Shown here: positions 1-64,000 of the stretch, piece after piece | Position numbering within the stretch: position 1 is the first letter of the stretch | Layout of the letters: every line of letters begins with the position of its first letter | Source of the DNA: Myxococcales bacterium | GTDB taxonomy: Bacteria > Myxococcota_A > UBA9042 | NCBI GenBank assembly: GCA_009692425.1 | Contig: SHZF01000004.1 | Span: 10,175 to 74,174, forward strand | Direction: 5' to 3' | DNA length: 64,000 nucleotides | The notes under the pieces: model-generated | Database searches by the model: none | What the model was told of the DNA's origin: nothing | What the model saw: only the letters and a program-made list of their open reading frames with translations | Made by a program: the position numbers and the translations under genes

Positions 1-655
1 CCTTGTCGTTGCAGTCCTCCTTGGTCACGCAGGCGCTGCACTTCGACTTATCGGTGCCCCCATCGAGGCACGCCTCACCGACTGCGCAATCGGCCTGCGT
101 CATGCAGCAGCCGCCCTTGTAGCTGTACTTGCAGACGTTGTAGGCGCAGTAGTCGAACGAACAGAAGACGCCGTCATCGCAATCGATGTCGTTCTGGCAC
201 GGCGAGCTGACGACGTAGTAGACGGAGCCGCGCGCCTCTGGGTTCGTGAGCTTCGTGCCGTTGTCGGAGGCGAGCGTGCACGTCAGCAGGTGCGTGCCCT
301 TGCTCATGTTGTTGAACGTGAACGAAGACGACTTGGTCGTGCCGACCGCAACATTGTCGATGTCGCACGCGACTTGCCCTAGGGTGAAGTCGCTGGTTAT
401 AAAGGCGAACTCCACCGAGGCCTTCTGGCCAGGCTGGACGAACGTAGACGACCAGTTGGCCGGCGCCATCACCTTCAGCGTCGGTTGCGTCAAGGCAAAG
501 GTCTCGACGTGGAATTCCGCATCGACGCCCGCCGCGTCGGGTGCGTGCGCGGGCGCGGGAGGCGGGCCCTCTTGCGTACACCCGGCGAGCCCGATTCCGG
601 TTAGCCCGCCCCCGGCAAGCGCGAGAACGGCGAGCGATGGCAGGCATGAGCGCAT
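1..655 (-). CDS. Cysteine-rich secreted lipoprotein, N-terminal 218 aa; the gene continues beyond the window start. Paralog of the three giant proteins at 13072-22163.
   Basis: Manual translation of the reverse strand from ATG at 655-653 gives MRSCLPSLAVLALAGGGLTGIGLAGC (lipobox LAGC) then ...CQNDIDCDDGVFCSFDYCAYNVCKYSYKGGCCMTQADC..., the same C-D-D-G-x-x-C-x-x-D-x-C repeat as the downstream giants. The reading frame stays open to position 1. The ORF track did not list it because it runs off the window. Confidence 0.7.
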   Translation of the reverse strand, partial: MRSCLPSLAVLALAGGGLTGIGLAGCTQEGPPPAPAHAPDAAGVDAEFHVETFALTQPTLKVMAPANWSSTFVQPGQKASVEFAFITSDFTLGQVACDIDNVAVGTTKSSSFTFNNMSKGTHLLTCTLASDNGTKLTNPEARGSVYYVVSSPCQNDIDCDDGVFCSFDYCAYNVCKYSYKGGCCMTQADCAVGEACLDGGTDKSKCSACVTKEDCNDK

Positions 656-1085
656 GGAACGGCCTCTGGGCGAGGCCTCCACGGGCAAGGCACGCAAGGC
701 CCCGGCCGGCTCGATGCAGAGGTACTGGCGGACACGGCGCTCGATTCGCATCTCAACCCTCTCAACGACAGGCCTCGCCGGGGCCGCGGCAGGGCGCGAG
801 CGGTGGGGCGGATGGATCGAAGCGGGCGAAGAAGGAGAGATCCAGGTTGCCGAGCTTGCGCTGGCGCACACTTGCGCGGGCCGGTTGCCCGCGCCATCCC
901 TGAACCCTCTGCTTCGCCGTACTCTCGATCATCGCACCGAACCGTCGGCTTGGCGCCGCGCTCCGGGACTCAGTTGTCGCGTCGGCACGGTTGCGCGTGC
1001 AACCGTTGTCGACACAGTTGCAGGTGTCGACACTGCTGCAGGGGATCGGAGGGACGCGGTGGCTCTGCCCATTGGGCGTCGGTCC

Positions 1086-1204
1086 GAGTGGCGGCGACGT
1101 CTCTGAGAGGACGACGTCTCCGAGAGGACGACGTCTCCGAGAGGACATAGCCGCCCGGAGGACACAGCCGCCCGGAGGACATTGCCGCCGGGAGGACACT
1201 GCCA
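1086..1204. repeat. Tandem array of seven 17-bp units. Three are gacgtctc(t/c)gagaggac and four are a(t/c)(a/t)gcc(g/a)cc(c/g)ggaggac. The array lies in the 730-bp region upstream of the divergent Cys-rich lipoprotein gene.
   Basis: Direct reading: gacgtctctgagaggac, gacgtctccgagaggac, gacgtctccgagaggac, atagccgcccggaggac, acagccgcccggaggac, attgccgccgggaggac, actgccaccgggaggag. All units share the same 17-bp phase and a ...gaggac 3' end. Confidence 0.8.
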
Positions 1205-1384
1205 CCGGGAGGAGGCAGAGAGCCGGGTGGATCAAACCCGAACTCTCGATTCTGAACGGCAGTTCGCCGTTTCGTCGTCACCCAGGCGCACGCAGCGCCG
1301 TGAAACGACCCTCCATCGGGCAGGCTAACAAAGCGATGGCGCAATGGCAAGCAGATGATTTCGAGCGGCGGCGCCGGACGAGTC

Positions 1385-2104
1385 TCACGGCCTGAGCTGG
1401 GGCAACTCGAGGGCGCGCCCTGCGCCGAGTTGCACTGCATATTGCGACCCGTGTGCAGCCACGAGTGCGCTGCGGTGGGCAGCGGAAGTCGCGGTCGTGA
1501 GCGCCGCGTAGGTCGTGGCGGCGCTGCCGCACAGCGCGAGTCCGGCGCCCGCGCTAGGCTCGGTGGCTACGTTCAAGGCGATGCCATGACCCGCGACCCC
1601 GTGGGCTTCGTGCAAGCCCAGGCTGGCGAATTTGCCGCCAGCGAACCACACGCCGGCGTCGGCGCCACTGCGCACTTCCGCGGCACAACCGTATGAACGG
1701 GCCAGTTCTGCGGCGGCGAACAACAATTCGGCAGCGAGGCCTGCGAGACCAGTGCGTTCACAGCGCACCGCAACGAAAGCAACAAGTTGGCCGGGCGCAT
1801 GCAGCGTGCCGAGGCCGCCGCGTGGAGCGGGCTCCACCGCGATGCGCTGCGTGGCGCACTGGGCGATCGTGGCAGCGAGCGCGGCCCGTCCGGCGGGCAG
1901 GTGGGCGCGCCGGCCCAGCGTAAAGATGGGCTCGGCAGGCTCGAACAGGAGGAGTTCCGCGCAGCCAGTTTCCGCCACGACGGCCTCCGCGGCGGCGTTG
2001 GCGGCCAGCGCGGTGCCGAACGGAATGCGGCCGAGCCAGCGCGTGCGTGCGCCGCGGAGCCACCCGCTTGCGCAAGTGCAGGCCGGGTTCAGCGACGCAT
2101 TCAT
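1385..2104 (-). CDS. lipB: Lipoyl(octanoyl) transferase LipB
   Basis: RGGLGTLHAPGQLV, KFASLGLH...GHGIALNV match the LipB catalytic region (RGGxxTxHGPGQ / G(L/I)ALNV). Confidence 0.8.
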   Translation of the reverse strand: MNASLNPACTCASGWLRGARTRWLGRIPFGTALAANAAAEAVVAETGCAELLLFEPAEPIFTLGRRAHLPAGRAALAATIAQCATQRIAVEPAPRGGLGTLHAPGQLVAFVAVRCERTGLAGLAAELLFAAAELARSYGCAAEVRSGADAGVWFAGGKFASLGLHEAHGVAGHGIALNVATEPSAGAGLALCGSAATTYAALTTATSAAHRSALVAAHGSQYAVQLGAGRALELPQLRP

Positions 2105-2946
2105 CCGCGCAGCGCGAGCCAGGCCTGGACGACCGCCCCGCCGAACAGGACGCCATCGACGCGATCGAGCATGCCGCCGTGCCCAGGCAGCAGTGCGCCC
2201 GAGTCCTTGGTATCGGTGGCGCGCTTGAACAGGGACTCCGCGAGATCGCCGAGTTGGCCGGCAATGCCCACGGCGGCACCCAGCGCCAACCCACCGACAA
2301 CGGCGCCGCCGGGGAGGAGCGCCCAGATCGTGAACAGTCCTGCCGCCATGGATGCGATCAGCCCCCCTACGGCGCCCTCGACCGTCTTCTTCGGGCTGAC
2401 GAGCGCGTGGAAGCGGCGGCGCCCGAATGCCCGGCCCGCGAAATAGGCACCCGTGTCACCGGCGAACACGATGACGAAAGTGCCCATGAGGGCGCCGCGC
2501 CCTTCGTCGAAGGGTCCCAGCACGAACCCGCCGACCTGGGCCGATGCGGCAGCCGGCAGCGCCGACCGCCCGTACATTGCGACGAGCGCGCCGATCAACA
2601 TGCCGACGTATCCGATCGCCAGCACCCCGAGCCCCGCGCGGCGGGCGGCCGTGCCCACGTCATCGACGCGCCACAGGGCGATCGTCATCGCGCCGAGGGG
2701 TCCGAGCGCCACGACCATGGGCCACAGGGCGGGGCCGAGCAGGGGGGAGAGCGCGACGGCGACGGTCAGGACCTCGCATACGATGCGGTCCAGCATCCGC
2801 ATGTCGCGGTACATCCGCAGGAGTTCGGCCGTACACCGCCAGGCGGCAAAACCGAGCACGCCATACAGCGCAGCCTTCGGAGCCCACAGCACGACCCACA
2901 CGAGCAGGGGGGCCAGTACGAGCCCGGTGGCGATGCGGACGAACAC
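2101..2946 (-). CDS. cdsA: Phosphatidate cytidylyltransferase CdsA
   Basis: Multi-TM protein with SPKKTVEG, GDLAESLFKR, GHGGMLDRVDG, the CTP_transf_1 signature. Confidence 0.85.
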   Translation of the reverse strand: MFVRIATGLVLAPLLVWVVLWAPKAALYGVLGFAAWRCTAELLRMYRDMRMLDRIVCEVLTVAVALSPLLGPALWPMVVALGPLGAMTIALWRVDDVGTAARRAGLGVLAIGYVGMLIGALVAMYGRSALPAAASAQVGGFVLGPFDEGRGALMGTFVIVFAGDTGAYFAGRAFGRRRFHALVSPKKTVEGAVGGLIASMAAGLFTIWALLPGGAVVGGLALGAAVGIAGQLGDLAESLFKRATDTKDSGALLPGHGGMLDRVDGVLFGGAVVQAWLALRG

Positions 2947-3044
2947 GGGCGACCTCGCTGGGAACCGGCAGACGCGCGTATGAGGGCGTCGAAAGCGGGC
3001 TTGCGTGCTGCAACGCTACTGCGCGGTGCGCGCGCGAACAAGGA

Positions 3045-3881
3045 TCACGAGCGCGGTGTCGCTTCGGATCGGCCGAACCGGCGTTGGCGGCGGGCATAGT
3101 CGAGCAAGGCGGCGGCCAGTTCAGGCTCCCCGAATTCCGGCCAGGTCGTGTCGGTGAACCACAACTCCGCGTATGCGCACTGCCACAGCAGGAAGTTCGA
3201 CAGGCGCCGCTCGCCGGACGTGCGCACGATGAGGTCGGGAGGCCCGGCCAGAGGGGCAGTCCACAGCGCGGACTCGAAGCGGGTTTCGTCGATCGCGTCC
3301 AGCGCCAGGCGGCCAGATTGCACCTCGGCGGCGAGACGGCGGGCGGCGGCGACGATCTCCTCACGGCCTCCATAGGACAGGCAAAGGCACAGCGTCATGC
3401 CGGTGCCGTCGGCAGTCGCCCGCATGGTCGCTTCGAGGGCCGCGCGCACGCCGAGCGGCAACCGGGCGAGGTCTCCGATCGCCAGCAACCGGATGCCATT
3501 GTCACGCATTTCGCGCAGTTCGCCAGCCAGGTACTCGACGAGCAACCCCATCAGGGCATCGACCTCGCCGCGCGGTCGCGCCCAATTCTGCGCACTGAAC
3601 GCGTAGAGGGTGAGCGTCCGCAGGCCCAAGCGGCGGGCCATGCGCGTGACCGTGCGCACCGTGGCGGCGCCCGCGCGGTGGCCGTCCTGGCGCGCGAGGC
3701 CACGGGCCTGCGCCCAACGGCCGTTGCCGTCCATGACGACCGCGAGGTGGCGGGGCAGACGTCCCTGACACCGCGCGAGGTCGAGGTCGTCTTGCCATGC
3801 CGAACTGGGGGCCGACTGCGTGCCGGTCGCGGCGGCGTAGGCCGGAAAATCATGGGATGCCATGAGGTTCTCCTTTGACAA
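3045..3881 (-). CDS. uppS: Undecaprenyl-diphosphate synthase UppS. It has a ~40 aa N-terminal extension, so the true start may be an internal Met.
   Basis: HLAVVMDGNGRWA, RTSGERRLSNFLLWQ are canonical cis-prenyltransferase motifs. Confidence 0.88.
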   Translation of the reverse strand: MSKENLMASHDFPAYAAATGTQSAPSSAWQDDLDLARCQGRLPRHLAVVMDGNGRWAQARGLARQDGHRAGAATVRTVTRMARRLGLRTLTLYAFSAQNWARPRGEVDALMGLLVEYLAGELREMRDNGIRLLAIGDLARLPLGVRAALEATMRATADGTGMTLCLCLSYGGREEIVAAARRLAAEVQSGRLALDAIDETRFESALWTAPLAGPPDLIVRTSGERRLSNFLLWQCAYAELWFTDTTWPEFGEPELAAALLDYARRQRRFGRSEATPRS

Positions 3882-4848
3882 CCGGCGCCGTGACCGGGGC
3901 CTCGCGGGCAGCCGGCCACGCGCAGCCGCGCCACAGCACCCACCCGGCCCACGCCGCGAGAGGGAGGCTGATGAGTTGAGACGTGGACAGCAGGCCGCCC
4001 AGCCACAGGCCGCGGTCGTCGGCGCGCAGGAATTCGACGCCGAACCGGAACACTGCGTACGACAACATGAACCAGAAGAACACCTCGCCGTCGAAGCGGG
4101 CGCCCTTCTTGTAGCGAGCCCGACACACCAAGAAGATCACCGCGCAAGCCATGGCTTCGTAGAGCTGCGTGGCATGGACGGGCAGGCTGGCCCGGGCGAG
4201 GTCGGACAGGCGGTGTTCGGCGAGGTGGTGGTCCCAGGCCGGCGAGTGGCGCGGGAATGCGAGGCCGAAGGGGCCATCGGTGACCCGACCGAAGCAGCAG
4301 CCGGCGAGGACGCAGCCGGTGCGGCCGAACACGAGGCCCAGCGCGATCGCCCACGCGGCAATGTCGGCAAAGCGCCACACCGGCACCCGGCGGCGGCGCA
4401 GGAACCACAGCCCGGTCGGCACCGCGAGCAGGAAGCCGCCGTAGTAGGCATAGCCGCCGTACCATATCTTGACCACGCGCAGGCAGTCGCGATGCTGGCG
4501 GCACAGCCCGCTGGCGGCCTCGCACCAGTCGCCCAGGCCGGCGTCGAGGCACTGCGCGTCTGCGGCGCACTTCATGCCGTGGCCGAGCGCGAGCGCGGGC
4601 ACGGCCAAGGGGTCGGTGCAGAGGTGGACGTAGTCCCAGAATTGGCCGTCGGCGACAATGTGCAGCGCGCGCGCACCGACCAGGCCGCACGCCAGCATTA
4701 GCAGGCCGCAATCCAAGATGGCATTGCCGTCGAGTCCGACGCGCATTCCTTCGGCGTGGGCCCACAAGATCGCGAGCGTGAAGCCGACCATCAGCAGCGT
4801 AAAGTACGCTGGCAATACGGTGATGCCGAGGTCGAACGAAGGATGCAT
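3850..4848 (-). CDS. lgt: Prolipoprotein diacylglyceryl transferase Lgt. It carries a ~50 aa Cys-rich insertion before the W-x-GG-x-x-x-GG motif.
   Basis: MHPSFDLGITVLP start found at 4848-4846. Motifs IWYGGYAYYGG, GRTGCVLAGCCFG, HATQLYE, FLRADDRG. The 722-aa track ORF 3850..6018 continues upstream in-frame by chance, but that part is Arg-rich garbage and overlaps lspA. Confidence 0.82.
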   Translation of the reverse strand: MHPSFDLGITVLPAYFTLLMVGFTLAILWAHAEGMRVGLDGNAILDCGLLMLACGLVGARALHIVADGQFWDYVHLCTDPLAVPALALGHGMKCAADAQCLDAGLGDWCEAASGLCRQHRDCLRVVKIWYGGYAYYGGFLLAVPTGLWFLRRRRVPVWRFADIAAWAIALGLVFGRTGCVLAGCCFGRVTDGPFGLAFPRHSPAWDHHLAEHRLSDLARASLPVHATQLYEAMACAVIFLVCRARYKKGARFDGEVFFWFMLSYAVFRFGVEFLRADDRGLWLGGLLSTSQLISLPLAAWAGWVLWRGCAWPAAREAPVTAPVVKGEPHGIP

Positions 4849-4853
4849 CGACG

Positions 4854-5837
4854 TCAGCGCCCGGCGGGAGGTGCGACGGCGCTTGCGTCGACCGGCCGCT
4901 TGGCGAGGACCATCTCGAGCGCAATCGCGATGACCCCGGCCGTGATGCCGATGTCGGCGACGTTGTAGACGGGCCAGCCATAGACGCGCTCGGCCCCGAC
5001 GACGAAGTTGTAGACGAAGTCGACGACGACGTGGAAGCGCAGGCGATCGACGAGGTTGCCCAGGGCTCCGCCGAGAATCGCGGCGAGGGCCCAGGACGAC
5101 CAGGCAGTGCCCATGCGCCCCTGCCACAGCGTCCAGCCCATGGCGAGGCTGGCGACCAGTGAGATCACGACGAAAAGCACGTGACGGAAACCAGCTGGTG
5201 CGGTCGCGAGGAAGCTCCAGGCGGCGCCAGGATTCTCGGCATACACATAGGAGAAGTAGCCGTCGATCACCGAAATGGTGCGTTCTCGCAGCAGGTACGT
5301 CACCCCGGGCTCGCGCGGCGCGGTCGGGTCGGCGACGGTGCCGCGCGTCTGCACCGTGTGTGCGTCGAACAGGGACTGCACCGCCGCGGCGTCGACCCGC
5401 CACGCCTTTGCGGCGACCTCGGCGAGCGACTGCCCGACGTCCTGTTGGCGGACCCAGGCGCGGCGCGGCGCCGGAAAGCCAGAGCCCTGCAACGCGGTCA
5501 GGTCGAGCCCGACATCTTCGGCCTGGACCGCGCTGCTGGCGGCACGGCCCGCCCACTTGTGAGCCCGCACGACGAGACCGTTGCGCACCGCAGCGGCAAA
5601 TTCGCCAGCGGAGACGCCGCGCCGGGCGAACGCAGCAGCCACGGTGTGGTCCTCCGGTTGGGCGCCGGCGGGGACGGCGAGCGGGTGGACGACGTTGGCG
5701 AGCGCCTCGATGGCCCACTGCTTGGACCACAGATCGAGGCCCAGGGTCAGCGCGACGCAGGCGAACAGCAGGGTGCGGGCAGGCGGTGGCGACGACATCG
5801 AGACTCCTGCCCAGCGTGCGCGGCGCAGTCGGTTCAC
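4854..5837 (-). CDS. lspA: Lipoprotein signal peptidase II (LspA). It is unusually long at 327 aa, with a ~150 aa insertion between conserved N- and C-terminal blocks. A later start (e.g. Met14, 5798) is possible.
   Basis: LDLWSKQWA near the N-terminus. GGALGNLVDRLRFHVVVDFVYNF...WPVYNVADIGITAGVIAIAL near the C-terminus, the signal peptidase II catalytic Asp blocks. The stop at 4854 lies 6 nt before the lgt start. Confidence 0.78.
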   Translation of the reverse strand: MNRLRRARWAGVSMSSPPPARTLLFACVALTLGLDLWSKQWAIEALANVVHPLAVPAGAQPEDHTVAAAFARRGVSAGEFAAAVRNGLVVRAHKWAGRAASSAVQAEDVGLDLTALQGSGFPAPRRAWVRQQDVGQSLAEVAAKAWRVDAAAVQSLFDAHTVQTRGTVADPTAPREPGVTYLLRERTISVIDGYFSYVYAENPGAAWSFLATAPAGFRHVLFVVISLVASLAMGWTLWQGRMGTAWSSWALAAILGGALGNLVDRLRFHVVVDFVYNFVVGAERVYGWPVYNVADIGITAGVIAIALEMVLAKRPVDASAVAPPAGR

Positions 5838-6035
5838 CGGCCCGACAACCCGACTGCCCTGGGGGAGATTCCGGGTCCGCGAAAGGGGGCGGGATTGTGC
5901 GGGCGGCGTCGGGCGCCGTCAACGAGATGCTGTCCCCCGACCGCCGCCTTCGGCGCATTTTGTCGTTGCCGTCGTCGGTTGGCGGTTCGACGCACCCGGT
6001 GTACGCCTTCACCGCCAACCTCCTAGGCGCCTAGA

Positions 6036-6059
6036 ACTGAACAAGAATTCGGCGTTCAG
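6036..6059. promoter_or_regulatory. Perfect 6-bp inverted repeat CTGAAC-N12-GTTCAG (contains GAATTC) in the divergent lspA / 6179-gene intergenic region; candidate operator.
   Basis: Read directly: ctgaacaagaattcggcgttcag. It sits in a local AT-richer patch of an otherwise GC-rich intergenic region. Confidence 0.3.
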
Positions 6060-6178
6060 GGAAGGTTGGCTGGTGCATCGGGGGGCCCGCGTGCTCGCTG
6101 CCGGTCGCACGACGGTTGCGTGCCGGACCGAGGCCCGCCTACGCTGTGCGTGCGCCCGGTGCGGTGCGGTGAACCTGC

Positions 6179-7030
6179 GTGACACGCGCCTCCCTCGATA
6201 CGGGCAGTCCTTGCCACCATGCAGGCGACGGCCCCCACTGCGTCCTGTGCGGCGCGAACGCAGCCGGCCAGCGGGTCCCAGCCGAGAACGCGCCGATTGC
6301 GGTGGATGCTGCCGTGCGCGGAGCCCTCGACGGTGGAGCGACGGCCATCGTGCTGCGCGGTGGCGACCTGCTGCAGCGCCCCGACGCGCTCGACATGCTG
6401 GCCCGGGCGACGCAGTTCGGGGCACGCGACATCGAAGTGTGGACGGCGGGCCGGGCCTTGGCGCGGGCCGGCGCGGCCGAGGCAGTGCGGGCGGCCGGCG
6501 TGACTCGTGTCGCCATCCCCCTGCACGGCGACACGGCGGCGGCCCACGATTGGGTGGTGGGGCAGGCAGGTGCCTTCCAGCAAGCGCTCGCGGCGCTGAA
6601 GCGGGCGCGCGCTGCCGGTCTGCGCACGACGGTGCTCGCGTCGGTCGTGCGTCCGACGTACCGCCAGTTAGGCGGACTCGTGCAGAAGGCGCTGGCGCTG
6701 CAGGTCGATGGTTTCCGCTTCATCCGGGTCGATGGGACGGAGCGCGAGCGCAATCCCCTGCTCGCGCCGCCGGCGCTGGCGGGTCCGTGGGTGGCGAGCG
6801 CTGTCGTGCGAGCCGAGGCCGCACGCCGGCGAGTCGCCATCGAGGGGTTGCCTGCGTGCGTGCTCGGAACTGCCGCCGCGCACATCGAAACGGGCCTCAG
6901 CGGCTCCGGCGAGCAGGGGCCGCCGTGCGCCACCTGCACATGGCGCGCGCGCTGTGCCGGCATGCCGCCGCTTGCCGTGGTCGCGCACGGGTGGACCGCA
7001 ATCGAAGCCCGCCGGGATGTGCCGCACTGA
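6179..7030 (+). CDS. Radical-SAM-like protein with a noncanonical Cys spacing (C-x8-C-x2-C instead of CxxxCxxC) and a Cys-rich C-terminus; GTG start.
   Basis: SPCHHAGDGPHCVLCG at the N-terminus. IVLRGGDLLQRPD resembles the GGEPLL(R)xD SAM-binding block of the MoaA/PqqE type. C-terminal CVLG...CATCTWRARC. Strong GC3 bias in this frame supports coding. Confidence 0.55.
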   Translation: MTRASLDTGSPCHHAGDGPHCVLCGANAAGQRVPAENAPIAVDAAVRGALDGGATAIVLRGGDLLQRPDALDMLARATQFGARDIEVWTAGRALARAGAAEAVRAAGVTRVAIPLHGDTAAAHDWVVGQAGAFQQALAALKRARAAGLRTTVLASVVRPTYRQLGGLVQKALALQVDGFRFIRVDGTERERNPLLAPPALAGPWVASAVVRAEAARRRVAIEGLPACVLGTAAAHIETGLSGSGEQGPPCATCTWRARCAGMPPLAVVAHGWTAIEARRDVPH

Positions 7031-7274
7031 CGGGCGGGAGTCGCGCGCCTCCGGTATCGGCAACCGAAACGCCCATAGAAGCAACAATCTCGCTGGCGGG
7101 GCTTGCAATCCGCACGGTCTGGACCCCATCCTGCAAGGCGCGCAATCTGCGGTCGCCCGATCGGGTCGGCCGCAGCGAACCCCGGAGCCGTCCCCCGGCC
7201 GATCGGTTCGCAGCGCCAGTCCGCAGCGAGCGGCCCACCCGGTGCCGCCGCGCGACCTTGGGACGGAGCCAGTC

Positions 7275-9281
7275 ATGACGAGCGTCTCGCCGCCACAACC
7301 TCCGCTGCCGGGCGACTCGGCCTCGGGCAGCATCGATATCGCGGCCCTGGTGGCTTCGGGCCTGCTCACGCGCGATGAAGCCCGCGCGCTGGAACACGCC
7401 CAGCAGGCCGAGACCGGTGCGGGCAGCCTCGTGCGAATGGAGGCTCTGCCGGAAACGGGAGGAGGCGGCGATCAGAAAGACGCGGTGAAGGAAACCGCGA
7501 TGAAGCACAAGCGCCACTGGGTACGCGTGACCCGTGTGTGCAACCAGCGCTGCACGTTCTGCCTGGATTCGATGAACCAGGACGGCTCGATGGTCGACGT
7601 CGAGTCGCTCAAGGCCTACATCCTGCTCGGCCGCCGCATGGGCCGCGAGCGCCTGATCCTGTCGGGCGGCGAAGCGAGCGTGCACCCGCAGTTCATCGAT
7701 CTGATCCGCTACGGCCGCCAGGTCGGCTATGACTGGGTGCAGACCGTCACCAACGGCATGATGTTCAGCTACAAGCGGTTCGCGCAGGCGGCGGCGGACG
7801 CGGGCCTCAACGAGGCGACGGTCTCGATGCACGGCCACACCGCCCACTTGCACGACAAGCTGACCGGCACGCCGGGCGCCTTCGTGACGGGCGTCAAGGG
7901 GATGCAGAACCTGCAGGCCACCGGCCAGGTCGTCGTCAACGTCGATGTCGTGATCAACAAGCAGAACTACAAGGCGCTGCCTGAGATCATCGAGTACTAC
8001 CACGACCGGCTGGGCATTCGGGAATTCGATCTGCTGCACATCATTCCGTTCGGCCGTGGCTTCGACGAGCACCGCCACTCGCTGTTTTTCGACCTCAACG
8101 ACGCCGTTCCGTATTTCCGCAAGGCTTTCGCGTGGTCGCAGAAGCCGGGCGTCTACCTGTGGACGAATCGCCTGCCGGTGACGTACCTGGAGGGCAACGA
8201 GAAGCTCATCCAGGACCCGCACAAGTTGTTCAGCGAGTTCGATGGCGGGCGGCACAATTTCGAGGGCTTCCTGCGGCGCGGGCTCAAGCCCGACTGCCAC
8301 GGCGAGCGCTGCGACTACTGCTTTCTCGATGGGCCGTGCCGCCAGACGATGTTCCCGTACCGCACGATGCTGGAGGCGGGCTCGTTCCCGGCCGTGCGAC
8401 TCGATGCGCGCCACGTCTGGCAGGGCACCGAGGCGCGCGCCAAGTTCGAGAGCCAGCGACCGCAGCGGGTGAAGCTGACCGCCCGCGACGCCGAAGAAGC
8501 TGCCGGCGCGTTGGATCGCCTGCCGTTTGCCGGCGCGGACGTCACCGTCGAGTTGGCGGCGGGCGCCGCGACGACCGCCCTGCACGGACTGCCCCAGGTG
8601 CGGCGCTTTGCTGTGGCCACCGTGGCCGACGCCGCCCGCATTCTGCAAGGCCCGGATGCCGTGCCCGCGCCGCACGAAGTCGAGGTCCGACTCGACCAGC
8701 CATTGGCCGCATGGCTGCTGGAACATGCCGAACTGGTGGCGCAATGGGGCAAGCGACTGGTGCTGACGCTGCGCACCCACGAATACCTGTCGGAGTCGCA
8801 GGCCACCGACCCGGACCCGGCGTCCTTGCGCGCACTCGCGGCGCTGGGGGCGCGCACGAAGAACGTGCCGAAATGCATGACGGGGACCGCAGCCGAGCCC
8901 CACGACCATCAGGTACTCGACGCCACCTTGCTCGACGGCGCCGGGCACCTCGACCTCGACCGCTACGTCAACCACTTCGTGGTCGAGGAGTACTTCGCCA
9001 AATCGCTGCGCTGCGGCCGCTGCGCCGAGGTCGATCGCTGCCACGGGGTGCACGTCAACTACGTGCGTAACCATGGCTTTGCGGTCATGGCCCCGCTCGA
9101 CGAAGCGGGCCTGCCGCTAGCGGACGCCGAGAGCTTCGACGACCTCGCGAAGAAGGTCGCCGATGCCACCGCCCGCCGCGAAAAGCGCGAGCGCGACAAG
9201 CTGGTCGGCATGCACCGGCCGCGGCTGCTGGAACCCACCGGTCTCGCGATCGGCCGGGTCGAAGAGACCGCAGGAACCTGA
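7275..9281 (+). CDS. Radical SAM enzyme, 668 aa, with a 75-aa N-terminal extension and a long C-terminal extension carrying SPASM-like Cys clusters. An alternative internal start at 7500 (MKHKRHW) has a good RBS.
   Basis: CNQRCTFC (CxxxCxxC), ILSGGEASVHPQF (GGE motif), HGHTAHLHDKLTGTPG, then CHGERCDYCFLDGPC and CGRCAEVDRCHG. The 6708 start of the track ORF is rejected, since the upstream part is an Arg-rich frame artefact. Codon GC3 bias begins at 7275. Confidence 0.85.
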   Translation: MTSVSPPQPPLPGDSASGSIDIAALVASGLLTRDEARALEHAQQAETGAGSLVRMEALPETGGGGDQKDAVKETAMKHKRHWVRVTRVCNQRCTFCLDSMNQDGSMVDVESLKAYILLGRRMGRERLILSGGEASVHPQFIDLIRYGRQVGYDWVQTVTNGMMFSYKRFAQAAADAGLNEATVSMHGHTAHLHDKLTGTPGAFVTGVKGMQNLQATGQVVVNVDVVINKQNYKALPEIIEYYHDRLGIREFDLLHIIPFGRGFDEHRHSLFFDLNDAVPYFRKAFAWSQKPGVYLWTNRLPVTYLEGNEKLIQDPHKLFSEFDGGRHNFEGFLRRGLKPDCHGERCDYCFLDGPCRQTMFPYRTMLEAGSFPAVRLDARHVWQGTEARAKFESQRPQRVKLTARDAEEAAGALDRLPFAGADVTVELAAGAATTALHGLPQVRRFAVATVADAARILQGPDAVPAPHEVEVRLDQPLAAWLLEHAELVAQWGKRLVLTLRTHEYLSESQATDPDPASLRALAALGARTKNVPKCMTGTAAEPHDHQVLDATLLDGAGHLDLDRYVNHFVVEEYFAKSLRCGRCAEVDRCHGVHVNYVRNHGFAVMAPLDEAGLPLADAESFDDLAKKVADATARREKRERDKLVGMHRPRLLEPTGLAIGRVEETAGT

Positions 9282-9312
9282 TCGGCACGAACGCGAGGAG
9301 GCAGGGTCCGCC

Positions 9313-10539
9313 ATGGCGAACATCGGCTACATCCAGATGGTGCGCCACTGCAACCAGAACTGCGGGTTCTGCTCGAATCCGGAGACGCCGTTCTTCCATG
9401 ATCTCGAACAGGTCCACCGCATCGTCGACGACTTCGTGGTGCGCGGCTACTTCGGCGTGATCCTGACGGGCGGCGAGCCGACGTTGTCGCCCATCCTGCC
9501 CGATGCCATTCGCTATGCGCGCGCCCAGGGCCTGCACGTGCGCATGATCACGAACGGGCAGAAGCTCGCGGACCCGGCGTACTGCGACACGGTGTGGCAG
9601 GCGGGGCTGCAGCACGTGCACGTGAGCATCCACAGCCACAAGCACAAGCTCGAGGACTTCCTGACCGGCACGCCGGGCTCGCTGGACTGGGCCGAAAAGG
9701 CGTTGGCGAACCTCGCCAAGACCGACATCACCGTCAACATCAACACGGTGATCAACCGCTACAACTGCGACCACCTGCACGAGAACATCGAGTGGTTCAT
9801 CGAGCACTTCCCGTTCATCCGGCACTTCGTCTGGAACAATCTCGACCCCTCGATCGGCCGGGCGACGACGAACAACTACTTCACGCCCAAGCTCAAGGAC
9901 CTCGAAGTCTCGCTGCACAAGGCGATGCGGCGGCTGCACGAGACGGGGCGCTCCTTCCGCGTCGAGCGCGTGCCGCTGTGCTACATGACTGAGTTTGCCC
10001 ACTGTTCGACGGAGACGCGCAAAATCGTGAAGTCCGAGGAGCGCATCGTCCACTTCCTCGATCAAAAGGGCACCGTACGGCAGACGGAATGGGGGCACTT
10101 GTACGCCGACGTGTGCGAGACGTGCACATTGCGCTCGGTGTGTGGCGGCCTGTTCGATCGAGGCGATGCCTACGACCCTGCGGAGTTGAGTCCCGTGTTC
10201 GTCGATCCGCGGCCGATCGTGCAGCGCATCGTCGACGATCTGCAGTCAGACCCGGCGTGGCGGCGCGAGAAATTCAAGAACCTCGCGACCCTGCCGTCGC
10301 CGCATCAGGGCCAGCGCTACCGACCGGGCAAGGTGCAGGCGCCCACCGGCGAGCGCCTGGTCGAGCCGAGCCGTGACCCGAAAAAACACCAGGACCCGAC
10401 GGCGCGCGACTGGCACCCCGCGGACGATGAACAGGACGCCGATTTTGGCCTTTTGGTGCCGGCTGAGACCGAGTCTGAGCGCGCCGCCGCCCCTGGCCGC
10501 GTGCCCTTGGACCGGCTGGCGGCGGAACGGGCGCCTTGA
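9313..10539 (+). CDS. Radical SAM enzyme, 409 aa; paralog of the preceding gene; disordered ~90 aa C-terminal tail.
   Basis: MANIGYIQMVRHCNQNCGFC, ILTGGEPTL, HSHKHKLEDFLTGTPG (same H-x-H-x3-L-x2-LTGTPG block as the 7275 gene), CETCTLRSVCGG. Confidence 0.85.
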   Translation: MANIGYIQMVRHCNQNCGFCSNPETPFFHDLEQVHRIVDDFVVRGYFGVILTGGEPTLSPILPDAIRYARAQGLHVRMITNGQKLADPAYCDTVWQAGLQHVHVSIHSHKHKLEDFLTGTPGSLDWAEKALANLAKTDITVNINTVINRYNCDHLHENIEWFIEHFPFIRHFVWNNLDPSIGRATTNNYFTPKLKDLEVSLHKAMRRLHETGRSFRVERVPLCYMTEFAHCSTETRKIVKSEERIVHFLDQKGTVRQTEWGHLYADVCETCTLRSVCGGLFDRGDAYDPAELSPVFVDPRPIVQRIVDDLQSDPAWRREKFKNLATLPSPHQGQRYRPGKVQAPTGERLVEPSRDPKKHQDPTARDWHPADDEQDADFGLLVPAETESERAAAPGRVPLDRLAAERAP

Positions 10540-10563
10540 CGTGCGGACGCGGCGGGCACCGGG

Positions 10564-10604
10564 TAGCCAGCGGGTCCTCTATCTGGCTAGCCAACGCGTC
10601 CTCT
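10564..10604. promoter_or_regulatory. Imperfect 17-bp direct repeat (tagccagcgggtcctct / tagccaacgcgtcctct) that also forms a TAGCCAG...CTGGCTA hairpin, in the 142-bp gap between the second radical SAM gene and the small-ORF pair.
   Basis: Read directly from 10561-10610. Confidence 0.35.
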
Positions 10605-10680
10605 GCCTTGAAGCCAACAGCAACGTGAAGTAAGAAGCCGCCCCGGCGGCACCCTCCCCCGGCGGGACCATGGAGCGATA

Positions 10681-11199
10681 ATGAGCGAACATTCGATCGA
10701 GACCTTCGACGCCGCTGCGGGCCGCATGACGCTGGCGCTCGACACCGGGCTGTATCCGCTCGAGGTCGTCTACGGCGCGGCCTACATCTTCATCGACCGG
10801 GCGTTCGTGCTGCTCGACCGCGAAGGGGAATCGGGCCAAGGCCGCTACCTCGTGCACCTGCGCACCAAGCAGGGGGCCGACGAGACGAAGCTGCGCGCGC
10901 TGTCCGGCGAGTTCGGCAACGAGCTGCTGAGCCAGGCGTTGCGGCGCAAGGTGGTCAAGGCGAACCAGAAGATCATCGAGGAGATCACGACGCAGGCGAT
11001 CGCGGGGGCAGCAGGCGGCGCGTTGCCGACGGACTTCCTGGGCGGTGCCGACGACGGCCTCGACTTTCTCGATGACCCGCTCGGCATCGCGGTGCCGTGG
11101 GAAGAGAAGTTCAAGAAGAAGAAGCCCGATGCCGCCGACCCGACCAGTGCCGCGGCCATCGCCGACGCCGCCGGTGGTACGGGCGAGGCCAAGCCATGA
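10681..11199 (+). CDS. Hypothetical 172-aa protein: structured N-terminal ~110 aa, then an acidic/Gly-Ala-rich low-complexity tail. Candidate precursor or scaffold of the radical SAM cassette.
   Basis: Complete ORF with coding-like composition. Its stop TGA (11197-11199) overlaps the ATG (11196-11198) of the next ORF in an ATGA. Confidence 0.55.
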   Translation: MSEHSIETFDAAAGRMTLALDTGLYPLEVVYGAAYIFIDRAFVLLDREGESGQGRYLVHLRTKQGADETKLRALSGEFGNELLSQALRRKVVKANQKIIEEITTQAIAGAAGGALPTDFLGGADDGLDFLDDPLGIAVPWEEKFKKKKPDAADPTSAAAIADAAGGTGEAKP

Positions 11200-11429
11200 C
11201 GGCCGCCGTCACGGTCAAGCTGCACCGGACGCTCTACATGCAGCAGGCACTCCAGGAGGCGGGCCAGGCCTTTGCGGAACTCGCCTCGTTCGAGATCGTG
11301 CGCGACGGCGAGTACTACGCCGTGCACATCGCCGACATCGACGCCGAAGTCGAGGGTGATCTGGTCGCTGAGTTCTGCAACCACGCGCTGGTCCACACGT
11401 GGAACCGCAAACGGAAAACCGTCGCATGA
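11196..11429 (+). CDS. Hypothetical 77-aa protein (MTAAVTVKLHRTLYMQQALQEAGQAFAELASFEIVRDGEYYAVHIADIDAEVEGDLVAEFCNHALVHTWNRKRKTVA). Possible small partner/RRE-like or HxsD-like accessory protein.
   Basis: ATGA overlap at both ends (11196/11199 and 11426/11429). The track's longer ORF 11097..11429 has an Arg-rich N-terminus that I reject. Confidence 0.5.
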   Translation: MTAAVTVKLHRTLYMQQALQEAGQAFAELASFEIVRDGEYYAVHIADIDAEVEGDLVAEFCNHALVHTWNRKRKTVA

Positions 11430-12925
11430 GCTACCTCGCCGGCCTGAACCTCGACGATGTCCCCGCCGATCGGCTCGTGCCGTTCAATCACCGTGCCGTG
11501 GGCGACCGCGTGCTGGTGTCGAACGATCTCGGCGATCACGTGTTCCTAGCGCCCGGCGAGTTCCGTGCGTTCGTGACGGGCCAGGTTGCCGCCGACACCG
11601 ATCTGTACGGCAAGCTGGCAGCGGCCAACCTGTTCGCGGCCAGCATCGACGTGGGCAAGCAGGCGGAACGCTGGCGCCGCAAGAAGCAGTACCTGTTCGT
11701 CGGGCCGACGCTGCACGCGTTCGTGTTGACGCACCGCTGCAACCACGGTTGCCAGTACTGCCACTCGTCGATCGTCGGCATGACGCGCACCGACACCGAC
11801 ATGCCGATCGATGTCGCCGAGCGCGCGGTCGACCTCGCCTTCCAGACCACGAGCCCGAGCCTGACGATCGAGTTCCAGGGCGGCGAGCCGTTGGCGAACT
11901 GGGAGGTGCTGCAGCACATCGTCGAGTATGCGCGGCAGAAGAATGCGCTCGCCGGCAAGAACCTGTCGTTCGCCCTCGTCACGAACTTGTCGCTGATGGA
12001 CGAGGAGCGGCTCGACTACTTGCTCGACCGCAAGGTGCAGTTGTGCACGAGCCTCGACGGCCCGGCAGACCTGCACAACAAGGTGCGCATCTATAAGGAA
12101 GGCGACAGCCACGACCTCGTGATGAAATGGATGGCGCGCATCAACGAGCGCTACGTCGAGATGGGCCTCGACCCGAACTTGTACCGTGTCGAAGCCTTGC
12201 CGACGATCACGCGCCACGCGCTGGCGCGGCCCAAGGACGTGGTGGACCAGTACGTGGCATTGGGCTGTCGCGCGGTGTTCCTGCGCAAGCTCGATCCGTT
12301 CGGGTTTGCCGCCCGCACGGCCGGCACGCTCGGCTATTCGATGGACGAGTTCCTCACGTTCTACCAGGAGGCGGTGGACTACATCATCGAACTCAACCGG
12401 CGCGGCGTGCAGGTGATGGAACGGCACGCCGGGATCATGCTGTCGAAAATCCTCAACGACGACGAGCCGAACTACCTCGACCTGCGCACGCCGGGCGGCG
12501 CGGTGACAGGGCAGCTCGGCTATGCGCCCGACGGCGGCGTGTACTCGTCGGACGAGGGGCGCTTCGTGGCGGCGATGGGCGACGAGATGTTCCGCATCGG
12601 CACGGTGACGGACACGTACCACCAGATCGTGACGAACGCGCAGACCCGCGCGCTCGTGATGGCGGGACTCAACGACGGGCAGCCCGACTGCGTGACGTGC
12701 GTGTACAAGCCCTGGTGCGGCCAGCAGGTGGAGTACAACTACAAGACGCAGGGCTCGATCCACGGCCGGATGCGCGACTCGGTGTGGTGCCGCAAGCACA
12801 AGACGATCTTCGACTACCTGATGGGCAAGCTGGCCAAGGCGAACGCCGAAGACCTCGCGATGTTCCAGCGCTGGACCACGAACCGAACGCTGGATCATTT
12901 CATGCAGGAACGCGGAGCGTTGTAG
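11426..12925 (+). CDS. Radical SAM / SPASM-domain maturase of the AtsB/anSME-like class, 499 aa, with a ~100-aa N-terminal domain before the Cys triad.
   Basis: CNHGCQYCH (CxxxCxxC), IEFQGGEPL, C-terminal CVTCVYKPWCGQ ... WCRK (SPASM-type). The start MSYLAGLNL at 11426 overlaps the previous stop. Confidence 0.85.
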   Translation: MSYLAGLNLDDVPADRLVPFNHRAVGDRVLVSNDLGDHVFLAPGEFRAFVTGQVAADTDLYGKLAAANLFAASIDVGKQAERWRRKKQYLFVGPTLHAFVLTHRCNHGCQYCHSSIVGMTRTDTDMPIDVAERAVDLAFQTTSPSLTIEFQGGEPLANWEVLQHIVEYARQKNALAGKNLSFALVTNLSLMDEERLDYLLDRKVQLCTSLDGPADLHNKVRIYKEGDSHDLVMKWMARINERYVEMGLDPNLYRVEALPTITRHALARPKDVVDQYVALGCRAVFLRKLDPFGFAARTAGTLGYSMDEFLTFYQEAVDYIIELNRRGVQVMERHAGIMLSKILNDDEPNYLDLRTPGGAVTGQLGYAPDGGVYSSDEGRFVAAMGDEMFRIGTVTDTYHQIVTNAQTRALVMAGLNDGQPDCVTCVYKPWCGQQVEYNYKTQGSIHGRMRDSVWCRKHKTIFDYLMGKLAKANAEDLAMFQRWTTNRTLDHFMQERGAL

Positions 12926-13071
12926 ATGGCGGCACGCACGAGAAACACGCCGCTGCGGTTTGAACCGATGCGCGGGGGCGTGCTAGCATGGTGCGTTCAT
13001 GCAACGCGCAGTCGGCCGGGTACCTCCGCCCCGTCGGCATGACGCGGCCGGGCCTGCGGGAGCCCTTCGCC

Positions 13072-16000
13072 ATGCGCCGATTCTGCGACCGTGCCCGAAT
13101 CCGCCCGTGGCGCCTTGCGCTCGCGTGGCTGGCGTGGGCGGCTGCGTGCACCGAAGAACCCTTGCAGCAAGGGTCGCTCGACGCGATTGGCGCCGACACG
13201 CGCGGAACCGGCGCCGACGCGGCCCCAGACACCGCGACGGTCGATGCCAAGCTGACGGACGCGGCCAGCGACGCCAAGTCCGACGCCGCGAACGACACGA
13301 AAACCGACGAGAAGACGGACAGCGCGGGCCCCGACAGCGCGATCGACAACGGCGCCGACGGCCTGCTGGACACGGCGCCCACCGACGATGCGGACGGGAT
13401 CGTCGATGAATTCGCTGCCGATCAGGACGGACCAGACAGCGCTGGCACCGATGCGGACGCTGCGGGCACCGTGGACGCCGGCGCGGGAGACGCGCCTCCC
13501 AACGTCAAGAGCGTGCATTCGAATGCGTGCACCGCGGCCAGCGACTGCCTGATCCCATGTGCATCGGGCAACTGCGTGGCGGGCACGTGCAGCTATCAGC
13601 CCAAAGGCAAGGGCTGCGTGGCCGACCTCGGCGGCGGCAAGGTGGGCTGCTTCGGCCCCGGCGACACGAGCGACGACAAGCCCTGCCTCGTGTGCCAGCC
13701 GTTGGTGTCGAGTACGGCGCTGACGACGGCGCTGTGGGTGAATGGCCTCGACGGCGAGCCGGGACTGCAGTTCGCCGACACCGCGGGCGCCGGCATCGGC
13801 TGGGGATTCAGCGACAAGAAGTCGAAGTCGGGCGGCAAGTCGCTGTGGTTCGGCGACCCCAAGACAGGCAACTACGCGATAGGCAAGGCGGTCGGCGGCA
13901 CGGCGACCTTGCCGGAGACGAAGGTGCCGCAGTTCAGCGGCACGCAGCCCAAGGTCGCGTTCTGGCTGTGGCTCGACACCGAGGAGTTCGACGGCCACGA
14001 CGTGCTGACGCTCGGCGTGCTCGAAGGCGGAGCCACGAAGGTCCTGTGGACGTCGGACGCGATCAAGGGCACCACGGGTGGCGCATGGCAGCGCATCGAG
14101 GCCGAACTCGTGGGCTACGGTGGCAAGACGGTGGCGCTGCAGTTCGGCTTCGACTCAAAGGACGAGGTCGCCAACACGTTCAGTGGCCCCTTCCTCGACG
14201 ACGTGGCCGTGCTGTCGGGCTGCTGCGCCGGGGCCGCGGATTGCGACGACGGCAACGCGTGCAGCGACGACAGTTGCGCGGCGGGAGCGGGCGGCCTGCC
14301 CCTGTGCAGCCACGCCAAGAAGGCCGGGTGCTGCTCGACGTCGGGCGACTGCGACGACAAGGTGTTGTGCACGTTCGATCTGTGCTCCGGGCCGGGCGGC
14401 ACGTGCAGCCACAACGCAAAGCCCGGCTGTTGCCTGACCGACAACGGCTGCGACGATGGCAACGCGCTGACGATCGACAAGTGCGTGGCTTCGAAGTGCC
14501 TGATCATCGACACCGCGTGCAAGTCGGACGCCGACTGCAAGACGAACGATCCGTGCCAGAAGGGGTCGTGCCAGGCCGGAATCTGCGCGTTCCAATCGAC
14601 GTGCTGCATCGCCGACAGCGAGTGCGACGACTTCAACCCGTGCACGATCGACGGCTGCGACAAGGGCAAATGCGTCACCACGGCATCGACGGTGCCGGGC
14701 TGCTGCTCGCCCCAGCCACTTTTCAACCAGTTCGGCAGCAGCGACGAGGGCTGGACGTCGGGCCCGGCGTCGCCCCAAAACAACGACTGGCATTGGAAGG
14801 CGCTGCCGTCCGCAGTCAGCCCGCCGGGCGCCCTGCACTTTGGATTGAAAGACAAAGACATGGGGCTTACGGCCAGCCAGCCGCAGTCCAAGATCACGAC
14901 GGCGAGCCCGCCGATCACGCTGCTGCCCGGCAAGGAAGTGACGTTCAAACTCTGGTACATGTCGGACATGACGGCCGCCAGTGGCAACGTGCGGGTGTTC
15001 GCGGTGGTCGACGGCAAGGAGGTGACGTTCGGCTACCTGAGCCTGAACACGAGCAAGAAGTGGACGACGTTCGGCCCGTATGACCTCTCGCCGGCGATGG
15101 GCAAGACGATCCAGATCAAGCTGGAGATGACGCTGACACCCGTTGGCTCGGTCACGGGCACCGGGCTGTGGGTCGACGACTTCGAGGTGAATTCGACGTG
15201 TCAGGCCAAGAAGTGCGCGGCCTCGGGCACCTGCGGCATCGGTGCGATGCCATGCGTGGCCGGCGTGTGCACGGACGGTCAGTGCACGTACCCGAACGCC
15301 TGCTGCGTCACGAGTGCCGACTGCGCCGACCAGAACCTGTGCACAAGCGACGTGTGCGTGAACACGAAGTGCCAGTTCAACCCGATCGCGAAGTGCTGCA
15401 TGGGCAGCGGCGACTGTGCCGACGGCAACCCGTGCACGCAAGACATCTGCCCAGCGCCCGGCCAGATCTGCCAGTGGCCGCCGGTGCCCGGCTGCTGCCT
15501 GTCGTCGGTCGAATGCAATGACAGCAACGCGTGCACGAAGGACGGCTGCATCCTGAACAAGTGCGTCAACGAGAACACGTGCTGCAAGGTCGACAAGGAC
15601 TGCGACGACAGTGAGACAAAGTGCACGGTCGACAAGTGCGTGGCCCAGATCTGCACGCACACGTCGACGGGCGCGGCCGGTTGCTGCTCGCCGATCGTGT
15701 GGGAGAACGACTTCGATCAGGGCGACCTCAAGGGCATCAAGGTGCAGAACTCCGCTGGCGCCAAGGGCTGGAACCACTGGCCGAACGCGCAGTTGTCGAA
15801 GTCGGGCAAGGGCGTGCTGTACTATGGCGATCCCGCGGTCGGCAATTTCGACTTCAGCTTGTCGAGCGGCACGGCCAAGACGCTGGCGATCCAGTTGCCG
15901 GTGTCGACGCCGTCGCACATGACGTTCTGGCTCTACATGGACACCGAGCAGGGCCCGCCCTACGACTCGCTCGCCGTGCGCGTCTACGTCGATGGCGCCC

Positions 16001-16191
16001 AAAATCCGGTGTGGGAAAAGAACCAGAACGGCTACACGGTGCTGAAATGGACCGAGATCAAGATCGACCTCGCGAAGTGGGCCGGCAAGTCCATCGAGAT
16101 CGAGTTCTACTTCAACACGGTCGATTCGGTGGGCAACAGCGGCAAGGGCGTCTTCGTCGATGACCTGAAGGTCGTGACGGCGTGTCCATGA
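13072..16191 (+). CDS. Giant secreted lipoprotein, 1039 aa. It has a D/A/T-rich linker, then several MAM-like beta-sandwich modules separated by C-x-D-x-N-x-C-T-x-D-x-C cysteine-rich repeats.
   Basis: MRRFCDRARIRPWRLALAWLAWAAAC signal and lipobox. Repeats CDDGNACSDDSC, CDDKVLCTFDLC, CDDGNALTIDKC, CDDFNPCTIDGC, CADQNLCTSDVC, CADGNPCTQDIC, CNDSNACTKDGC. Modules with LWFGDP / FWLWLDTE / GPFLDDVAV...C and a C-terminal GKGVFVDDLKVVTAC (MAM-like ...DD..(V/I)...C ending). Confidence 0.85.
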   Translation: MRRFCDRARIRPWRLALAWLAWAAACTEEPLQQGSLDAIGADTRGTGADAAPDTATVDAKLTDAASDAKSDAANDTKTDEKTDSAGPDSAIDNGADGLLDTAPTDDADGIVDEFAADQDGPDSAGTDADAAGTVDAGAGDAPPNVKSVHSNACTAASDCLIPCASGNCVAGTCSYQPKGKGCVADLGGGKVGCFGPGDTSDDKPCLVCQPLVSSTALTTALWVNGLDGEPGLQFADTAGAGIGWGFSDKKSKSGGKSLWFGDPKTGNYAIGKAVGGTATLPETKVPQFSGTQPKVAFWLWLDTEEFDGHDVLTLGVLEGGATKVLWTSDAIKGTTGGAWQRIEAELVGYGGKTVALQFGFDSKDEVANTFSGPFLDDVAVLSGCCAGAADCDDGNACSDDSCAAGAGGLPLCSHAKKAGCCSTSGDCDDKVLCTFDLCSGPGGTCSHNAKPGCCLTDNGCDDGNALTIDKCVASKCLIIDTACKSDADCKTNDPCQKGSCQAGICAFQSTCCIADSECDDFNPCTIDGCDKGKCVTTASTVPGCCSPQPLFNQFGSSDEGWTSGPASPQNNDWHWKALPSAVSPPGALHFGLKDKDMGLTASQPQSKITTASPPITLLPGKEVTFKLWYMSDMTAASGNVRVFAVVDGKEVTFGYLSLNTSKKWTTFGPYDLSPAMGKTIQIKLEMTLTPVGSVTGTGLWVDDFEVNSTCQAKKCAASGTCGIGAMPCVAGVCTDGQCTYPNACCVTSADCADQNLCTSDVCVNTKCQFNPIAKCCMGSGDCADGNPCTQDICPAPGQICQWPPVPGCCLSSVECNDSNACTKDGCILNKCVNENTCCKVDKDCDDSETKCTVDKCVAQICTHTSTGAAGCCSPIVWENDFDQGDLKGIKVQNSAGAKGWNHWPNAQLSKSGKGVLYYGDPAVGNFDFSLSSGTAKTLAIQLPVSTPSHMTFWLYMDTEQGPPYDSLAVRVYVDGAQNPVWEKNQNGYTVLKWTEIKIDLAKWAGKSIEIEFYFNTVDSVGNSGKGVFVDDLKVVTACP

Positions 16192-18452
16192 GTGCACAGC
16201 CGATCGACGGCGGGATTTGCGGGGAACGCACGGCGCGGTCTGGGCCGGAGCGGGCGGCCCTGTGGAGCATGAGCGCGTGGGCGGCCATCGCGTTGTCCGT
16301 CGCGGCGTGCGGGGGCGAGGACTCGCCGAAGAAAGCCGACGCCGATGCTGCCAGCGACGGGGCGGGAGCAGGCGCCGAGACGGCCGACGATCTGGCTCGC
16401 GTGGCCGACATCGACGAACCCGACAGTGCGGCACGTAGTGATGCCGCGGGCACCGATCTGACTGTGAACGACGCCGCCCCCGCCGACGAGGCGACGCCCG
16501 ACGTGCCGCCGGACGTGCCGCTTGCCGACCTCGGTCAGGACGTCCCGACGCCGGTGGACATTGCGCAGTGTGCGACGGGCACCGACTGCGCCGGCCTCCT
16601 GAAGTTGCAGCCGTGCGAACAGGCCACCTGCGTTGCCGGCCAATGCAAGCCGGAGCCGAAACCGGACCAGTGCTGCACCGATGCCGACTGCAACGATCAG
16701 GGCGAGTGCGTGGCGGGCAAGTGCGACACGGGGGCGCATGCGTGCCTGTACACGCCGATCCCGAACTGCTGCAGCGGCAAGGTGACGCTGCTCAAGACCT
16801 CGCTTGAGGGCGCCCCGTTCGAAGACGTGAGCGCCCAGGAGTCGCCCCAGAACGGCAATGTCGCGTGGGGCGAATCGACCACGCGCGCCCACTCCGGCAA
16901 GAAGGCGCTGTACTTTGGCAACGCCTGCAAGACGTACGACAACAGCCTGAACGTGGCGAACGGTTGCAAGGTCGGCGGTGCGTCGACCCCGATCCAGTCG
17001 GCGCTCACGACGAAGGAGCACGCGCTGCCCAAAGACAAGAAGGCGCAGTTGCACTTCTGGCTGTGGCTCGACACGGAATCGCCGTATGCCGACACGCTGC
17101 CCAAGGGGACGTGTGCGACCCCGTGCGTGGCGGGCGCGGCGTGCATTCAGGTCAACGGTCAGTCGCAGTGCGTGCCGGAAAAGGATGTGCTGACCGTCAG
17201 CGTGCTGCAGGGCGAGACCGCGACGTCGGTGTTCTCGTCGCTGCAGATCGGCAAGTCGACGAAGGGACAGTGGCTGCACGTCGCGGTCGACCTGTCGAAG
17301 TGGGCCGGCCACTCGATCAAGGCGCAGTGGGCGTTCGCAACGGGTACGAACCTGAAGAACGGCTACGAGGGCATCTACCTCGACGACCTCGTGATCGAGA
17401 CGAACTGCACGGAAAAAGGCGCGTTCTGCGACGAAAAGGCGCCATGCCAGGATGACGCCAACGCGTGTACTCAGGACGTGTGCACGAAGTACGCCAACAA
17501 CGCGGGACTCGGCGTGTGCTTTGCCGACAAGAAGGTCGGTTGCTGCACGGTCGTGTCCGAGTGCGCGGACGGCAACGCGTGCACCCTCGACGCCTGCAAT
17601 GCAAGCCAATGCTCGTGGAAGCCGGACGCGACGAAGCCGGCATGCTGCAAGGCCGAAGTGCTGGCGCCGCTGGAGGACTTCGAATCCGGCACGCTCGACG
17701 TGTGGTCGGTGTTCGAGTCCAACTCGACCATCTCGAAGTGGCGGCTGCACCCGACCGGAGGCAACGCGGGCCAGGCCCTGTACTTCGGCACCGAAGGCCT
17801 CGACACTTACGCGGACCCGGCGCTCGGCAAGGACTTGGGACCCAAGGGCACGATCTGCATGGACAAGGTCAAGATCAAGCAGGGCTCGCTCCACGACCTC
17901 GTAACGTTCGACCTGCAGATGGAGACGGAGTGGACCGGCTTGCCTGCGACGACCTACAAGAATCCGCCGGTCGCTGGTGGCAAAAAATTCGACGCGCTGG
18001 CTGTCTCCGTGTACCACAACGGCACGTTTACTGAGGTGTGGTCGTCGGATGCGGTGCTCGGAACGACGGGGGGACAGTGGTTGCCGGTGACGGTCGCGCT
18101 CGACGCCTTTCAGGGCCAGACGGTGCAGTTGTGCTTCGCTTTCGACGCGGGCGACGGCGCGGTCAACGACAAGGCCGGCGTGCGACTCGACAACGTGCTG
18201 GTCAAGGTCGCATGCAGCAAAAAGCCCTGCTATTTCGCAACGGAATGCAAGGCACTGTCTTGTGGCACGTGCAAGGTGCCGATATGCGACGGGGCCGGTT
18301 GCCAGTGCGTTGCGGTGCCGGATTGCTGCACGGCGGCGCAGGACTGTGACGACGGCGAAACAAAGTGTACGATCGACAAATGCGGGGCCGACGGCAAGTG
18401 CGTGCACGAGCCAACGGGGTTCGCCGATTGCCCGAACGCGGGCGGCAAGTAG
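16188..18452 (+). CDS. Giant lipoprotein paralog 2 (~755 aa), with the same MAM-like plus Cys-rich repeat architecture. The start could be ATG 16188 (ATGA overlap with the upstream stop), GTG 16182 or ATG 16269.
   Basis: Signal MSAWAAIALSVAACGG. Motifs KALYFGNACKTYDNS, FWLWLDTESPYAD, YEGIYLDDLVIETNC, CADGNACTLDAC, CDDGETKCTIDKC. Confidence 0.8.
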   Translation: MSAQPIDGGICGERTARSGPERAALWSMSAWAAIALSVAACGGEDSPKKADADAASDGAGAGAETADDLARVADIDEPDSAARSDAAGTDLTVNDAAPADEATPDVPPDVPLADLGQDVPTPVDIAQCATGTDCAGLLKLQPCEQATCVAGQCKPEPKPDQCCTDADCNDQGECVAGKCDTGAHACLYTPIPNCCSGKVTLLKTSLEGAPFEDVSAQESPQNGNVAWGESTTRAHSGKKALYFGNACKTYDNSLNVANGCKVGGASTPIQSALTTKEHALPKDKKAQLHFWLWLDTESPYADTLPKGTCATPCVAGAACIQVNGQSQCVPEKDVLTVSVLQGETATSVFSSLQIGKSTKGQWLHVAVDLSKWAGHSIKAQWAFATGTNLKNGYEGIYLDDLVIETNCTEKGAFCDEKAPCQDDANACTQDVCTKYANNAGLGVCFADKKVGCCTVVSECADGNACTLDACNASQCSWKPDATKPACCKAEVLAPLEDFESGTLDVWSVFESNSTISKWRLHPTGGNAGQALYFGTEGLDTYADPALGKDLGPKGTICMDKVKIKQGSLHDLVTFDLQMETEWTGLPATTYKNPPVAGGKKFDALAVSVYHNGTFTEVWSSDAVLGTTGGQWLPVTVALDAFQGQTVQLCFAFDAGDGAVNDKAGVRLDNVLVKVACSKKPCYFATECKALSCGTCKVPICDGAGCQCVAVPDCCTAAQDCDDGETKCTIDKCGADGKCVHEPTGFADCPNAGGK

Positions 18453-18521
18453 GGGCCGAAGTGCTCGCCAGCGGGGATCGGGACCTCGCAGGCAGCCTCA
18501 GCGTGTGTGTGGAGGGATGTG

Positions 18522-21500
18522 ATGGTGTGCAATGATCCAGTGGGCAAGGGCAATCTCGCGGCGTGCGCACAAGGGGCCCGCCAGTTTCTTGCGGGCCTGG
18601 GGCTCCTCGCGGCCGCTGTCGCGTGCGGGGACCCGGTCGCGACGGCCAAGACCGCGCCGGCAACGCCCGACACGACTGACCCAGATGGTGGGCAAGATGG
18701 CACCGAACCGACCGACGCACCTGCCGTGGTCGACACTGCGGCGCCGCTGGATGGCGATGCCGCCATCGAAGCGAAGGGTCCCGAACTGACCGATGCACCG
18801 GACATCCAGACGGCCCCGGACGTCGGTTGCCTGACGGACAACCAATGCGTGGGTGCCGTGCCCGTGACCGGTTGCACCGTGGCCGTCTGCCAGAAAGGCC
18901 TGTGCATCTTGGGGCCCAAGCCGGGGACGTGTTGCGACGACGCGCCGTGCGACGATGGCGTGCAGTGCACGAAGGACAAATGCGACGTGGCGACGAACAC
19001 GTGCCAGAACGCCCCGATTGCCGGGTGCTGCCAGAACCAGAAGAAATACTTGAACGTTGGCTTCGAGCAGGCGCCGGTGGGCGTTGCCGCGACGTACGAG
19101 GGCTTCGTGCAGAGCCCCGACCCGAAGGACGCCTCCTACCCGAACGGCAACGTGAAGTGGCAGGTCGAGACGCGGCGCGCGCACTCGGGCACCCACTCCC
19201 TGTACTTCGGCAATGAATGCGGAACGTACGACTCGGAGATGAAGGGGGCGCTCGCCTGCAAGGAAAGTGCGGTCTCGCTGGCCCTCTACACCGCGCTGAA
19301 GTCGAGTGAAGTGCAGATTCCGGCGGGCGAAGCCGCGCTGCTGTCGTTCTGGATGTGGGTCGACACGCAGCCGGTGCTGACGCAGTTGCATTGGACCCAG
19401 ACGCAGAAAGGGGAAAATGATTGCTCGCCGAAATGCGGCATCGGCGCCACCTGCGCGGCCAACGCGAACGGCAAGACGGAGTGTGTCAAGCAGCCCCAGA
19501 AGGCCGGCACCTGCAAGGTGCCGTGCGATCCCGGAACGACGTGTGTCGATGTCGGCGGCGGCAACTCGGCGTGCGTCAACGAGAGCGACGTGATGACGGT
19601 GCGCATCAACGGGGCGGTCAAGCCCACGCTGACCTCGACGGAATTCGACAAGTCGACCAAGGGGCAGTGGAAGCATTTCGTTGTCAACCTCGCGGAGTAC
19701 GCGGGCAAGTCGGTTCAGATCCTCTGGGAATTCAAGACGAACACAAATCGCAACGCCTACGAGGGCATCTACCTCGACGACGTAGGCATCGAAACGTACT
19801 GCGTGAAGAAGGACGAGAAGTCCGAGGGCTTCGCCAGCTGCGACGAGAAGACCGCGTGCCCCGACGACAAGAAGGAGTGCTCAGCCGACGTTTGCACGCC
19901 GTTCACGAACCTGAAGGTTCAGGGCCTGTGCCTGTACGACAAGGTGGCGAACTGCTGCGCGGGGTCGATCGACTGCGACGACGCGAAGGACTGCACGGTC
20001 GATGCGTGCAACAAGGCCGTCGGCAAGCCCACGGGGTCGTGTTCGCACAAGCCCGACTCGAACAAGGAGCAGTGCTGCAAGGCCGAAAAACTGTTCGGCG
20101 ACAACTTCGAAGCGGGCAGCTTGGCGGGATGGGCGACGGTGCTGAGCAACTCGCAGCAGGTCCTGTGGCAACTCCACAAGTCCGGCGGCACGGGCGGCGG
20201 CGCGGCGATGTACTTCGGCAACGCAGCACAGACCAACTACGACGACCCGACGATCAAGCCGAACGGGCCGAAGGGGCGTGTGTGCTCGGTCAAGAAGGTC
20301 AAGCTGACAGACACTGCGGCCTACAACGTCGCAAAGTTCCAGCTGAAGATGGAGACGGAGTGGTCGGGCAAGAAGAAGGAGAGCTACGTCAACCCGGCCG
20401 TCGTGCAGGGCCAGCCGGTCGAGAAGGTCGACTACTTGAACGTGGAAGTTCGCGTCGCTGGCGTCGTGCAGACCGTGTGGTCGTCAGACTCGGTGTACGG
20501 CACGACCGAAGGGCAGTTCCTGCCCGTGACGGTGGACCTGGACAAGTTCGCCGGCAAGGAGGTGGAGTTGTGCTTCTACTTCGACGCGGGCGATTCGGCG
20601 GCGAACGCAGCCAAGGGCATCACGATCGATGACGTGCAGATTGCGGTCGCGTGCGAAAAGGAAGTCTGCACGGTCGCCGAACACTGCGCAGCGGAGTGCG
20701 ACGCTGTGCTCGACACGCCATCGTGTGAGGCAGGCAAGTGCGTCTGCACGAAGATCCCCGGCAAGTGCAAGGACGACGCGTCATGCGACGACAAGGACAG
20801 TTGCACCGACCAGGCGTGCAAGTTGGGCAAGTGCGAATACACCATGAAGTCGCCAACGTGCTGCGCAGCAAAGACGCCTTACCAGGAGTCGTTCGATGCG
20901 GGCGTGGCCGGGGCGGCGCTGCCAACCGGGTGGAAGGTGACGGGCCTGCCGGGCACGGCGCTGAATGGCAAGCCGTATGACCAGACGATCAAGTGGAATA
21001 TCACGGACTTGAAGGCGAAGTCACCCCAATTTTCACTCTATTTCGGCAACAACGGCACCTACAACGCGGGGGCCTCGGCGCCCGGCGGGCTGGCGCGCAG
21101 CCCCGAAGTGACGCTGCCGGCCAACGGGACCACGCTCCTCACCTTTGCGCTGTTCCTGTCGACCGAGTGGGACCCGAATCCGAAGGACCCGACCAAAGTG
21201 TTCAAGGCGCCGCCCCCGGGCATCGTCGTCGACCGGCTGCGGGTGGGTCTGAACGACCCCAAGCAAGCCGACGCGGCCAAGGCCAATGCCTGGCTGTGGG
21301 ACAGCTACGCGATCGAAGGGACGACGGCGGGCAACTGGCAGGTCGTCGTCGTCGCGGTACCAGACGCCTGGAAGGGCAAGACCGCCAAGCTGCAGTTCGA
21401 GTTCGACGCCGGCCATGACAACAACAACATCTACGAGGGCGCGTACATCGACAACGTGCACTTGACGACGGTCTGCGATGTGCCGGAATGCGTCGAGGAC

Positions 21501-22163
21501 AAGAAGTGCGTGCCGGCGGTTCCCGACGTGTGCAAGAAGTACTACTGCTCGGCCCAGACCGTTGCCAACCAGCTGTCGTTTGCGTGCAAGGCCGACTTCA
21601 AGCCCGGCCCGACCTGCTGTTCTTCGTCGGTGGCGCTGGCGGCGGAGACGTTCGAATCGGCCAAGCTCGGCGCCTGGGCGGGGTCTTGCAACAACACGCT
21701 CGTGAAGTGGCAGGCGTCGCCGCACAAGTACTTGGCTGGCCTGTACGAAGCCTACATGGGCAACCAGGAGAAGCAGAACTACGCCGACGGCACGTCCATT
21801 GTGGTGTGCAGCCTGACGTCGCCGCTGGTGACGCTCTCGTCGGACCTCAAAAAGGAGGCCTTCTTGCAGTTCAAGGCGTGGATCGACGTCGAGACGAACT
21901 CTTTCGAGAAGTTGCGGGTCGTGGCGACGACGTTTGCCGGAAACCAGAAGCTGACGAAGGTGATTTGGGACAAGGCGGTGGCCAAGGACATGACCTTGGC
22001 GGAGTACAAGATGGCGATCGAGAAGAAGATCAACGTCTCGGAATTCAAAGGAAAGGGCGCCGTGTCGTTCAGCTTCGAATTCGACTCCCTCGACGCCAAG
22101 AAAAACGCCGACTTCAAGGGCGTGTACCTCGACGACCTGACGGTGACTGAGCCGTGCCTGTAG
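18522..22163 (+). CDS. Giant lipoprotein paralog 3 (1213 aa): four MAM-like modules interleaved with Cys-rich repeats.
   Basis: GGAGG RBS 6 nt before ATG 18522; the track's GTG 18507 is an alternative. Signal LAGLGLLAAAVAC. Motifs HSLYFGNECGTYDSE, FWMWVDTQP, YEGIYLDDVGIETYC, CDDAKDCTVDAC, NIYEGAYIDNVHLTTVC, FKGVYLDDLTVTEPC. Confidence 0.85.
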   Translation: MVCNDPVGKGNLAACAQGARQFLAGLGLLAAAVACGDPVATAKTAPATPDTTDPDGGQDGTEPTDAPAVVDTAAPLDGDAAIEAKGPELTDAPDIQTAPDVGCLTDNQCVGAVPVTGCTVAVCQKGLCILGPKPGTCCDDAPCDDGVQCTKDKCDVATNTCQNAPIAGCCQNQKKYLNVGFEQAPVGVAATYEGFVQSPDPKDASYPNGNVKWQVETRRAHSGTHSLYFGNECGTYDSEMKGALACKESAVSLALYTALKSSEVQIPAGEAALLSFWMWVDTQPVLTQLHWTQTQKGENDCSPKCGIGATCAANANGKTECVKQPQKAGTCKVPCDPGTTCVDVGGGNSACVNESDVMTVRINGAVKPTLTSTEFDKSTKGQWKHFVVNLAEYAGKSVQILWEFKTNTNRNAYEGIYLDDVGIETYCVKKDEKSEGFASCDEKTACPDDKKECSADVCTPFTNLKVQGLCLYDKVANCCAGSIDCDDAKDCTVDACNKAVGKPTGSCSHKPDSNKEQCCKAEKLFGDNFEAGSLAGWATVLSNSQQVLWQLHKSGGTGGGAAMYFGNAAQTNYDDPTIKPNGPKGRVCSVKKVKLTDTAAYNVAKFQLKMETEWSGKKKESYVNPAVVQGQPVEKVDYLNVEVRVAGVVQTVWSSDSVYGTTEGQFLPVTVDLDKFAGKEVELCFYFDAGDSAANAAKGITIDDVQIAVACEKEVCTVAEHCAAECDAVLDTPSCEAGKCVCTKIPGKCKDDASCDDKDSCTDQACKLGKCEYTMKSPTCCAAKTPYQESFDAGVAGAALPTGWKVTGLPGTALNGKPYDQTIKWNITDLKAKSPQFSLYFGNNGTYNAGASAPGGLARSPEVTLPANGTTLLTFALFLSTEWDPNPKDPTKVFKAPPPGIVVDRLRVGLNDPKQADAAKANAWLWDSYAIEGTTAGNWQVVVVAVPDAWKGKTAKLQFEFDAGHDNNNIYEGAYIDNVHLTTVCDVPECVEDKKCVPAVPDVCKKYYCSAQTVANQLSFACKADFKPGPTCCSSSVALAAETFESAKLGAWAGSCNNTLVKWQASPHKYLAGLYEAYMGNQEKQNYADGTSIVVCSLTSPLVTLSSDLKKEAFLQFKAWIDVETNSFEKLRVVATTFAGNQKLTKVIWDKAVAKDMTLAEYKMAIEKKINVSEFKGKGAVSFSFEFDSLDAKKNADFKGVYLDDLTVTEPCL

Positions 22164-22190
22164 TCCAGCCGACAAGCATCCCTGCGTGCC

Positions 22191-23138
22191 TTGAGACAGG
22201 CATTGTCGTGCCGACCGAAGTCCATGCCCGCCCTCTCTGACCGCAGCTTCAATCCCGGCGCGTGGGCGCGGCTCGGCTTGGTCGCAGTCGGCCTGGGCGT
22301 GGTCGCGCTGGCGGTGTGGGCGACGACGTTTTGGCACGAGGACGCGATCGAAGTGCCGCGCCTGCTCGACAAGCGCTTCGATGAGGCACCGGGCCGGCCG
22401 GGCAGCACGACCACGCGCATCTCAAAGCTGGGGGCCAAGGCGGTGCCGACGCTGATCCAGGACCTCGGTTCTGGCATTGTGACGGAGCGCCAGAAGGCCT
22501 TGGAACTGCTGTCGACGATCGACGACCCGCGCGTGGTGCCGGCCCTTGCCCACGGCCTGGTGGACCGCGATCTGGGCGTGCGGTTGATCGCCTTGGCGGG
22601 ACTCGGGCGCACCGGCAAAGCGGAGGCGGCGGCGGTGCTGTGGGGCCTCACCGAAGCGCCGAGTGAACTGGTGCGCTACCGGGCGCTGGTGGGCATCGGC
22701 CTGACCGGGCAACAGCCGGATGCCGACCGGCTGTTGCGCGACCTGCCCGGCGTGATCGGCCACGAGCGCTACGTGCAGGCCTGGGCGGCGGGCCGCATCC
22801 TGCGCCGGCTGGCGAACCCGGACCGCCAAGGCTACCTGCCCGGAGCGCCCGTGCCGGCCGACGAAGCCGCAGCCGCGCAGTTGCAGGCAGACGTCGATTT
22901 GGTGCACGCCGCGCTCGACAAATTGGAATCGCCGCGCCAGAACGCCATCTTGTTGTCTGAACGCACGGACGTCGCGTTCGCCACTTGGGACCAAGGGCAC
23001 CAGATCGCGCTTCAGGTGGTCGCCGTCAACGGGCCCCACGCGGTGCGGCGCGGGTCGGCCGAGTCGGTGGTCGCACCGCCACCTCCGTCGAAACGGGGCT
23101 TGGAGTTGCGCGGAGAGCGGGTCCCGGTGGCACGCTGA
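22191..23138 (+). CDS. Membrane-anchored HEAT/PBS-lyase-type repeat protein. The start is probably the internal Met at 22224.
   Basis: One N-terminal TM helix, then AVPTLIQDL...ALELL..DDPRVVPALAHGLVDRDLGVRLIALAGLGR repeats. Confidence 0.6.
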   Translation: MRQALSCRPKSMPALSDRSFNPGAWARLGLVAVGLGVVALAVWATTFWHEDAIEVPRLLDKRFDEAPGRPGSTTTRISKLGAKAVPTLIQDLGSGIVTERQKALELLSTIDDPRVVPALAHGLVDRDLGVRLIALAGLGRTGKAEAAAVLWGLTEAPSELVRYRALVGIGLTGQQPDADRLLRDLPGVIGHERYVQAWAAGRILRRLANPDRQGYLPGAPVPADEAAAAQLQADVDLVHAALDKLESPRQNAILLSERTDVAFATWDQGHQIALQVVAVNGPHAVRRGSAESVVAPPPPSKRGLELRGERVPVAR

Positions 23139-23283
23139 TTCCAGCGGCGGTCACGAATCCCGCGCGGCAGACGTACCCGGGCGGCAGCGTCAAGTTCTGT
23201 GAAGTGCAGAGTTCAGTCCACGCGCCGGTATGCTACAAAGCGTGCAGCATGCGGCGCGACCGCAGCCCGACCGGAGTCGCAAC

Positions 23284-23985
23284 ATGGCGCGCATTCTGAT
23301 CATCGACGACGACGTCCGGCTCGGCGCTCTGCTGGAGCGGTTGTTCAAGCCCGAAGGCTTTCAGGTAACACTCGTCACCGACGGCCTGCAGGGAGTGCGC
23401 CGGGCGTGCGCCGAGGTGTTCGACATGGTCGTGCTCGACGTGATGCTGCCCGGGCTCGACGGCTTCGAGGTGCTGCGCCGCATCCGGCAACAGTCCTCGG
23501 TGCCGGTCCTGATGCTGACGGCCAAAGGCACGGACAACGACCGCGTGGTGGGCCTTGAACTCGGCGCCGACGATTACCTGCCCAAGCCGTTCAATCCCCG
23601 TGAACTCGTGGCGCGCATCAAGGCGGTGTTGCGGCGGGCCGAGCCTGGCATGGCGGCGACCAAGGCCGAAGTGCTGCGCGTCGGCGACCTGGCGATCGAC
23701 GCCGCGCGGCGGGAGGCGTCGGTGCGCGGCACCACCGTCCAATTGACGACCACGGAATTCGACTTGCTGCGCTGCTTCATGCGCTACCCGGGTCAGGTGT
23801 TGAGCCGCGATGCGCTGATGGACATGCTGCGCGGCGTGGGCTACGCGGCGTACGATCGTTCGATCGACGTGCATGTGAAGAACCTGCGCGCGAAGATCGA
23901 GACGGACTCGCGCACGCCCAAGTACATCAAGACAATCTGGGGCACCGGCTACATGCTCGCCGCCGACGCGGTCGCTGCCGAGTAG
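23284..23985 (+). CDS. OmpR-family response regulator (receiver + winged-helix)
   Basis: MARILIIDDD..., D-box VLDVMLPGLDG, C-terminal TTTEFDLL...IKTIWGTGY winged helix. Confidence 0.9.
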   Translation: MARILIIDDDVRLGALLERLFKPEGFQVTLVTDGLQGVRRACAEVFDMVVLDVMLPGLDGFEVLRRIRQQSSVPVLMLTAKGTDNDRVVGLELGADDYLPKPFNPRELVARIKAVLRRAEPGMAATKAEVLRVGDLAIDAARREASVRGTTVQLTTTEFDLLRCFMRYPGQVLSRDALMDMLRGVGYAAYDRSIDVHVKNLRAKIETDSRTPKYIKTIWGTGYMLAADAVAAE

Positions 23986-23991
23986 GCACCC

Positions 23992-25179
23992 ATGCCGCAT
24001 CAGGACTTGTACGGCGCGCCCGATGGCCCGGCCCCCGTTGCCGTGCGCGCGCCCGTGCAGGCTCCGGGGCTGTCGCGTGGCGAATGGACCGTCATCGGGG
24101 TCGGCGGCGCGGGCCTGTTGGCGGTCGGCGTGGCAGCGGTGCTGGCGGCGCTGGATGCGAACCCGAGCGGACACCTGGCCATCTTTGCCGAGTTGTTGAT
24201 TGCGGCGTGCGCCCTGACGGTCCTGCTCATCATGTCAGTCACGCTGTCGCAGCGGCTTGCCGTGCGCGTTCGCATGTTGCGCGAGGTGGCACAGGAGCTC
24301 GGCGGCGGGGACCTCGGCGTCCGCGCGCCGGTCGAATCGGCCGACGACCTGGGCAAGCTCGGCCAGTCCCTCAACGTGATGGCGGATCGGATTGCGCGCG
24401 TACTTCAGGCGCAGCGCGACCTGCTGTCGGGTGTTTCGCACGAATTGCGCAGCCCACTCGCGCGCATCGAAGTCGCCATCGAGTTGATCCGCATGGAATT
24501 CGAAGATGGCCGCCGCAACGCGCCGGGCGGTGCCGACCGGCGCAAAAGCCAGGGCGAGGAGTTGGTGGCGGAAATCCAGATGGAGGTCGGCCTGCTCGAG
24601 CGCCACATCGAGCGCCTGCTCGACGCGCAGCGGGTCGGAGTCGATCGCGTGCTGGTGCAGCGCGAACTCGTGCGGGTCGATGAGTTGCTCGGCCAGATCC
24701 TGGATCGCGAGCAGCACCGGTTGAGCCATCTCGGCTTTGCGGTCGAGCGCAGCCTCGAACTGTACGATGGCAAAGTCTCAGGCGACCCCAACGCCCTGGA
24801 CCGGGCGTTCTCGACGCTGATTGAAAACGTGGTGCAGCACGCCCAGCACGGGGGCAGCGCCCGCAGCGTGCGGATGGAGTCGCGACGCGACACGATGGGC
24901 GTGGTTGTGCGCGTGCTCGACCGCGGGCCTGGGCTGGCGCAGGAGCAGTGCGCACGCGTGTTCGAGGCCTTCTTCCGCGTGGACCCGAGCCGCACAGAGC
25001 AAACTGGAGGCACAGGACTTGGTTTGTACCTCGTCAAGAAGATTTCCGAGGCCCACGGCGGCACGGCGCGCGCCCACCCGCGGGCGGGCGGGGGCCTCGT
25101 GATCGAAGTGCGCCTGCCCTTGCACGGCCAGCGCCAGGCCAAAGAGACGGTCAAGGTCCAGGCGGTCAGTGGTGACTGA
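23992..25179 (+). CDS. Sensor histidine kinase (TM + HAMP + HisKA + HATPase_c)
   Basis: HELRSPLARIEVAIELI H-box; GGTGLGLYLVKKISEAHGG G-box. Confidence 0.85.
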   Translation: MPHQDLYGAPDGPAPVAVRAPVQAPGLSRGEWTVIGVGGAGLLAVGVAAVLAALDANPSGHLAIFAELLIAACALTVLLIMSVTLSQRLAVRVRMLREVAQELGGGDLGVRAPVESADDLGKLGQSLNVMADRIARVLQAQRDLLSGVSHELRSPLARIEVAIELIRMEFEDGRRNAPGGADRRKSQGEELVAEIQMEVGLLERHIERLLDAQRVGVDRVLVQRELVRVDELLGQILDREQHRLSHLGFAVERSLELYDGKVSGDPNALDRAFSTLIENVVQHAQHGGSARSVRMESRRDTMGVVVRVLDRGPGLAQEQCARVFEAFFRVDPSRTEQTGGTGLGLYLVKKISEAHGGTARAHPRAGGGLVIEVRLPLHGQRQAKETVKVQAVSGD

Positions 25180-26035
25180 TCGTCGGCCGCTCCACGCGCT
25201 GACCGTCGATGTCGAAGAGTGGTTCCACATTCTGGACGCGGGTCCGCGGCCCGAGCGCTGGGAGCACTTGCCGAGCCGCATCGATGTCGGGCTGGCGCGC
25301 ATTTTCGGCCTGTGCGAGCGCTTTGGCGTCCATGCGACGTTTTTCGTGCTGGGTTGGGTGGCACGGCGCCGGCCCGATGTCGTCGCCGAGATCGTGCGCC
25401 GCGGCCACGAGGTCGGCTCGCACTCGTTCGGCCACCGCGTGTTGCGCGAGCTCGGACCCGACGGCTTTGCCCGGGACCTCGACGCCTCGCTCGATGCGAT
25501 CGCGCGCGCGGGCGGCAACGTGCGGGCCTACCGGGCCCCGGGATTCTCACTGACAACGCAGAGTTCCTGGGCGTTTGGCGTGCTGGCCGACCGCGGCATC
25601 GAACTCGACGCATCGCTGTTCCTAGGTCCGCGCGCTCACGGCGGCTGGTCGCTCGACCGCAGCGGGCCGTTCGCAGTCGTGCTTGGCGACGGGCGCACGG
25701 TGATCGAAATCCCGACGGTGCCGCTGCGGGTGCTGGGCCAGGCGCTGCCGTTTTCCGGTGGCGGCTACCTGCGCCTGTTGCCGACCGCGCTCATCGACCA
25801 CGGCTTTGCCTGCGCCGAGCGGGCGGGCCAGCCCGTGTGCGTCTACGTGCACCCGCGCGAACTCGACCCCGACCCACCTGAGTTGCCCTTGCCGATCGCA
25901 CGGCGCTTCAAGTACTACGTCGGCCTGGACACGGTGGCCCCCAAGCTAGAGCATCTGTTGGCGCGCCATCGCTTCGGCACCGTGTCTGCCGTCGCCGCCG
26001 CCGCCACGCTCGGGGCGCCACTGGAGTTGCGGTGA
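25169..26035 (+). CDS. Polysaccharide deacetylase family protein (NodB fold with DUF3473-like C-terminus, the type found in PEP-CTERM/exosortase loci); GTG start.
   Basis: LTVDVEEWFH..., HSFGHRVL, and the overall similarity pattern of the TIGR03006-type deacetylases, from memory. Confidence 0.75.
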   Translation: MVTDRRPLHALTVDVEEWFHILDAGPRPERWEHLPSRIDVGLARIFGLCERFGVHATFFVLGWVARRRPDVVAEIVRRGHEVGSHSFGHRVLRELGPDGFARDLDASLDAIARAGGNVRAYRAPGFSLTTQSSWAFGVLADRGIELDASLFLGPRAHGGWSLDRSGPFAVVLGDGRTVIEIPTVPLRVLGQALPFSGGGYLRLLPTALIDHGFACAERAGQPVCVYVHPRELDPDPPELPLPIARRFKYYVGLDTVAPKLEHLLARHRFGTVSAVAAAATLGAPLELR

Positions 26036-27348
26036 GTCCACGTCGAGCCGCCGCAGCGAGCTGTGCCGTGTTTGCACTGTGGGCCGGTGCCGCGCGCGCT
26101 TCTACTTGGGAGTTCAACGGATTCGGTCCGCGCGCCGCCGGCCTCGGCAACGCCAGCGAGGCCGCGTCCGACGACTACTTTGCGACCTACGCCAACCCGG
26201 CGAACCTCGCGCTGGCCAGGCACGTCCATGGGGGCTTCGGTTTCGATGTGTTGCGTCACGCGTTTGCGATCGAGCAGCGCGGCGGCCGTTCCCGTCACCC
26301 GCCACGGCTGCCGCAGGACAACCAACTGGTCCACGTCGGCTTGTCGACACCGCTGGGCGGTTGGCTCGACGAGCGTGCGGGCCTCGGCCTCGCCTTCCAA
26401 CTCCCGCTCGCGGGCCCCACGCGGCTCGATGCGCTCGACTACCGCACCCCCCACCTCACGCTGTACGACTCCTTGCCCGACCGGCTTGAACTCGCCATCG
26501 GCCTGGGCGTGCGGCCGCATCCGGCACTCGCGCTCGGTGTCTCGGTCCAGATGCTGACCGCGCTCGTCGGGCAGGCGTCGATCGACTTGTCGATTCTCGA
26601 TCACCGCATCACGCGCAAGGCGATGGACGTGGCGCTGACGACTCAGGTGTTCCCGATCGCGGGAGCCACGTGGTTGCCGCTCGACCCGCTGCGCGTGAGC
26701 CTGGTGTGGCGCGCGGAGTCGCTCATCCGCTACGGGCTGCCTCTCGACGTGTGGCTTGAGGAGGTGGGGCGCCTGCGTTTTCGCATCGGCGGGGTTGGCC
26801 TCTACTTGCCGGAGGTGTGGGCGCTTGCAGCGGCCTGGCGCACGTCGGGCGGTTGGATGGCGACGGCCGGCGTGGCCTGGCAGCGCTGGTCGGGGATGCC
26901 GCCACTGGCACCGACCGTCGACCTCGATCTGGACGACCGCGAGATCGTGCGGCGCGGAGTGCCGGCCGACTCGGTCCTGTTCGTGCGCAACCATCCGATC
27001 GAAATGGGTGCGCGCGACGTGTGGGTGCCGCGTGCTGGCGTCGAGTGGCAGGGCCGCGTGCTGGCCGCGCGCGGCGGCGTGCAACACCGACCGACGCCCT
27101 TGCCCCGGGCGGACGGCATCGGCAACTACCTCGATGCGCCGGCCACGACCGTGAGCTTGGGCGTCGGCGCACGTTTTGCCGACCCGCTCGCCGTGCACGA
27201 CCAGCCGCTCTCGCTCGATTTGACCTTGGCGTGGACCCAACTTGCGAGACGAACGGTGGAAAAACGCGACCCGGCTGACCCGGTGGGCGGCACCTCGGTC
27301 GCAGGAGGCAGCCTGCACGCCGCCGTCGGCATCCACCACGACTTCTGA
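26032..27348 (+). CDS. Outer-membrane beta-barrel of the FadL/TodX/OMPP1 family
   Basis: Signal peptide, GNASEAASDDYFATYANPANLA N-terminal hatch motif, C-terminal aromatic ...HHDF. Confidence 0.72.
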   Translation: MSPRRAAAASCAVFALWAGAARASTWEFNGFGPRAAGLGNASEAASDDYFATYANPANLALARHVHGGFGFDVLRHAFAIEQRGGRSRHPPRLPQDNQLVHVGLSTPLGGWLDERAGLGLAFQLPLAGPTRLDALDYRTPHLTLYDSLPDRLELAIGLGVRPHPALALGVSVQMLTALVGQASIDLSILDHRITRKAMDVALTTQVFPIAGATWLPLDPLRVSLVWRAESLIRYGLPLDVWLEEVGRLRFRIGGVGLYLPEVWALAAAWRTSGGWMATAGVAWQRWSGMPPLAPTVDLDLDDREIVRRGVPADSVLFVRNHPIEMGARDVWVPRAGVEWQGRVLAARGGVQHRPTPLPRADGIGNYLDAPATTVSLGVGARFADPLAVHDQPLSLDLTLAWTQLARRTVEKRDPADPVGGTSVAGGSLHAAVGIHHDF

Positions 27349-27396
27349 CGCAACGCGTGCTATGGTGCCCGGCCTGCCTTCGCCATCGTCGTCCGC

Positions 27397-28539
27397 ATGA
27401 CCGAGTTCGCCACCAACACCCGATCACCCTTGGCGCACATGTTGGCCGCGCTCGCCGCCCTGGTGTGCGTGGCGGGCGCCGCAACGTGGGTGTTCGTGGC
27501 GCGCAACGCCGCCCACGCCGTGCAACCCAGTGACGCGAGCCTGGCCGCTGCGGCCCACTGGATCGACGCGGCCGTGCAACCGGGCGACGCGCTCTCGTTC
27601 CAACCGGACTGGTCGGCGGCCCAGCGCTGGCGCTTCGTGGCGTCCTGGACCCGACGCGGCCTCGACGCCAACGCGGCCCTGGTGCTGGGTGCGCCGCTTG
27701 TAGCGTGGGACCTCGACGGCTTCCGCCGCGTCTGGGTCGTGTCGACACACGGGCTTGGCGCCAAGGTCCATGTCCGCGCGCCGGCACGCCTGCAGACCGC
27801 GCGCAGCTTCGGGCACGGCACCGAGGTGGGGCTGTGGACCCTGGCACCATCGTTGACCGTCAAGGACCTCGGGCGCGCGCTGGGCGAGGCCGTCGTCGAG
27901 CGCGATCAGCCCGACGGCTCCTGGTCGGCGTGCACGTGGCGAGGCAGTTCGTTCGACTGCGGCCCCGAGTCGTGGAAGACCGTGCTGCACGATTTGGCGC
28001 AGGTCGGCTCCGGTCGGCGCCCGTGTATCCACGTGACACCGCACCGTGACGGTGGCCGGACGCGCCTGACGTGGCACGGCGTCCCGGCCGCGCGCCGCCT
28101 CGAAGGGCACTTCGGCCTGCGGATGTGGGCGGTGCGCAACGAGGTCGGATCAGATCTGCGCTTTCGCGTGCGCGTGGGCGACGACGTCGTCTACGAGCGG
28201 GCTGCGGAGCGGAGCGAATTTGCGTGGCAACCGTGGCACGTCGACCTTGCGCCAGGCCAGCGCGGGCTCGACGTCTCCTTCGAGGTGTTCGCGGCGGAGC
28301 ATTCGTGGCGCTACGGTTGCTTTGACGCGCGCCTGACCGGTGCTGCCGAACCTGTCGCACAGCCTGCGTTCCTGGTCCCCGCCGTGCCGCCGCTGGCGCC
28401 GCCGACGCCGACGGTCGATCCGATTGCCGTGCCGCCCGCCCTGGTCGGCCCCGGTGGGCGCATCGTGCCCATGTTGCCTCCGGTCGTGCCGACACCTCCC
28501 GCCGTGCCCGCGCCGTCCGGTTCACCGGCCCCGAACTGA
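27397..28539 (+). CDS. Hypothetical membrane-anchored protein with a Pro-rich C-terminal tail
   Basis: N-terminal TM helix and a long complete ORF with coding-like composition; no recognised motif. Confidence 0.45.
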   Translation: MTEFATNTRSPLAHMLAALAALVCVAGAATWVFVARNAAHAVQPSDASLAAAAHWIDAAVQPGDALSFQPDWSAAQRWRFVASWTRRGLDANAALVLGAPLVAWDLDGFRRVWVVSTHGLGAKVHVRAPARLQTARSFGHGTEVGLWTLAPSLTVKDLGRALGEAVVERDQPDGSWSACTWRGSSFDCGPESWKTVLHDLAQVGSGRRPCIHVTPHRDGGRTRLTWHGVPAARRLEGHFGLRMWAVRNEVGSDLRFRVRVGDDVVYERAAERSEFAWQPWHVDLAPGQRGLDVSFEVFAAEHSWRYGCFDARLTGAAEPVAQPAFLVPAVPPLAPPTPTVDPIAVPPALVGPGGRIVPMLPPVVPTPPAVPAPSGSPAPN

Positions 28540-28547
28540 GGCACGCA

Positions 28548-29744
<1,197 letters not shown>

Positions 29745-29830
29745 ACGGCGCGGCGGATCGGGCACGATGAGCGCGCGGCGCTGCGAACGCGCGCAAGGCG
29801 CGAAGCCGCATCGCTCCAACGAGGTCTGCC

Positions 29831-31192
29831 GTGGGCATCACGTTTGTCGAAAAAGGGGACCGCTCCCGGCCGCGCCCGCACGCCAAAGTCGCGCTCGTGC
29901 TGGCGGGCGGCGCGGTCACCGGCGGCGCATTCAAGATCGGCGGACTCATTGCGCTCAACACGCTGCTCGAGAACCGTTCCGTCGTCGACTTCGACATCTA
30001 CGTCGGCGTGTCGGCGGGTGCTTTCCTGGCGGCGCCGCTGGCCGCCGGAGTCAGCCCCGAAGAGATGCTGGCGAGCCTCGAAGGCCACAGTCCGCGCATC
30101 GATCGGTTCAACGCGCTCGATTTCTACCGGCCCAACTGGCGCGAGGCCGCCGCGAAGCCGTGGCAACTCGTACGCGACGCCCTGCTGACGGTGCCCGCCG
30201 CCACCGAAGCCGCTTGGGCCCAGGTGACGGAACACCGGCCGGAATTGCTGACGCGCGCCCGCGACTTCGTGCTCGCCCCGACGTACCAGACCGCCGAGGC
30301 GCTGGTCGAGCCCTTCATCACGGAGACGCTGCGCCACAGTCGCTTGCGCCCGGGGCTGTCGTACGTGCCGTCGGGCATCTTCGACAACCGCGGCATCGAG
30401 CGCTACCTGCGCGAACAACTGCGCAAGAACAACGTGCCCAACGATTTTCGCCTGATGCACCTGGAGCGCGGCAAGTCGCTTTACATCGGCGCGACGAACC
30501 TGAACACCGCAGAAGGCGTGGTGTTCGGCCATGACGAAGACAACAGCGTGACGATTTCCGAGGCCGTCCAAGCATCGACCGCGATCCCAGGCTTCTACCG
30601 GCCGGCGCGCATCCGCGGGCAGGACTATATCGATGCCGGCGTGCGGCGCACGGCCAACATCAGCCAGGCCGTCAAGCGCGGCGCGACGTTGGTGATTGCG
30701 TACAACCCGTTTCGACCATTCGTGAACTATCACACCGACCAACTGCTCAACGGCAACACGTCGATTTCGGACATGGGCATCGGCACCGTCATCAACCAGG
30801 CGTTTCGCACGATGCTGCACACGCGCCTGCTGCTCGGCATTGAAAAGCTGCAACTCAACCCGGACTTCCACGGCGACGTGATCCTGCTCGAACCGAGCGA
30901 GACGGACGTGAAGTTCTTCAACATGAACCCGCTGAACTTCTGGCAGCGGGCCGAGTCCGCGTTCCACGGCTACGTCAGCGCCACCGAAGCGATCGAGCGC
31001 CACCATGCGCGCATCGACAGCGTGCTGCGCAGCTACGGCATCCGCACCGACATCCAGCGCATGCGCGACCGGGTCGACCGCATCCGCAAGTCGGGCTTCG
31101 ACGAGCGTGGCATCATGAAGGAACTGATGCGCGATCTGCACCCGCAGCCTGACGCCGAACGCCCGCCTGTCAAGCTGCGCGTGGTGCGCTAG
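29831..31192 (+). CDS. Patatin-like phospholipase
   Basis: LAGGAVTGGAFKIGG oxyanion hole, GVSAGA (GxSxG) nucleophile elbow. Confidence 0.85.
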   Translation: MGITFVEKGDRSRPRPHAKVALVLAGGAVTGGAFKIGGLIALNTLLENRSVVDFDIYVGVSAGAFLAAPLAAGVSPEEMLASLEGHSPRIDRFNALDFYRPNWREAAAKPWQLVRDALLTVPAATEAAWAQVTEHRPELLTRARDFVLAPTYQTAEALVEPFITETLRHSRLRPGLSYVPSGIFDNRGIERYLREQLRKNNVPNDFRLMHLERGKSLYIGATNLNTAEGVVFGHDEDNSVTISEAVQASTAIPGFYRPARIRGQDYIDAGVRRTANISQAVKRGATLVIAYNPFRPFVNYHTDQLLNGNTSISDMGIGTVINQAFRTMLHTRLLLGIEKLQLNPDFHGDVILLEPSETDVKFFNMNPLNFWQRAESAFHGYVSATEAIERHHARIDSVLRSYGIRTDIQRMRDRVDRIRKSGFDERGIMKELMRDLHPQPDAERPPVKLRVVR

Positions 31193-31209
31193 CTTGTAGC
31201 GTCTACTGG

Positions 31210-32295
31210 TCAGCCGCCGTTGGCCCGCGTGCTGACGCCGGCGCCCCACCACTTGACGCCCTTCGGAACCGCGATGCCCTGCACAGGCGTCGCCTTGCCG
31301 GTCTGGACGTCGAGCGTGTACACCATGCCCGCCGAACTGAACGCGTAAAAAACGCCCTGCCACCAAGCGAGGCCGAACAGGTTGTCGACGCCGGTCTCGC
31401 CCACGAATTGGTCGATCGCACCCGTCTTCGGGTTCACGCGCACGAGCGTGTCGGTCGGAGACTTCCCCTTCAGTGTCGCGTACGTGCCGATGCCATCAAC
31501 GGAAAACGCGTCGCCCGAGCTGAGCCAGCCGGCCGGGTAGTTGCCGAGTTTCTTGATGGTGGTCTTGCCGCCGGCAATCTGGATGTGGTTCCAACTGCCG
31601 GTCTCGCCGATGCCGACCAGCACGTCGGCGCCCGGGTCGACCGTGCCTTTCGGCACGAAGGTGAGGCCGTTGAACGGGCTCGGCAGATCGGCAATCCACG
31701 CGCACTTCGCGTTGGCGATTCCGCAGACGAAGACGTCGGTGTGCGTGACCGCGTACAGCTTGCCGCCGGCGTCGACCGCGATGTCGGTGACCAGCCCCTT
31801 GGACTTGTCGAACGTGAACTTGCCCACCTCGACGATCGCCTTGGTGGCCAGATCGAGGCGGAACAGTGCGTCCGCCGTGTGGGCGTACAGGTGTCCGACG
31901 GGTCCAGCGGCACCGCCATCCAAGGGAGGCGCCTCGACATCGACGGCTCCGTCCTTGTCGAGCAGGGCACTCCAATCGATGTCGCCCGTGTCGTCTGCGG
32001 CGGCGGCATCGACCAGGTCCGGTTCTGTATCGGACCCGGTCAATGCCGAGACGTCTGCGGGCGCCGGGCCGTCCGTCGATGCGCCGGGCACCGCGTCGGC
32101 TGCGCCGTCGGCCACACTGGTTTTCGCATCCGTCGCGGCGCCATTGCGCAGCGGGCCGACGCCACTGGCGGGAGTCGGTCCCGCAGCGGGGTCCGCGCAA
32201 CTGGCGAGCACGGCCAGCATCACGAGTCCCCGCCCGACGACGACGCCCGGTCGCACGCCACGCGCGAGCAACCGAGGAGCGAACCGCTGCGCCAT
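31210..32295 (-). CDS. Hypothetical lipoprotein (beta-rich); start at MAQRF...VLASC
   Basis: Lipobox LASC after a hydrophobic stretch; complete ORF. Confidence 0.55.
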   Translation of the reverse strand: MAQRFAPRLLARGVRPGVVVGRGLVMLAVLASCADPAAGPTPASGVGPLRNGAATDAKTSVADGAADAVPGASTDGPAPADVSALTGSDTEPDLVDAAAADDTGDIDWSALLDKDGAVDVEAPPLDGGAAGPVGHLYAHTADALFRLDLATKAIVEVGKFTFDKSKGLVTDIAVDAGGKLYAVTHTDVFVCGIANAKCAWIADLPSPFNGLTFVPKGTVDPGADVLVGIGETGSWNHIQIAGGKTTIKKLGNYPAGWLSSGDAFSVDGIGTYATLKGKSPTDTLVRVNPKTGAIDQFVGETGVDNLFGLAWWQGVFYAFSSAGMVYTLDVQTGKATPVQGIAVPKGVKWWGAGVSTRANGG

Positions 32296-32299
32296 CGGG

Positions 32300-32647
32300 C
32301 TACACCTTGCCAGCGGTCGTCGCCTGGCGGTGCAGGTCGAGCAGGCGCCACGACGAGAACCGTTCGAGTTTCTCGCGATCGCCCGCCGGGGCACCCTTGG
32401 GAAAGCGCAGTGCGAGGATCGCCGTCACGACGCCGTCCTTGGAGCCGAACTCCTTGACCATGCGCGACGCCGCGCGGTGGTGCGACAGGAGCCGCGAATT
32501 CGGTGCCTGCATCAGCTTGGCCCGCGACCCGTCGGGCGTTGCCCCGCTGAGCGCGAGGATGGCGTCGACGAGCGCGCCCTTGTTGCCGAATGCGGACTTG
32601 ACCCGACTTTTCGGTCCCGGTGGATTGACTTGTTTGCCCTTTGCCAT
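32300..32647 (-). CDS. Small hypothetical protein (115 aa) with an internal tandem duplication
   Basis: KSAFGNKGALVDAILALSGATPDGSRAKL repeats as KEFGSKDGVVTAILALRFPKGAPAGDREKL. Confidence 0.45.
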   Translation of the reverse strand: MAKGKQVNPPGPKSRVKSAFGNKGALVDAILALSGATPDGSRAKLMQAPNSRLLSHHRAASRMVKEFGSKDGVVTAILALRFPKGAPAGDREKLERFSSWRLLDLHRQATTAGKV

Positions 32648-32840
32648 GATTCCCTCGTAGCGCCGGCCGTACGATGGCGCCAACCCATGGTGGCGCGCCG
32701 ACGTGCGATGCCGGGCAGCAGAAGGGAGACACCCGTCTCCCGTGCTGTGCGGCGTTCCAAGGCCCTATGACCTTGAGTGGACAGGCCCTACGGCCTTGAG
32801 TGGACAGGCCCTGCGGCCTTGAGTGGACTGGCCCTGCGGC

Positions 32841-33746
32841 CTACCCTTCCTCCAGTTCTCGATCCGTAAGCTTCTCGGGCTTCACCTCGGCCGTAGGCGG
32901 CGGTTCGGCCGGCATCTCGCTTGCCTCGCCGCGCGCCTTGGCCCTCGCCATCTCGCGTTCGAACTGGGTGACGGTGGCAGCCGCCGCCGATCCGACCGAA
33001 GTCTGCGGCCAGCGCGCGCCGATGACCCGCCACACGTCGACGGCGCGTTGGCGCCAGGCGAGGTGCTCGTAGGCTTCCGCGAGCAGCGCATAGTTGTCGA
33101 GCGTATGCGTGCGCGCCGGGTGTTCCTGCATCGCCTGGTGCAAGCGGGCGACGACACCGACCCATTGACCGGCGTCGCGGTAGAATTCGATGACGTAGTG
33201 GTTGTGCGCGTCCAGCACGTCGAGGCAGCGGTCGCGCAACAGCAGGGCCTCGGTCACGTAGCGCGAGCGTGGATGCTGGCGCACGAAGCGCTCGAGCTGC
33301 TTGCGCGCCTGCTGCACGCTGGAGAGGTCGAGTTCGTGTACGGGCGGCAGCGCCCAGAAATCCGACGGCATCATCTCGACGTGCGCCTTGGCGACCATGA
33401 AGAGCGCGTACGGCACGTTTTCATTGCCGTCGTGGCGCTGAACGAACGAGTGGTAGGTCTCGATCGCCTCTTCGAACTTGCGCTGGTGGAACTGGGCGTC
33501 GGCCAAGCGCAACCGTGCCAACGCGGTCAGACCCAGGTAGCTCGGCAGCTTGGAAAGCTTGAGGAAGTCCTGCTCCGCCTCCAGCAAGCCGCCACCATGC
33601 AGGTGTTCGAGGCCGTCCTGATACAACGACTCGGCTTCCACCGCGATCGGCTGCGCGGTCTGCGAGCTGCAGGCAAAGGCGAACGCACCGCACGCGCCCA
33701 CGAGGAGGCGGACGCAGGCGGGGCCGGTTGCAACGCAGGCTGCCAT
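32841..33746 (-). CDS. bamD: Outer membrane protein assembly factor BamD (TPR lipoprotein)
   Basis: Lipobox ...FAFAC; TPR-like helices; C-terminal YVTEALLLRDRCLDVLDAHNHYVIEFYRDAGQWVGVVARL typical of BamD/YfiO. Confidence 0.72.
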   Translation of the reverse strand: MAACVATGPACVRLLVGACGAFAFACSSQTAQPIAVEAESLYQDGLEHLHGGGLLEAEQDFLKLSKLPSYLGLTALARLRLADAQFHQRKFEEAIETYHSFVQRHDGNENVPYALFMVAKAHVEMMPSDFWALPPVHELDLSSVQQARKQLERFVRQHPRSRYVTEALLLRDRCLDVLDAHNHYVIEFYRDAGQWVGVVARLHQAMQEHPARTHTLDNYALLAEAYEHLAWRQRAVDVWRVIGARWPQTSVGSAAAATVTQFEREMARAKARGEASEMPAEPPPTAEVKPEKLTDRELEEG

Positions 33747-33810
33747 CGGGCGACACGGGCCGCACACGGCGGCCAAGGGCGCAGCAGGGTGAGGGATCGG
33801 CGCGTTGGCG

Positions 33811-34230
33811 TCAAGGCGATTCGCGCTCTTGCTCGGTGGCGTGGACCAGTGCGCGCACTTCCGCCGCGGTGCGGGCGTGCAGGCCCAAGCTGGGTCCGAC
33901 CCGGTGCACGACGCCGATCAGGGCCGCGCCGTAGGCCTCGGCACGGGCGGGGCCGAATCCGCGCACGAGGCGCAGTCCATCGAGGTCGGCCGGGCGCAGG
34001 CGGGCGAGCGCGCGCAGGGCGGCGTTGGGCGCCACGTGGTAGGCCGGCACCCGCTGCTCCGCTTCGGTCTCGGCCTCCTGGGCGAGGACGCGACGCGTGC
34101 GGCTCAGTTCGTCGTACAGGGCACGCTCGGGCTCCGACAGGGGAGCCTCAGGCGGCGGCGCGGGCATGAGGGCGCGGTGCGGCGTGACGCGACGGTCTTC
34201 GGATGGGGACGGCGTGACGATCGGATGCAT
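33811..34230 (-). CDS. HRDC-domain protein
   Basis: ALYDELSRTRRVLAQEA...VPAYHVAPNAALRALARLRPADLDGLRLVRGFGPARAEAYGAALIGVV matches the HRDC helical fold signature of RecQ/RNase D C-termini. Confidence 0.55.
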   Translation of the reverse strand: MHPIVTPSPSEDRRVTPHRALMPAPPPEAPLSEPERALYDELSRTRRVLAQEAETEAEQRVPAYHVAPNAALRALARLRPADLDGLRLVRGFGPARAEAYGAALIGVVHRVGPSLGLHARTAAEVRALVHATEQERESP

Positions 34231-34455
34231 GACGGCTCCAGCGGCCGCGTCAGCGTGCGGCCTGTGGGGCCCGACCGTGCAGGAGTCGTGCCACGGAGGC
34301 GACATTCCACATCGTTTTGTGAATTCAATCTGTTGCAAGACAAGGCCTCGCTTGCGTGGTCGCAGGGCCCCGTCACAGTCTCGCGAATCGGTCTCGCCAA
34401 GGTGAGACGCAACGCAGCGGGTGAGACCCCCAACGCAACCGGCAAGCCCCGTGCG

Positions 34456-37400
34456 TCAGCGCACGATCGCCTTGTAGTAGCGCTGCAGGCGGTCGCTCCA
34501 CGCCCCTGGCGCGCGCCGTTGCATCGCCCGCAGCACGTCGGCCCGGAACGCTTCGACGCCCGCATCGGCCGCGCCCGAGCCGACGTCGGCCGCGCCACGG
34601 TCGGGCGCGAGCCCCACCACGTCGATGGGGTCGGATGCAGATGGCTCCGCACCGCCCTGTGGCGACAGCATGTCGGCCGCGCGCTGCAGAGATTCGAGTA
34701 CTTCGCCGCCCTGTTCGAAGGCACGCGTCGCTTCGAACCGGTCCAAAGCATCGCGGGCTTCGCGCATCACGCCGAGCGCATGGTCCAGCCGCGCTCCGAC
34801 CGCGTGCTGGAGCGCGGGCGCCGTTCCCGCAGCGGCGAGGCGCTGGCGCAACGTGTCCAGATCGCGGCGCACCTGTTCTTGCTGCAGCGCATTTGCCTCC
34901 AATCGCTGGCGTGTCGGTGCGCGCAGTAGGTCTTCGGGCCGCGGCAGGGCGCCGCGCAGTGCCGCTGCCGCCTTCGCCAGTCGCTCGCCGGCCTCGGCAA
35001 GGCGCGCCCTGTCGAGTTCCGTCGATCGGGCGCTGGGGGCTCCGGTGGCGTGCAGCGCGCGCCCCGCGGCACCGATCAGGTCGTCGGCTTCGAGCATGGC
35101 CTGCAGGGCACCGTCGATGTGGCCGCCGGCCAGCGCCGACTGGGCCGACGCGATCGCCGCCCGCAGTCCGTTGACCGCGCGCAGCGACGACGGCCCGGCA
35201 GTCTGCAGTCGCGTAGGTCGCACCGCGTCGCGGGCCTGATCAAGGAGTTCCTGCACGGCCGGCAGAACCTGGGTGCGCGCCTGCCGCAACAGTTCCACAA
35301 GACTTCTGGACTGTTCAGCGCTTGCCGCGCGCAACTCGTCGCGCAACCGCCCCTGGCCCTGCTGCACCTGGCGGATGCCGCGCCGCAGGTCCGTCACGAG
35401 CCGCACATGGGCTGCCTCTTGCGCGCCGAGCTTGCCGTGGACACGTTCACGAACTGCGGCGACGACCGCCTGCAGGTCCTCGCGCAGTTGCCGCATTCGT
35501 TCGATCGCCTCGCGCGTGCGCCCTTGCCGCAGGAGGTCGCGTACTGCGCCGAGAGACTGGCGATGGTCGCCGAGGTCGCGCTGCAGGCCGCCGGCGTCGA
35601 GCCCCCCCGCGTTGACGTGCTCGTAGGGCACGATCCGCATCTGTTTCGAGGCGGCGGCGGCAAGCCGGTCGAGTTGGGCCTCGACGGCGTCGAGCAGGCG
35701 TTCGGCCTCAGAACGCAGAGGCGCCGCGCTGTCGTCCACGAGTTTGCCGAGCGTGGCGAGCAGGCGCTGTTCGGCGTCGTCGAGCGTCTGGGCATCGCGC
35801 GCCAGCGCGACCTGCTGCTCCGTGGAAGCCAAGCGAGCGAGTGCGTCGACCGCTCGCTCCTCTGCCGCGATGACCTCGGCGTGCAAGCGTTGGACTGCGT
35901 ACAGGTCCTTGACGGCGGCGTAGCCGGTGGCGCCGGTGTCGGTGCGGGCCAGCAACCGCGCTTCAGACGCAAGGGGTTCCGCGAGGCGCCGCTCGATTTC
36001 TGCCAGGTCCGCTCCGGTGCGCACCCCGGCCTGCTCGTCGCCCGCGAGTTCGCGCTGCACGCCGCGCAGGTCTTCGAGGGCGCCCTGCTCCGCATCGGCC
36101 AGTTCGCCACGGTTGCGCAGCGCCCATTCCAGCGTGGCCGTGCGCGCGGCCGGGTCGCGCTCGAGTCGGTCGGCCAACCGGAGCGTCCAGGTCTCCGACA
36201 GCCGGGCGAGCCCCTCGACGATGCGCGCGTGGTGGCGGTCGGCTGAAAACATGCGGACTTGAAGCTTCTGCGACACGCCGCGCCGCCCCGTTTCATTGGG
36301 GTTGCTGTCGCCCGCCTCGAGGTACACGGTTGCGGTCTCTCCGGGCCGGAGTTGCAACGCATCGACAGCGAGCACCTCGCGCACGGCCACGCGCGTCTCA
36401 CCGAGCGCCGCAAGCACGATCGCGCGCCGCTCGACGCCGCTCGATGGGCGCACGATCACGAGATTGAGCAGCGCCAGACCGATGTCGTCGCGGGCCTCGC
36501 CCTCGATCGGATACGCCTGGCCCGGGCGAACTTCTACCTCCGTGTCCGCGGCGCGCAGCGTAGCGGTCGGCGGCTGGTCCGGCCACGTCTTGATGTCGCG
36601 CCAGCCGCGTTCGCGCGCGCGATTCCCCTCGTTGTCGCGTCCCGCGTAGCGATAGCGCAGGGGCTCCAGCACGATGCGGGCCCACTGCACGCTGTGATCC
36701 GCGCGCTCGACGACCTTGCTGACTTCCGTGCGAAAACCGGTTGCCACGTGGGTCTCGATTTCGACATGGGTGACGCCAAAGCCGGGCAGGACGGCGGCAC
36801 GCATCGTGACCCGCGAACCGTGCAGCACGGCGAGGTCTGTGGCTTCCTCTTCGCGGGGCGCCAGCCGATGCGCGGCGTGTGGCGGCGCGGCAACGTGCGC
36901 GTGGACGTCGCCAACCAGCGTGCCGAATTCGATGACGGCAGGGCCGGTGTCCTGGCGCGCCCGCAACAGCCGATCCCAGAACTGGGGCGTGGCCACGGTC
37001 GAGACGGCCCACGCACAGGTGGCGACGGCAAGCAACCCCGTGTATTGCAAGAGGCGCCCGCGCAACGACGCCCGCGCCGCATCGACGATGCCGAGATGGC
37101 GCAGCGCGTGCGCCAGGGCGTGGTCGAGCAAGCGCACCGATGGGGCCGCTTCGAATGCCGCGCGCATCGCCAGTTCGAGGCCGCTGCGCAGGGCCTCCGC
37201 AGTGGCCGGGTCAGCCATCTCGACCGCCGCCTGTTCGGCCACCCACCTGCCGAGGTGTAGCGAACTGCGCCAGCGCGCGATACCCAGGCCCAGGCCGCAG
37301 CACGCGCCGGCACCTGCGGCACAGCCCAGCGTCCACCCCAGCGCGGTACCGGATGCCGCCAGCACGACCACGAGCACCGCGCCTGCGCCGGCCAGCGCCA

Positions 37401-37566
37401 CGGCGAGCAGCACGCCGAACAGCGTCGCTTCGACCAAGGCGAAGGCGCGCCACTTGCGGCGGCGGCTTTCGAGGGCCGCGCGCAACTGGGCGGCGGGCCC
37501 GATCGGCAGCGCAGCCGCCTTGCGGACCGGATTTCGCTGCGGTAGCCAGGAAGTCAATGCGGGCAT
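34456..37566 (-). CDS. Large (1036 aa) membrane-anchored, predominantly alpha-helical/coiled-coil protein of unknown function
   Basis: 3.1-kb uninterrupted ORF. N-terminal TM helices, then long A/R/E/L/Q-rich heptad-like stretches. Conserved-looking C-terminus ...RLQRYYKAIVR. Confidence 0.55.
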   Translation of the reverse strand: MPALTSWLPQRNPVRKAAALPIGPAAQLRAALESRRRKWRAFALVEATLFGVLLAVALAGAGAVLVVVLAASGTALGWTLGCAAGAGACCGLGLGIARWRSSLHLGRWVAEQAAVEMADPATAEALRSGLELAMRAAFEAAPSVRLLDHALAHALRHLGIVDAARASLRGRLLQYTGLLAVATCAWAVSTVATPQFWDRLLRARQDTGPAVIEFGTLVGDVHAHVAAPPHAAHRLAPREEEATDLAVLHGSRVTMRAAVLPGFGVTHVEIETHVATGFRTEVSKVVERADHSVQWARIVLEPLRYRYAGRDNEGNRARERGWRDIKTWPDQPPTATLRAADTEVEVRPGQAYPIEGEARDDIGLALLNLVIVRPSSGVERRAIVLAALGETRVAVREVLAVDALQLRPGETATVYLEAGDSNPNETGRRGVSQKLQVRMFSADRHHARIVEGLARLSETWTLRLADRLERDPAARTATLEWALRNRGELADAEQGALEDLRGVQRELAGDEQAGVRTGADLAEIERRLAEPLASEARLLARTDTGATGYAAVKDLYAVQRLHAEVIAAEERAVDALARLASTEQQVALARDAQTLDDAEQRLLATLGKLVDDSAAPLRSEAERLLDAVEAQLDRLAAAASKQMRIVPYEHVNAGGLDAGGLQRDLGDHRQSLGAVRDLLRQGRTREAIERMRQLREDLQAVVAAVRERVHGKLGAQEAAHVRLVTDLRRGIRQVQQGQGRLRDELRAASAEQSRSLVELLRQARTQVLPAVQELLDQARDAVRPTRLQTAGPSSLRAVNGLRAAIASAQSALAGGHIDGALQAMLEADDLIGAAGRALHATGAPSARSTELDRARLAEAGERLAKAAAALRGALPRPEDLLRAPTRQRLEANALQQEQVRRDLDTLRQRLAAAGTAPALQHAVGARLDHALGVMREARDALDRFEATRAFEQGGEVLESLQRAADMLSPQGGAEPSASDPIDVVGLAPDRGAADVGSGAADAGVEAFRADVLRAMQRRAPGAWSDRLQRYYKAIVR

Positions 37567-37676
37567 GCGGGCAGGCCGACCACAGGCACGCAGGAGCGCC
37601 GCTTCGATCGGTCCGCGCAGAGCTTGTCGGATTCCCCGTCAAACTCCTAGACTCTGCGTCGCTGAGGGAGCCCACC

Positions 37677-40136
37677 ATGCCCGTTTTACCCGCCGCCGCC
37701 GCCACCACCCACGTCGGGCGCTCGATCCCGCGCACCGATGGCCGCGCCAAGGTCACCGGGGCAACCCAGTACCTCGACGACCTGCCGTTCGAAGGTCTGC
37801 ACGGCGCGACGGTGCGCGCACCGACAGCGCGAGGCCGGATCACGGGACTGCGGTTCAAGGAGGGACCCGACTGGAGTCAGATCGTCGTCGTCACGCACCG
37901 CGACATCCCACGCTTCGCTAGGCCGATTGCGCGCGCGGCGGACACCTCGCACGGCCACCACGACGCCGACGCCGGCCCGGAGCACGTCGACCTCAACCGT
38001 GTCGCGCTCATCGAGTGGGACCAGCCCTACCTCGTGCGCGACGAATTCCGCCACAAGCATGAGGCGATCGCGCTGGTCGCTCACGCCGATCGCGCGACGG
38101 CCGTGTGGGCCGCGGCGTGCGTCGAGGTGCAATACGAGTCGCTGCCAGCCGCGCTCGATTACCGCGTGGCACCCCAACCTGGGCAGGTACAGCATGGTGC
38201 CGCCAACGTCTTCAAGCGCTACCTGTTGTGCAAGGGCGCGGCGGAGCAGGGCGAAACCGCCTTGGAAGCGGTGTTCGCCAAGGCCGCCCATGTCGTGGCC
38301 GAGACCTACGAGACCGGCGCGCAGGAGCAGGCCTACATCGAGCCGCAGGCGATGATCGCGACGGTGCACCGCGCCGCGCCTGACGACGGGGACGCGGGCT
38401 GGCCCACCCTTGACTTCCACGTCCGTGTCGAAGGTTCGCTACAGTGCCCCTACTACGTCCACCAGGCGATCAAGCACCTGTGCAACCTGCCAGACGATCA
38501 CGTGCAGATCGTGCAGGCGCCGACCGGCGGCGGGTTCGGCGGCAAGGAGGACTACCCCTCCATTCTCGCCGGCCATGCCGTGCTGCTCTCGCTCAAGGCG
38601 CGCCGGCCGGTCAAGATGGTGTACGAACGCGTCGAAGACATGCAGGCGACCACGAAACGCCACCCGTGCCAGACACACGTGCGCACTGCGCTTGACGCGG
38701 ACGGCCGGCTTCTCGCGCTCGACGCCAAGGTGGTGATGGACGGCGGTGCCTACGTGACCCTGTCGCCGGTGGTGCTGTCGCGCGGCACGATCCACATGGG
38801 CGGTCCATACGAGATTGCCCACGTGCGCGTGGCCAGCGAGGTCGTGCTGACGAACACGGCGCCCAACGGGGCGTTTCGCGGCTTCGGGGCCCCGCAGACG
38901 ATTTTCGCGATGGAGCGGCACCTCGACGTGTGCGCGCACCGACTCGGCATCGATCCCGTTGAACTGCGGCGCCGCAACCTGGTCAAGCGTGGCGGCACGC
39001 TGGCGACGGGGCAGACGATCGACGAGCCGATCGATCTGGTGGGTTGGATGGACAAGGCGCGGGCGGCGCTGGACTGGGACGCGCGCCGCACGGCCCACAC
39101 CGCGTTCAACTTGGCCCAAGCTGCCGTCCATGCTCCGTTGCGGCGTGGACTCGGCCTCGCGACGTTCATGCACGGCTGCGGCTTCACCGGTTCCGGCGAG
39201 GTGTGGCTCGCGTCGAAGCTCAAGGTCCGCGCCCTGGCGACGGGCCAGGTCGAGGTGCTGGCGGCGAACACCGAGATCGGCCAGGGCGCTCAGACCGTGT
39301 TCGCCCAGATCGCCGCCGATGCGTTGGGGCTCGCCGTGGCCGACATCGTGGTGGCGCAACCCGATACCGATCAGGTGCCCAACTCCGGTCCGACCGTGGC
39401 GTCGCGGACGTCGATGGTCGTCGGCCACCTGGTGGCGCGGGCATGCGACGACCTCGTGGTGCGGCTCGAATCCGCGGAAAGGCTCGCGGCGCTGCCCGAC
39501 GGACCCGGTGTCGGCTCGGTGTCGATGCAGGCCCACGCTCGCGGGCGGCGCCATGAGCCGGAGCGCCTGCGCGCGGCGCTGGCGAAAGCGGGTGCTGCGG
39601 GCGGGACGGACGCCGAAGGGTGGGCGGAATACGAACCGCCGCCGGGCGTCGTCTGGAACGATCAGACCTACCGCGGAACGGCGTACGGCACGTATGCGTG
39701 GGCAACGTATTGCGCCGACGTCGAGGTCGATCTCGTCACATTCGAGGTCAAGGTGCGCGATTTCGTGGCCCTGCAGGAGGTGGGCCGCGTGCTCCACCCG
39801 GTGCTGGCCGAGGGGCAGATCGCGGGCGGCGTCGTCCAAGGCCTCGGCTGGGCGCTGCTGGAGCAGGTCGTCGCCGACGCCGACGGGGGCATGGCCAACG
39901 CGAACTTGACGACCTACGTGCTGCCGACCATGGCCGACGTGCCGCGGGTGCGCGTGCTTTTCGAGGAGCAGCCCTATGGCTACGGGCCGTTCGGCGCGAA
40001 GGGCATCGGCGAACTGCCGATGGACGGCCCGGCGCCGGCCGTGGTCAATGCGGTCGCGGACGCGCTTGGCGTGGAGCCGACCGCGATCCCCCTGACGCCG
40101 GAGCGGTTGCTGCGGTTGGTGCTGGGGGAGGGCTGA
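37677..40136 (+). CDS. Xanthine dehydrogenase / aldehyde oxidase family molybdopterin-binding subunit, standing alone
   Basis: GRAKVTGATQYLDD N-terminus, QAPTGGGFGGKEDYP, RGFGAPQ, GQGAQTVFAQIAADALG, GAKGIGELPMDG. The start at 37677 (MPVLPAAAATTHVG) is chosen over the track's 37140. Confidence 0.85.
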   Translation: MPVLPAAAATTHVGRSIPRTDGRAKVTGATQYLDDLPFEGLHGATVRAPTARGRITGLRFKEGPDWSQIVVVTHRDIPRFARPIARAADTSHGHHDADAGPEHVDLNRVALIEWDQPYLVRDEFRHKHEAIALVAHADRATAVWAAACVEVQYESLPAALDYRVAPQPGQVQHGAANVFKRYLLCKGAAEQGETALEAVFAKAAHVVAETYETGAQEQAYIEPQAMIATVHRAAPDDGDAGWPTLDFHVRVEGSLQCPYYVHQAIKHLCNLPDDHVQIVQAPTGGGFGGKEDYPSILAGHAVLLSLKARRPVKMVYERVEDMQATTKRHPCQTHVRTALDADGRLLALDAKVVMDGGAYVTLSPVVLSRGTIHMGGPYEIAHVRVASEVVLTNTAPNGAFRGFGAPQTIFAMERHLDVCAHRLGIDPVELRRRNLVKRGGTLATGQTIDEPIDLVGWMDKARAALDWDARRTAHTAFNLAQAAVHAPLRRGLGLATFMHGCGFTGSGEVWLASKLKVRALATGQVEVLAANTEIGQGAQTVFAQIAADALGLAVADIVVAQPDTDQVPNSGPTVASRTSMVVGHLVARACDDLVVRLESAERLAALPDGPGVGSVSMQAHARGRRHEPERLRAALAKAGAAGGTDAEGWAEYEPPPGVVWNDQTYRGTAYGTYAWATYCADVEVDLVTFEVKVRDFVALQEVGRVLHPVLAEGQIAGGVVQGLGWALLEQVVADADGGMANANLTTYVLPTMADVPRVRVLFEEQPYGYGPFGAKGIGELPMDGPAPAVVNAVADALGVEPTAIPLTPERLLRLVLGEG

Positions 40137-40171
40137 CCGAAGCTGCGGCGGCCCCGGGTCGAAAACAGGCC

Positions 40172-41293
40172 TTAGTGCGGCGGGCGGTCGTGTGCCCCGG
40201 CCCGCTCCTGCCGTTGCACGTCGGCGCTCTCGGCGAGCCCGAGGCGTCGCTCCAGCAGGTGGCGCACGGCCGTGTTGGCCCGCACGAGGTCGAGGGCGAG
40301 CGCCGCGTGCCCATCGACGTACCCGTTGCCGATCAGCAGGTCGACGTCGGCCCCCACGCCCTCGGCGCCAAGCGCAACGCGCTGGAAACTCGTCGCCATG
40401 CCGAAAAACAGGCACAGGCCACGCGGCCGGCACGCCAAAACGGTCGCCAGTTCGGTGCCGGGCAGGCTCGCCATGTTGATCACGGCGTCGAAGCCACGTT
40501 CGCCGGTCCATCCGTGTGCCAGTGCGCGCACCGCCACGGCATCGCCGGCGTCGGCACTGGCGGCCGCATCGACGAGGCGTGCGGCGCAGACCTCGTCGAG
40601 CGGAGCCGCGTGCCGGTCGATGGCGGCCAGCCAGAGGTCGGGCCGCGTCGCCCGCAGTGCCGCCAACGCCAGCACGCCCGCCTTGCCCGCACCCAACACG
40701 AGCACGCGCGCCCGGGCCGGCAGCCGCTCCGCAACCCGATGGCACAGGGCCGGCGCCCCGCAGACATCGAGTACCGCCAGCGCCAGCACCGGGGCGAGAT
40801 CAGGCGGCAGCGCAGTGGCCGGAGCAGACGGCGGCAACCACGCGTCGCCCCGCACGGCGACCTGGTGCGTGGCGTAGCGCACGTCGAGCACGGCATCGAG
40901 GCGCAGCGGCGTGAGCGTCAGCGAGGCGAGGGTGGCCACCGCCGTCCCCGGTTCGAGCCCGACCAACGGCCCATCGTAGCTCGGGCCCAGGGCGCGCAGG
41001 CGGCCGAGCAACATCCCGCCCGAACCCGTCGTCGGGTTGTGCAGCTTGCCGCGCGCACTGACGATGGCCTCAATCTGGCCGGCCACTGTAGGCCCGCCGG
41101 CCCTTTCGACCTCAAGGAGTTGTTCAAACGAGGCCGCATCGACGTTGAGCCGATCGACGTGCAGCCACGCCTCGCACTCCCAGGGCGGCAGTGTCGCATC
41201 GAGCGCGTCGGCAGCCTGCGGCAGCAGACCGGCCGGCGCCAGGACACGGTGCAGGCCGAGCGCATCGCCACCGGGACGGAACATGGGCAGCAA
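40172..41293 (-). CDS. NAD(P)-dependent dehydrogenase, possibly L-erythro-3,5-diaminohexanoate dehydrogenase-like
   Basis: HNPTTGSGGMLLGRL and Rossmann VLVLGAGKAGVLALAAL; the family assignment is from memory only. Confidence 0.5.
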   Translation of the reverse strand: MLPMFRPGGDALGLHRVLAPAGLLPQAADALDATLPPWECEAWLHVDRLNVDAASFEQLLEVERAGGPTVAGQIEAIVSARGKLHNPTTGSGGMLLGRLRALGPSYDGPLVGLEPGTAVATLASLTLTPLRLDAVLDVRYATHQVAVRGDAWLPPSAPATALPPDLAPVLALAVLDVCGAPALCHRVAERLPARARVLVLGAGKAGVLALAALRATRPDLWLAAIDRHAAPLDEVCAARLVDAAASADAGDAVAVRALAHGWTGERGFDAVINMASLPGTELATVLACRPRGLCLFFGMATSFQRVALGAEGVGADVDLLIGNGYVDGHAALALDLVRANTAVRHLLERRLGLAESADVQRQERAGAHDRPPH

Positions 41294-41296
41294 CGG

Positions 41297-42139
41297 CTAC
41301 TTTGTCGACGTGGAGAATTCGAAAGCGTTGGGGCCGGCACGCACCGCCACCTTGCGCTCGAATGCCAGCGTCGTCGCCGTCTTGCCGCAGCGCACGATGT
41401 GCTCGCCGAGCAGCAGTCGTGTGCGCGCCTGCTCGAACCCCATCATCGTGCCGTCGACGAACACGTCGGCGCCTTTGGGGCAGAACACGGTGACCGGCGC
41501 ATCGGGCTCGTCGCGTTCGAGCCGCACCCGGATGTCGTGCGGCATTTCCTGCGTAGACGAGTTGACGACGACCGTCTGGGGCTTGAAGCCCAGCAGCGTC
41601 ACGATCACATCGGCCGCGCCAAACGGCACCAGCACCCGCATGGGCGTCTCAAACGGCAGCGGCTTGTTGTTCACGGCCACCGACGCGCCCGGCGGGCTCG
41701 ATTCGACGAGGACGGCAGCGTGCGTGTTGCGCAGCTGGCGGGCGACGTTTTCGAGGTGGTTGAGCACGATCTCACGCTGGCGCGGGTCGAGCGGCGCGCG
41801 CAGAGTCTGTTCGAGGTAGGGGTGGGCCTCGTCGTACTGCTTCAGCGTGCAGTGCATCGAGCCGACGTTGAAGATGGCGTTCGACAGCGGGAATAACTTG
41901 AGAGATTGCCGGAATTTCTCAAGCGCCTCCTCGTACTTGCCGGCCGCGACGAGCTTCTTGCCTTCCTCGTTGAAACGTTCGGCGACGCGATCGGCAGACT
42001 CGGGGCGGGCGGGCTCAGAGCGGGCGCTTGCGGCAGCTTCGGGCGGCGGCGCCGACTGGGCCCTGGCGGGGACGGTGAGCATGGCGGACCCGGCGAGCGC
42101 GAGGCCCAGCAGTGACCAGCGCGAAGACAAGACAAGCAT
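41297..42139 (-). CDS. Secreted TPR + PEGA-domain protein
   Basis: Signal MLVLSSRWSLLGLALAGSAMLTVPARAQ; TPR-like AAGKYEEALEKFRQSL; two PEGA-like blocks (ESSPPGASVAVNNKPL, CPKGADVFVDGTMMG). Confidence 0.7.
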   Translation of the reverse strand: MLVLSSRWSLLGLALAGSAMLTVPARAQSAPPPEAAASARSEPARPESADRVAERFNEEGKKLVAAGKYEEALEKFRQSLKLFPLSNAIFNVGSMHCTLKQYDEAHPYLEQTLRAPLDPRQREIVLNHLENVARQLRNTHAAVLVESSPPGASVAVNNKPLPFETPMRVLVPFGAADVIVTLLGFKPQTVVVNSSTQEMPHDIRVRLERDEPDAPVTVFCPKGADVFVDGTMMGFEQARTRLLLGEHIVRCGKTATTLAFERKVAVRAGPNAFEFSTSTK

Positions 42140-42284
42140 GGGCGACCTCTGGAATGACGATGCGGATCGGCGCACGCGCAGGGTAGTCCGGGGCGGTCCG
42201 GCCTGCAACGGGTGGTCTCTTGCGAGACGCACGGCGGCGCGCGGCGATTCGACGGTCGGGCAGCCACCGTGGCAGCATTGACGC

Positions 42285-42725
42285 GTGTTGCGCCGCCATC
42301 CAGGCCTGTGGATCGTTCCCGCGGTATGGGCCGCCGCCTTGGCGTTGGGCTGCGGCGGCCTCGCGGAGCGGGGACCGGTGCTGTGCGTGTGGCGGCTGAC
42401 GACGGGGCTGCCGTGCGCGGGATGCGGGCTGACGCGCGGGTTCGCGGCCTTGACGCACGGCCACGTCGGAGCGGCGCTCGATTTCAACCTGTTGACCCCG
42501 TTCGTGCTGGCATGGATGCTGGTCTGGTGGGTTGCGGCGCTGTGGCAGTGGTCCGGCGGGCGCGCGATCATCGAGGCTCCGGCGTGGTTGACGCGCAGCG
42601 CCTTGGGCGTCGTGCTGGCGTACTGGGTCGCTCGCGATGTGTGGTGGCTCCTGCAACCGGATGTGCCGGCGCGGTTGGTCGCCAACTCTCCGCTGCTGCA
42701 GCGCATCGTGCCGCTGTTCTGGTAA
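42285..42725 (+). CDS. DUF2752 family membrane protein
   Basis: CVWRLTTGLPCAGCGLTRG (C-x7-G-x-P-C-x2-CG-x-TR) plus hydrophobic helices. Confidence 0.7.
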   Translation: MLRRHPGLWIVPAVWAAALALGCGGLAERGPVLCVWRLTTGLPCAGCGLTRGFAALTHGHVGAALDFNLLTPFVLAWMLVWWVAALWQWSGGRAIIEAPAWLTRSALGVVLAYWVARDVWWLLQPDVPARLVANSPLLQRIVPLFW

Positions 42726-42764
42726 TGGCTGCTGTTCCGGCGGTGGCCGCGACTCTGGTGTCGG

Positions 42765-45700
42765 CTACCTCGCGCCGCCCAGGTTGCGCTGCAGCGTCTC
42801 CGCATCGCGGCGGTAGGTGTCGTCGGGCCGCGCCGCGCGCAGGTATTCGTTGACTGCGCGCAGGGCGGCAACCGCCTGTTCCCGCTCCTTGTGGATCAGT
42901 GCGATGTGGTACCAAGCTTCGGCCAGGCCCGGGTCGTTCGCCGCCGCCGCGCGCTGCAGGTGCTCCAACGCTTCACTCGACTTGCCGCGGTTCAGTGACA
43001 CGAGACCAAGATAGAGAGCCGCGTGGGCGTCATCGGGCCGCCGCGCGAGCACTTGCTTCAGTACGCGTTCCGCCTTGGGGCTTGCCGTCATGTACAAGCT
43101 GCGGCCGACCTCGACGAGCGCGTCGACGTCGTCGGGCGCCAACTGCAGCACCGCCTCCAGGTGAGGGATCGCCTGACCGTAGCGGAAGCGCTCCAAGTGG
43201 TCGCGCGCAATCATGCGATGGACCGCAGCCAGGTACGTGACCGGGCGCCCGAACTCCGCGTACTGGCTGGCCGAACTGAGAATCGTGCGCAGTTCGCGGA
43301 GCGCCACCTCGCGCGCGCCGTCCCGCTCGCGCAATTCAAACAAGCTGCGCGCAAGTTCGAAGCGGTACGCGTGTGCCGTCGGGTCGAGTCCAATCGCCTG
43401 CTTGGTGCGGCTGATGCCCTGCAAGACGTCCTGGCGCCGGAACGCCAACCGCCCGTACTGGAAAAGCGCCTCCGCGTTCTTGCCGTTGGCCGCCTGCGTT
43501 GCGCGGTGCAGCAACGTCTGCGCGCGGTCGTAGTCCTTGGCGTCGATGAGGTAACGGCCGGCGTCGGTGTTCAGCGCGACGTCCTCGACCGCGTTTTCGG
43601 CAAACGGCACCAGCGTGGCCGCCGCCTCCTGCGGTTGGCCCTTGTCGCTGAGCGCACGGGCCATCTGCACAGCGGCTTCACGGTCCAGCGCGCGACTGCT
43701 GCGCAAGGTGCGCAAGTAACCGAGCGCCCGGTCGACCTGGCCCGTGCGCAAGTCCATCTGTGCCGCCCGCAGCAGATACTGCCGGTTGTTGGGCTGCGCT
43801 TCGAGGAGCTTGGCCACCGCCGCGCGGGCCTCGTCGCCTCGGTTCAGCGCCATGAGCGAATCAGAAATGAGGCTGACGAGCCCCTCGTCGTCGCCGGCAA
43901 CGAGTCTGCCGCGCTCTAGAGTCGCGAGCGCCTCATCGTGGCGCCCGGCCGCCGCCTGCAGGGCAGCCAGACGCTGGATCGCGCGCAAGTGGCGGGGCTC
44001 GCGGGCGATCACCTGGCTGAAGTAGTCGCGAGCTGTGGCGAAATGCTGTTCCTTGTCTTCCACCTGGCCGCGCAGGAACAGCAGATCGACGGAATCGGGA
44101 TGGTGTTTCGTCGCCTCCGTGATCTCTTCGAGCGCGTCTGGGTTGCGATTGACCTGGAGCCAGTACTCGACAAGGGCGACCTCGTATGCGATCGACTTGA
44201 AGGACCCGGTCTTGCGCGCCTCAGTGAACAGCTTGTGGGCATCTGCGGATCGCTTGTCTGCGACGAGCAGTCGGCCGAGCCGGATCAGCGTCACTTCGTC
44301 TCGCTCCACGACCGCCAGGGCGCCCTGCAAGGCCGCGGCCTGCGCCGCTCGATCGCCGCGCCGCACGCCGATCCGCGCCATCGTCAGCCACGCATTGCGC
44401 TGAGCGGCGACGAGTTTGCCCTCCTGCGCCAGGCGCAGGCCCTCGGCAGCGAGGACTTCGGCGGCTTCGAGGTGGTTCTGCTCCAACTGCACGGACGCCA
44501 GCACCAGGCGCGCCTCGACATGGTCGCCGGCGCGCTTGGTGATCGCCTCGAGTCGCTCGATCAGCCCGTTGCGCGCCCCGAAGCGATCGAGCACCGCAAC
44601 GTGCAGCACTTCGAACTTCGCCCAGTTGCGCGCCTTGGCAAAGTGGCCCTGCAGGCCGTCGAGGCTCTTGCGCACCTGTTCCATCGCAACGTCGCCGACG
44701 GGCGAGGCGCGCAACGGGTCGGTGTCGGGCGAACTCGTCAGGCCGGGGTTGTCCAGCGCCCGCGCGTCCAGTTGCCGCTCGAACTGCAGCAGGCGCAAGC
44801 GCGCCGCAACCTCCTGGTCGTCGGGCGTGCCTTGGTCGAGCGGCGCGAGAGCGGCAGCCTTGCCGTCGAACATTCCGCCGGCGACCGCAGCCAGGACTTC
44901 GTATCGCAATGGAAAAGGCTGGACCGTGCTGCGCAGAGAGTCGAGCCGGGGCCGCCACGGCGAGGGGGGCTCGAACGAAGCTGGACTGCGCTCGAAGAAA
45001 TCGAGCAGGCGATCGACCAGTTCGCGCGAAACGACACGATCGTCGGGACGCAGGGCGACGATCTTGGCCAGGCGCTGCACGTCGGCCTCGTAGGTGGCCG
45101 CGGTATCGAGCAGTTCGACCGGGGTCAGCAGGTCGACCGCGACCGTCCGATTGCGGTCGCGCTTCTGGGTCGAGTCCGCAGACCGCCACAACCGGGAGCC
45201 AAACCAGCCGAAGCCGGCGACCTCGAGACCCATTCCGACCATGGCGGCCAGCACGGCCAGCACGGCCAGCGCGCGCGCAAGCCTGCGCACCCGAGCAAGG
45301 GGCGAGACGCCGCCGTGCGCACGGGCCGCCACCGCTGCCACGGGGCGTGGGCGTGCGACCACCACCGCCTCGTCGCGCCCGGCGCTGACGTCGACGGCGA
45401 TGGTGTCGTCGCTGCTCGCGTGGCTGCCATCGCCTTCTTCGAACAGCGAACTCGGGTCCGACCCGGCGGCGGGCGCACCGATCGCAAGCTTGGGGGCCGA
45501 CGCTCGGCCCTTCGTAGGCATGCCGACCACGTCTGCGGCGGCACCGGCACCCGAACGCGGCGCACTGATGCGGCCGAACGGGTTCGTGCGCGGCGAGGTG
45601 GCGCGCTTCTCGACGGACTGGACCGCGTCTGACAGGAGGGAGTCGAAGTCGATGTCACCGGACTCGGTCCCGGTGAAGCCGATTTCCGCGACGTCGGACG

Positions 45701-46259
45701 TGGGCTTCGACGCGTCGATGCGCTGCGAATCCTCGCCGCCCAAGACGGCCGCCGCGCGCGCCAGCAAGCCTGAGTCGCCTTGCGTTCGGGCCGAAGTCTG
45801 CCCAGCCTCCTTGTCGGCCATCGCCGTCCCGATGCCGAAGCCGGCAGCAAAGGCGGCGGGCGATGTGGGGGAACGCTCCGCTTCCTGAAAGCCACCGCTT
45901 GGATCGCGACTGCGAGCCCGAGGCCCCCCTGCGCCGGTGCCCGAGGGCGTGGTCGGCACTACGGTCGTCGCTCCGGAGCGCACGTCGGGGCCCAACGTGT
46001 CAGGAACCTCGGTCGGCATGTCGATGCCGGGCAGCGTGGTCGTCGATTCGTCCGTCGGTGCAAACCGCAGCAGGCACAGCGGGCACTCCGCCTCGCGTGC
46101 CCCGTCGGCCACCGGAAAAACCGCGCTGCAGCTCGGACAACGAACGTTCAACGCACGGCCCCACCGCACAGGTTCATCCCGCATCGACCCCAGGCTCGGA
46201 CCAACGCTGCAATCCCCCGCGCTACCCGCGACGCTACCTTGCAAGGGGCAGGGGGTCAA
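42765..46259 (-). CDS. Large TPR-repeat protein with an N-terminal MJ0042-type zinc ribbon. The true start may be an internal Met (MRDEP...).
   Basis: RCPSCSAVFPV...ECPLC zinc ribbon; one TM segment; ~15 TPR-like repeats through the C-terminal 700 aa. Confidence 0.72.
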   Translation of the reverse strand: MTPCPLQGSVAGSAGDCSVGPSLGSMRDEPVRWGRALNVRCPSCSAVFPVADGAREAECPLCLLRFAPTDESTTTLPGIDMPTEVPDTLGPDVRSGATTVVPTTPSGTGAGGPRARSRDPSGGFQEAERSPTSPAAFAAGFGIGTAMADKEAGQTSARTQGDSGLLARAAAVLGGEDSQRIDASKPTSDVAEIGFTGTESGDIDFDSLLSDAVQSVEKRATSPRTNPFGRISAPRSGAGAAADVVGMPTKGRASAPKLAIGAPAAGSDPSSLFEEGDGSHASSDDTIAVDVSAGRDEAVVVARPRPVAAVAARAHGGVSPLARVRRLARALAVLAVLAAMVGMGLEVAGFGWFGSRLWRSADSTQKRDRNRTVAVDLLTPVELLDTAATYEADVQRLAKIVALRPDDRVVSRELVDRLLDFFERSPASFEPPSPWRPRLDSLRSTVQPFPLRYEVLAAVAGGMFDGKAAALAPLDQGTPDDQEVAARLRLLQFERQLDARALDNPGLTSSPDTDPLRASPVGDVAMEQVRKSLDGLQGHFAKARNWAKFEVLHVAVLDRFGARNGLIERLEAITKRAGDHVEARLVLASVQLEQNHLEAAEVLAAEGLRLAQEGKLVAAQRNAWLTMARIGVRRGDRAAQAAALQGALAVVERDEVTLIRLGRLLVADKRSADAHKLFTEARKTGSFKSIAYEVALVEYWLQVNRNPDALEEITEATKHHPDSVDLLFLRGQVEDKEQHFATARDYFSQVIAREPRHLRAIQRLAALQAAAGRHDEALATLERGRLVAGDDEGLVSLISDSLMALNRGDEARAAVAKLLEAQPNNRQYLLRAAQMDLRTGQVDRALGYLRTLRSSRALDREAAVQMARALSDKGQPQEAAATLVPFAENAVEDVALNTDAGRYLIDAKDYDRAQTLLHRATQAANGKNAEALFQYGRLAFRRQDVLQGISRTKQAIGLDPTAHAYRFELARSLFELRERDGAREVALRELRTILSSASQYAEFGRPVTYLAAVHRMIARDHLERFRYGQAIPHLEAVLQLAPDDVDALVEVGRSLYMTASPKAERVLKQVLARRPDDAHAALYLGLVSLNRGKSSEALEHLQRAAAANDPGLAEAWYHIALIHKEREQAVAALRAVNEYLRAARPDDTYRRDAETLQRNLGGAR

Positions 46260-46303
46260 TTATCCTCGCGCGGCGTCGGCGGGTTCGGCGGCAGAGGATT
46301 GGC

Positions 46304-48283
46304 TTGCTCACTTTCGGTATCGCAGGCCACGTCGATCACGGCAAGACCTCGCTGGTGCGGGCCTTGACCGGCATCGAAACTGACCGCCTGCCCGAGGAGC
46401 GCCGGCGCGGCATCAGCATCGAACTCGGCTTTGCGTTCTTCGACGCGCCCCTGCCCCAAGGTGGGGTCGAGCGCGTCGGCATCGTCGACATGCCGGGGCA
46501 CGAGCGCTTCGTGCGGCGCATGATCGCGGGCGCCGCCGGGATCGATGCGGTGCTCTTGGTCGTGGCCGCGGACGAAGGCGCCATGCCTCAGGGCCGCGAG
46601 CACCTGTCCATCTGCCGCCTGTTGGGGCTGCGCCACGGCGCCGTCGTGCTGACGAAGACGGACCTCGTCGATGCGGACATGATCGAACTGGCGCGCGACG
46701 ACGCGGCCGAACTGGTGGCCGGCACGTTCCTGGGTTCGGCGCCGGTGTTCGCCTGTTCCGTGAGACAGGACGAATCGATCGAGGCGTTGCGCCGCGATCT
46801 GGGCGGCTTCGTCCAGCGCCTGCGCGACGGGGAAGCGACGCGCCTCGACGGGTTGCGGTCGCGCCCGTTTCGGCTGGCCGTCGATCGCAGCTTCACGGTG
46901 GCGGGCCGCGGCACCGTCGTGGCCGGCACGCAAGCAACGGGGCAACTGCGCGCCGAAGATCAAGTCGAAGTGCTGCCCCAGGGCGCGATCTGGCGCGTTC
47001 GCGGCCTCGAGCGCCACGGCGCACTGGTGGACCTTGCCGAAGCGCCCGGACGCCTTGCGGTCAACCTGGCCGCCGCCGCCGTGGCCGACGTGCCGGTGGG
47101 CGCGGTCCTGGCGCGGCCAGGCAGCTTGACCGTCACCGATCGGTTTGATGCGAGGCTGTCCCTGCTGCCGCACGCGGAAGCCGCGCTGCCCGTGCGCAAG
47201 CGCGCGACCGTGCACCTCGGCACGACGCAGATCGAGGCGACCTTGGTGCAACTCTCCAACCAGCCGCAGGCGCCGGGGACCGAAGCGTACGTCCAGGTCC
47301 GGCTCGACGCCCGAACGGCGGTGGCGGCGGACGAAGGCTTCGTGGTGCGCGGCAGCCATGCCGACGCGCGCCACGGTCAGACGTTTGCTGGCGGCCGCGT
47401 GCTGCACCCCGCACCGCGCCGGCATCGATTGGGCGACGAGAGCGTGCTGGCGGCACTCGAAGCGATCGCGAGCGCAGGACCCGAAGCAGCCTTGGGTGCC
47501 CTCGTCGGGCTCGCGGGTGTGCGCGGCATGGCCGACGCCGAAACGGAACGTGCCTCGGCGCTGGCGCCGGTCCAGGTGCACAAGGTTGCCAAGGCGCTGC
47601 TCGCAACGGGCCGCCTGCGCCGGGTCGGCTCACCGCCGCGCTGGTACAGTCCGGCCGCATTCGCGGAACTCGAGGGCAAGGTGATCGACGCGGCGACGCG
47701 CTTTCACGCCCAGTTCGCCGCGCGGCCGGGCCCGGAGCCAGACAGCCTGCACCCGGCCGTCGGTGCCTGGCTCGACGCGAGCGCGACGAGTGCTTTGGTG
47801 CAGGGTCTGCTGCGGCGCGGCACGCTTGTGGCGCGCGGGTCGGCGGTGGCGTTGCCTGGATTCGAGCCCACGGCGACCGCACGGCCCGAACTGGTGGATG
47901 CCCTCGTGCGGCGACTCGACGCCCAAGGCCTCGCCGTCGAGAGCCCAGTTGAGTTGTCCATCGGGCTCGCTGCCGACGTCCGCGACGTGCTCGCTGCGTT
48001 GGCTGCGGCGACGGCTGACGGGCGCCTGCTGCGCGTAGCCCAAGACATGCACGTGGCGACCGCGCGTGCACGGTCGGCGGCCGACAGCGTGATCGCGGCC
48101 TTTGCTGCCCGCGACAATTTCGCCACCGGCGAGTTGAAGGACTTGCTCGGCCTTACGCGCAAACACCTGATTCCATTTGCAGAATGGCTCGATCAGGCCA
48201 AGATCACGGTGCGCGATCCGGCGGGCAATCGGCGGATTCGCGAACGGGCGCTGCAGGCGTGGCGCGAGCGACAGGTGCCGTAG
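46304..48283 (+). CDS. selB: Selenocysteine-specific translation elongation factor SelB (TTG start inferred)
   Basis: GIAGHVDHGKTS, DMPGHERF, TKTDL GTPase motifs, followed by ~400 aa of winged-helix-like C-terminal domains. GAGGA RBS 6 nt upstream of TTG 46304. No ATG/GTG in frame between the upstream stop and the G1 motif. Confidence 0.82.
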   Translation: MLTFGIAGHVDHGKTSLVRALTGIETDRLPEERRRGISIELGFAFFDAPLPQGGVERVGIVDMPGHERFVRRMIAGAAGIDAVLLVVAADEGAMPQGREHLSICRLLGLRHGAVVLTKTDLVDADMIELARDDAAELVAGTFLGSAPVFACSVRQDESIEALRRDLGGFVQRLRDGEATRLDGLRSRPFRLAVDRSFTVAGRGTVVAGTQATGQLRAEDQVEVLPQGAIWRVRGLERHGALVDLAEAPGRLAVNLAAAAVADVPVGAVLARPGSLTVTDRFDARLSLLPHAEAALPVRKRATVHLGTTQIEATLVQLSNQPQAPGTEAYVQVRLDARTAVAADEGFVVRGSHADARHGQTFAGGRVLHPAPRRHRLGDESVLAALEAIASAGPEAALGALVGLAGVRGMADAETERASALAPVQVHKVAKALLATGRLRRVGSPPRWYSPAAFAELEGKVIDAATRFHAQFAARPGPEPDSLHPAVGAWLDASATSALVQGLLRRGTLVARGSAVALPGFEPTATARPELVDALVRRLDAQGLAVESPVELSIGLAADVRDVLAALAAATADGRLLRVAQDMHVATARARSAADSVIAAFAARDNFATGELKDLLGLTRKHLIPFAEWLDQAKITVRDPAGNRRIRERALQAWRERQVP

Positions 48284-48299
48284 CGTCGGCTGGGCGAGG

Positions 48300-48767
48300 T
48301 CAGAGCGGGCCGGGCACTGCAGGCTTGCCCTTTGCCTTCAATCCCTTGTCCGACCCTGCGCCCGCTGTTTTTTCCGGCGCGTCGCCCGCGTCGGCCCCGG
48401 ACAGCGGCAAACTGGGCTCGCCGGGCGCGGGACTGGCGCCGTAGGGCACCGGCGTCCAATCCTGCCAGCGCTCGTTCAGGCGCAGCCTCATGCGCGTCGG
48501 CGCATAGCCACGATGTTCCAACTGGTTGACGAAGCGCTGCAACAGGTTGTCGAAGTCCGGTGCCTCGCGGATGATGAACTGGATCACCAGGTGAAACGGG
48601 TCAGAGCACTGGGTTTCAGCGAACAATTTCTTGCGCTTGCGCTCCTCCTTCTCGAAGACCGTGACCTGAAAGATGAGGTCGCGGCCGAGTTTGGAGGCTT
48701 CCAACTGAAAGCGGGTGTGCTCAGTGATCACGGCCGGGATTGTGGCGAGCTGGCGCGTCTGGGTCAA
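48300..48767 (-). CDS. Hypothetical protein (155 aa) with a lysine-rich patch and a disordered C-terminus; TTG start per the track
   Basis: Complete ORF with a locally lower-GC, protein-like sequence (FQVTVFEKEERKRKKLFAETQ); no family recognised. Confidence 0.4.
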   Translation of the reverse strand: MTQTRQLATIPAVITEHTRFQLEASKLGRDLIFQVTVFEKEERKRKKLFAETQCSDPFHLVIQFIIREAPDFDNLLQRFVNQLEHRGYAPTRMRLRLNERWQDWTPVPYGASPAPGEPSLPLSGADAGDAPEKTAGAGSDKGLKAKGKPAVPGPL

Positions 48768-48823
48768 GGGCCCAATGCCCCCGGATCCGCCACCGACTCC
48801 CTTCGCCGGCCGCCCGTCGCCCG

Positions 48824-49795
48824 CTACGGCGTCGGCGCCTTGCCCGCCCGTTCCTCCGCGTACAGGAACGCCGACACGCCCGAAAACGCCAGCGCCGCCG
48901 AAATCTGCGTGCAGTTGCCCTTGGCGTCCGGCGCGAGGTCGCCCATCCCATCGACGAGCACCGACACCATCTCGATGATGCTCGGCTGGTCCTTGGCGCC
49001 GGTCAGCGCGATCTTCTCGATGCTCGAAAACGTGATGCCGCCTCCGAAAAGACCCGCCTCGATGCGGCGCTCGTCGATGAGCCTTGCCCGCACCCGCGCC
49101 GCGCGCACCTCGAGCACGTAGAGATTGCCGAACACGGACACCGGTACATCGACGTCGAAGGGCCCTGCGTCGAGCGTCCCGCCCTTGACGACCGCTGGCG
49201 CCGCGACCTTCTCCGGCGAATCGGACCGCAGGTGAAAGGTCTGACCGCTCAGCAGCTTCTTGTCCGTGCCGAGCAGGGGCATGCCCTGGCCGGCGCGCAG
49301 CGTCACCTTGACGTCGGTGTCGTCGACGAACGAGTCCAGGCCATCGACCTGCAACATGAGCAGCACACCGCCGTTGTCGATGCTCGCCTGCAGCAACCCC
49401 TCGAACGCCTGCAACCCCGACTTCTCGATCACCGGAACGAGCAAGGCAAACTGGTTGTCGATGCCCGGCTGGCCGTCGGGCGCGGTGAAGTCACCCTTGC
49501 CGCAGGACGCGGCGTCACCGTCGGGCGTGACTTTGCCGTCAACGTCGAAGCCGGGCGCCTTGCCGTCTTTCTGGACGCGCGTGAACGTCACGGAGTCGAA
49601 GACGTACAGGCGCCGGGTCACCACCTTCGCCGCAGCCGCAGCGTCGGTCTTGGCTCCCGCGTCGGCGGGAACGCCACCTGTGTCGGCGGTTTGCGGCGAC
49701 GCGGCGGGAGCCGTGCCACAAGCCGTCGTGACGGTCGCCAGCACGAAGGCGACCTCCAGCGACCGGGTGCGAAGTACCTGGCATGGCTCCCGCAT
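48824..49795 (-). CDS. Hypothetical lipoprotein
   Basis: Signal and lipobox ...LATVTTAC; coding-like composition. Confidence 0.55.
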   Translation of the reverse strand: MREPCQVLRTRSLEVAFVLATVTTACGTAPAASPQTADTGGVPADAGAKTDAAAAAKVVTRRLYVFDSVTFTRVQKDGKAPGFDVDGKVTPDGDAASCGKGDFTAPDGQPGIDNQFALLVPVIEKSGLQAFEGLLQASIDNGGVLLMLQVDGLDSFVDDTDVKVTLRAGQGMPLLGTDKKLLSGQTFHLRSDSPEKVAAPAVVKGGTLDAGPFDVDVPVSVFGNLYVLEVRAARVRARLIDERRIEAGLFGGGITFSSIEKIALTGAKDQPSIIEMVSVLVDGMGDLAPDAKGNCTQISAALAFSGVSAFLYAEERAGKAPTP

Positions 49796-49869
49796 GGTCT
49801 TCTCCCATTCGCTCGCCGCGAGCCCTCGATCCGATTCGGCGGGCTTTGGTATCAGAGGACTCCCGGCGC

Positions 49870-51192
49870 TCAGGCTTCAATCGCCCCGAGGCCGTCCTTC
49901 GTTTGCGCGTCATCGACCCCGAACGAGGCAAGGTCGAGACCGACGGCACGACAGATCGACAGCAGCACCTTCGACGTGTTCTCGCTGGCCGGGCTGCGGT
50001 AGTGCACGTTCGTCTTCAGCTTGCCGCCCGCCGACCCCGCCAGCACGAGCGGGAACTCCTCGAGCGAATGGACCTTGCCGAAGCTCACGTCCGACGTGCC
50101 GAGCACGACCATGTGGTCGAGCAGCGTGCCGGCGCCCTCCTGGACAGCCGCGAGCGCTTCGAGTTGCGCCGCCAGCGCCGCGATGCAGTGCAGCGTGATC
50201 GCGTGGACCTCCGGCTGCGGATTGCCCTCGTTATGTGTGAGTTCATGATGACCAGTCGAAGCACCTGGAAACAGGACATTGTTGACGGGCGCCGTGAACC
50301 AGTTCGAGAACACGCGGACCTGATCGCACGCCAGCGCATAGGCGCTGATCTCCGCGAACGCCTTGTTCTTTTCGGCCAGTTGCGGCCGCCCCGCAACGTC
50401 GGGAAAGTCGGCCGGGGGTGTCGCCGGCACCTTGCACGCGTCGAGCTTGGGTGGCGACTCCTGCAGGCGGGCGAGCCGATTTTCGAGCGCACGCACGCCT
50501 TCGAAGTGCTGGTCGAGCCGCTTCTGGTCCGCGGCGCCAACCTGGGCACGGATCGCCTGCATCTGTTGGCCGACTGCGTCGAGCACGCTGCGGCGCAAGG
50601 CGAGCGTCGGGTCGATCTTGGGGGTGTCGCCGGGCTTCGTGAACCCCTGAACGAAGACGCGCTGGTAGAGGGCGAAGGGAGACGATTCCGGCGGGTTGCG
50701 GCTGTTCGGTCCGTTCCACGAGTGGCCGTCGCCGGGCTTGGCGCCGAATTCGAGCGAGCGGAAGCGCGTATCGGCTCCCAGCTTCGCCGCGATCAACTGG
50801 TCAAGGCTCGGCCCGGCAAATGAGTGGTTGCTGCCCTGGACGATCAAGGGCCGCCCCGACAGGACGCCGGCGGCTCCCGACGTGTGGGGCACGTCGTTGG
50901 GCACGCCGAGCTTGGTGCCCGTGATCACGGCGAGGCGGTTCTTGAAGGGGGCCAGCGCCTGCAACTGGTCGGAGAGTTCCCAGTCGGCCTGGCTGGCCTT
51001 CGGTGTCCAGCGTTCGGGCAGCATGCCGTTGCCCCAGAAGAACAGGCCGAAGCGGCGCGGAAACCCGTCGTCGCCTCCGGCCGCGTATGCCGTGCCGTGC
51101 GCGTTGAGAAAGCGCTCCAGCGGCGGCAGGCCGACTGCGACCACGGCACCGCCGAGGAGGCCCTTGAGCAACGTGCGGCGGTGCAGGCTCAT
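49870..51192 (-). CDS. DUF1552 domain protein with a Tat-type signal
   Basis: MSLHRRTLLKGLLGG twin-arginine signal, GASTGHHELTH. Its start overlaps the upstream stop in ATGA (51189-51192). Confidence 0.78.
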   Translation of the reverse strand: MSLHRRTLLKGLLGGAVVAVGLPPLERFLNAHGTAYAAGGDDGFPRRFGLFFWGNGMLPERWTPKASQADWELSDQLQALAPFKNRLAVITGTKLGVPNDVPHTSGAAGVLSGRPLIVQGSNHSFAGPSLDQLIAAKLGADTRFRSLEFGAKPGDGHSWNGPNSRNPPESSPFALYQRVFVQGFTKPGDTPKIDPTLALRRSVLDAVGQQMQAIRAQVGAADQKRLDQHFEGVRALENRLARLQESPPKLDACKVPATPPADFPDVAGRPQLAEKNKAFAEISAYALACDQVRVFSNWFTAPVNNVLFPGASTGHHELTHNEGNPQPEVHAITLHCIAALAAQLEALAAVQEGAGTLLDHMVVLGTSDVSFGKVHSLEEFPLVLAGSAGGKLKTNVHYRSPASENTSKVLLSICRAVGLDLASFGVDDAQTKDGLGAIEA

Positions 51193-52862
51193 GGGGTGGC
51201 TCCCGTCGGTGCCCCAGCGCCCACGCGCCGAAAGCCATCGGAGCGAGCGACGGCCCGCATCAACCCACGCAACCGCATTCCGCCAGACGCGAACGTGTCG
51301 GAGAGGCGGTCGATTTCGCCCGCTTCCCCGTCGGTCACAGGCCGGGCGACGGCAAACGCGTACAAGCGCTGCACCACGCAACGGCGGAACTTCGGGGACT
51401 GCGCGATCACCGCGCCCAGCGACGCGAGATCGGCAAAGGTGGCGCCGTCGAGCCGCCCCGACGTGTCGACCGGCGTGCCGGCATCCGTCGCGCGCCAGCG
51501 GCCGATGCCGTCGAAGCGTTCGAAGGCAAAGCCGATCGGGTCGAGGTACTTGTGGCACGAGGCACACGACTTGACGGCCATGTGGGCCTGCAGTCGCTCG
51601 CGCATGGTCTTTGCGGTCGTCGATGGTTCTGGCAGGGCGGTGTTCAGGCCTGCTGGCGGATTCGGCACGATGTCGCACAGCAGGTGCTTGCGTACGTACA
51701 TGCCGCGCAGGGTCGGTGAGGTCGAGATCGGGTGTGACGCGAGCGCGAGAAACGCCACCGTACCGAGCAACCCGCGCCGCTCCGGATGGACGGTGAGTGC
51801 GATGTCGGCAAAACCGGTGTCGGCCACGGCGGGTTCTTCATAGATCGCGGCAAGGCGGCGGTCGACGAAAGCGTGGTCCGAGGTCAGCAACTGGCGCAGG
51901 TCTCCGTCTTGATCGAGCGCGATATGCTCCACGCGGCGCAGCACCTCTTCGCGGGCGGACGCGCCGAGATCGGGGCTGAAGTGCTTGTAGACCTTGGGGT
52001 CCTTGTTAAGCGCGCCGAGTTCGTGGAGTTGCAGCCACTCGAGCGCAAACTGGCGCACGCCGCGGCGGGCCTTGGGGGCGGCGAGCAGGCGGTCGACTTC
52101 GGCCGCCCATGCTTGGGCGTCGTCGAGCTTGCCGGCCGCGGCAGCATCGAGCAGTGCGTCGTCGGGCGGCCCGTTCCAGACAAAAAACGCCAGCCGACCG
52201 GCGCGTTCGAGGCCGGTCAGCCGGCGCCCACCCTGGACCGACGGGTCCGGCTCACCGCGCTCGACGCGATACAAGAACGCGGGCGCCTGCAGCAGCGGGA
52301 CTAGCGCCCACTGGACGGCGTGCGCCACGGTGCCGAGCGCCTTGCCGGCGGCCAGCGCGGTCTGCACGATCGCGGCCGTCTCCGCCCCCGTCAGCGGCCG
52401 TCGCCACAGCCGCCGGCCGACCTTGGCCACGAACGCGCCGAGACACGTCGCGTCCTCGGGTCCGATCGGCGTACACGGCAGCAGGGCTTGCAGCCGCGCG
52501 GGCTCCGCGGCGACCTGGGCGGCCAGGCTGCGGGCGGCGTCTTCGTAAAGTTCGACGCCGCGTGGACTGACCTGCGCCACGGACGCACCGACCGCGAGCA
52601 GTTCGTCGTAGGGCGGGTCGGGCTCAAGCTGCGGCGGCAACGTGAGCCCGCCACCGAGCACATCGACAACCGTGTTGTCGAAGTGGGCGCGCGTCAACCG
52701 GGGCAGGGCCGGCGGCGCGGGCACGAGCACCGGATAGGCTTCAGCGACCCCGGCAGGTTCTGCCGCAGGGTCGCTGCACGCGCAGGCGATCGCCGCCCAC
52801 ACGGCGAGACAGGCACCGCTGATCGCGTCTGCAGCACGGGTGGACCGAACGGGAACAGCCAC
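51189..52862 (-). CDS. DUF1588/DUF1592-type protein, the usual partner of DUF1552
   Basis: CASCHKYLDPIGFAFE motif, lipoprotein-like N-terminus, and its pairing with the DUF1552 gene. Confidence 0.7.
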   Translation of the reverse strand: MAVPVRSTRAADAISGACLAVWAAIACACSDPAAEPAGVAEAYPVLVPAPPALPRLTRAHFDNTVVDVLGGGLTLPPQLEPDPPYDELLAVGASVAQVSPRGVELYEDAARSLAAQVAAEPARLQALLPCTPIGPEDATCLGAFVAKVGRRLWRRPLTGAETAAIVQTALAAGKALGTVAHAVQWALVPLLQAPAFLYRVERGEPDPSVQGGRRLTGLERAGRLAFFVWNGPPDDALLDAAAAGKLDDAQAWAAEVDRLLAAPKARRGVRQFALEWLQLHELGALNKDPKVYKHFSPDLGASAREEVLRRVEHIALDQDGDLRQLLTSDHAFVDRRLAAIYEEPAVADTGFADIALTVHPERRGLLGTVAFLALASHPISTSPTLRGMYVRKHLLCDIVPNPPAGLNTALPEPSTTAKTMRERLQAHMAVKSCASCHKYLDPIGFAFERFDGIGRWRATDAGTPVDTSGRLDGATFADLASLGAVIAQSPKFRRCVVQRLYAFAVARPVTDGEAGEIDRLSDTFASGGMRLRGLMRAVARSDGFRRVGAGAPTGATP

Positions 52863-53095
52863 GGACGACCTGTGCGCCCGGCACCGGCGGCGCGCACCGA
52901 GGTGTACCTTGGCGGAGCGAGGCGATCAAGCTGAGTCGCCTACCCCGATCCACCACCGACTCCCATCCCCGGCCGCCGAATTCGGATGCAGATCAAGGCG
53001 GAGCTAGGAAGCAGCGTGAAGACGTAGACCCGGTACTTCGAACGCCAATTCCGCAGCGGCAACGCAGAGCTGCACCGAAGGCGGCGGATCTGGGC

Positions 53096-54178
53096 CTAGT
53101 GCAGCGTCTCCTCGCCGCTTCCTTGCGCTGCGCCGAGGTGGGCGGCCGGCTCCAGCCGGTCGAAGTACAGGGCGACCCCGGCCTCGTGCAGGAGCGCCAT
53201 GGCCGACAGCGACGCGTCGCGCTCGCGCACGCCGTCGACCACGTTCTCCGCGATCTCGCGGCGGACGGCCGGATCGTCGAGCGTGGCCCTGCGGGCAGGA
53301 GTCAGGCGGTCGAGGCGCGGCACGTGCCAGCCAAACGGCGTGCGGATCGGCACGGCGGCGAGGGTGCCGGGCTGCAGCGCCACGACTGCCAACGCATACG
53401 GCTTGACCATGAGGTCGTAGCCCTTCTGCCGCTCGTAGGGCTTGGACGGGTCATAGTAGAAATCGACGTGGGCGCCCGTGCAATTGGGGAAGGCATCGGC
53501 CCACGACGCCAGCCGTGCCGTCATCTCGAGGCCCGTCGCGGGCGGGTCGATTGCCAGGCGCTGGGCGAGGCGCTCCGCCTGCGGCTCCAGCTTGTCGATG
53601 CAGGCACGCACGTCTTCCCGCGCTTCGCACTCGCGCGCATCGCCTTGGCAGCACAGACACTGTGCCTCGGTCGTGCCGTACGCGGCCACGTGCGAGAACT
53701 TCTCATGCACCGCGGGCTGCCTGAACGCATAGGTGAGGTCCGCGAGCGAGATCTGGTCCGGGCCGAAGCGCTCCTCGTGGCTACGGCGCAGCAGGCGCGC
53801 GACCATGGCCTGGGCGTGCAGGTGGGCCAGTTCGTGGTTCCAGCCCCCGGCAGCGTGCGCGGCCGCAGCGAGCAGTTCGGCGTCGACAAGTGCCTGCAAG
53901 GTGGCGCGCACCGGCGTGCCAGCGGCCATGTGGCGTTGGGTGGCGCGGAGTTGGCGCCCGGTGATGGTGACGCCGTCCACGCACGCGACCAAGTCAGGTG
54001 CCACAACGCCGGGCTTGCAGGCGCCCACGGCCCAAGGGCGGTGGGGGTGCCCGGCTGCAGGCAACTGCGGCGGCGCAACGGTCAGGGAGGGGCGCTCGGC
54101 CACGGGCGCAGGGGCGGCGCACCCAATCACGCCGCAGGCAATCGTGCAGGCCAAGGTTGCGGTCGCGAAGGCATTCAT
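53096..54178 (-). CDS. Lipoprotein with a probable parvulin-type peptidyl-prolyl isomerase domain
   Basis: Signal MNAFATATLACTIAC. ...AVPIRTPFGWHVPRL resembles the parvulin F-G-(Y/W)-H block. The track ORF starts 70 codons upstream in Arg-rich sequence, which I reject. Confidence 0.5.
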   Translation of the reverse strand: MNAFATATLACTIACGVIGCAAPAPVAERPSLTVAPPQLPAAGHPHRPWAVGACKPGVVAPDLVACVDGVTITGRQLRATQRHMAAGTPVRATLQALVDAELLAAAAHAAGGWNHELAHLHAQAMVARLLRRSHEERFGPDQISLADLTYAFRQPAVHEKFSHVAAYGTTEAQCLCCQGDARECEAREDVRACIDKLEPQAERLAQRLAIDPPATGLEMTARLASWADAFPNCTGAHVDFYYDPSKPYERQKGYDLMVKPYALAVVALQPGTLAAVPIRTPFGWHVPRLDRLTPARRATLDDPAVRREIAENVVDGVRERDASLSAMALLHEAGVALYFDRLEPAAHLGAAQGSGEETLH

Positions 54179-54397
54179 GCAGAGGGGTTCCGTGGCGGCG
54201 TGGCCGCATCGACGAGATCCACGCCGCTGCGCGCGGCAACCCAAGTCAAGCCGCCCAGCAGCGTGCCGGCGAGGTAATCGTGGATGGCGATCGCATCGAG
54301 CGCGAGCGCGAGCGGCCACAAAGACGCCAAGGCCAGGCCCAGCCCGACGAACCGCACGCCCCACGCGCTGGCCGATGTCATCGCGCACCCCGCCCGC

Positions 54398-55105
54398 TCA
54401 TTGAACCCGCCACAGCCACAGCAGTCCACCGCACAGCCCGACCCACGCCACGCGCCGACCGACCCGCAGCGGCCACGTCTCGGCACCCCCGGCCGCGCGG
54501 CGCACGTGGGTGTCGGGCCGCAACGGTACCCTGCGCACGGCTAACCAACACAACGCGGCGGCAGCAACGCGCACTGCGCGGGCCCCTTCGTCGGCGGCAG
54601 CCAGCGCTACACCGAACCAGGCGATCCCCATGAATAGCGCAGCGAGCGCCCACGTCAACCCTGCCGGCGCAGCGTCGAGCAGCAGCCGTGAGGGCCGCGG
54701 CAGCATGCTCCACAACGAGGTCTGCGGCCGCTCCACGCGCCAGCACGCGGCGATCAAGCCAAGCGCCAGTGCCGCGTGCAGCAGGCCTTGCGTGGCCCCG
54801 AGCGCGCGCGGCCCGACGAGGATCGGGCAGGCGACGAGAAGCGGCAGCGGACCACACAGGCCTGCGCCGAGCACCGCCAACGCCTCGCCGCTGAGCGCCG
54901 TGGCTCCGAGCAGCACCGGTCCAGCCGCGAGTAGCAGGCCGACGGCAGGTCGATCGAGGCCGTCGTCGGGCCACAGGAACGCATAGGGCACCGCGGCGAC
55001 CGCAGCCCACAGCACGCCCGCCCACGCGAGCGGCCGGGCGAGTCGGCGCACCCGACCGATCAGGATGCGGGCGTGCTTGAGGATCGGTCGCGTCCCGGGC
55101 AGCAT
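54398..55105 (-). CDS. Possible polytopic membrane protein (low confidence; could be a GC-frame artefact)
   Basis: Several hydrophobic 20-aa segments in the 54398..55207 ORF; the overlapping 54378..55130 ORF is Arg-rich garbage. Confidence 0.3.
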   Translation of the reverse strand: MLPGTRPILKHARILIGRVRRLARPLAWAGVLWAAVAAVPYAFLWPDDGLDRPAVGLLLAAGPVLLGATALSGEALAVLGAGLCGPLPLLVACPILVGPRALGATQGLLHAALALGLIAACWRVERPQTSLWSMLPRPSRLLLDAAPAGLTWALAALFMGIAWFGVALAAADEGARAVRVAAAALCWLAVRRVPLRPDTHVRRAAGGAETWPLRVGRRVAWVGLCGGLLWLWRVQ

Positions 55106-55113
55106 GGAGCGGC

Positions 55114-55851
55114 ATGATAGCGCGCTCCACCCCAACCGGAACCCCTGTTGCCCCGCACGCGCCGTGCGGTGGTCAAGGTGGTGCCGCAGCGGGCAGGCGC
55201 GGGGCACGCAACCGACACTCGCGCTGGCTTGCTGCGGCCAGTGCCGCCGTGCTGCTCGGTAGCTTTCCCGTGGCCGTCCACGGACGCGACATGACGGGCA
55301 AGGGGGGCCTCGGGCTGCTGTGGAGCCAGGGCTCGGTGCCGGTGATGACCCTGCGCTACTGGCGGACCGACTTCGCGATCGAGGCCCTGGCGGGCATGGA
55401 ACGCCACATCGAGGCGCCCAGCCCGCCCCCGCTGGGCTCCGCGGCGACCGTGATCGAACCGGCGGCCACGGCGGTGCGCGTGGCGCTGGGCGCCCTGTAC
55501 CGCATCGGCGACCAGCCGCACACGTCCCTGCTGATCGGGGCGCGTCCGTGGGTCCACATCACTTACGAAACCAAGGTCGTGCGCCGCTATGATGCCAACG
55601 GCAGCAGCACGACGGATGCGCAAACGGGCGAATCGACGCCGGTGCACTTCGGCGTGGACCTGCCGCTCGTCGCAGAGTTGTTTCTCAACGATCACTTTGG
55701 CCTGCTGGGAAGCGTCGCGCTGAGCGTGCGCTTTGGTGCTCCGACGGAAGCGGCACCGCGCCAACTCGCCAGCCGCGCCGGCGGGGGTTCGTGGCTCGTC
55801 GAACTCGGCGGGGGCTGGGCCGGTGGGCTGGGTGCCGTGTTCTATTTCTGA
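55114..55851 (+). CDS. Small outer-membrane beta-barrel protein; start uncertain
   Basis: Signal-like AAVLLGSFPVAVHG; alternating-hydrophobic beta-strand pattern; C-terminal GAVFYF. Confidence 0.45.
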   Translation: MIARSTPTGTPVAPHAPCGGQGGAAAGRRGARNRHSRWLAAASAAVLLGSFPVAVHGRDMTGKGGLGLLWSQGSVPVMTLRYWRTDFAIEALAGMERHIEAPSPPPLGSAATVIEPAATAVRVALGALYRIGDQPHTSLLIGARPWVHITYETKVVRRYDANGSSTTDAQTGESTPVHFGVDLPLVAELFLNDHFGLLGSVALSVRFGAPTEAAPRQLASRAGGGSWLVELGGGWAGGLGAVFYF

Positions 55852-55968
55852 CGAGCCCTGCTCGGCTTCTATTTCTGACGAGCCCGGCGCAGCCGGTTCT
55901 GACGGGGCTCTTTGTGATGGGCCCTGTGCTGCTGACCTCGTCCGTTGCCCGACCCGGAACGGTTCCCC

Positions 55969-56433
55969 ATGCACATCGCGCTGTACGAACCCGAAATCCC
56001 CGGCAACACCGGCAGCATCGGCCGGGTGTGCTTGGGCACCGGCTGCGCGCTGCACCTGATCGGCCGCCTCGGCTTTTCGCTGGACGAGAAGTACGTGCGA
56101 CGCGCCGGCCTCGACTACTGGCAGCACGTGGACGTGACGTGCCATGCCGATCTCGCCGCCTTCGTCGCCGCGCTGCCGGGGCGGCGCCTGTGGTGGTTCT
56201 CCGCGCGCGGAGGCCTGCGCTATGACGAGGCTCGCTACGGCCCCGACGACGTCCTGGTTTTCGGGGGCGAGACGCGCGGCTTTCCGCCTGCCGTGCGCGA
56301 CCAGGCAGGCGGCGACGGCGCCATGGTGCGGCTGCCGATGCGCGGGGCGATCCGCAGCCTGAACCTCGCCAACGCGGTGACGGCGGTCGTATACGAAGCG
56401 TGGCGGCAGAACGGTTTCCCTGGCAGCGCCTGA
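55969..56433 (+). CDS. trmL: tRNA (cytidine/uridine-2'-O)-methyltransferase TrmL (SpoU family)
   Basis: MHIALYEPEIPGNTGSIGRVC..., LVFGGETRG, SLNLANAVTAVVYE. Confidence 0.85.
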   Translation: MHIALYEPEIPGNTGSIGRVCLGTGCALHLIGRLGFSLDEKYVRRAGLDYWQHVDVTCHADLAAFVAALPGRRLWWFSARGGLRYDEARYGPDDVLVFGGETRGFPPAVRDQAGGDGAMVRLPMRGAIRSLNLANAVTAVVYEAWRQNGFPGSA

Positions 56434-56491
56434 GAACTGGCGCGCATCACAGGACCTCTGCCAAGCTGGACGGCGCCGGCGGTGCCCGGCG

Positions 56492-58249
56492 GTGGGAGGC
56501 AGCGTGGTCGGGTCGATTGGCGTGCGGTGCGGAATGGTGGTGCTGGCGCCGGTGCTGGTGCTGGTGCTGGCGTGCGGTGAGTCGGTGCCTGCGGCGAAGG
56601 CGGACGCTGCGACAGAAGCCTCGGCGAGCGCCACGACGGCCGACGCCAGCGCAGGAGCCAGCCCAACGTATTGGGGTGCCGTGAAGCCCGTGCTTGACCG
56701 CGCCTGCACCGGGTGCCACGCCAAGGGCGGCATCGGCCCCGACGAATTCGACTCACTCGGCGCAGCGAAAAAACACCTCGCCAAGGCGATCCAGGCCATC
56801 GAAGCAGGCCGGATGCCGCCGTGGATGCCGGCGCCCGGGTGCCGCCGCTACAAGTTCGAGCGCACGCTGGCCGCCGGCGATCTCGCGAAGCTGAAGGCTT
56901 GGCAGGGGGCCGGGATGCCTGAAGGCGACCCCAAGCAGACGCCCGCCCCGGTGCCGGGCGACGGACCCGTGCTGGTGGAGCCGCCTACGCTCGAACTGGC
57001 CATGCCGCTGCCGTACACGGCGACGACGGCAGTGCAAGACGACTACCGCTGTTTCGCGCTCGGCCAGCCCTTTGCGGCGGAGACGTGGCTGCGCGCGAGC
57101 CAGGTCCTGCCAGGCGACGCCGGCACCGTGCACCACGTGCTCGTCTTCCTCGTGGAGCCACACCAGTTGGGCCAGATCGCCGCGCTCGACACCCATGAAC
57201 CGGGGCCGGGCTGGACGTGCTACAGCGGTCCCGGCGTCACGCCGCCACAGACCGTCGCCGGCTGGGCTCCGGGCGGGGTGCCGGCCGTGATGCGCGCCGA
57301 CACGGCCATCCGCTTTCCGCAGGGCAGCCAACTCGTGATGCAGGTCCACTACAACTCGGCCAACCACGCCCCGCAACCCGACCGCACCCGGCTGCAACTG
57401 TGGACGCTCGCCAAGCAGCCCGGCCAGTTGCTTGAAATCCGCGCGCTGCCGTACCTGGGGCTGGCGGTGCCGGCGGGCGCGAAGGCGTTGAAGCAGGTCA
57501 AGCTGTTCACGAACCAGTCCAAGAAGCCGTGGACGATCGTCGGCGTGGTCGGCCACATGCACACGCTCGGCACCCGCATCACGCTGACCCATGTCGTGCC
57601 GGCCAGCGCGGGAAGCACGGCGGGCGCCGCGGGTCCAACCGGCAAAGAGACGTGCCTGCTCGACATTCCCAAGTGGGACTTCCACTGGCAACAGGGCTAC
57701 GCGCTGCGCGACGGCGAAGAAGTCACGGTGCTGCCGGGCGAAGGAGTGCGGCTCGACTGCACGTACGACAACAGCGCCGAAAACCAGCCGTGGGTCGCGG
57801 GCAAGCAGGGGGCGCCAAAGCACGTCACGTGGGGCGAAGGAACCTACGACGAGATGTGCCTCGGCTACCTGTCGCTCGTGCAGCCGTACACGCCGTATGC
57901 AGCGGTGAGCGGCAAGTCGTGCGAAAAGTTCCAACCCTGTTACGACGCGTGCAAGCCCGGTCTGAACATGACGGCGTGCGCGCTGCAGTGCGCCAACCAG
58001 TCCAGTGGCGGCTGCACGACCTGCGTGGCGGGCGCGCTGGTGGGCTGCGCGGCGGGCACGGGCGGGTGCGGCGCCCAGGCCCAGGGCCTGCTCGACTGCA
58101 TCACGGGGTGCCAGACACATCCCGACGCCAAGGCGTGCGTGACCCAGAGTTGCGTGCCCGCGATCTTTGCCTTCGATGGCTGCATGGCACCGGTGGTGCA
58201 GGCAGGCAGTTGCGACGGGATGCTCGCCGGGTGCGGGGCCAAGCTGTAG
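56492..58249 (+). CDS. Lipoprotein fusing an N-terminal c-type heme motif to a copper type II ascorbate-dependent monooxygenase-like (PHM/DBH-like) domain, plus a C-terminal Cys-rich tail. The start is probably the internal Met at 56534.
   Basis: CTGCHAKGG (CxxCH). GTVHHVLVF, VQVHYN, VGHMHTLG, YDEMCLGYL are the H-H / H / H-x-H / M copper ligand pattern of this family. C-terminal ~90 aa has 16 Cys. Confidence 0.68.
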   Translation: MGGSVVGSIGVRCGMVVLAPVLVLVLACGESVPAAKADAATEASASATTADASAGASPTYWGAVKPVLDRACTGCHAKGGIGPDEFDSLGAAKKHLAKAIQAIEAGRMPPWMPAPGCRRYKFERTLAAGDLAKLKAWQGAGMPEGDPKQTPAPVPGDGPVLVEPPTLELAMPLPYTATTAVQDDYRCFALGQPFAAETWLRASQVLPGDAGTVHHVLVFLVEPHQLGQIAALDTHEPGPGWTCYSGPGVTPPQTVAGWAPGGVPAVMRADTAIRFPQGSQLVMQVHYNSANHAPQPDRTRLQLWTLAKQPGQLLEIRALPYLGLAVPAGAKALKQVKLFTNQSKKPWTIVGVVGHMHTLGTRITLTHVVPASAGSTAGAAGPTGKETCLLDIPKWDFHWQQGYALRDGEEVTVLPGEGVRLDCTYDNSAENQPWVAGKQGAPKHVTWGEGTYDEMCLGYLSLVQPYTPYAAVSGKSCEKFQPCYDACKPGLNMTACALQCANQSSGGCTTCVAGALVGCAAGTGGCGAQAQGLLDCITGCQTHPDAKACVTQSCVPAIFAFDGCMAPVVQAGSCDGMLAGCGAKL

Positions 58250-58332
58250 CGAACCAGCGGTCGGTGGGACGCGTTCGTGCGAAATGTGCATCCCTTGCGA
58301 CACCCGGGCGCTGCTGGTAGCGTCCGTCGGCC

Positions 58333-59673
58333 ATGAAGAGTTCGCGTGCAGACATCCGGTGCGACGTGCTGGTGGTCGGCGCCGGACCCGCCGGATTTGG
58401 GGCGGCACTGGCGGCCCGGCGCAACGGCTGCGACGTCGTCCTGGCCGAGCGACTCGCGCGCGTTGGCGGCACGCTGACCCACGGGCTCGCGCTGACACCC
58501 GTCGGCTACGAGCCCTTTCGCCACTGGCTCGCGGCGACCGATCCCGCAGGTTGGCTCGTCCAAGGCATCGCGCGCGAACTGCACGATCGGCTGCTGCGTG
58601 CAGGCGGCGTGTGCAAGCCGGTGTGGGACCCGGAAATGTACGCGTGGTTGGTCGAAACGATGCTGGCCGAAGCGGGCGTGCGACTGCTGCTTCATGCCGG
58701 TTGCGTCGATGCCGTGCACGAAGGAGATCGCGTCGTCGGAGCGGTGCTGGCGCTGCGCTCGGGCCTGACGACCGTGCGGGCCGACATCTGCATCGATGCC
58801 AGCGGCGACGGCGACCTGTTCGCGCGCGCGGGCTGTGCCTTCGAAGTGGGCCGCGAAGCCGACGCGCGGCCGCAGCCGATGACGACGGCCAGCGTGTTCG
58901 GCAACCTGCGCCTCGACTGGGGCGGCGCCACCACGTACGCCGACATGATGGCGTGGGGCCGCGACGAACTCGCCATCCGCCTGACGGAAGGTCGGGCCAA
59001 AGGGGAATTGCCGCCGATCTTCGTGGGCAACCTGTTCCCGTACTTCGCCGGTGGCCGGATCGTGCGCAGCCAGGTGTGGTGCCGCATGGTGCAGTCGTGG
59101 CGCAATCCGCTCGATGCCGACGACGCCACGCTGGCCGAGGTCGAGGGGCGCGCACAATTGCAGACCATCGTCGCGTGGATGCGCACGCACCTGCCCGGAT
59201 TCGAAGACGCCGCGCTGATCCAGAGTTCGATGGCGTGGCCGCGCGAGTCGCGCCGGTTGCGCGGCGTGGCCACGTTGCGCGAGACCGATGTCGCCGGCAA
59301 CGTGCGGCGCGACGACGGCATCGCGCGCGGCGCCTGCTTCCTGGAGGTGCACTCGGCCACGCCGGGCGACCCAGAAGCCGAGCGCGGCTATGCGTGGAGC
59401 GCGGCAAAAGCCCGCTTTTCCGAAGACGTGGACTATGACATCGCCTACGGCTGCCTCGTGCCGGAGCGCATCGACGGCCTGCTGGTGGCGGGCCGCTGCC
59501 TGTCTGCCACGCACATCGCCCACGGGTCGGCGCGCATGCAGGCCACGGCCATGGCGCTCGGGCAGGCCGCAGGCACGGCGGCCGCGCTGGCACAGCAGGG
59601 TCGGGTGGAGCCCCGTGCCGTCGACGTGGCGCGGCTGCGCGACCGACTGCGCCACGTCGGCGCGCGCGTGTAG
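58333..59673 (+). CDS. FAD-dependent oxidoreductase (FAD_oxidored-like)
   Basis: DVLVVGAGPAGFGAALAARRNGCDVVLAE dinucleotide-binding motif. Confidence 0.72.
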   Translation: MKSSRADIRCDVLVVGAGPAGFGAALAARRNGCDVVLAERLARVGGTLTHGLALTPVGYEPFRHWLAATDPAGWLVQGIARELHDRLLRAGGVCKPVWDPEMYAWLVETMLAEAGVRLLLHAGCVDAVHEGDRVVGAVLALRSGLTTVRADICIDASGDGDLFARAGCAFEVGREADARPQPMTTASVFGNLRLDWGGATTYADMMAWGRDELAIRLTEGRAKGELPPIFVGNLFPYFAGGRIVRSQVWCRMVQSWRNPLDADDATLAEVEGRAQLQTIVAWMRTHLPGFEDAALIQSSMAWPRESRRLRGVATLRETDVAGNVRRDDGIARGACFLEVHSATPGDPEAERGYAWSAAKARFSEDVDYDIAYGCLVPERIDGLLVAGRCLSATHIAHGSARMQATAMALGQAAGTAAALAQQGRVEPRAVDVARLRDRLRHVGARV

Positions 59674-59675
59674 CG

Positions 59676-60983
59676 GTGGCGCTGCGGCTCCCTCGCGTGC
59701 TGGTCCCGATCGACCTCGCCGAAGCCCTGCGGATGCTGGCGCAGCACCCCGATGCGTGCGCGGTCGCCGGCGGCACGCTGGCGCTGAACCCGACCCAGCC
59801 GATGCGGCCGGCGACGCTGATCGACCTGGGCGCGATCGGTCACGACGGCATCGAGTGGAGCGTCGCAGGCGAACTGTCCCTGGGTGGGCTGGTCCGCATC
59901 GGCGACCTCGCGCACGCGCCGGAACTGCGCCAGCCGGCGTGGGGCGCCCTGATCGAGGCAGTCGATGCGATGGAGCCCCGCGTGGTGCGGGCAGTGGCGA
60001 CGCTGGGCGGCAACTTGTGCAGTGGCGGCACCTTCGTCGGTCCGTTGGCCCTGCTCGGAGCTCGAGTGGAGGTGCAGTCCCGCGCTGGTGCGCGCTGGGC
60101 CGAGGCGGACGCCGTTGCGCTACAGCCCGGCGAACTGATCACGCGCGTGGTCGTGCCGGCGCCGGTCCGGTTTGCCCGCACGCACGCGGCAGTCCTGCGC
60201 CGCACGCCGGTGGGGCCCGCGCTGGTTGGCGTCGCGCTGGGTGAACGCGGCGGCCACTGCGACATCGTGGTCACGGGAGGCAACGTGCGGGCGCTGCGGA
60301 TCGGCGGCGCGCGGGCAGGCGCCGATCTCGCGCGCAGCGTCGCAGCGGCCGTGCTGGCAGCGGCTCCCGACGGCGGCCTCAGCGGCGACGGTCCGTGGCG
60401 CAGCGCGGTGGCAGGGGTGCTGGCGCGCAGGCTTGCAGGGATGGCGCAACCGCGTGCCGATGCCCCGGCGCGCCCCGACGGCAGGCGGCACGGTCCCATG
60501 TGGCGGCCGGCCGCCGTCGACGGTCCGTTCTGGTTCCGCGCTGACGTCGACGATGCGAGCCTAGCGGTCGAAGTCCCGGCCCACGCCACGCTGACAGAAG
60601 CATTGCGCGCTGCGGGCGCGACCCAGGTCAAGTCCGGCTGCGGAGAAGGCGCGTGTGGGGCGTGCGCGGTCTTGGTCGATGGCTGCCTCGTGCGTTCGTG
60701 CCTGACGCTGGCCAGCCGCTGCGGCGGCAGTCGCATCCGTACGGCAGCGGCGCCAGAGCACGCGGGCCTCGCGACGGCCATCGCAGCGGCGGGCGGGTTG
60801 CAATGTGGGTACTGCACGCCGGGCATCGTCGTCGCCCTCGGCAGCCTGGCTTGCACGGCGCCGCGTCCGCTCGACGCTGCGGCAGTGGCCGCCGAGCTCG
60901 ATGGCAATCTCTGCCGCTGCACGGGCTACCAGCAGTTGGTGGCGGCGGCGGCAGAAGCGTTGGGGCGCGAAGTGCCGAAATGA
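59676..60983 (+). CDS. Xanthine dehydrogenase family fused FAD-binding (CoxM-like) + [2Fe-2S] (CoxS-like) subunit
   Basis: N-terminal FAD_binding_5-like AVAGGTLALNP / ATLGGNLC; C-terminal CGEGACGACAV..., GLQCGYCTPG, NLCRCTGY. Confidence 0.8.
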   Translation: MALRLPRVLVPIDLAEALRMLAQHPDACAVAGGTLALNPTQPMRPATLIDLGAIGHDGIEWSVAGELSLGGLVRIGDLAHAPELRQPAWGALIEAVDAMEPRVVRAVATLGGNLCSGGTFVGPLALLGARVEVQSRAGARWAEADAVALQPGELITRVVVPAPVRFARTHAAVLRRTPVGPALVGVALGERGGHCDIVVTGGNVRALRIGGARAGADLARSVAAAVLAAAPDGGLSGDGPWRSAVAGVLARRLAGMAQPRADAPARPDGRRHGPMWRPAAVDGPFWFRADVDDASLAVEVPAHATLTEALRAAGATQVKSGCGEGACGACAVLVDGCLVRSCLTLASRCGGSRIRTAAAPEHAGLATAIAAAGGLQCGYCTPGIVVALGSLACTAPRPLDAAAVAAELDGNLCRCTGYQQLVAAAAEALGREVPK

Positions 60984-63136
60984 CGGAGTCGCACGACGGA
61001 GAGACACCCCGCGATGGCTTGCCGCCCCGCGATGGCTTGGCGCGGGCGCGCGGCCAGGTTTCCTTCGTCAGCGACCTGCACTTGCCCGGTCTGTGCCATG
61101 GTGCCGTAGTGCGCAGCACGCGCGCCCACGCCAACGTCACGCACCTCGACCTGCGCGCTGCCCTCGCGCTCGACGGAGTGGTCGCGGTGGTGACGGCTGC
61201 CGACGCCCCGGGACCGGTGCCCGGCGAGCATTTCTACGGGGTTCCCCTGTCGGCCCGCCCCGTCCTGAGCGATGAGCCGTGCCATGTCGGGCAGGCGATC
61301 GCCGCGGTGTGTGCCGACGACCCGGAGACCGCGCGCCGGGCCGCGGCCCTCATCACCGTGCGCTACGACGCGCTGCCGTGGTGCGTCGATCTCGCGGCCG
61401 CCGCGGCTCCCGGAGCACCCGAGGTTCGGCGTGGTCGATCGAACCTCGCGCTGCCGGGCGGCAGCCTGTTGTTCGAGCAAGGCGACATCGACGGCGCGTT
61501 CGACCGGGCCGCCCACGTTGTCGAGGGCGAGTTCGCGACGTCCACCGTGCAGGCCGCTGCGCTGGAGCCGTATGCGTGTGTGGTGCGGCCTGAGGCGGAC
61601 GGCGGCGTGACGGTGTGGAAGGGCGCGCCGGCCCCCTTCGAACTGCGCCGCCAATTGGCCGAGTTCCTCGGCATCGACGAGGAGCGTGTGCGGATCGTGT
61701 GCGCGCCCGTCGGCGGTGGCTTCGGCAGCCGCATGGACGATCTGGAATACATCGGCGCCCTGCTCGCCCGCCGCGCCGGCCGACCCGTGCGGATGGTGCT
61801 GGCGCACAGCGAAGGGATGCTGGCCGGTCGTGTGCGCCACGGCGCGCGGTTCCAGGTGCGCAGCGCGCTCGATCGCGACGGGCGCCTGCTCGGCCGGGAA
61901 CTGCTGGCCGACTACGACACCGGCGCGTGGCTCGACACCGGGCCCTTCGTGATGTTGCGCGCGCTGCGACCGCTCGCCCTGTACCCGGCGCCTGCGCTGC
62001 GGTTCCGTGGCCGCCTCGTACACACGTCGAAGGCGGTCGGCGGTGCCACGCGTGGCTTTGGCAACCCGCAGGCGACGTTCGCCGTCGAACTCCACACCGG
62101 CGAACTGTGCCGGCAGTTGGGCTTGGATCCTGTCGCGTTTCGCCGCGATGCCCTCGCGCGCGCGGGCGACCCGAACCCGTCGGTGGGCGTCGCCGACGTA
62201 GGCAGCGGGCGCTTCACGCCGAAAGGGGCGCGCATCGCCACGTGTCGGGTGCGCGAGTGTCTCGACGAGGTGGTCGCGCGTCTGGGTCCCGCAGGCTCGC
62301 CGCAATGGCCGTGGCTGCGGCGCGGGGTCGGGTTCGCCTGCGCCATGCACACGAGCGGCAAGGGCCGCAACGAAGCGTCGGAGGTTCGCGTCGACATGGC
62401 TGCCGACGGCCGGGTCACGGTGACGAGCGGAGCGCCCGATCAGGGTGGCACCGGCGTCGCCAACACGCTCGCGTTGGTCGCCGGCCACGTGCTAGGCCTC
62501 GACCCGCGCGCGATCAACGTCTCACTCGGCGACACGGCCGCGGGCCTGTACGACAGCGGGGCGCACGCGTCGGGGCGCACTTACGTGACGGGCCATGCCG
62601 TGCACAAGGCGGCCACCGAATTGCGCGATCGGCTGCGGTCGGGAGCCGCGCTGCCTGCCACGGCCACGGTGCGCCACGAGCCGAGCGGCAATGCCCCGCC
62701 GTTTGCGGCGTGCGGGGCGGTGGTCGAGGTGGATACTGAAACGGGCCAGGTGCGCGTGCTGCGACTCGTGCTCATCGCCGATGTCGGCCGCGTGCTGAAC
62801 CCGATGGCGGTGCGTGGCCAGTTGCTCGGTGCCGCCGTGCAGGGCCTTGGGTTCGCGCTGACGGAGCGGCTCGACGTGTCGGCGGCCGGCTTCCTGACGA
62901 CACGCGGCTTGTATGACTACGGCTTGCTGCGCGCGTGCGACCTGCCCGACATCGACGTCGGCTGGATCGACGGCTTCGAGCCCAGCCACCCGCTCGGCTG
63001 CAAGGGCGCGGGCGAAATCGGGCTGATGCCAGTCGCGCCTGCGGTTGCCGATGCAGTGGCGGCCGCCGTGGGCGCTGCTCCGGCGCGGCTCCCGCTGACG
63101 CCGATGGACGTGTGGCGCCTCGCCGGCGGCTCGTAA
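60980..63136 (+). CDS. Xanthine dehydrogenase family molybdopterin-binding subunit, ATGA-coupled to the preceding gene
   Basis: VGGGFGSRMD, RGFGNPQATFA, GQGGTGVANTLALVAGHVLG, GCKGAGEIG. The start MTESHDGE at 60980 overlaps the upstream stop. Confidence 0.85.
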   Translation: MTESHDGETPRDGLPPRDGLARARGQVSFVSDLHLPGLCHGAVVRSTRAHANVTHLDLRAALALDGVVAVVTAADAPGPVPGEHFYGVPLSARPVLSDEPCHVGQAIAAVCADDPETARRAAALITVRYDALPWCVDLAAAAAPGAPEVRRGRSNLALPGGSLLFEQGDIDGAFDRAAHVVEGEFATSTVQAAALEPYACVVRPEADGGVTVWKGAPAPFELRRQLAEFLGIDEERVRIVCAPVGGGFGSRMDDLEYIGALLARRAGRPVRMVLAHSEGMLAGRVRHGARFQVRSALDRDGRLLGRELLADYDTGAWLDTGPFVMLRALRPLALYPAPALRFRGRLVHTSKAVGGATRGFGNPQATFAVELHTGELCRQLGLDPVAFRRDALARAGDPNPSVGVADVGSGRFTPKGARIATCRVRECLDEVVARLGPAGSPQWPWLRRGVGFACAMHTSGKGRNEASEVRVDMAADGRVTVTSGAPDQGGTGVANTLALVAGHVLGLDPRAINVSLGDTAAGLYDSGAHASGRTYVTGHAVHKAATELRDRLRSGAALPATATVRHEPSGNAPPFAACGAVVEVDTETGQVRVLRLVLIADVGRVLNPMAVRGQLLGAAVQGLGFALTERLDVSAAGFLTTRGLYDYGLLRACDLPDIDVGWIDGFEPSHPLGCKGAGEIGLMPVAPAVADAVAAAVGAAPARLPLTPMDVWRLAGGS

Positions 63137-63247
63137 CACGCAGCCGTTCGTGACACGCAAGGGTGGCGCCTGCCGTCTGCCTTGCCGCTCCCGAACAGAC
63201 CCCGTACCATCAGCCGGGGCCCACCGCCCAGCAGGCGCCGTTTCCGC

Positions 63248-64000
63248 ATGCGCATCGCCCTCATCAATCCGCCGTGGATGTACAAGCGCCTGTATACGCA
63301 CGGCATCTATCCACCGTACGGCATCCTGATGGTTGGCACGGTGCTGCAGCGCGCCGGGCACGAAGTCCGCATCATCGACGCCAACGCCCACGACCTGGAC
63401 GACGCCGCCGTGCACGCCGAGCTGGCGCGGTTCGATCCGCACGCCCTCGGCATCACGGTGTTTACCGACAGCTTCGACTACATCGCGCGCACCGGGCCGT
63501 GGTGGCACCAAGCGTTTCCGGGGCGCCCGCTCGTCATCGGAGGGCCGCTCGTGTCGGGTGCGCCGGGGCCGTGCCTGGCAGCGTCTGGGGCGGACGTGGC
63601 GACGTTGGGCGAGGCCTTCGAGTCCGCTCCGCTCCTGTTTGCGGCGCTTGAGCGTGGCGACCCCCTCGACGCGATCCCGGGGCTCGCCATCGCGCGGCCC
63701 GGCCAGCCGATCGTGCGCACGGGCCCGACGCCGACCAGCGCCAGCCTCGACGCGCTCCCCTTGCCCGATTGGGAACTCCTCGACGTCGAACGCTACCTTG
63801 CAAGCAACGACGACCCCTATTTTCGCGACCGGCGGCTGCAGCGCTACCTGTCGATCATTACCACGCTCGGCTGTCCGTGGCGCTGCACGTTCTGCCAGGT
63901 GCCGACGCTGTTCGAGGGGGTACGCAAGCGCTCGCCCGCCTCGGTCGCCGCCGAGGTGGCCGGCTACCGCGAGCGCTACGGCATCGAGTCGATGTACTTC
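63248..64000 (+). CDS. B12-binding-domain radical SAM protein, N-terminal 251 aa; continues past the window end
   Basis: MRIALINPPWMYKRLYTHGIYPPYGILMVGTVL...VRIIDAN (B12-binding-like Rossmann) then LGCPWRCTFCQ (CxxxCxxC). Confidence 0.78.
   Translation, partial: MRIALINPPWMYKRLYTHGIYPPYGILMVGTVLQRAGHEVRIIDANAHDLDDAAVHAELARFDPHALGITVFTDSFDYIARTGPWWHQAFPGRPLVIGGPLVSGAPGPCLAASGADVATLGEAFESAPLLFAALERGDPLDAIPGLAIARPGQPIVRTGPTPTSASLDALPLPDWELLDVERYLASNDDPYFRDRRLQRYLSIITTLGCPWRCTFCQVPTLFEGVRKRSPASVAAEVAGYRERYGIESMYF

What the first reader, a model, noticed from the sequence alone, without database searches (positions are those of the whole stretch)
7275..10539. Tandem paralogous radical SAMs sharing an H-x-H-x3-L-x2-LTGTPG block; the first has an in-frame 75-aa leader-like N-terminus and a split SPASM
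The adjacent radical SAM genes share a block I do not recognise from common families: HGHTAHLHDKLTGTPGAF in one and HSHKHKLEDFLTGTPGSL in the other.

The first gene has two unusual extensions. At the N-terminus, 75 aa (MTSVSPPQPPLPGDSASGSIDIAALVASGLL...) precede the Cys triad, with strong codon bias, yet a good internal RBS + ATG sits at 7500. Leader-like translation or precursor fusion is therefore possible. At the C-terminus it carries ~300 extra residues in which SPASM-like Cys pairs (CHGERCDYCFLDGPC ... CGRCAEVDRCHG) are separated by an inserted domain.
Basis: seen in the sequence. Interest (0 to 1): 0.6.

Follow-up and report, generated by a model that had tools for sequence, protein, structure and literature searches.

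The report
HxsC-like radical SAM paralogs, myxobacterial operon
The two genes are real, related radical SAM enzymes, and they belong to a myxobacterial version of the known His-Xaa-Ser peptide-maturation system, so most of their "odd" features are family traits rather than a leader fusion or a split SPASM domain.

Summary
Two adjacent radical SAM (rSAM) genes, 7275-9281 and 9310-10539, are true paralogs (hhalign E=2e-32).

The interpretation mostly fails.
- **Shared block.** It is the ordinary beta4/alpha4 block of this rSAM class (BlsE: SLDG...HD..R..G.F), with His replacing Asp.
- **N-terminus.** The 75-aa extension is genuine protein. E73 and A75, just upstream of the internal ATG, are near-invariant in 99 orthologs, while Met76 occurs in only 10.
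- **"Split SPASM".** The first Cys group is the HxsC-type C-terminal motif. The second sits in a 250-aa domain specific to this family. Neither matches SPASM.

Context explains the genes. A third, degenerate paralog lies upstream (6179-7030). HxsD, an HxsD-like protein and HxsB follow downstream. All three paralogs score best against NCBIfam HxsC4/HxsC, but far below cut-off.

Relatives occur in 389 species-level genomes, those inspected being myxobacterial. Sister lineages carry (HGS)n-W HxsA4 precursors beside HxsB, up to six clustered paralogs, and a natural fusion of the two genes. No HxsA4 lies in this window or near close relatives, so the substrate is unknown.

Verdict: a new variant of a known kind, of moderate interest.

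The parts
6179..7030 (+). rSAM0: a third, upstream paralog (283 aa). It has a non-canonical C12-x8-C21-x2-C24 (6212-6250), the block PLHGDTAAAHDWVVGQAGAF (6518-6577) and C-terminal CATCTWRARC (6926-6955).
   Evidence: GC3 frame analysis. tblastn conservation at 35-45% identity in close relatives. NCBIfam hits include HxsC at 48 bits (top hit TIGR04053, 60 bits), all below cut-off. Ortholog alignment shows C-x8-C-x2-C in most and loss of the Cys in about 10. Coordinates verified.
7275..9281 (+). rSAM1: the long HxsC4-like radical SAM protein (668 aa).
   Evidence: Pfam PF04055 59.3 bits. NCBIfam best hits HxsC4 102.9 bits (cut-off 500) and HxsC 84.7 (cut-off 267.9). More than 120 orthologs. 389 genomes. 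AF2 pLDDT 87.8.
7275..7499 (+). N-terminal extension of rSAM1. It holds a clade-specific motif SIDIAALVASGLLTRDEARALE (7329-7394), a disordered acidic linker, then the KDxVKExA helix that runs across the internal ATG at 7500.
   Evidence: Conservation (motif present in 38 of 99 orthologs; E73 and A75 near-invariant; Met76 in 10 of 99). AF2 helices 22-27, 33-45 and 65-77. No Pfam hit.
7539..7562 (+). rSAM1 CX3CX2C (CNQRCTFC), the site of the SAM-binding [4Fe-4S] cluster.
   Evidence: Invariant C89, C93 and C96. Coordinates verified.
   Evidence: Aligned to BlsE and SkfB and to HxsC. S184, H186, D194 and L196 invariant; G187, H188, G198, G201, A202 and F203 at least 90% conserved in the 99-ortholog alignment. 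Strand 180-184 in the model.
8295..8339 (+). First Cys module C341-x4-C346-x2-C349-x5-C355, equivalent to the HxsC-type C-terminal auxiliary-cluster motif.
   Evidence: Aligns with C-x2-C-x5-C of rSAM2, rSAM0 and two canonical HxsC proteins. Invariant in 99 orthologs.
8358..8864 (+).
   Evidence: AF2 shows alternating strands and helices at pLDDT above 90. Foldseek against the PDB gives only weak TIM-barrel-like hits. No Pfam hit. A profile of residues 364-610 finds only 372 cluster representatives among 1.84 billion; every full-length hit carries it after about 300 or more residues, the rest are short fragments.
8874..9053 (+). Second Cys module C534 ... C580-x2-C583-x5-C589-x3-H593.
   Evidence: All four Cys invariant in 99 orthologs and H593 at least 90% conserved. 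Weak colinear hhalign matches to rSAM2's VPLC...CxxCx5CGG (E=0.05 and 0.005). This suggests, but does not prove, a duplicated module.
9310..10539 (+). rSAM2: the short, highly conserved HxsC-like radical SAM protein (409 aa). CX3CX2C at 9349-9372, block at 9625-9684, C273...C318-x2-C321-x5-C327 at 9979-10143.
   Evidence: Pfam 70.4 bits. NCBIfam HxsC 98.6 and HxsC4 82.2 bits, both below cut-off. All orthologs start at M/V/L-ANIGY. Orthologs are 55-83% identical across the phylum.
10681..11199 (+). HxsD (172 aa) with a conserved C-terminal tail, ...DFLDDPLGIAVPWEEKFKKK.
   Evidence: NCBIfam TIGR03976 52.6 bits against cut-off 50. Tail conservation shown.
11196..11429 (+). HxsD-like small protein (77 aa). 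Its start and stop both overlap neighbouring genes as ATGA.
   Evidence: NCBIfam NF038315 HxsD_rel 63.3 bits against cut-off 41. ORF and overlaps seen. Conserved in relatives.
11426..12925 (+). HxsB radical SAM/SPASM maturase.
   Evidence: NCBIfam TIGR03978 502.4 bits against cut-off 370. 34-36% identity to annotated plasmid HxsB proteins.

Best explanation
**What it is.** The two genes are the second and third of three tandem HxsC4-like radical SAM paralogs. They open a myxobacterial variant of the His-Xaa-Ser (HXS) maturation operon: rSAM0, rSAM1, rSAM2, HxsD, HxsD-like, HxsB.

**Shown.**
- The family assignments and the paralogy.
- Conservation of the CX3CX2C, GGE, beta4 block and C-terminal Cys motifs.
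- That the N-terminal extension is real protein.
- The synteny.
- A natural rSAM2+rSAM1 fusion in another lineage.
- (HGS)n-W HxsA4 genes beside HxsB/HxsD in sister lineages.

**Inferred.**
- Each enzyme binds SAM on a [4Fe-4S] cluster and makes a 5'-deoxyadenosyl radical.
- The C-x2-C-x5-C module plus one more Cys holds an auxiliary cluster.
- rSAM1 carries a second such module on a family-specific (beta/alpha) domain, giving eight conserved Cys plus one His.
- Together with the HxsD-type partner proteins and HxsB, the paralogs carry out successive modifications of a His/Ser-rich peptide or protein. This follows the model system, where HxsC binds HxsD.
- In this lineage the substrate gene is encoded elsewhere or differs from HxsA4.
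- H186 replaces the Asp of the usual S-x-D-G motif at the end of beta4. Because that spot lies at the SAM/substrate pocket, it is likely to be a catalytic or binding adaptation of the family.
For: - **Family scans.** HxsD, HxsD_rel and HxsB pass their curated cut-offs, and rSAM1 and rSAM2 score best against HxsC4/HxsC.
- **Motif alignments.** Canonical HxsC shares both the block and the terminal C-x2-C-x5-C-x-G-x-F. BlsE and SkfB share the block.
- **Paralogy.** hhalign E=2e-32.
- **Synteny.** In 22 close loci with full flanks, rSAM0 is present in 22, HxsD in 20, HxsB in 18 and rSAM2 in 17. Co-location persists in distant Polyangiales-type, Nannocystaceae (L049) and Sandaracinaceae loci and in Plesiocystis.
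- **Precursors elsewhere.** Nine distant loci carry (HGS)n-W proteins, eight of them in loci that also hold HxsB and/or HxsD. The four representatives scanned pass the NCBIfam HxsA4 cut-off. One locus has a true HxsC4 at 600 bits.
- **Fusion.** A single 714-aa protein joins rSAM2 to an rSAM1-like enzyme, next to an aKG-HExxH peptide beta-hydroxylase.
- **Experimental precedent.** In E. coli, HxsB, HxsC and HxsD are all required for HxsA maturation, and HxsC binds HxsD (PMC13128918).
- **N-terminus.**
Against: - No HxsA-type gene lies in the 64-kb window or within 10 kb in about 35 close relatives, so the substrate here is unknown.
- rSAM1 and rSAM2 score far below the HxsC and HxsC4 cut-offs.
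- The closest solved relative, BlsE, acts on a small molecule, and neither protein has an RRE-like domain.
- In distant clades HxsB/HxsD lie within 10 kb in only about a third of loci.
- In some close relatives rSAM2 is missing from the locus, or unrelated genes separate it from rSAM1.
- The number and ligation of the auxiliary clusters are inferred from Cys counts only.
Confidence: 0.62

Rival explanations
1. rSAM1 carries a fused leader or precursor-like N-terminus, or is alternatively translated from the internal ATG at 7500, and it has a SPASM domain split by an inserted domain.
For: - The extension has a conserved short helical motif followed by a disordered acidic linker.
- The clade that has this motif is also the clade without a nearby HxsA4 gene.
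- The second Cys group reads C-x2-C-x5-C-x3-H, which resembles the SPASM core C-x2-C-x5-C-x3-C.
- Both ATGs have Shine-Dalgarno-like sequences.
Against: - Met76 is present in only 10 of 99 orthologs, while E73 and A75 just upstream are near-invariant.
- An HMM of the extension does not find HxsA4 leaders (E>=230).
- The extension contains no His/Ser repeat.
- There is no Pfam SPASM hit and no SPASM or twitch structural match.
- The first Cys group aligns to the motif that ends HxsC, rSAM0 and rSAM2, none of which has an insert.
- The link between the motif and the missing HxsA4 rests on a single clade.
Confidence: 0.07
2. The paralogs are small-molecule or cofactor enzymes (BlsE-, AhbD- or NirJ-like, acting for example on a sugar nucleotide or tetrapyrrole). 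On this reading they merely sit next to HxsB/HxsD.
For: - The best solved homolog is BlsE (E=2e-16).
- AhbD, NirJ and MoaA rank next in NCBIfam.
- The genes sit in a housekeeping neighbourhood of cdsA, lgt, lspA, ribF and aroA in close relatives.
- hemL and hemB lie next to the fusion gene in L085.
- rSAM2 is 55-83% identical across the phylum.
- No precursor is nearby in this clade.
Against: - The top family hits are always HxsC4/HxsC.
- Co-location with HxsD, HxsB and HxsA4 recurs in several divergent lineages and orientations.
- An aKG-HExxH peptide hydroxylase is the conserved neighbour in 10 loci and in L085.
Confidence: 0.2
3. The locus is an anti-phage defence system working like canonical HXS, with a matured periplasmic effector blocking DNA entry.
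For: Canonical HXS is a defence system built from HxsA, B, C and D (PMC13128918). HxsB and HxsD here pass the same family models.
Against: - There is no HxsA effector and no peptidoglycan-binding domain protein in the operon.
- Gene order differs from the D-B-C-A order seen in 99.6% of canonical systems.
- The locus appears vertically inherited, phylum-wide and chromosomal, in conserved housekeeping synteny, with no mobile-element or defence-island context.
- PADLOC gives only generic viperin-core hits.
- HxsA4 is a short (HGS)n-W peptide, unlike HxsA.
Confidence: 0.1

Closest known systems
HxsC, the His-Xaa-Ser system radical SAM maturase (NCBIfam TIGR03977), part of the HXS antiphage system (Nat Commun 2026, PMC13128918)
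   Same: - Same rSAM core and the same beta4/alpha4 '...HD...GAF' block.
- Same terminal LPxC...C-x2-C-x5-C-x-G-x-F module.
- Also encoded beside HxsB and HxsD.
   Different: - Scores of 85-99 bits against a cut-off of 268.
- Three tandem paralogs here instead of a single gene.
- His in place of Tyr at the beta4 position.
- rSAM1 adds an N-terminal extension and a roughly 310-aa C-terminal region with a second Cys module.
- Gene order is C-like x3, D, D-like, B, not D-B-C-A.
- No HxsA.
- Found in Myxococcota, whereas 99.7% of canonical systems are in Pseudomonadota.
HxsC4 / HxsA4 / HxsD_rel (NCBIfam NF038332, NF038313, NF038315), the curated but unpublished 'type 4' His-Xaa-Ser set
   Same: - HxsC4 is the top hit for rSAM1 and for every other clustered paralog tested.
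- HxsD_rel is matched above its cut-off in the window.
- HxsA4 and a true HxsC4 occur in sister myxobacterial loci that also carry rSAM1 orthologs.
   Different: - rSAM0, rSAM1 and rSAM2 reach only 38-103 bits against a cut-off of 500, so they are separate paralog groups with no curated model.
- No HxsA4 lies in the window.
- No paper on the type 4 set was found.
BlsE, cytosylglucuronate decarboxylase (PDB 7VOB), and SkfB (PDB 6EFN), twitch-type radical SAM enzymes
   Same: They are the closest solved structures to the core: Foldseek E=7e-9 at 27% identity, phmmer E=2e-16. They share the block S-x-D-G...HD..R..G.F.
   Different: They have Asp where rSAM1 has His186. They have no counterpart to the rSAM1 C-terminal domain. 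BlsE acts on a nucleoside sugar.
SPASM-domain radical SAM maturases (anSME, PqqE, SuiB, CteB)
   Same: They also carry extra C-terminal Cys that should bind auxiliary Fe-S clusters. The C-x2-C-x5-C core is shared. HxsB in the same operon is a true SPASM-class maturase.
   Different: - No SPASM profile hit.
- No structural match for the C-terminal region.
- The Cys pattern is 4 + 1 + 3, with a conserved His where SPASM has its fourth core Cys.
- A roughly 170-residue (beta/alpha) domain lies between the groups.

Membership tests
Radical SAM superfamily (PF04055) | CX3CX2C cluster motif, GGE motif and a Pfam score above the gathering threshold | tested here: met
   rSAM1 has CNQRCTFC and SGGE at 59.3 bits. 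rSAM2 has CNQNCGFC and TGGE at 70.4 bits. The threshold is 29.5. rSAM0 has only C-x8-C-x2-C.
HxsC (TIGR03977) | Whole-protein score at or above the curated cut-off of 267.9 bits | tested here: not met
   rSAM1 84.7, rSAM2 98.6 and rSAM0 48.0 bits.
HxsC (TIGR03977) | Encoded with HxsB and HxsD | tested here: met
   HxsD scores 52.6 against 50 and HxsB 502.4 against 370. Both lie on the same strand immediately downstream.
HxsC (TIGR03977) | An adjacent His-Xaa-Ser repeat precursor (HxsA) | tested here: not met
   No H-x-S repeat ORF in any frame of the window. No tblastn match to HxsA4. None within 10 kb in close relatives.
HxsC4 (NF038332) | Whole-protein score at or above 500 bits | tested here: not met
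   rSAM1 102.9, rSAM2 82.2 and rSAM0 38.3 bits. A true member in L059 scores 600.2.
SPASM domain (PF13186 / TIGR04085) | Profile match and the seven-Cys pattern C-x9-15-G-x4-C ... C-x2-C-x5-C-x3-C ... C | tested here: not met
   No SPASM hit at E<=0.01. The pattern is C-x4-C-x2-C-x5-C ... C ... C-x2-C-x5-C-x3-H. Foldseek on the C-terminal model finds no SPASM or twitch structure.
Twitch-domain radical SAM (NF033640) | Score at or above 170 bits, with a single auxiliary cluster in a short C-terminal domain | tested here: inconclusive
   rSAM2 scores 38.2 bits, below cut-off. Its C273/C318/C321/C327 arrangement is compatible with one auxiliary cluster, but cluster binding cannot be tested here.
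RiPP precursor or leader fused to its enzyme | N-terminal segment homologous to the system's leader or core peptide | tested here: not met
   An HMM of the extension against HxsA4 leaders gives E>=230, at background rank. There is no His/Ser repeat in residues 1-75.
Canonical HXS antiphage system | Four genes hxsD-B-C-A, with an HxsA effector carrying a peptidoglycan-binding domain and HxS repeats | tested here: not met
   Order and content differ and no HxsA is present. Antiphage activity cannot be tested with these tools.

The most novel reading that the evidence does not exclude
The locus may represent a vertically inherited, phylum-wide myxobacterial pathway of 3-6 HxsC4-like radical SAM paralogs with HxsB and two HxsD-type partner proteins. 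On this reading the paralogs act in sequence on a His/Ser-rich peptide, (HGS)n-W in sister lineages, for a housekeeping purpose such as a peptide-derived cofactor or metal-binding product, not phage defence. rSAM1 would carry a previously undescribed class of auxiliary-cluster domain: a degenerate second (beta/alpha) unit with its own C...C-x2-C-x5-C-x3-H site. In the window's clade the precursor would have moved or been replaced. The conserved N-terminal motif of rSAM1, or the DPLGIAVPWEEKF tail of HxsD, might then act as a docking element or a substrate encoded on the enzyme itself.
Probability: 0.2. Interest if true: 0.7.

Novelty: new variant of a known kind. Interest (0 to 1): 0.45.

Why it matters
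The chemistry of the His-Xaa-Ser system is unsolved. The one experimental paper reports a +8 Da change of unknown structure, made by HxsB, HxsC and HxsD.

A myxobacterial branch offers natural experiments on what each HxsC-type enzyme does:
- The HxsC role is split among several conserved paralogs.
- One paralog has a degenerate cluster motif.
- One carries a new Cys-rich domain.
- Two are fused in some organisms.
- The precursor is a simple (HGS)n-W peptide in some lineages and absent nearby in others.

The branch also raises a question about the system's original role. HXS-type machinery that is chromosomal, vertically inherited and set among housekeeping genes may be ancestral and not defensive.

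For annotation, three sizeable protein groups currently labelled "radical SAM protein", "PFL-activating enzyme" or "nitrite reductase" could be named and linked.

Tried and rejected
1. **Upstream ORF.** ORF 5581-7278, whose stop overlaps the 7275 ATG, has an Arg-rich shadow-frame composition. It is not a gene, so there is no translational coupling.
2. **HxsA in the window.** A regex for three or more H-x-S in all six frames found nothing. tblastn with nine distinct myxobacterial HxsA4 sequences (11 intact ORFs) gave only weak low-complexity hits.
3. **The MAM-domain proteins as substrate or partners.** The three large Cys-rich proteins downstream (12988-22163) are not conserved next to HxsB in relatives.
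4. **Leader mimicry.** By eye, G-x-[IL]-T-R-x-[EQ]-A recurs in some HxsA4 leaders and in the rSAM1 extension. The HMM test placed HxsA4 leaders at background, so I rejected the idea as unsupported.
5. **N-terminal motif as a T2SSE_N/MshEN-like or other known domain.** No Pfam hit even at E<=10. The motif occurs nowhere else in the window.
6. **C-terminal half of rSAM1 as a duplicated rSAM unit.** hhalign gives only weak colinear matches at the Cys module (E=0.005 and 0.05) and nothing for the barrel. I keep this as a suggestion only.
7. **Small ORFs between rSAM1 and rSAM2 in relatives with larger gaps.** L032 holds two unrelated minus-strand genes there and no precursor.
8. **Promoter and terminator scan of the operon.** Nothing informative.
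10. **Literature.** Nothing on HxsA4, HxsC4 or HGS repeats.

Full report
**Setting.** The window is about 70% G+C. A GC3-based frame analysis separates real genes from the many shadow ORFs. It supports a same-strand series:
- 6179-7030
- 7275-9281
- 9310-10539
- 10681-11199
- 11196-11429, not flagged by the frame analysis; supported by its HxsD_rel match and its conservation in relatives
- 11426-12925

Three large Cys-rich secreted proteins follow. ORF 5581-7278, whose stop overlaps the ATG at 7275, is an Arg-rich shadow frame and not a gene.

**Checking the observation.**
- The first gene (rSAM1, 668 aa from 7275) has CNQRCTFC and SGGE. The second (rSAM2, 409 aa from 9310) has CNQNCGFC and TGGE.
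- Both pass the Pfam Radical_SAM threshold.
- A profile-profile comparison of rSAM1 residues 76-360 with the rSAM2 family gives E=2e-32 over 271 columns at 29% identity. They are true paralogs across the whole rSAM2-length core, terminal Cys motif included.
- The two quoted blocks lie at 7824-7883 and 9625-9684.
- The Cys groups CHGERCDYCFLDGPC and C534...RCGRCAEVDRCHGVH are real. All eight Cys are invariant in 99 orthologs and H593 is at least 90% conserved.

**The shared block.** It is not an unknown motif.
- phmmer against solved structures aligns rSAM1 'VSMHGHTAHLHDKLTGTPGAFVTGVKGM' with BlsE 'VSLDGGSAATHDVYRRSPGMFDNGLRGL' and SkfB 'ISIDGM-DNTHDQLRGRKGGFKESMNTI'.
- Canonical HxsC proteins taken from annotated plasmids read 'GIPIYAAAGHLHDYIVQSMGAF' and 'GVPLYGAMARDHDYHVQSRGAF' at the same place.
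- In the AF2 model the block begins at the end of strand 180-184, the fourth strand of the core, and runs into helices 190-197 and 202-215.

So it is the beta4/alpha4 block common to the MoaA/PqqE/SkfB-type enzymes. From general knowledge of radical SAM structures, the S-x-D at the end of beta4 contacts the SAM ribose. That point is knowledge-based and was not tested here.

What is specific is His in place of Asp:
- H186 is invariant and H188 at least 90% conserved in rSAM1 orthologs.
- In rSAM2 orthologs the first position is H or Y, and the second His is kept only in the close clade.
- Canonical HxsC has Y.
- In rSAM0 orthologs the position is Y, F, L or W, and His appears only in this window.

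The exact string LTGTPG is shared by the two paralogs only in this lineage.

**The N-terminus.**
- Among 99 orthologs the column of the internal Met76 reads V59, A24, M10, T5. K68, K72, E73 (98/99) and A75 (97/99), all upstream of it, are among the best-conserved residues.
- All but one ortholog have at least 17 residues before W82. A start at 7500 would leave six.
- The model places residues 65-77 in a helix that leads into beta1.
- In 38 of 99 orthologs (the window's clade, about 60-77% identical) a further motif, [DE]-I-D-I-D-K-L-V-R-D-G-[ILV]-L-[TN]-R-D-E-A-x-A-L, is conserved. It is followed by a variable acidic linker.
- The motif has no Pfam match and occurs nowhere else in the window.

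The extension is therefore real protein and the internal start is not supported. I tested whether it could mimic the leader of the system's precursor, described below. An HMM of the extension ranks HxsA4 leaders at background, E>=230.

**The C-terminal region.**
- The first Cys group aligns with the C-x2-C-x5-C-x-G motif that ends rSAM2, rSAM0 and canonical HxsC. rSAM1 lacks the upstream 'LPxC' Cys of those proteins and has C341 instead.
- After it comes a segment absent from the others. AF2 models it confidently as alternating strands and helices: pLDDT 87.8 for the whole protein and 93.5 for residues 296-612.
- That segment is followed by 'NVPKC534' and, 46 residues later, C580-x2-C583-x5-C589-x3-H593.
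- Foldseek against the PDB matches only the core for the full model, to BlsE, GDGT-MAS, viperins, SkfB and MoaA. For the C-terminal model it gives only weak TIM-barrel-like hits (E about 5e-3, TM 0.3-0.45) and no SPASM or twitch domain.
- Pfam finds no SPASM domain and nothing in the insert.
- hhalign of residues 362-612 against the rSAM2 family gives two weak colinear matches. 'ARTKNVPKC' pairs with 'FRVERVPLC' (E=0.05), and 'LLDGAG...RCGRCAEVDRCHG' pairs with 'FLDQKG...CETCTLRSVCGG' (E=0.005), with the same 45-46-residue spacing. This hints that the region is a degenerate duplicate of the HxsC-type unit, but it is not proven.
- A profile of residues 364-610 finds only 372 cluster representatives among 1.84 billion. 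Every full-length hit carries it after about 300 or more residues; the rest are short fragments.

"Split SPASM" is therefore not the right description. A better one is two HxsC-type Cys modules, the second carried on a family-specific domain.

**What the genes belong to.**
- NCBIfam places 10681-11199 in HxsD (52.6 bits against 50), 11196-11429 in the 'HxsD-like protein' family (63.3 against 41), and 11426-12925 in HxsB (502 against 370).
- The two small genes overlap their neighbours by ATGA.
- rSAM1 and rSAM2 score best against HxsC4 and HxsC, but at 82-103 bits against cut-offs of 500 and 268.
- tblastn of the window proteins against related loci revealed a third paralog at 6179-7030. It has the same block (PLHGDTAAAHDWVVGQAGAF) and terminal CATCTWRARC, but a C-x8-C-x2-C motif. 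About ten orthologs have lost these Cys altogether.

**The known system.** The canonical HXS system was described in 2026 as an antiphage system of Pseudomonadota, with gene order hxsD-B-C-A.
- HxsC binds HxsD.
- All three enzymes and partners are needed to mature HxsA.
- HxsA acquires a +8 Da change on an SHRSS motif (PMC13128918).

**Distribution and context.**
- Relatives of rSAM1 occur in 389 species-representative genomes. The 80 listed are myxobacterial by title, apart from MAGs with generic titles and some mislabelled ones. They include Archangium, Polyangium, Byssovorax, Nannocystaceae and Sandaracinaceae.
- In 22 close loci with full flanks, rSAM0 is present in 22, HxsD in 20, HxsB in 18 and rSAM2 in 17. 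Upstream synteny to cdsA, lgt and lspA is conserved.
- Distant loci hold up to six clustered paralogs, falling into at least ten further groups. All those tested score best against HxsC4.
- Nine distant loci encode small proteins ending in (HGS)n-W, with three tandem copies in L052. Eight of them also hold HxsB and/or HxsD, and the gene abuts HxsB in L052, L053, L070 and L073. The four representatives scanned pass the NCBIfam HxsA4 cut-off, at 59-111 bits against 55. One locus has a true HxsC4 at 600 bits beside HxsA4.
- In Plesiocystis pacifica the HxsD / 81-aa / HxsB trio follows an rSAM-methyltransferase fusion, 6.6 kb from the rSAM2 ortholog.
- A 714-aa protein in another lineage is a natural fusion of rSAM2 with an rSAM1-like enzyme. 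It is flanked by an rSAM0-like gene and by an aKG-HExxH peptide beta-hydroxylase (95 bits against 40). Orthologs of that hydroxylase sit beside rSAM1 in ten myxobacterial loci.

These data tie rSAM1 and rSAM2 to each other and to peptide modification.

**What remains open.**
- No HxsA-type gene is in the 64-kb window or within 10 kb in about 35 close relatives.
- The three MAM-domain proteins downstream are not conserved partners.
- The substrate in this clade is therefore unknown. It may be encoded elsewhere or may differ from HxsA4.
- The small-molecule alternative cannot be excluded. It rests on BlsE being the closest solved relative and on the housekeeping neighbourhood.
- A defence role like canonical HXS seems unlikely. 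The locus shows vertical, phylum-wide, chromosomal conservation, lacks an effector, and gives only generic viperin-core hits in PADLOC.
- No paper on the HxsA4/HxsC4 branch was found.

**Verdict.** This is a new variant of a known kind. The features that remain uncharacterised are:
- the paralog array;
- the degenerate rSAM0;
- the rSAM1-specific Cys-rich domain;
- the beta4 His;
- the missing precursor.

Interest is moderate.

Noticed in passing
Its cluster motif is C-x8-C-x2-C instead of CX3CX2C. About ten orthologs in related genomes have lost these Cys entirely, which suggests a non-catalytic 'pseudo-rSAM' partner.
   Followed up: partly
window 11008-11199 (+), C-terminal tail of HxsD: Myxobacterial HxsD is about 170 aa, against about 96 aa in canonical systems. 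It ends in an acidic stretch plus a strongly conserved motif, DFLDDPLGIAVPWEEKFKKK, kept even in Sandaracinaceae (EDPLGIAMSWEEKYKKK). Its function is unknown. It could be a docking motif.
   Followed up: partly
window 11196-11429 (+): A 77-aa HxsD-like gene whose start overlaps the HxsD stop and whose stop overlaps the HxsB start (ATGA both times). It is easy to miss because a longer shadow ORF (11097-11429) covers it.
   Followed up: yes
L052:17821-19165; also L053:13093-13437, L070:4514-4891, L073:20151-20417, L059:14349-14660, L063: Small HxsA4 proteins that end in long perfect (HGS)n repeats and a terminal Trp. Those in L052, L053, L070 and L073 abut HxsB; L059's lies beside HxsC4 and HxsD. 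L052 has three tandem copies and L063 has two. Two different leader types are visible: KFPxxKKRxxxFLxSEEGKITxxQA and LPSFxADVxGTLSxxQ.
   Followed up: partly
L085:9127-13428 (GCA_027326945.1); proteins P0152, P0154: A natural fusion of rSAM2 with a short rSAM1-like enzyme (714 aa). It is preceded by an rSAM0-like gene with a canonical CX3CX2C and followed by an aKG-HExxH peptide beta-hydroxylase. hemL, hemB and a cob(I)alamin adenosyltransferase lie just upstream on the other strand. The genome is about 50% G+C, so it is a different lineage.
   Followed up: partly
window 12988-22163 (+): Three consecutive large paralogous secreted or lipoprotein-like proteins (1067, 756 and 1218 aa). They are rich in Cys-rich repeats and carry InhA-like MAM / choice-of-anchor J domains. 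They are not conserved downstream of HxsB in related genomes.
   Followed up: partly
window 4854-5837 (-): A lipoprotein signal peptidase (LspA) of 327 aa. Only residues about 185-315 match LspA models. About 140 extra residues sit between the first membrane helix and the conserved core. This longer form is conserved in 18 related loci.
   Followed up: no
window 9111-9281 (+), rSAM1 residues 613-668: A basic C-terminal tail...SFDDLAKKVADATARREKRERDKLVGMHRPR. The aligned orthologs that keep it are those carrying the N-terminal motif. It is modelled with low confidence.
   Followed up: no
L001, L003, L018, L019, L029, L030 (record titles): Several MAG records that carry this myxobacterial operon, in full synteny with Myxococcales MAGs, are titled 'uncultured Enterobacteriaceae bacterium' or 'Klebsiella pneumoniae'. 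These are probably mislabelled submissions.
   Followed up: no
window 23203-25179 (+): An OmpR-family response regulator and a BaeS/CpxA-like histidine kinase pair lie downstream of the MAM-domain genes. There is no evident link to the rSAM operon.
   Followed up: no

What the first reader, a model, noticed from the sequence alone, without database searches (positions are those of the whole stretch)
10681..11429. Two small ORFs chained by ATGA overlaps to the third radical SAM gene
The stop of the 172-aa ORF (TGA 11197-11199) overlaps the ATG (11196) of a 77-aa ORF. The stop of that ORF (TGA 11427-11429) overlaps the ATG (11426) of the SPASM maturase. Two consecutive 4-nt overlaps indicate tight translational coupling and stoichiometric co-expression, which is typical of precursor / recognition-element / maturase triads.

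The 172-aa protein has a structured N-terminal half and an acidic, Gly/Ala-rich tail (DFLGGADDGLDFLDDPLGIAVPWEEKFKKKK...). The 77-aa protein is compact and charged, the size of PqqD-like RRE or HxsD-like accessory proteins. Neither has an obvious signal peptide.
Basis: seen in the sequence. Interest (0 to 1): 0.7.

Follow-up and report, generated by a model that had tools for sequence, protein, structure and literature searches.

The report
HxsD and HxsD-like accessory gene pair
The two small overlapping genes are real and belong to two already-catalogued families of helper proteins (HxsD and HxsD-like) that sit in front of the radical-SAM enzyme HxsB in a little-studied variant of the His-Xaa-Ser peptide-maturation system; what is unusual here is that the peptide this machinery normally modifies is missing from the neighbourhood.

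Summary
ORFs 10681-11199 (172 aa) and 11196-11429 (77 aa) are real genes joined by ATGA overlaps to the radical-SAM (rSAM) gene at 11426.

They are not a precursor plus a PqqD-type recognition element (RRE). All three genes pass curated NCBIfam cut-offs:
- 172 aa: HxsD (TIGR03976)
- 77 aa: HxsD-like protein (NF038315)
- rSAM gene: HxsB (TIGR03978)

The order HxsD(long) → HxsD-like → HxsB recurs in most of 79 species-level loci (Myxococcota, Binatia, Thermodesulfobacteriota) and in Omnitrophota. There it accompanies an (HxS)n repeat precursor, HxsA4 (NF038313), and 0 to 8 extra rSAM genes.

The gene order is conserved; the ATGA overlaps are not.

The long HxsD carries a disordered tail with a motif kept across phyla, D[FY]LxDPLGI[AS]xPWEEK. 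The canonical 96-aa HxsD lacks it.

The window and 31 similar loci have no HxsA4 nearby.

Best reading: a non-catalytic adaptor pair for HxsB and the HxsC-like enzymes, with the tail as a docking motif. Less likely, the tail is itself the substrate.

The component families are known. The architecture and the tail motif are undescribed in the literature I could search. Interest is moderate to low.

The parts
10681..11199 (+). Long-form HxsD (172 aa): HxsD domain, a Gly/Ala linker and a conserved C-terminal tail
   Evidence: TIGR03976 scores 52.6 bits against a cut-off of 50, over aa 20-110. The identical protein is named HxsD in NCBI, with a precomputed PF27806 hit. GC3 is 0.89. In the AF2 model aa 1-110 have pLDDT above 90 (beta-beta-alpha-beta-beta-alpha-alpha) and the tail has pLDDT 40-65.
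10738..11010 (+). HxsD domain proper (aa 20-110), with the 'LY' and 'EFxNELLxxxLR' signature
   Evidence: It aligns to TIGR03976 positions 1-87 of 90. Y25, N80, E81, L83, L87 and R88 are invariant in 119 homologues. These correspond to the LYW and LLNDYxLRE motifs mutated in E. coli HxsD (PMC13128918).
11062..11109 (+). Conserved linear motif in the disordered tail: DFLDDPLGIAVPWEEK (aa 128-143)
   Evidence: F129, L130, D132, P133, L134, G135, I136, P139 and W140 are invariant in 119 homologues. The motif is present in 66 of 79 distinct loci and looser in the Binatia-type loci. Forty-four distinct DNA versions encode the identical 14-mer with synonymous changes, so conservation is at the protein level. 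It is also present in Omnitrophota and in L086, and absent from the canonical 96-aa HxsD. pLDDT is about 50-55.
11196..11429 (+). HxsD-like protein (77 aa), a minimal HxsD-core paralogue
   Evidence: NF038315 scores 63.3 bits against a cut-off of 41. It matches 237 cluster representatives of 65-100 aa. Y14 is invariant, and A30, N62 and L65 are nearly so. The AF2 model has pLDDT 94.9 with a beta-alpha-beta-beta-alpha fold. It directly follows long HxsD in 76 of 79 loci.
11426..12925 (+). HxsB, radical SAM/SPASM maturase (499 aa)
   Evidence: TIGR03978 scores 502.5 bits against a cut-off of 370. The closest solved relative is CteB (5wgg), aligned over the rSAM core at 101-232 versus 103-238, which leaves an N-terminal domain of about 100 aa. 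It follows the HxsD pair in most loci.
11196..11199 (+). ATGA stop/start overlap between HxsD and HxsD-like
   Evidence: Seen directly in the sequence. The same junction type occurs in 31 of about 75 related loci, but in only about 4 of 32 loci with the window's architecture.
11426..11429 (+). ATGA stop/start overlap between HxsD-like and HxsB
   Evidence: Seen directly in the sequence. Overlaps of -4 or -8 nt occur in 30 of about 60 related loci.
9313..10539 (+). HxsC-like radical SAM protein (408 aa); accessory to the cassette and variable between loci
   Evidence: The best NCBIfam hit is HxsC (TIGR03977) at 98.5 bits, far below the 267.9 cut-off. Pfam Radical_SAM scores 70.4 bits. It is present in window-type loci and absent from the loci that have only the triad.
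7275..9281 (+). HxsC-like radical SAM protein with a long Cys-rich C-terminal domain (668 aa by the independent gene call)
   Evidence: The best hits are HxsC4 at 102 bits (cut-off 500) and HxsC at 85 bits (cut-off 268). The gene was called as 668 aa on another assembly. It is conserved in window-type loci.
6179..7030 (+). orf0: a divergent rSAM-like protein with a non-canonical CX8CX2C motif, first gene of the block
   Evidence: Pfam Radical_SAM scores 34.7 bits. The CxHPx(5-6)CPxC motif is conserved in many loci but lost in others.

Best explanation
The two ORFs are a paralogous pair of small non-catalytic proteins. One is a long, tail-bearing HxsD. The other is a minimal 'HxsD-like' protein. 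With the downstream rSAM/SPASM enzyme HxsB they form the conserved core triad of the HxsA4-type ('type 4') variant of the His-Xaa-Ser peptide-maturation system.

Shown:
- Family membership of all three genes.
- A shared HxsD core fold in both small proteins.
- Near-universal D -> D-like -> B gene order across phyla.
- Association of that triad with (HxS)n-repeat HxsA4 precursors and with a variable number (0 to 8) of further rSAM genes.

Inferred, by analogy with the characterised E. coli system, where HxsD binds HxsC and is required for HxsA processing:
- The pair acts as an adaptor or chaperone module, probably a heterodimer. It binds the rSAM enzymes (HxsB, and the HxsC-like enzymes encoded upstream) and helps present the repeat precursor.
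- The disordered tail motif of the long HxsD, D[FY]LxDPLGI[AS]xPWEEK, is most likely a docking peptide. The N-terminal domain of HxsB is the likeliest partner.

In this window, and in 31 other species-level loci with the same architecture, the precursor gene is not linked to the cassette. The substrate is therefore either encoded elsewhere in the genome or is not an HxsA4.
For: Family membership: NCBIfam hits above curated cut-offs for HxsD, HxsD_rel and HxsB. NCBI already names the identical 172-aa protein HxsD.

Shared signature and fold: both small proteins carry the signature. Both models share the beta-alpha-beta-beta-alpha core.

Gene order: the long HxsD is directly followed by HxsD-like in 76 of 79 loci, with HxsB next in most of them. 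The same D - D-like - B order, followed by HxsA4, occurs in Omnitrophota and in another metagenome contig.

Precursor: the (HGS)n-W peptides in related loci pass the NF038313 HxsA4 cut-off, at 119.8 and 76.5 bits against 55.

Tail motif: it is conserved at the protein level and predicted disordered. It is present whether or not HxsA4 or HxsC-like genes are linked.

Canonical system: HxsD binds HxsC, and mutations in its LYW and LLNDYxLRE motifs impair HxsA cleavage and abolish defence (PMC13128918).
Against: - No HxsA4 or any HxS-repeat ORF lies in the 64-kb window, or within +-10 kb in any of the 32 window-type loci. The substrate of this particular cassette is therefore unidentified.
- No protein-protein interaction was tested. 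The heterodimer and the docking role of the tail are both inferences.
- The upstream rSAM proteins fall far below the HxsC and HxsC4 cut-offs, so the analogy with the HxsC-HxsD complex may not transfer.
- Eleven loci lack an adjacent HxsB.
Confidence: 0.72

Rival explanations
1. The long HxsD would be a self-contained precursor. Its HxsD domain would act as a leader or chaperone, and the invariant tail motif (DFLDDPLGIAVPWEEK) would be the core peptide, modified by HxsB and perhaps by the HxsC-like enzymes. The 77-aa HxsD-like protein would be the helper.
For: - The motif is the most conserved part of the protein and is predicted disordered. It sits C-terminal to a folded domain, as the core does in precursors with large leader domains.
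- Loci that contain only D, D-like and HxsB have no other conserved candidate substrate.
- None of the 32 window-type loci has a linked HxsA4.
- HxsB is the most constant neighbour of the motif, including in L083 and L084, which lack HxsD-like.
Against: - The motif is equally conserved in loci where a bona fide HxsA4 precursor directly follows HxsB or flanks the rSAM block. It is therefore not a replacement for a precursor.
- The protein is a homologue of canonical HxsD, which is an accessory factor and not a substrate.
- The tail contains no His-Xaa-Ser.
- The Trp is replaced by Phe or Leu in several lineages.
Confidence: 0.13
2. The 77-aa protein is a PqqD-like RiPP recognition element (RRE) that binds a leader peptide for the SPASM maturase.
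For: It has the size and position typical of stand-alone RREs, immediately upstream of an rSAM/SPASM gene.
Against: - It has no PF05402 hit, or any other Pfam hit.
- It passes the HxsD_rel cut-off instead.
- HxsB has its own N-terminal domain of about 100 aa, in the position where its closest solved relative CteB also has an N-terminal extension. I recall that extension being CteB's RRE (plus my own knowledge).
Confidence: 0.03
3. The cassette in this genome is a decaying remnant. The precursor has been lost, and the small ORFs and rSAM genes no longer have a function.
For: - No precursor lies within 64 kb.
- orf0 shows loss of its cysteine motif in several lineages.
- The number of rSAM genes differs widely between loci.
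Against: - All genes are intact, with a strong coding signal.
- The same precursor-less architecture is kept in 32 species-level loci at 53-78% protein identity.
- The tail motif is kept through many synonymous changes. That indicates ongoing purifying selection.
Confidence: 0.07

Closest known systems
Canonical HXS anti-phage system, HxsD-HxsB-HxsC-HxsA (E. coli; Li et al., Nat Commun 2026, PMC13128918). A real example is on Aeromonas salmonicida plasmid NC_009349.1.
   Same: - A small HxsD encoded immediately upstream of, and overlapping, hxsB.
- The HxsB enzyme family: the window protein passes TIGR03978 and is 34-36% identical to the plasmid HxsBs.
- The HxsD signature motifs (LY...; EFxNxLL..LR) and fold core.
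- No signal peptide on the helper proteins.
   Different: - Two HxsD paralogues here instead of one.
- The long one carries a 60-aa disordered tail with an invariant motif. The canonical 96-aa HxsD lacks it.
- No true HxsC. The upstream rSAMs score 85-98 bits against a cut-off of 268.
- No HxsA, with its peptidoglycan-binding domain and five HxS repeats, in the window.
- The rSAM genes lie upstream of D rather than after B.
- The hosts are Myxococcota and Binatia MAGs rather than Pseudomonadota. The published survey, which started from HxsA, found 99.7% of systems in Pseudomonadota.
- The location next to lgt/lspA is conserved, rather than a mobile defence-island context.
HxsA4-type ('type 4') His-Xaa-Ser systems, as defined only by the NCBIfam models NF038313 (HxsA4), NF038315 (HxsD-like) and NF038332 (HxsC4). 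I found no paper using these names.
   Same: - HxsD with the DPLGI..PWEEK tail, followed by HxsD-like, followed by HxsB. This matches Omnitrophota L085, L086 and the Binatia-type loci.
- Additional non-HxsC rSAM genes.
   Different: - The defining precursor HxsA4 (leader 'LPxIKKxIxxFLxSEEGKISK' plus (HxS)n plus a terminal W, Y or C) is missing from the window and from all 32 loci of the same architecture.
- None of the rSAMs reaches the HxsC4 cut-off.
Precursor / RRE / rSAM-SPASM triads such as MftA-MftB-MftC and PqqA-PqqD-PqqE
   Same: Two small genes precede a SPASM-type radical-SAM enzyme and are tightly packed against it. A short, strongly conserved peptide motif lies next to the enzyme gene.
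   Different: - Neither small protein has a PqqD/RRE fold or a PF05402 hit.
- The larger 'precursor-like' protein is a folded accessory-family member.
- A separate repeat precursor exists in related loci.

Membership tests
HxsD (TIGR03976 / PF27806) | Profile score above the curated cut-off | tested here: met
   The 172-aa protein scores 52.6 bits against a cut-off of 50, just above it, over aa 20-110 and profile positions 1-87 of 90. A precomputed PF27806 hit is on record.
HxsD (TIGR03976 / PF27806) | Signature motifs LY(W) and LLNDYxLRE | tested here: met
   GLY25P and F78-G-N80-E-L-L-S-Q-A-L87-R88 are invariant or nearly so in 119 homologues. The motifs are defined in PMC13128918. Here they are variant forms, LYP and NELLSQALR.
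HxsD (TIGR03976 / PF27806) | Encoded next to hxsB in an Hxs cassette | tested here: met
   HxsB (TIGR03978, 502.5 bits) starts 230 nt downstream, separated only by the HxsD-like gene.
HxsD-like protein (NF038315) | Profile score above the curated cut-off | tested here: met
   The 77-aa protein scores 63.3 bits against a cut-off of 41. It scores only 18.1 bits against TIGR03976.
HxsD-like protein (NF038315) | Same core fold as HxsD | tested here: met
   The model has pLDDT 94.9 and a beta-alpha-beta-beta-alpha fold, matching the core of the HxsD model. The pairwise alignment gives 29% identity over 79 aa with the motifs in register.
HxsB (TIGR03978) | Profile score above the cut-off; rSAM CxxxCxxC with a SPASM-type C-terminal region | tested here: met
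   502.5 bits against a cut-off of 370, over the full-length profile 1-466. Pfam Radical_SAM and Fer4_12 both hit. CNHGCQYC is visible in the sequence.
Canonical HXS system (HxsABCD) | HxsA effector with His-Xaa-Ser repeats in the cassette | tested here: not met
   No ORF in any frame of the 64-kb window has 3 or more HxS within 30 aa. There are no CAYGGNWSN DNA repeats.
Canonical HXS system (HxsABCD) | HxsC (TIGR03977) adjacent to HxsB | tested here: not met
   The best HxsC scores are 98.5, 84.9 and 48 bits against a cut-off of 267.9. These genes lie upstream of hxsD, not after hxsB.
Canonical HXS system (HxsABCD) | Anti-phage function | not testable with these tools
   PADLOC 2023 gives only generic viperin-rSAM similarity. 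The conserved placement next to lgt/lspA in about 20 loci is not typical of a defence island, but that proves nothing.
HxsA4-type (type 4) Hxs system | HxsA4 precursor (NF038313) linked to the cassette | tested here: not met
   A leader HMM built from 122 HxsA4 N-termini recovers all 17 HxsA4 ORFs in the related loci (E <= 8e-5). It finds nothing in the window or in any window-type locus. tblastn with the leaders gives only noise.
HxsA4-type (type 4) Hxs system | The HxsD(tail motif) - HxsD-like - HxsB triad | tested here: met
   The same triad and tail motif occur in loci that do carry HxsA4: L005, L030, L043, L085, L086 and others.
PqqD-like RRE (PF05402) | Profile match | tested here: not met
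   Neither small protein has any Pfam hit at E <= 0.1, apart from a sub-threshold RdfA match.
PqqD-like RRE (PF05402) | Winged-helix fold (three-stranded sheet plus three helices) | tested here: not met
RiPP precursor peptide (for the 172-aa protein) | Core peptide covalently modified by the neighbouring maturase | not testable with these tools
   This needs mass spectrometry. The indirect evidence is mixed.

The most novel reading that the evidence does not exclude
In the clade of 32 species that shares the window's architecture, the Hxs machinery has no repeat precursor at all. Under this reading the invariant, disordered tail of the long HxsD (DFLDDPLGIAVPWEEK) is either itself the radical-SAM substrate, making the protein a fused chaperone and precursor, or a mimic of the HxsA4 leader (FLxSEEG versus FLDDPLG) that gates access to HxsB. 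Either would be a previously unrecognised way of organising an rSAM maturation system.
Probability: 0.13. Interest if true: 0.7.

Novelty: new member of a known kind. Interest (0 to 1): 0.35.

Why it matters
The His-Xaa-Ser system has been characterised experimentally only once, in E. coli in 2026. The role of HxsD there is still vague: it binds HxsC and is needed for HxsA processing.

This locus belongs to a much less studied lineage with these features:
- HxsD is duplicated into a long form and a minimal form.
- The long form carries a linear motif conserved across phyla.
- The number of radical-SAM enzymes ranges from one to about nine.
- In one large Myxococcota clade the precursor gene is unlinked.

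That gives testable handles on what HxsD proteins do: tail deletion, W140 mutants, pull-downs, and mass spectrometry of the tail peptide. It also shows that surveys starting from HxsA miss a sizeable set of Hxs-type loci outside the Pseudomonadota.

For the scan itself, the result is mainly a correct re-labelling. The two small ORFs are catalogued accessory proteins, not a new precursor/RRE pair.

Tried and rejected
1. PqqD/RRE identity of the 77-aa protein. Rejected on Pfam and on fold.
2. An HxsA or HxsA4 gene in the window. I tried a regex for HxS repeats in six frames, a DNA repeat pattern, tblastn with seven leaders, and a leader HMM run with --max on all ORFs of 25 aa or more. All were negative.
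3. The three Cys-rich MAM/choice-of-anchor-J proteins downstream (12988-22163) as substrates. They are not syntenic with the cassette in other loci.
4. A defence-system assignment through PADLOC. It gave only generic viperin-rSAM similarity.
5. A close structural relative of the HxsD fold in the PDB. None was found. The top hits are generic alpha/beta sandwiches such as RNAP L/Rpo11, aIF2alpha-C, Pcc1 and MscS-C.
6. orf0 as the counterpart of the unannotated 321-325-aa proteins in L085 and L086. No similarity.
7. P0152, a '6-stretch' hit to the HxsD-like profile. It is an FG-GAP/VCBS-type repeat protein and a false positive.
8. Similarity between the tail and the HxsA4 leader (FLxxxxG). It is too short to evaluate and is kept only as a hint.
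9. The promoter and terminator scan gave nothing decisive about operon boundaries.
10. Multimer structure prediction and a search of the rest of the source genome were not possible with the tools available.

Full report
**Observation**

The window is 69% GC. The stretch 10681-12925 holds three plus-strand ORFs in three different frames:
- 10681-11199 (172 aa)
- 11196-11429 (77 aa)
- 11426-12925 (499 aa)

ATGA stop/start overlaps sit at 11196-11199 and 11426-11429.

All three have the codon-position GC pattern of real genes, with GC3 of 0.89, 0.86 and 0.92. In the 77-aa frame, GC3 is only 0.58 upstream of 11196, so ATG 11196 is the likely start rather than the upstream GTG. Gene calls made independently on a 6-kb contig from another assembly give the same 172-aa and 77-aa products and the same overlaps.

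**Identity**

Against NCBIfam:
- The 172-aa protein passes the curated cut-off of TIGR03976, His-Xaa-Ser system protein HxsD (52.6 bits against 50, aa 20-110).
- The 77-aa protein passes NF038315, 'HxsD-like protein' (63.3 bits against 41).
- The 499-aa protein passes TIGR03978, HxsB (502.5 bits against 370).

Pfam has nothing for either small protein, and no PqqD/PF05402 hit. The identical 172-aa sequence is already in NCBI under the name HxsD, from a Myxococcales MAG.

The three rSAM-type genes upstream are 6179-7030, about 7275-9281, and 9313-10539. Their best matches are HxsC and HxsC4, but at 48-102 bits against cut-offs of 268 and 500. They are HxsC-like only in a loose sense.

**What is known about the family**

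The one experimental study (PMC13128918) describes HXS as an anti-phage system with the gene order HxsD-HxsB-HxsC-HxsA.
- HxsD binds HxsC.
- Mutations in the HxsD motifs LYW and LLNDYxLRE impair HxsA cleavage and abolish defence.

Its survey started from HxsA and found 99.7% of systems in Pseudomonadota. A real canonical locus on an Aeromonas plasmid has a single 96-aa HxsD that overlaps hxsB, followed by hxsC and hxsA.

**Structure and relationship of the two proteins**

The AF2 model of the 172-aa protein, built on a 119-sequence alignment, is confident for aa 1-110 (pLDDT above 90; beta-beta-alpha-beta-beta-alpha-alpha). It is poor for the tail, at pLDDT 40-65.

The 77-aa protein folds with pLDDT 94.9 as beta-alpha-beta-beta-alpha, which is the core of the same domain. 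The two align in register on the 'LY' and 'EFxNxxL' motifs.

The canonical HxsD has the same two C-terminal helices as the long form but stops at 96 aa.

**Comparative genomics**

A scan of one genome per species found 112 relatives, of which 79 loci were kept. All are MAGs, mostly Myxococcota, Binatia and Thermodesulfobacteriota. I annotated them with my own HMMs.

- The long HxsD is directly followed by HxsD-like in 76 of 79 loci. The exceptions are one truncated contig and two Anaeromyxobacter-like loci in which HxsB follows directly.
- HxsB follows the pair in most loci; 11 lack it.
- The number of HxsC-like rSAM genes nearby runs from 0 (for example L001, L004) through 1 or 2 plus orf0 (the window's architecture, 32 distinct loci) to about 5 (Binatia type).
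- Junctions vary. With approximate start picks, D->D-like is a -4 overlap in 31 of about 75 loci, and D-like->B is -4 or -8 in 30 of about 60. The window's closest relatives mostly have gaps of 9-60 nt. The overlaps are therefore an ordinary and non-conserved feature.

**The precursor**

About 15 related loci encode peptides of about 100-120 aa, made of a leader plus (His-Gly-Ser)15-25 plus a terminal Trp. They lie next to the rSAM block and pass NF038313, 'His-Xaa-Ser repeat protein HxsA4' (119.8 and 76.5 bits against 55).

HxsA4 homologues occur in several phyla. In an Omnitrophota genome (37% GC) and in another metagenome contig, the order is HxsD - HxsD-like - HxsB - HxsA4 - 5 to 8 rSAM genes.

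I found no paper that uses the names HxsA4, HxsC4 or HxsD-like.

HxsA4 leaders share the motif 'LPxIKKxIxxFLxSEEGKISK', usually followed by a hydrophobic segment.

In the window, no HxsA4 is detectable by repeats, by DNA pattern, by tblastn or by a leader HMM. That HMM recovers all 17 known copies in the related loci. None of the 32 window-type loci has one within +-10 kb.

**The tail**

The strongest conservation in the long HxsD lies outside the HxsD domain. F129, L130, D132, P133, L134, G135, I136, P139 and W140 are invariant in 119 homologues.
- The motif DFLDDPLGIAVPWE[ED][KR]F is near-invariant in Myxococcota-type loci. It is looser in Binatia-type loci, where Trp is sometimes Phe or Leu.
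- It recurs as DYLKDPLGIAIPWEEK in Omnitrophota and as DYTKDPLGISLPWEEK in L086.
- Forty-four distinct DNA versions encode the identical 14-mer, with synonymous variation at nearly every codon. Selection is therefore on the peptide.
- The canonical HxsD lacks it.
- The residues after about aa 148 of the window protein are not conserved.

The motif occurs with or without a linked HxsA4, with or without HxsC-like genes, and without HxsD-like in two loci. HxsB is its most constant neighbour. HxsB has an N-terminal domain of about 100 aa, in the position where its closest solved relative CteB also has an N-terminal extension. That this extension is CteB's RRE is my own knowledge, not a tool result.

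**Mechanism**

Shown: family membership, the shared fold, the conserved triad, and its association with HxsA4 and with variable rSAM sets.

Inferred: HxsD and HxsD-like form a non-catalytic adaptor, probably a heterodimer of paralogues, for HxsB and the HxsC-like enzymes. The tail acts as a docking peptide.

The alternative, that the tail is itself a substrate, is kept at about 0.13.
- It would explain the loci that contain only the triad and the loci without a precursor.
- It fits poorly with the equal conservation of the motif where a real precursor sits next to HxsB, and with the accessory role of canonical HxsD.

A decaying-remnant reading is unlikely, given the purifying selection across 32 species-level loci.

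**Context**

The Cys-rich MAM-like proteins downstream are not syntenic with the cassette elsewhere. lspA, lgt and cdsA lie divergently upstream in about 20 window-type loci. PADLOC offers no defence assignment. The promoter and terminator scan shows no internal plus-strand terminators but is not decisive.

**Verdict**

- The component families are already catalogued, so this is a new member of a known kind.
- The type-4 architecture, the cross-phylum tail motif and the clade without a linked precursor are undescribed in the literature I could search. They give the locus moderate specialist interest.

Noticed in passing
window 6179-7030 (+): orf0 is a weak Radical_SAM match (34.7 bits). It has a non-canonical CxHPx(5-6)CPxC (CX8CX2C) motif instead of CX3CX2C. 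The cysteines are conserved in many related loci but lost in about nine, so it may be a pseudo-enzyme.
   Followed up: partly
window 2101-5837 (-), and about 20 related loci: cdsA, lgt and lspA lie divergently upstream of the cassette in about 20 of 32 loci with the same architecture. The lspA here is 327 aa, with an N-terminal extension of about 180 aa before the Peptidase_A8 domain. I could not decide whether this adjacency is functional or simply inherited synteny.
   Followed up: partly
window 12988-22163 (+): Three large Cys-rich secreted-looking proteins (1067, 756 and 1218 aa), with InhA-like MAM / choice-of-anchor-J domains and CxxC-rich repeats, directly follow hxsB. They do not accompany the cassette in other loci.
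   Followed up: partly
L005 782-1099(-); L078 15666-16016(-); L085 10001-10363; L086 10001-10330; others: HxsA4 precursors consist of a conserved N-terminal 'LPxIKKxIxxFLxSEEGKISK', often a hydrophobic signal-like segment, then 15-25 HxS repeats (mostly HGS). The final residue is W in 46 of 118, Y in 19 and C in 11. Some loci carry two copies.
   Followed up: partly
Long-HxsD tails in L004, L049, L051, L053, L059, L062, L065, L073, L078, L081: One clade has a second conserved motif, 'PGDSGGF(K/Q/S)P', near the extreme C-terminus of the long HxsD. The window protein ends with a possibly degenerate version (AAGGTGEAKP).
   Followed up: no
L083 6265-8279; L084 10004-12042: Two Anaeromyxobacter-like loci have a long HxsD with the tail motif, followed directly by HxsB with no HxsD-like gene. 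The minimal paralogue is therefore dispensable in some lineages.
   Followed up: partly
L034, L042, L044, L045, L053, L056, L065, L073, L075, L078, L081: In these loci the HxsD/HxsD-like pair has no adjacent HxsB. In L078 and L081 the pair lies convergent to an HxsA4-orf0-rSAM-rSAM operon. The pair is the most constant unit of the system.
   Followed up: partly
L007, L016, L025, L034, L042, L047 (record titles): The GTDB species-representative records that carry these high-GC Myxococcota-type loci are titled Klebsiella pneumoniae or 'uncultured Enterobacteriaceae'. These MAG records are probably mislabelled.
   Followed up: no
window 7275-7487 (+): The first HxsC-like rSAM has a conserved N-terminal extension ('IDIxxLVxxGxLTRDEARALEH') ahead of the rSAM core, and a Cys-rich C-terminal half of about 350 aa with no Pfam match.
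   Followed up: no

Follow-up and report, generated by a model that had tools for sequence, protein, structure and literature searches.

The window analysed here, 64 kb of DNA from an uncultured myxobacterium of fresh water, contains three tandem lipoprotein genes on the forward strand, g1 (13072-16191, 1039 aa), g2 (16188-18452, 754 aa) and g3 (18522-22163, 1213 aa). Each begins with a lipobox (AAAC with Cys26 in g1, VAAC with Cys41 in g2 and AVAC with Cys35 in g3) and continues into modules and Cys-rich spacers, so that the original prediction of three tandem lipobox ORFs was confirmed. GC3 was 0.86-0.90 in the three frames, all on one strand, and the g1 product is identical to the NCBI MAG protein EXR79_02080. 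The gaps between g1 and g2, g2 and g3, and g3 and the following HEAT-repeat gene are -4, 69 and 27 bp, and from these short distances we infer that the four genes are cotranscribed. An overlap of g1 and g2 in ATGA had been proposed and is permitted by the sequence, since the 3′ end of g1 reads GCG TGT CCA TGA and the ATG inside ATGA is a possible g2 start. The alternative start at 16269 stays a candidate because orthologous g2 genes begin 55-120 bp past g1.

Past the lipobox, each protein has a Cys-free tether rich in A, D, T, G and P (126 aa in g1, 86 aa in g2 and 67 aa in g3), and residues 1-141 of g1 are predicted to be disordered. A lipobox followed by an acidic tether was found in all three proteins and in 6 of the 6 orthologues inspected. 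The number of Cys residues in the mature proteins is even (72, 50 and 64 in g1, g2 and g3), and among 28 orthologues every Cys of g1 from Cys153 onward is invariant, while the lipobox Cys26 is nearly so (≥90%). The even counts and the invariance indicate an oxidising compartment. The proteins are probably exposed at the surface, with their Cys residues presumably paired in disulfides.

In g1, the lipobox signal and the 126-aa tether lead into a Cys-rich cap, after which come the three modules, with five Cys units between modules 1 and 2 and another five between modules 2 and 3. When a profile made from module alignments was run on the whole window translated in all six frames, exactly nine modules were detected, all on the forward strand in the three genes, and none elsewhere in the window. 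Those of g1 lie at aa 205-384 (13684-14223, profile 1.4e-44), aa 543-710 (14698-15201, 7.9e-37) and aa 870-1039 (15679-16188). In g2, module 1 (aa 193-407, 16764-17408, 4e-28) carries a Cys-rich insertion past the DTE motif, and module 2 (aa 485-676, 17640-18215) was recognised by the profile and the alignment. The four modules of g3 are module 1 (aa 168-427, 19023-19802, 1e-16), with a Cys-rich insertion of about 70 aa, module 2 (aa 517-711, 20070-20654), which was recognised by the profile, Pfam and the alignment, and modules 3 (aa 779-985, 20856-21476) and 4 (aa 1031-1213, 21612-22160), which were recognised by the profile and the alignment. The first modules of g2 and g3 were absent from the set used to train the profile. 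Alignment of the nine modules revealed an invariant N-terminal CC, one invariant Trp, the invariant D of [LIV]DD[LIV] and a C-terminal Cys after that motif, only three Cys per module being invariant, together with the motifs LYFG and F-x-L-W-x-D-T-E. The internal block described earlier as FW(L/M)W(L/V)DT(E/Q) is strict in 4 of the 9 modules (FWLYMDTE in g1 module 3) but degenerate in the other five.

The sole curated sequence model passed by the modules is the Pfam family InhA-like_MAM (PF20773), which scored 36.8, 34.1 and 56.0 bits in g1, g2 and g3 against a gathering cut-off of 26.9, with the best match of g1 in module 3, and matched 28 of 28 orthologues, although the matched part of the model is confined to its C-terminal half (positions 84-175 of 191). 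Bacillus anthracis InhA2 (PDB 4YU5) was the best PDB sequence match to the modules (E = 0.0015). In InhA a single domain of this kind accompanies an M6 metalloprotease, whereas the present proteins have two to four modules on Cys-rich stalks and no catalytic domain. The NCBIfam choice-of-anchor J model (NF038128) gave 29.7, 25.4 and 21.4 bits, just under its cut-off of 30, and one orthologue (P0006) bears that name at NCBI. Choice-of-anchor J domains occur in surface proteins of many bacteria and the family is defined by its association with C-terminal sorting anchors, unlike the N-terminal lipobox of the present proteins. CBM_4_9 matched two orthologues and SGBP_B_XBD some of them. The eukaryotic MAM model (PF00629; meprin, RPTPmu, neuropilin, enteropeptidase) had no match at E ≤ 1 in the three proteins or in 28 orthologues, although the modules share with that family a Cys before F-E/D at the start and [LIV]DD[LIV]...C at the end; the three invariant terminal Cys also set them apart from it.

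Structure prediction of a single module, a check suggested with the original prediction, gave a confident AlphaFold model of g1 module 3 as a jelly roll (pLDDT 92.8, pTM 0.89). The best Foldseek match of this model was the MAM domain of meprin beta (TM 0.70), and MAM domains of meprin, neuropilin, RPTPmu and SR-C were among the best matches in the fold searches. However, MAM domains, carbohydrate-binding modules (CBM61 and CBM22) and reelin subrepeats fit the fold about equally well. The proposed MAM type thus holds for the fold and for PF20773, which is above cut-off in all three proteins, but not for PF00629, and because of this missing match and the equal fit of CBM61, CBM22 and reelin, MAM/CBM-like jelly roll is the accurate description. 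The whole-protein model matched reelin repeats and SGBP-B best. In reelin repeats (PDB 6A48, 2E26 and 5B4X), as here, jelly-roll subrepeats alternate with a small disulfide module, but the sequence identity is about 10% and the likeness is architectural only; reelin is a secreted animal glycoprotein with EGF modules in the place of the present Cys units.

The Cys units had been described as 12-residue repeats and proved to be a genuine conserved repeat. Spacer 1 of g1 (14224-14697) consists of five units of about 32 aa with the pattern CC-x5-C-x-D-x-N-x-C-T-x-D-x-C-x(4-9)-C, in which Pfam Dicty_CTDC (PF00526) matches residues 518-537, and each unit is modelled as two beta hairpins (pLDDT about 70-85). 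Five units are also found in spacer 2 of g1 (15202-15678), among them CADQNLCTSDVC, CADGNPCTQDIC, CNDSNACTKDGC and CDDSETKCTVDKC. Further forward-strand units lie in the inter-module spacer of g2 (17409-17639; CQDDANACTQDVC and CADGNACTLDAC), in its C-terminal Cys-rich tail (18216-18449; CDDGETKCTIDKC) and between modules 1 and 2 of g3 (19803-20069; CPDDKKECSADVC and CDDAKDCTVDAC). A search of the six frames of the 64 kb with C-x-D/N-x-x-x-C-T/S-x-D-x-C returned 14 matches, 13 of which fall in the three genes and a partial gene at the window start. The repeat had been likened to TIGR02232, but that model had no match at E ≤ 1 in the three proteins, and the repeat is instead Dicty_CTDC. PF00526 scored below its gathering cut-off of 27 in g1 (21.8) and g2 (20.4) and did not match g3, and it matched 27 of the 28 g1 orthologues (best 1.4e-15). 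Dicty_CTDC proteins such as EcmA, EcmB and PsiA share the core C-x-D-x-N-x-C-T-x-D-x-C; they are secreted or matrix proteins, and in Dictyostelium the repeat often stands beside a lectin-like PA14 domain (PMC4931340; PMC3325183). The present proteins differ in being bacterial and lipoprotein-anchored, and in joining the repeat to MAM-like domains rather than to PA14.

On either strand the GC-rich window contains numerous long ORFs that are spurious, so repeats of this kind could in principle come from a wrong frame or from low-complexity sequence. We rejected this explanation, whose probability is negligible, on the GC3 values, the identical deposited protein, the confident structure models, the curated HMMs matched in these very frames, and more than 40 full-length orthologues that keep the invariant Cys.

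All relatives are MAGs, and the trio appears to be confined to Myxococcota MAGs. At least four others (loci L001, L002, L005 and L089) have 1:1:1 orthologues, with identities of 45-47% for g1, 46-49% for g2 and 39-40% for g3, spread evenly at about 40-50% along the whole length. The paralogues are just 24-39% identical to one another, the first 690 aa or so of g3 being g2-like (39%). Because the orthologues are 39-49% identical and the paralogues only 24-39%, the duplication is ancient, which refutes the earlier suggestion of a recent one. A fourth paralogue had been placed at the window start, which the comparison does not support. The partial gene there (2-655, reverse strand) encodes a lipobox (LAGC) and a single CTDC-like unit, CDDGVFCSFDYC, but its likeness to the trio is confined to a stretch of Cys repeat of about 49 aa, at about 40% identity, and the module profile detected no MAM-like module among the 218 aa that are visible.

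Downstream on the same strand are genes for a membrane-anchored HEAT-repeat protein (22191-23138), an OmpR-type response regulator (23230-23985; 78-81% identity in relatives), a HAMP/HisKA histidine kinase (23992-25179) and an XrtA-type polysaccharide deacetylase with DUF3473 (25169-26035), whose synteny with the trio is kept in L001, L002, L005 and L089; the deacetylase and a FadL/Toluene_X-like outer-membrane protein (26032-27348) form the end of the conserved block. Upstream of the trio, relatives have a sigma54 activator, a GT-C glycosyltransferase and an AlgE-like porin (the GT-C protein and an AlgE/TIGR04551-like barrel in L001, L002, L088 and L089). These three are missing from the present window and thus are not obligatory neighbours. 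The flanking barrels, the fit of the module fold to CBM61, CBM22, CBM4 and the xyloglucan-binding protein SGBP-B, and the CBM_4_9 and SGBP_B_XBD matches would agree with nutrient capture, in which the trio, like the SGBPs of Bacteroidota, binds glycans, retaining polysaccharides or the debris of prey at the surface for import by the AlgE/TIGR04551-like and FadL-like porins. We consider this unlikely, as the conserved block lacks glycoside hydrolases, lyases, TonB-dependent transporters and sugar-utilisation regulators, and the deacetylase and the GT-C enzyme of the locus are enzymes typically found where polymers are made or modified.

Directly upstream of g1, 146 bp away on the same strand, is an Hxs radical-SAM cassette (6708-12925) in which HxsB (502 bits against a cut-off of 370) is accompanied by HxsD and another two rSAM genes; a search of the window for an HxsA with HxS repeats found none. 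The matured effector of canonical HXS systems resides in the periplasm and has its gene in the cassette, which is ordered HxsD-HxsB-HxsC-HxsA in 99.6% of cases (PMC13128918), and NCBIfam relatives of HxsB include maturases of Cys-rich peptides. These features would suit a role of the trio as the substrate that replaces the missing HxsA, with cross-links or other modifications in its Cys-rich regions. Such a role is very improbable, however, because the adjacency is not conserved. At other loci the genes behind the cassette (rSAM, rSAM, HxsD, a 77-81-aa ORF, HxsB) are unrelated ones, MBOAT/AlgX in L085 and toxin-antitoxin and T2SS in L086, with L087 as a further example. MAG CAZLMW01 carries its cassette (L046) on another contig than its trio (L005), and rSAM genes are absent from the trio loci L001, L002, L088 and L089. 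HxsB is, moreover, 70-82% identical across phyla, in contrast to the apparently restricted distribution of the trio.

Within the phylum, a precedent is Myxococcus xanthus TraA (PA14, TIGR04201 repeats, MYXO-CTERM), an envelope protein with a lectin-like beta-sandwich on a stalk of Cys-rich tandem repeats, which was proposed to be a rigid presentation device (PMC3325183). TraA differs in its PA14 sandwich, its repeat model (TIGR04201 had no match at E ≤ 1 in the trio), its C-terminal anchor and its one recognition domain. This precedent, the adhesion-receptor MAM domains among the best fold matches and the strict retention of three distinct paralogues are in line with a protein-protein recognition or adhesion complex, whose MAM-like modules would make homophilic or heterophilic cell-cell contacts as in RPTPmu, meprin and TraA. 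The evenly conserved orthologues (about 40-50% identical), however, lack a hypervariable recognition domain such as defines TraA, PF00629 has no match, and three invariant Cys per module are not the MAM pattern, so that only a small probability attaches to this explanation.

We lean towards a different reading, in which the three genes encode non-redundant, anciently diverged lipoproteins that form a multivalent binding array or scaffold at the surface and are co-expressed in a conserved envelope locus. Each protein would be lipid-anchored outside the cytoplasm by its N-terminal Cys and spaced from the membrane by the disordered acidic tether of 67-126 aa, and would present two to four MAM/CBM-like jelly-roll modules separated by disulfide-knotted Dicty_CTDC units acting as rigid stalks. 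Precedents for such a design are the Cys-rich stalk of TraA and the matrix proteins of Dictyostelium that contain Dicty_CTDC. Together, g1, g2 and g3 may assemble into a multivalent, probably heteromeric, array or scaffold, expressed as one unit with the membrane HEAT protein and the OmpR-type two-component system, in an envelope locus that also includes the polysaccharide deacetylase and the FadL-like outer-membrane protein. The likeliest ligand would be a polysaccharide or glycoconjugate, which could be the matrix polymer of the cell itself or part of the surface of prey or particles; this ligand class stays a proposal because the fold is common to protein-binding (MAM, Eph LBD, reelin) and glycan-binding (CBM) domains. 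What speaks against this reading is that the conserved block lacks an obvious polymer synthase, besides the glycoside hydrolase and the TonB-dependent transporter noted above, and that the GT-C, the AlgE-like porin and the sigma54 activator of relatives are absent from the window. It is reasonable to infer a role in adhesion or recognition. Not a new kind of system, the trio is an old, conserved operon of probable surface binding proteins built from known domain types.

Because the GC content of the window is about 70%, ORF lists are noisy. Codon-position GC showed a GC3 of 0.86-0.90 in three consecutive frames of the plus strand, g1 (13072-16191, 1039 aa), g2 (16188-18452, 754 aa) and g3 (18522-22163, 1213 aa), and the original prediction of this trio was accurate in its overall observation, including the three ORFs, their lipoboxes, the repeated modules and the Cys cores. 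The g1 product is identical to the deposited hypothetical protein EXR79_02080 from the 149-kb contig of a "Myxococcales bacterium" MAG. The 3′ end of g1 reads CCATGA and a g2 start is possible within the ATGA overlap; since g2 orthologues begin after the g1 stop, the second ATG, at 16269, may be used instead, giving a shorter signal peptide. When the pattern [LVIA][ASTVI][GAS]C closing a signal peptide was applied, the lipoboxes AAAC (g1), VAAC (g2) and AVAC (g3) were found, preceded by a hydrophobic stretch with Arg upstream. Tethers of 126, 86 and 67 aa, respectively, lack Cys and consist mostly of A, D, T, G and P, and both lipobox and acidic tether were kept in all six orthologues inspected. 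After the lipid Cys, the mature proteins contain 72 (g1), 50 (g2) and 64 (g3) Cys, every count being even. The three proteins are thus predicted from sequence to be exported, lipidated and oxidised. The window also carries an ORF for lspA (signal peptidase II) at 4854-5837 on the minus strand (327 aa). Its Peptidase_A8 match is confined to residues 185-310, so that either the protein has about 180 extra aa at its N-terminus or its start has been set wrongly; the lspA homologue in L086, a related locus with an Hxs cassette, is likewise long (302 aa) and adjoins lgt and uppS.

The repeated modules are real, and nine of them could be delimited from the motifs originally proposed, with alignment and profile in agreement. 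In the nine-module alignment, the CC at the start, one Trp, the final Cys and an Asp within [LIV]DD[LIV]-x-[VI]-x-x-x-C are invariant, and LYFG, F-x-L-W-x-D-T-E, G-K and F-x-F-D are also conserved. A profile trained on g1 orthologues and six modules of the window matched exactly nine modules, and nothing else, in the six-frame translation of all 64 kb; two modules outside the training set were recovered at 4e-28 and 1e-16. The first modules of g2 (16764-17408, plus strand) and g3 (19023-19802, plus strand) carry a Cys-rich insertion of about 40 and 70 aa, respectively, after the DTE strand (for example, GTCATPCVAGAACIQVNGQSQCV), which the other seven lack.

The domain-level interpretation, that of eukaryote-type MAM modules with myxobacterial Cys repeats, was largely right, in that the fold is of the MAM type and PF20773 (InhA-like_MAM) was found in all three proteins; the models suggested for it, PF00629 and TIGR02232, were unmatched. 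PF20773 scored 36.8, 34.1 and 56.0 bits in g1, g2 and g3, all above the gathering cut-off of 26.9, and matched 28 of 28 g1 orthologues, the best stretches aligning only to profile positions of about 84-175 of 191. PF00629 (eukaryotic MAM) was unmatched both in g1-g3 (E ≤ 1) and in the 28 orthologues (E ≤ 0.01); a precomputed match exists in one distant relative, P0048. MAM domains have four conserved intradomain Cys forming two disulfides, whereas the trio modules have only three invariant Cys, two in the CC at the start and one at the end. NF038128 (choice-of-anchor J) gave 29.7 (g1), 25.4 and 21.4 bits, all below its cut-off of 30 with g1 borderline, and one g1 orthologue is named choice-of-anchor J by NCBI. 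The module profile, searched against 1.84 billion representative proteins, matched 12,367 of them at E ≤ 1e-3, of which 715 reached E ≤ 1e-30, and a single protein could contain as many as eight modules. A PDB sequence search with g3 had no matches, and one with the g1 family profile returned only weak matches to InhA and CBMs. In the literature we found no paper joining MAM domains to myxobacterial lipoproteins and nothing specific on PF20773 or choice-of-anchor J in this context.

Structure prediction of full-length g1 with the 28 orthologues gave a disordered N-terminus of 141 residues, followed by confident domains (mean pLDDT 75.7), namely three beta-sandwiches joined by strings of small hairpin units. 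Its best PDB matches were reelin repeats, which have a similar layout of jelly-roll, small disulfide module and jelly-roll, and then tandem CBM22, Elapor1, enteropeptidase and SGBP-B. For a single module (g1 residues 866-1039; pLDDT 92.8, pTM 0.89), the fold matches were the Reelin N-terminal region (score 14.4), a GH31 accessory domain (14.0), CBM61 (13.8), SR-C MAM (13.5), Gingipain K1 adhesin (13.5), RPTPmu MAM (13.4), neuropilin MAM (13.2) and InhA (11.6; 1.9 Å, 21% identity); Foldseek placed the meprin beta MAM first (TM 0.70), then LAST-MAM and CBM61. The jelly-roll is therefore common to the trio modules and eukaryotic MAM, the MAM-like domain of InhA2 (PDB 4YU5) has an equivalent fold, and "MAM-like" is a fair label for the modelled modules. 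These results show that the nine jelly-roll modules belong to a ligand-binding superfamily, although the predicted fold alone does not tell protein-binding MAM or Eph-type domains from glycan-binding CBMs. The E of DTE, together with D, N and DD residues, is conserved in every module. A structural metal site is typical of MAM and CBM sandwiches, and the conserved residues appear to resemble it; if calcium is bound, the Cys units would be no likelier a site for it than the module.

The 12-residue Cys core C-x-D-x-N-x-C-T-x-D-x-C was confirmed with 14 occurrences in six frames of the 64 kb, 13 of them within the four genes named by the original prediction (the trio and a partial gene at the window start) and one outside. 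The cores sit in tandem units of about 32 aa bounded by CC doublets, in line with the Dicty_CTDC unit of about 24-32 aa, and g1 has five units in each of two spacers. PF00526 (Dicty_CTDC) gave 21.8 bits (E = 1.6e-4) in g1 and 20.4 bits (E = 4.4e-4) in g2 against a gathering cut-off of 27, with no match in g3. Among the g1 orthologues, 27 of 28 matched at E ≤ 0.01 (best 1.4e-15), and at the family level the assignment of the Cys units to Dicty_CTDC is clear by profile. The TIGR02232 repeat suggested earlier was unmatched at E ≤ 1 in all four proteins, as was TIGR04201 (TraA repeat). Every g1 Cys from Cys153 onward is invariant in the 28 aligned orthologues and the lipobox Cys nearly so; the Cys are thus strictly conserved and disulfide-competent, and the repeat stalks are rigid-looking. 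Single Myxococcota MAGs contain many separate Dicty_CTDC-repeat loci, as in CAZLMW01 (L005, L028, L046, L061) and CAINDP01 (L027, L049, L075, L080), and the repeat also occurs in Phycisphaerae, Chitinophagaceae, Acidobacteriota and even archaeal MAGs. Several MAGs bearing it go under the name "uncultured Enterobacteriaceae", apparently a taxonomic mislabel. Because our scan of genome contigs was seeded on Cys-repeat peptides, it gave mostly unrelated CTDC proteins, and L005 was the sole true trio locus in it.

The partial gene at 2-655 on the minus strand had been counted as a fourth paralogue. It has a lipobox, one CTDC-like unit and a coding-like GC3 of 0.83, and it resembles the trio only in about 49 aa of Cys repeat, which are about 40% identical. 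The module profile found no match in the 218-aa fragment, and a search of a 5.8-billion-protein collection with it returned nothing at E ≤ 1e-3, its own protein being absent too; perhaps the deposited MAG has no call for this gene or annotates it as a pseudogene. The first 150 residues have the look of a small Ig-like sandwich, and none of their Pfam matches is significant. A large gene in the syntenic position in L086 encodes an unrelated membrane protein. Judged by its sequence, the gene encodes a Cys-repeat lipoprotein, and membership in the trio family is unsupported. P0080 (EXR79_05970) of the same MAG, with 29% identity over 63% of g1, appears more convincing as a further paralogue.

MAGs of Myxococcota or "Deltaproteobacteria" encode about 45 full-length g1 orthologues, which are about 990-1090 aa long and 33-52% identical to g1. 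Gene order is the same in three trio loci of related MAGs, L001, L002 and L005, where g1, g2 and g3 are 41-47%, 46-49% and 36-40% identical to their own orthologues. The paralogues are less similar, with 29% identity for g1 and g2, 24% for g1 and g3, and 39% over about 690 aa for g2 and g3. The recent duplication proposed originally is refuted by these values, which place the duplications before the split of these lineages, and because three distinct copies have been kept, their roles are probably non-redundant.

Downstream of g3 are, in order, genes for a membrane-anchored HEAT protein, an OmpR-type response regulator, a HAMP histidine kinase, an XrtA-type polysaccharide deacetylase with DUF3473 and a FadL-like outer-membrane protein, and this order is kept in L001, L002, L005 and L089. 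Directly upstream of the trio, relatives (L001 316-4584, L002 4532-9886, L088 4233-9713 and L089 4327-9708) encode an FHA-sigma54 activator, a multi-pass protein of 729-795 aa that has an RDEAFYF motif and matches PMT_2 weakly, read here as a putative GT-C glycosyltransferase, and a 534-621-aa AlgE-like outer-membrane barrel with sub-cutoff matches to TIGR04551 (156 bits, cut-off 300) and Alginate_exp. The GT-C gene adjoins lipoproteins with Thr/Asp-rich tethers, which suggests possible O-glycosylation of the tethers. Homologues of these three proteins were not found in the window. Because relatives encode the sigma54 activator, a sigma54 promoter was searched for upstream of g1 and its orthologues and none was found; a scan of 12.7-26.2 kb for sigma70 promoters and terminators gave fewer sites than shuffled sequence. 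These comparisons show that the trio is an ancient three-gene set, probably an operon, in an envelope- or polysaccharide-flavoured locus with its own two-component system.

In the window, the three upstream genes are replaced by an Hxs-like radical-SAM cassette at 6708-12925 on the plus strand. It comprises an HxsC4-like radical-SAM gene (6708-9281, listed as 857 aa, its real start probably being later because relatives are 655-658 aa), an HxsC-like radical-SAM gene (9163-10539), hxsD (10681-11199, 52.6 bits, cut-off 50), a 77-aa ORF (MTAAVTVKLHRTLYMQQALQEAG...) at about 11196-11429 and hxsB (TIGR03978; 11399-12925, 502 bits, cut-off 370), all on the plus strand. Genes of 77-81 aa lie at the same position between hxsD and hxsB in L085, L086 and L087, and the 77-aa ORF could encode a second HxsD-like protein or the cassette substrate. 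In more than 100 clusters, named from Myxococcota, Binatia and Acidobacteriota-type MAGs, HxsB identity lies between 62% and 82%. HXS was recently shown to defend against phages, with HxsB and HxsC maturing the periplasmic effector HxsA, which has His-Xaa-Ser repeats and a peptidoglycan-binding domain (PMC13128918); its canonical order, HxsD-HxsB-HxsC-HxsA, holds for 99.7% of systems in Pseudomonadota. The cassette of the window differs in gene order and lacks HxsA: no run of at least three HxS units was found in any frame of the window, and no HxS repeats in any frame of L046, another cassette locus. Therefore, the Cys-rich lipoproteins were tried as radical-SAM substrate. Pfam found no peptidoglycan-binding domain in g1-g3, the five-gene cassette precedes unrelated genes in L085, L086 and L087, the cassette (L046) and the trio (L005) lie on different contigs of one MAG, and the trio loci L001, L002, L088 and L089 have no radical-SAM neighbours. 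It is thus highly improbable that the HxsA-less cassette modifies the trio proteins, and with the cassette self-contained, its neighbours variable and the trio unlinked in relatives, we treated the adjacency as incidental, a local rearrangement.

The trio proteins would work at the cell surface as tethered multivalent binders or scaffolds, possibly in heteromers, with the CTDC stalks spacing the binding modules apart. Within the phylum, TraA is the nearest parallel in function: its Cys-rich repeats have been proposed to form a rigid stalk that displays a lectin-like PA14 domain (PMC3325183). Dictyostelium matrix proteins are built with the CTDC repeat (PMC4931340). Given the deacetylase, the putative GT-C enzyme and the AlgE-like porin, we lean towards a polysaccharide ligand over a protein, with protein recognition possible. 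A more speculative proposal, which we consider rather unlikely, is that uncultured freshwater Myxococcota have a lineage-specific surface system, not described so far, with the trio as its structural core, composed of the sigma54 activator, the GT-C glycosyltransferase, the AlgE-like porin, three heteromerising reelin-like lipoproteins, the HEAT protein, the two-component system and the polysaccharide deacetylase. In this proposal the GT-C enzyme would attach sugars to the Thr/Asp-rich tethers, and the lipoproteins would either bind a secreted polymer and organise it into an extracellular matrix or bind prey.

The trio proteins are uncharacterised, yet they are built from known and widespread parts. 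The modules belong to a large family, with about 12,000 representative members in public data, and the findings contradict nothing in current understanding; their value lies in annotating these genes and in generating hypotheses more than in any surprise. "Hypothetical proteins" characteristic of an uncultured freshwater Myxococcota lineage now have domains, a fold and a conserved genomic context assigned to them, and the lectin-like beta-sandwich on a Cys-rich stalk, known from TraA and Dictyostelium matrix proteins, recurs here with several modules and a lipoprotein anchor. Should the proteins indeed bind ligands or act as scaffolds, the locus would be a handle on how uncultivated predators or particle-colonisers build or use their surface.
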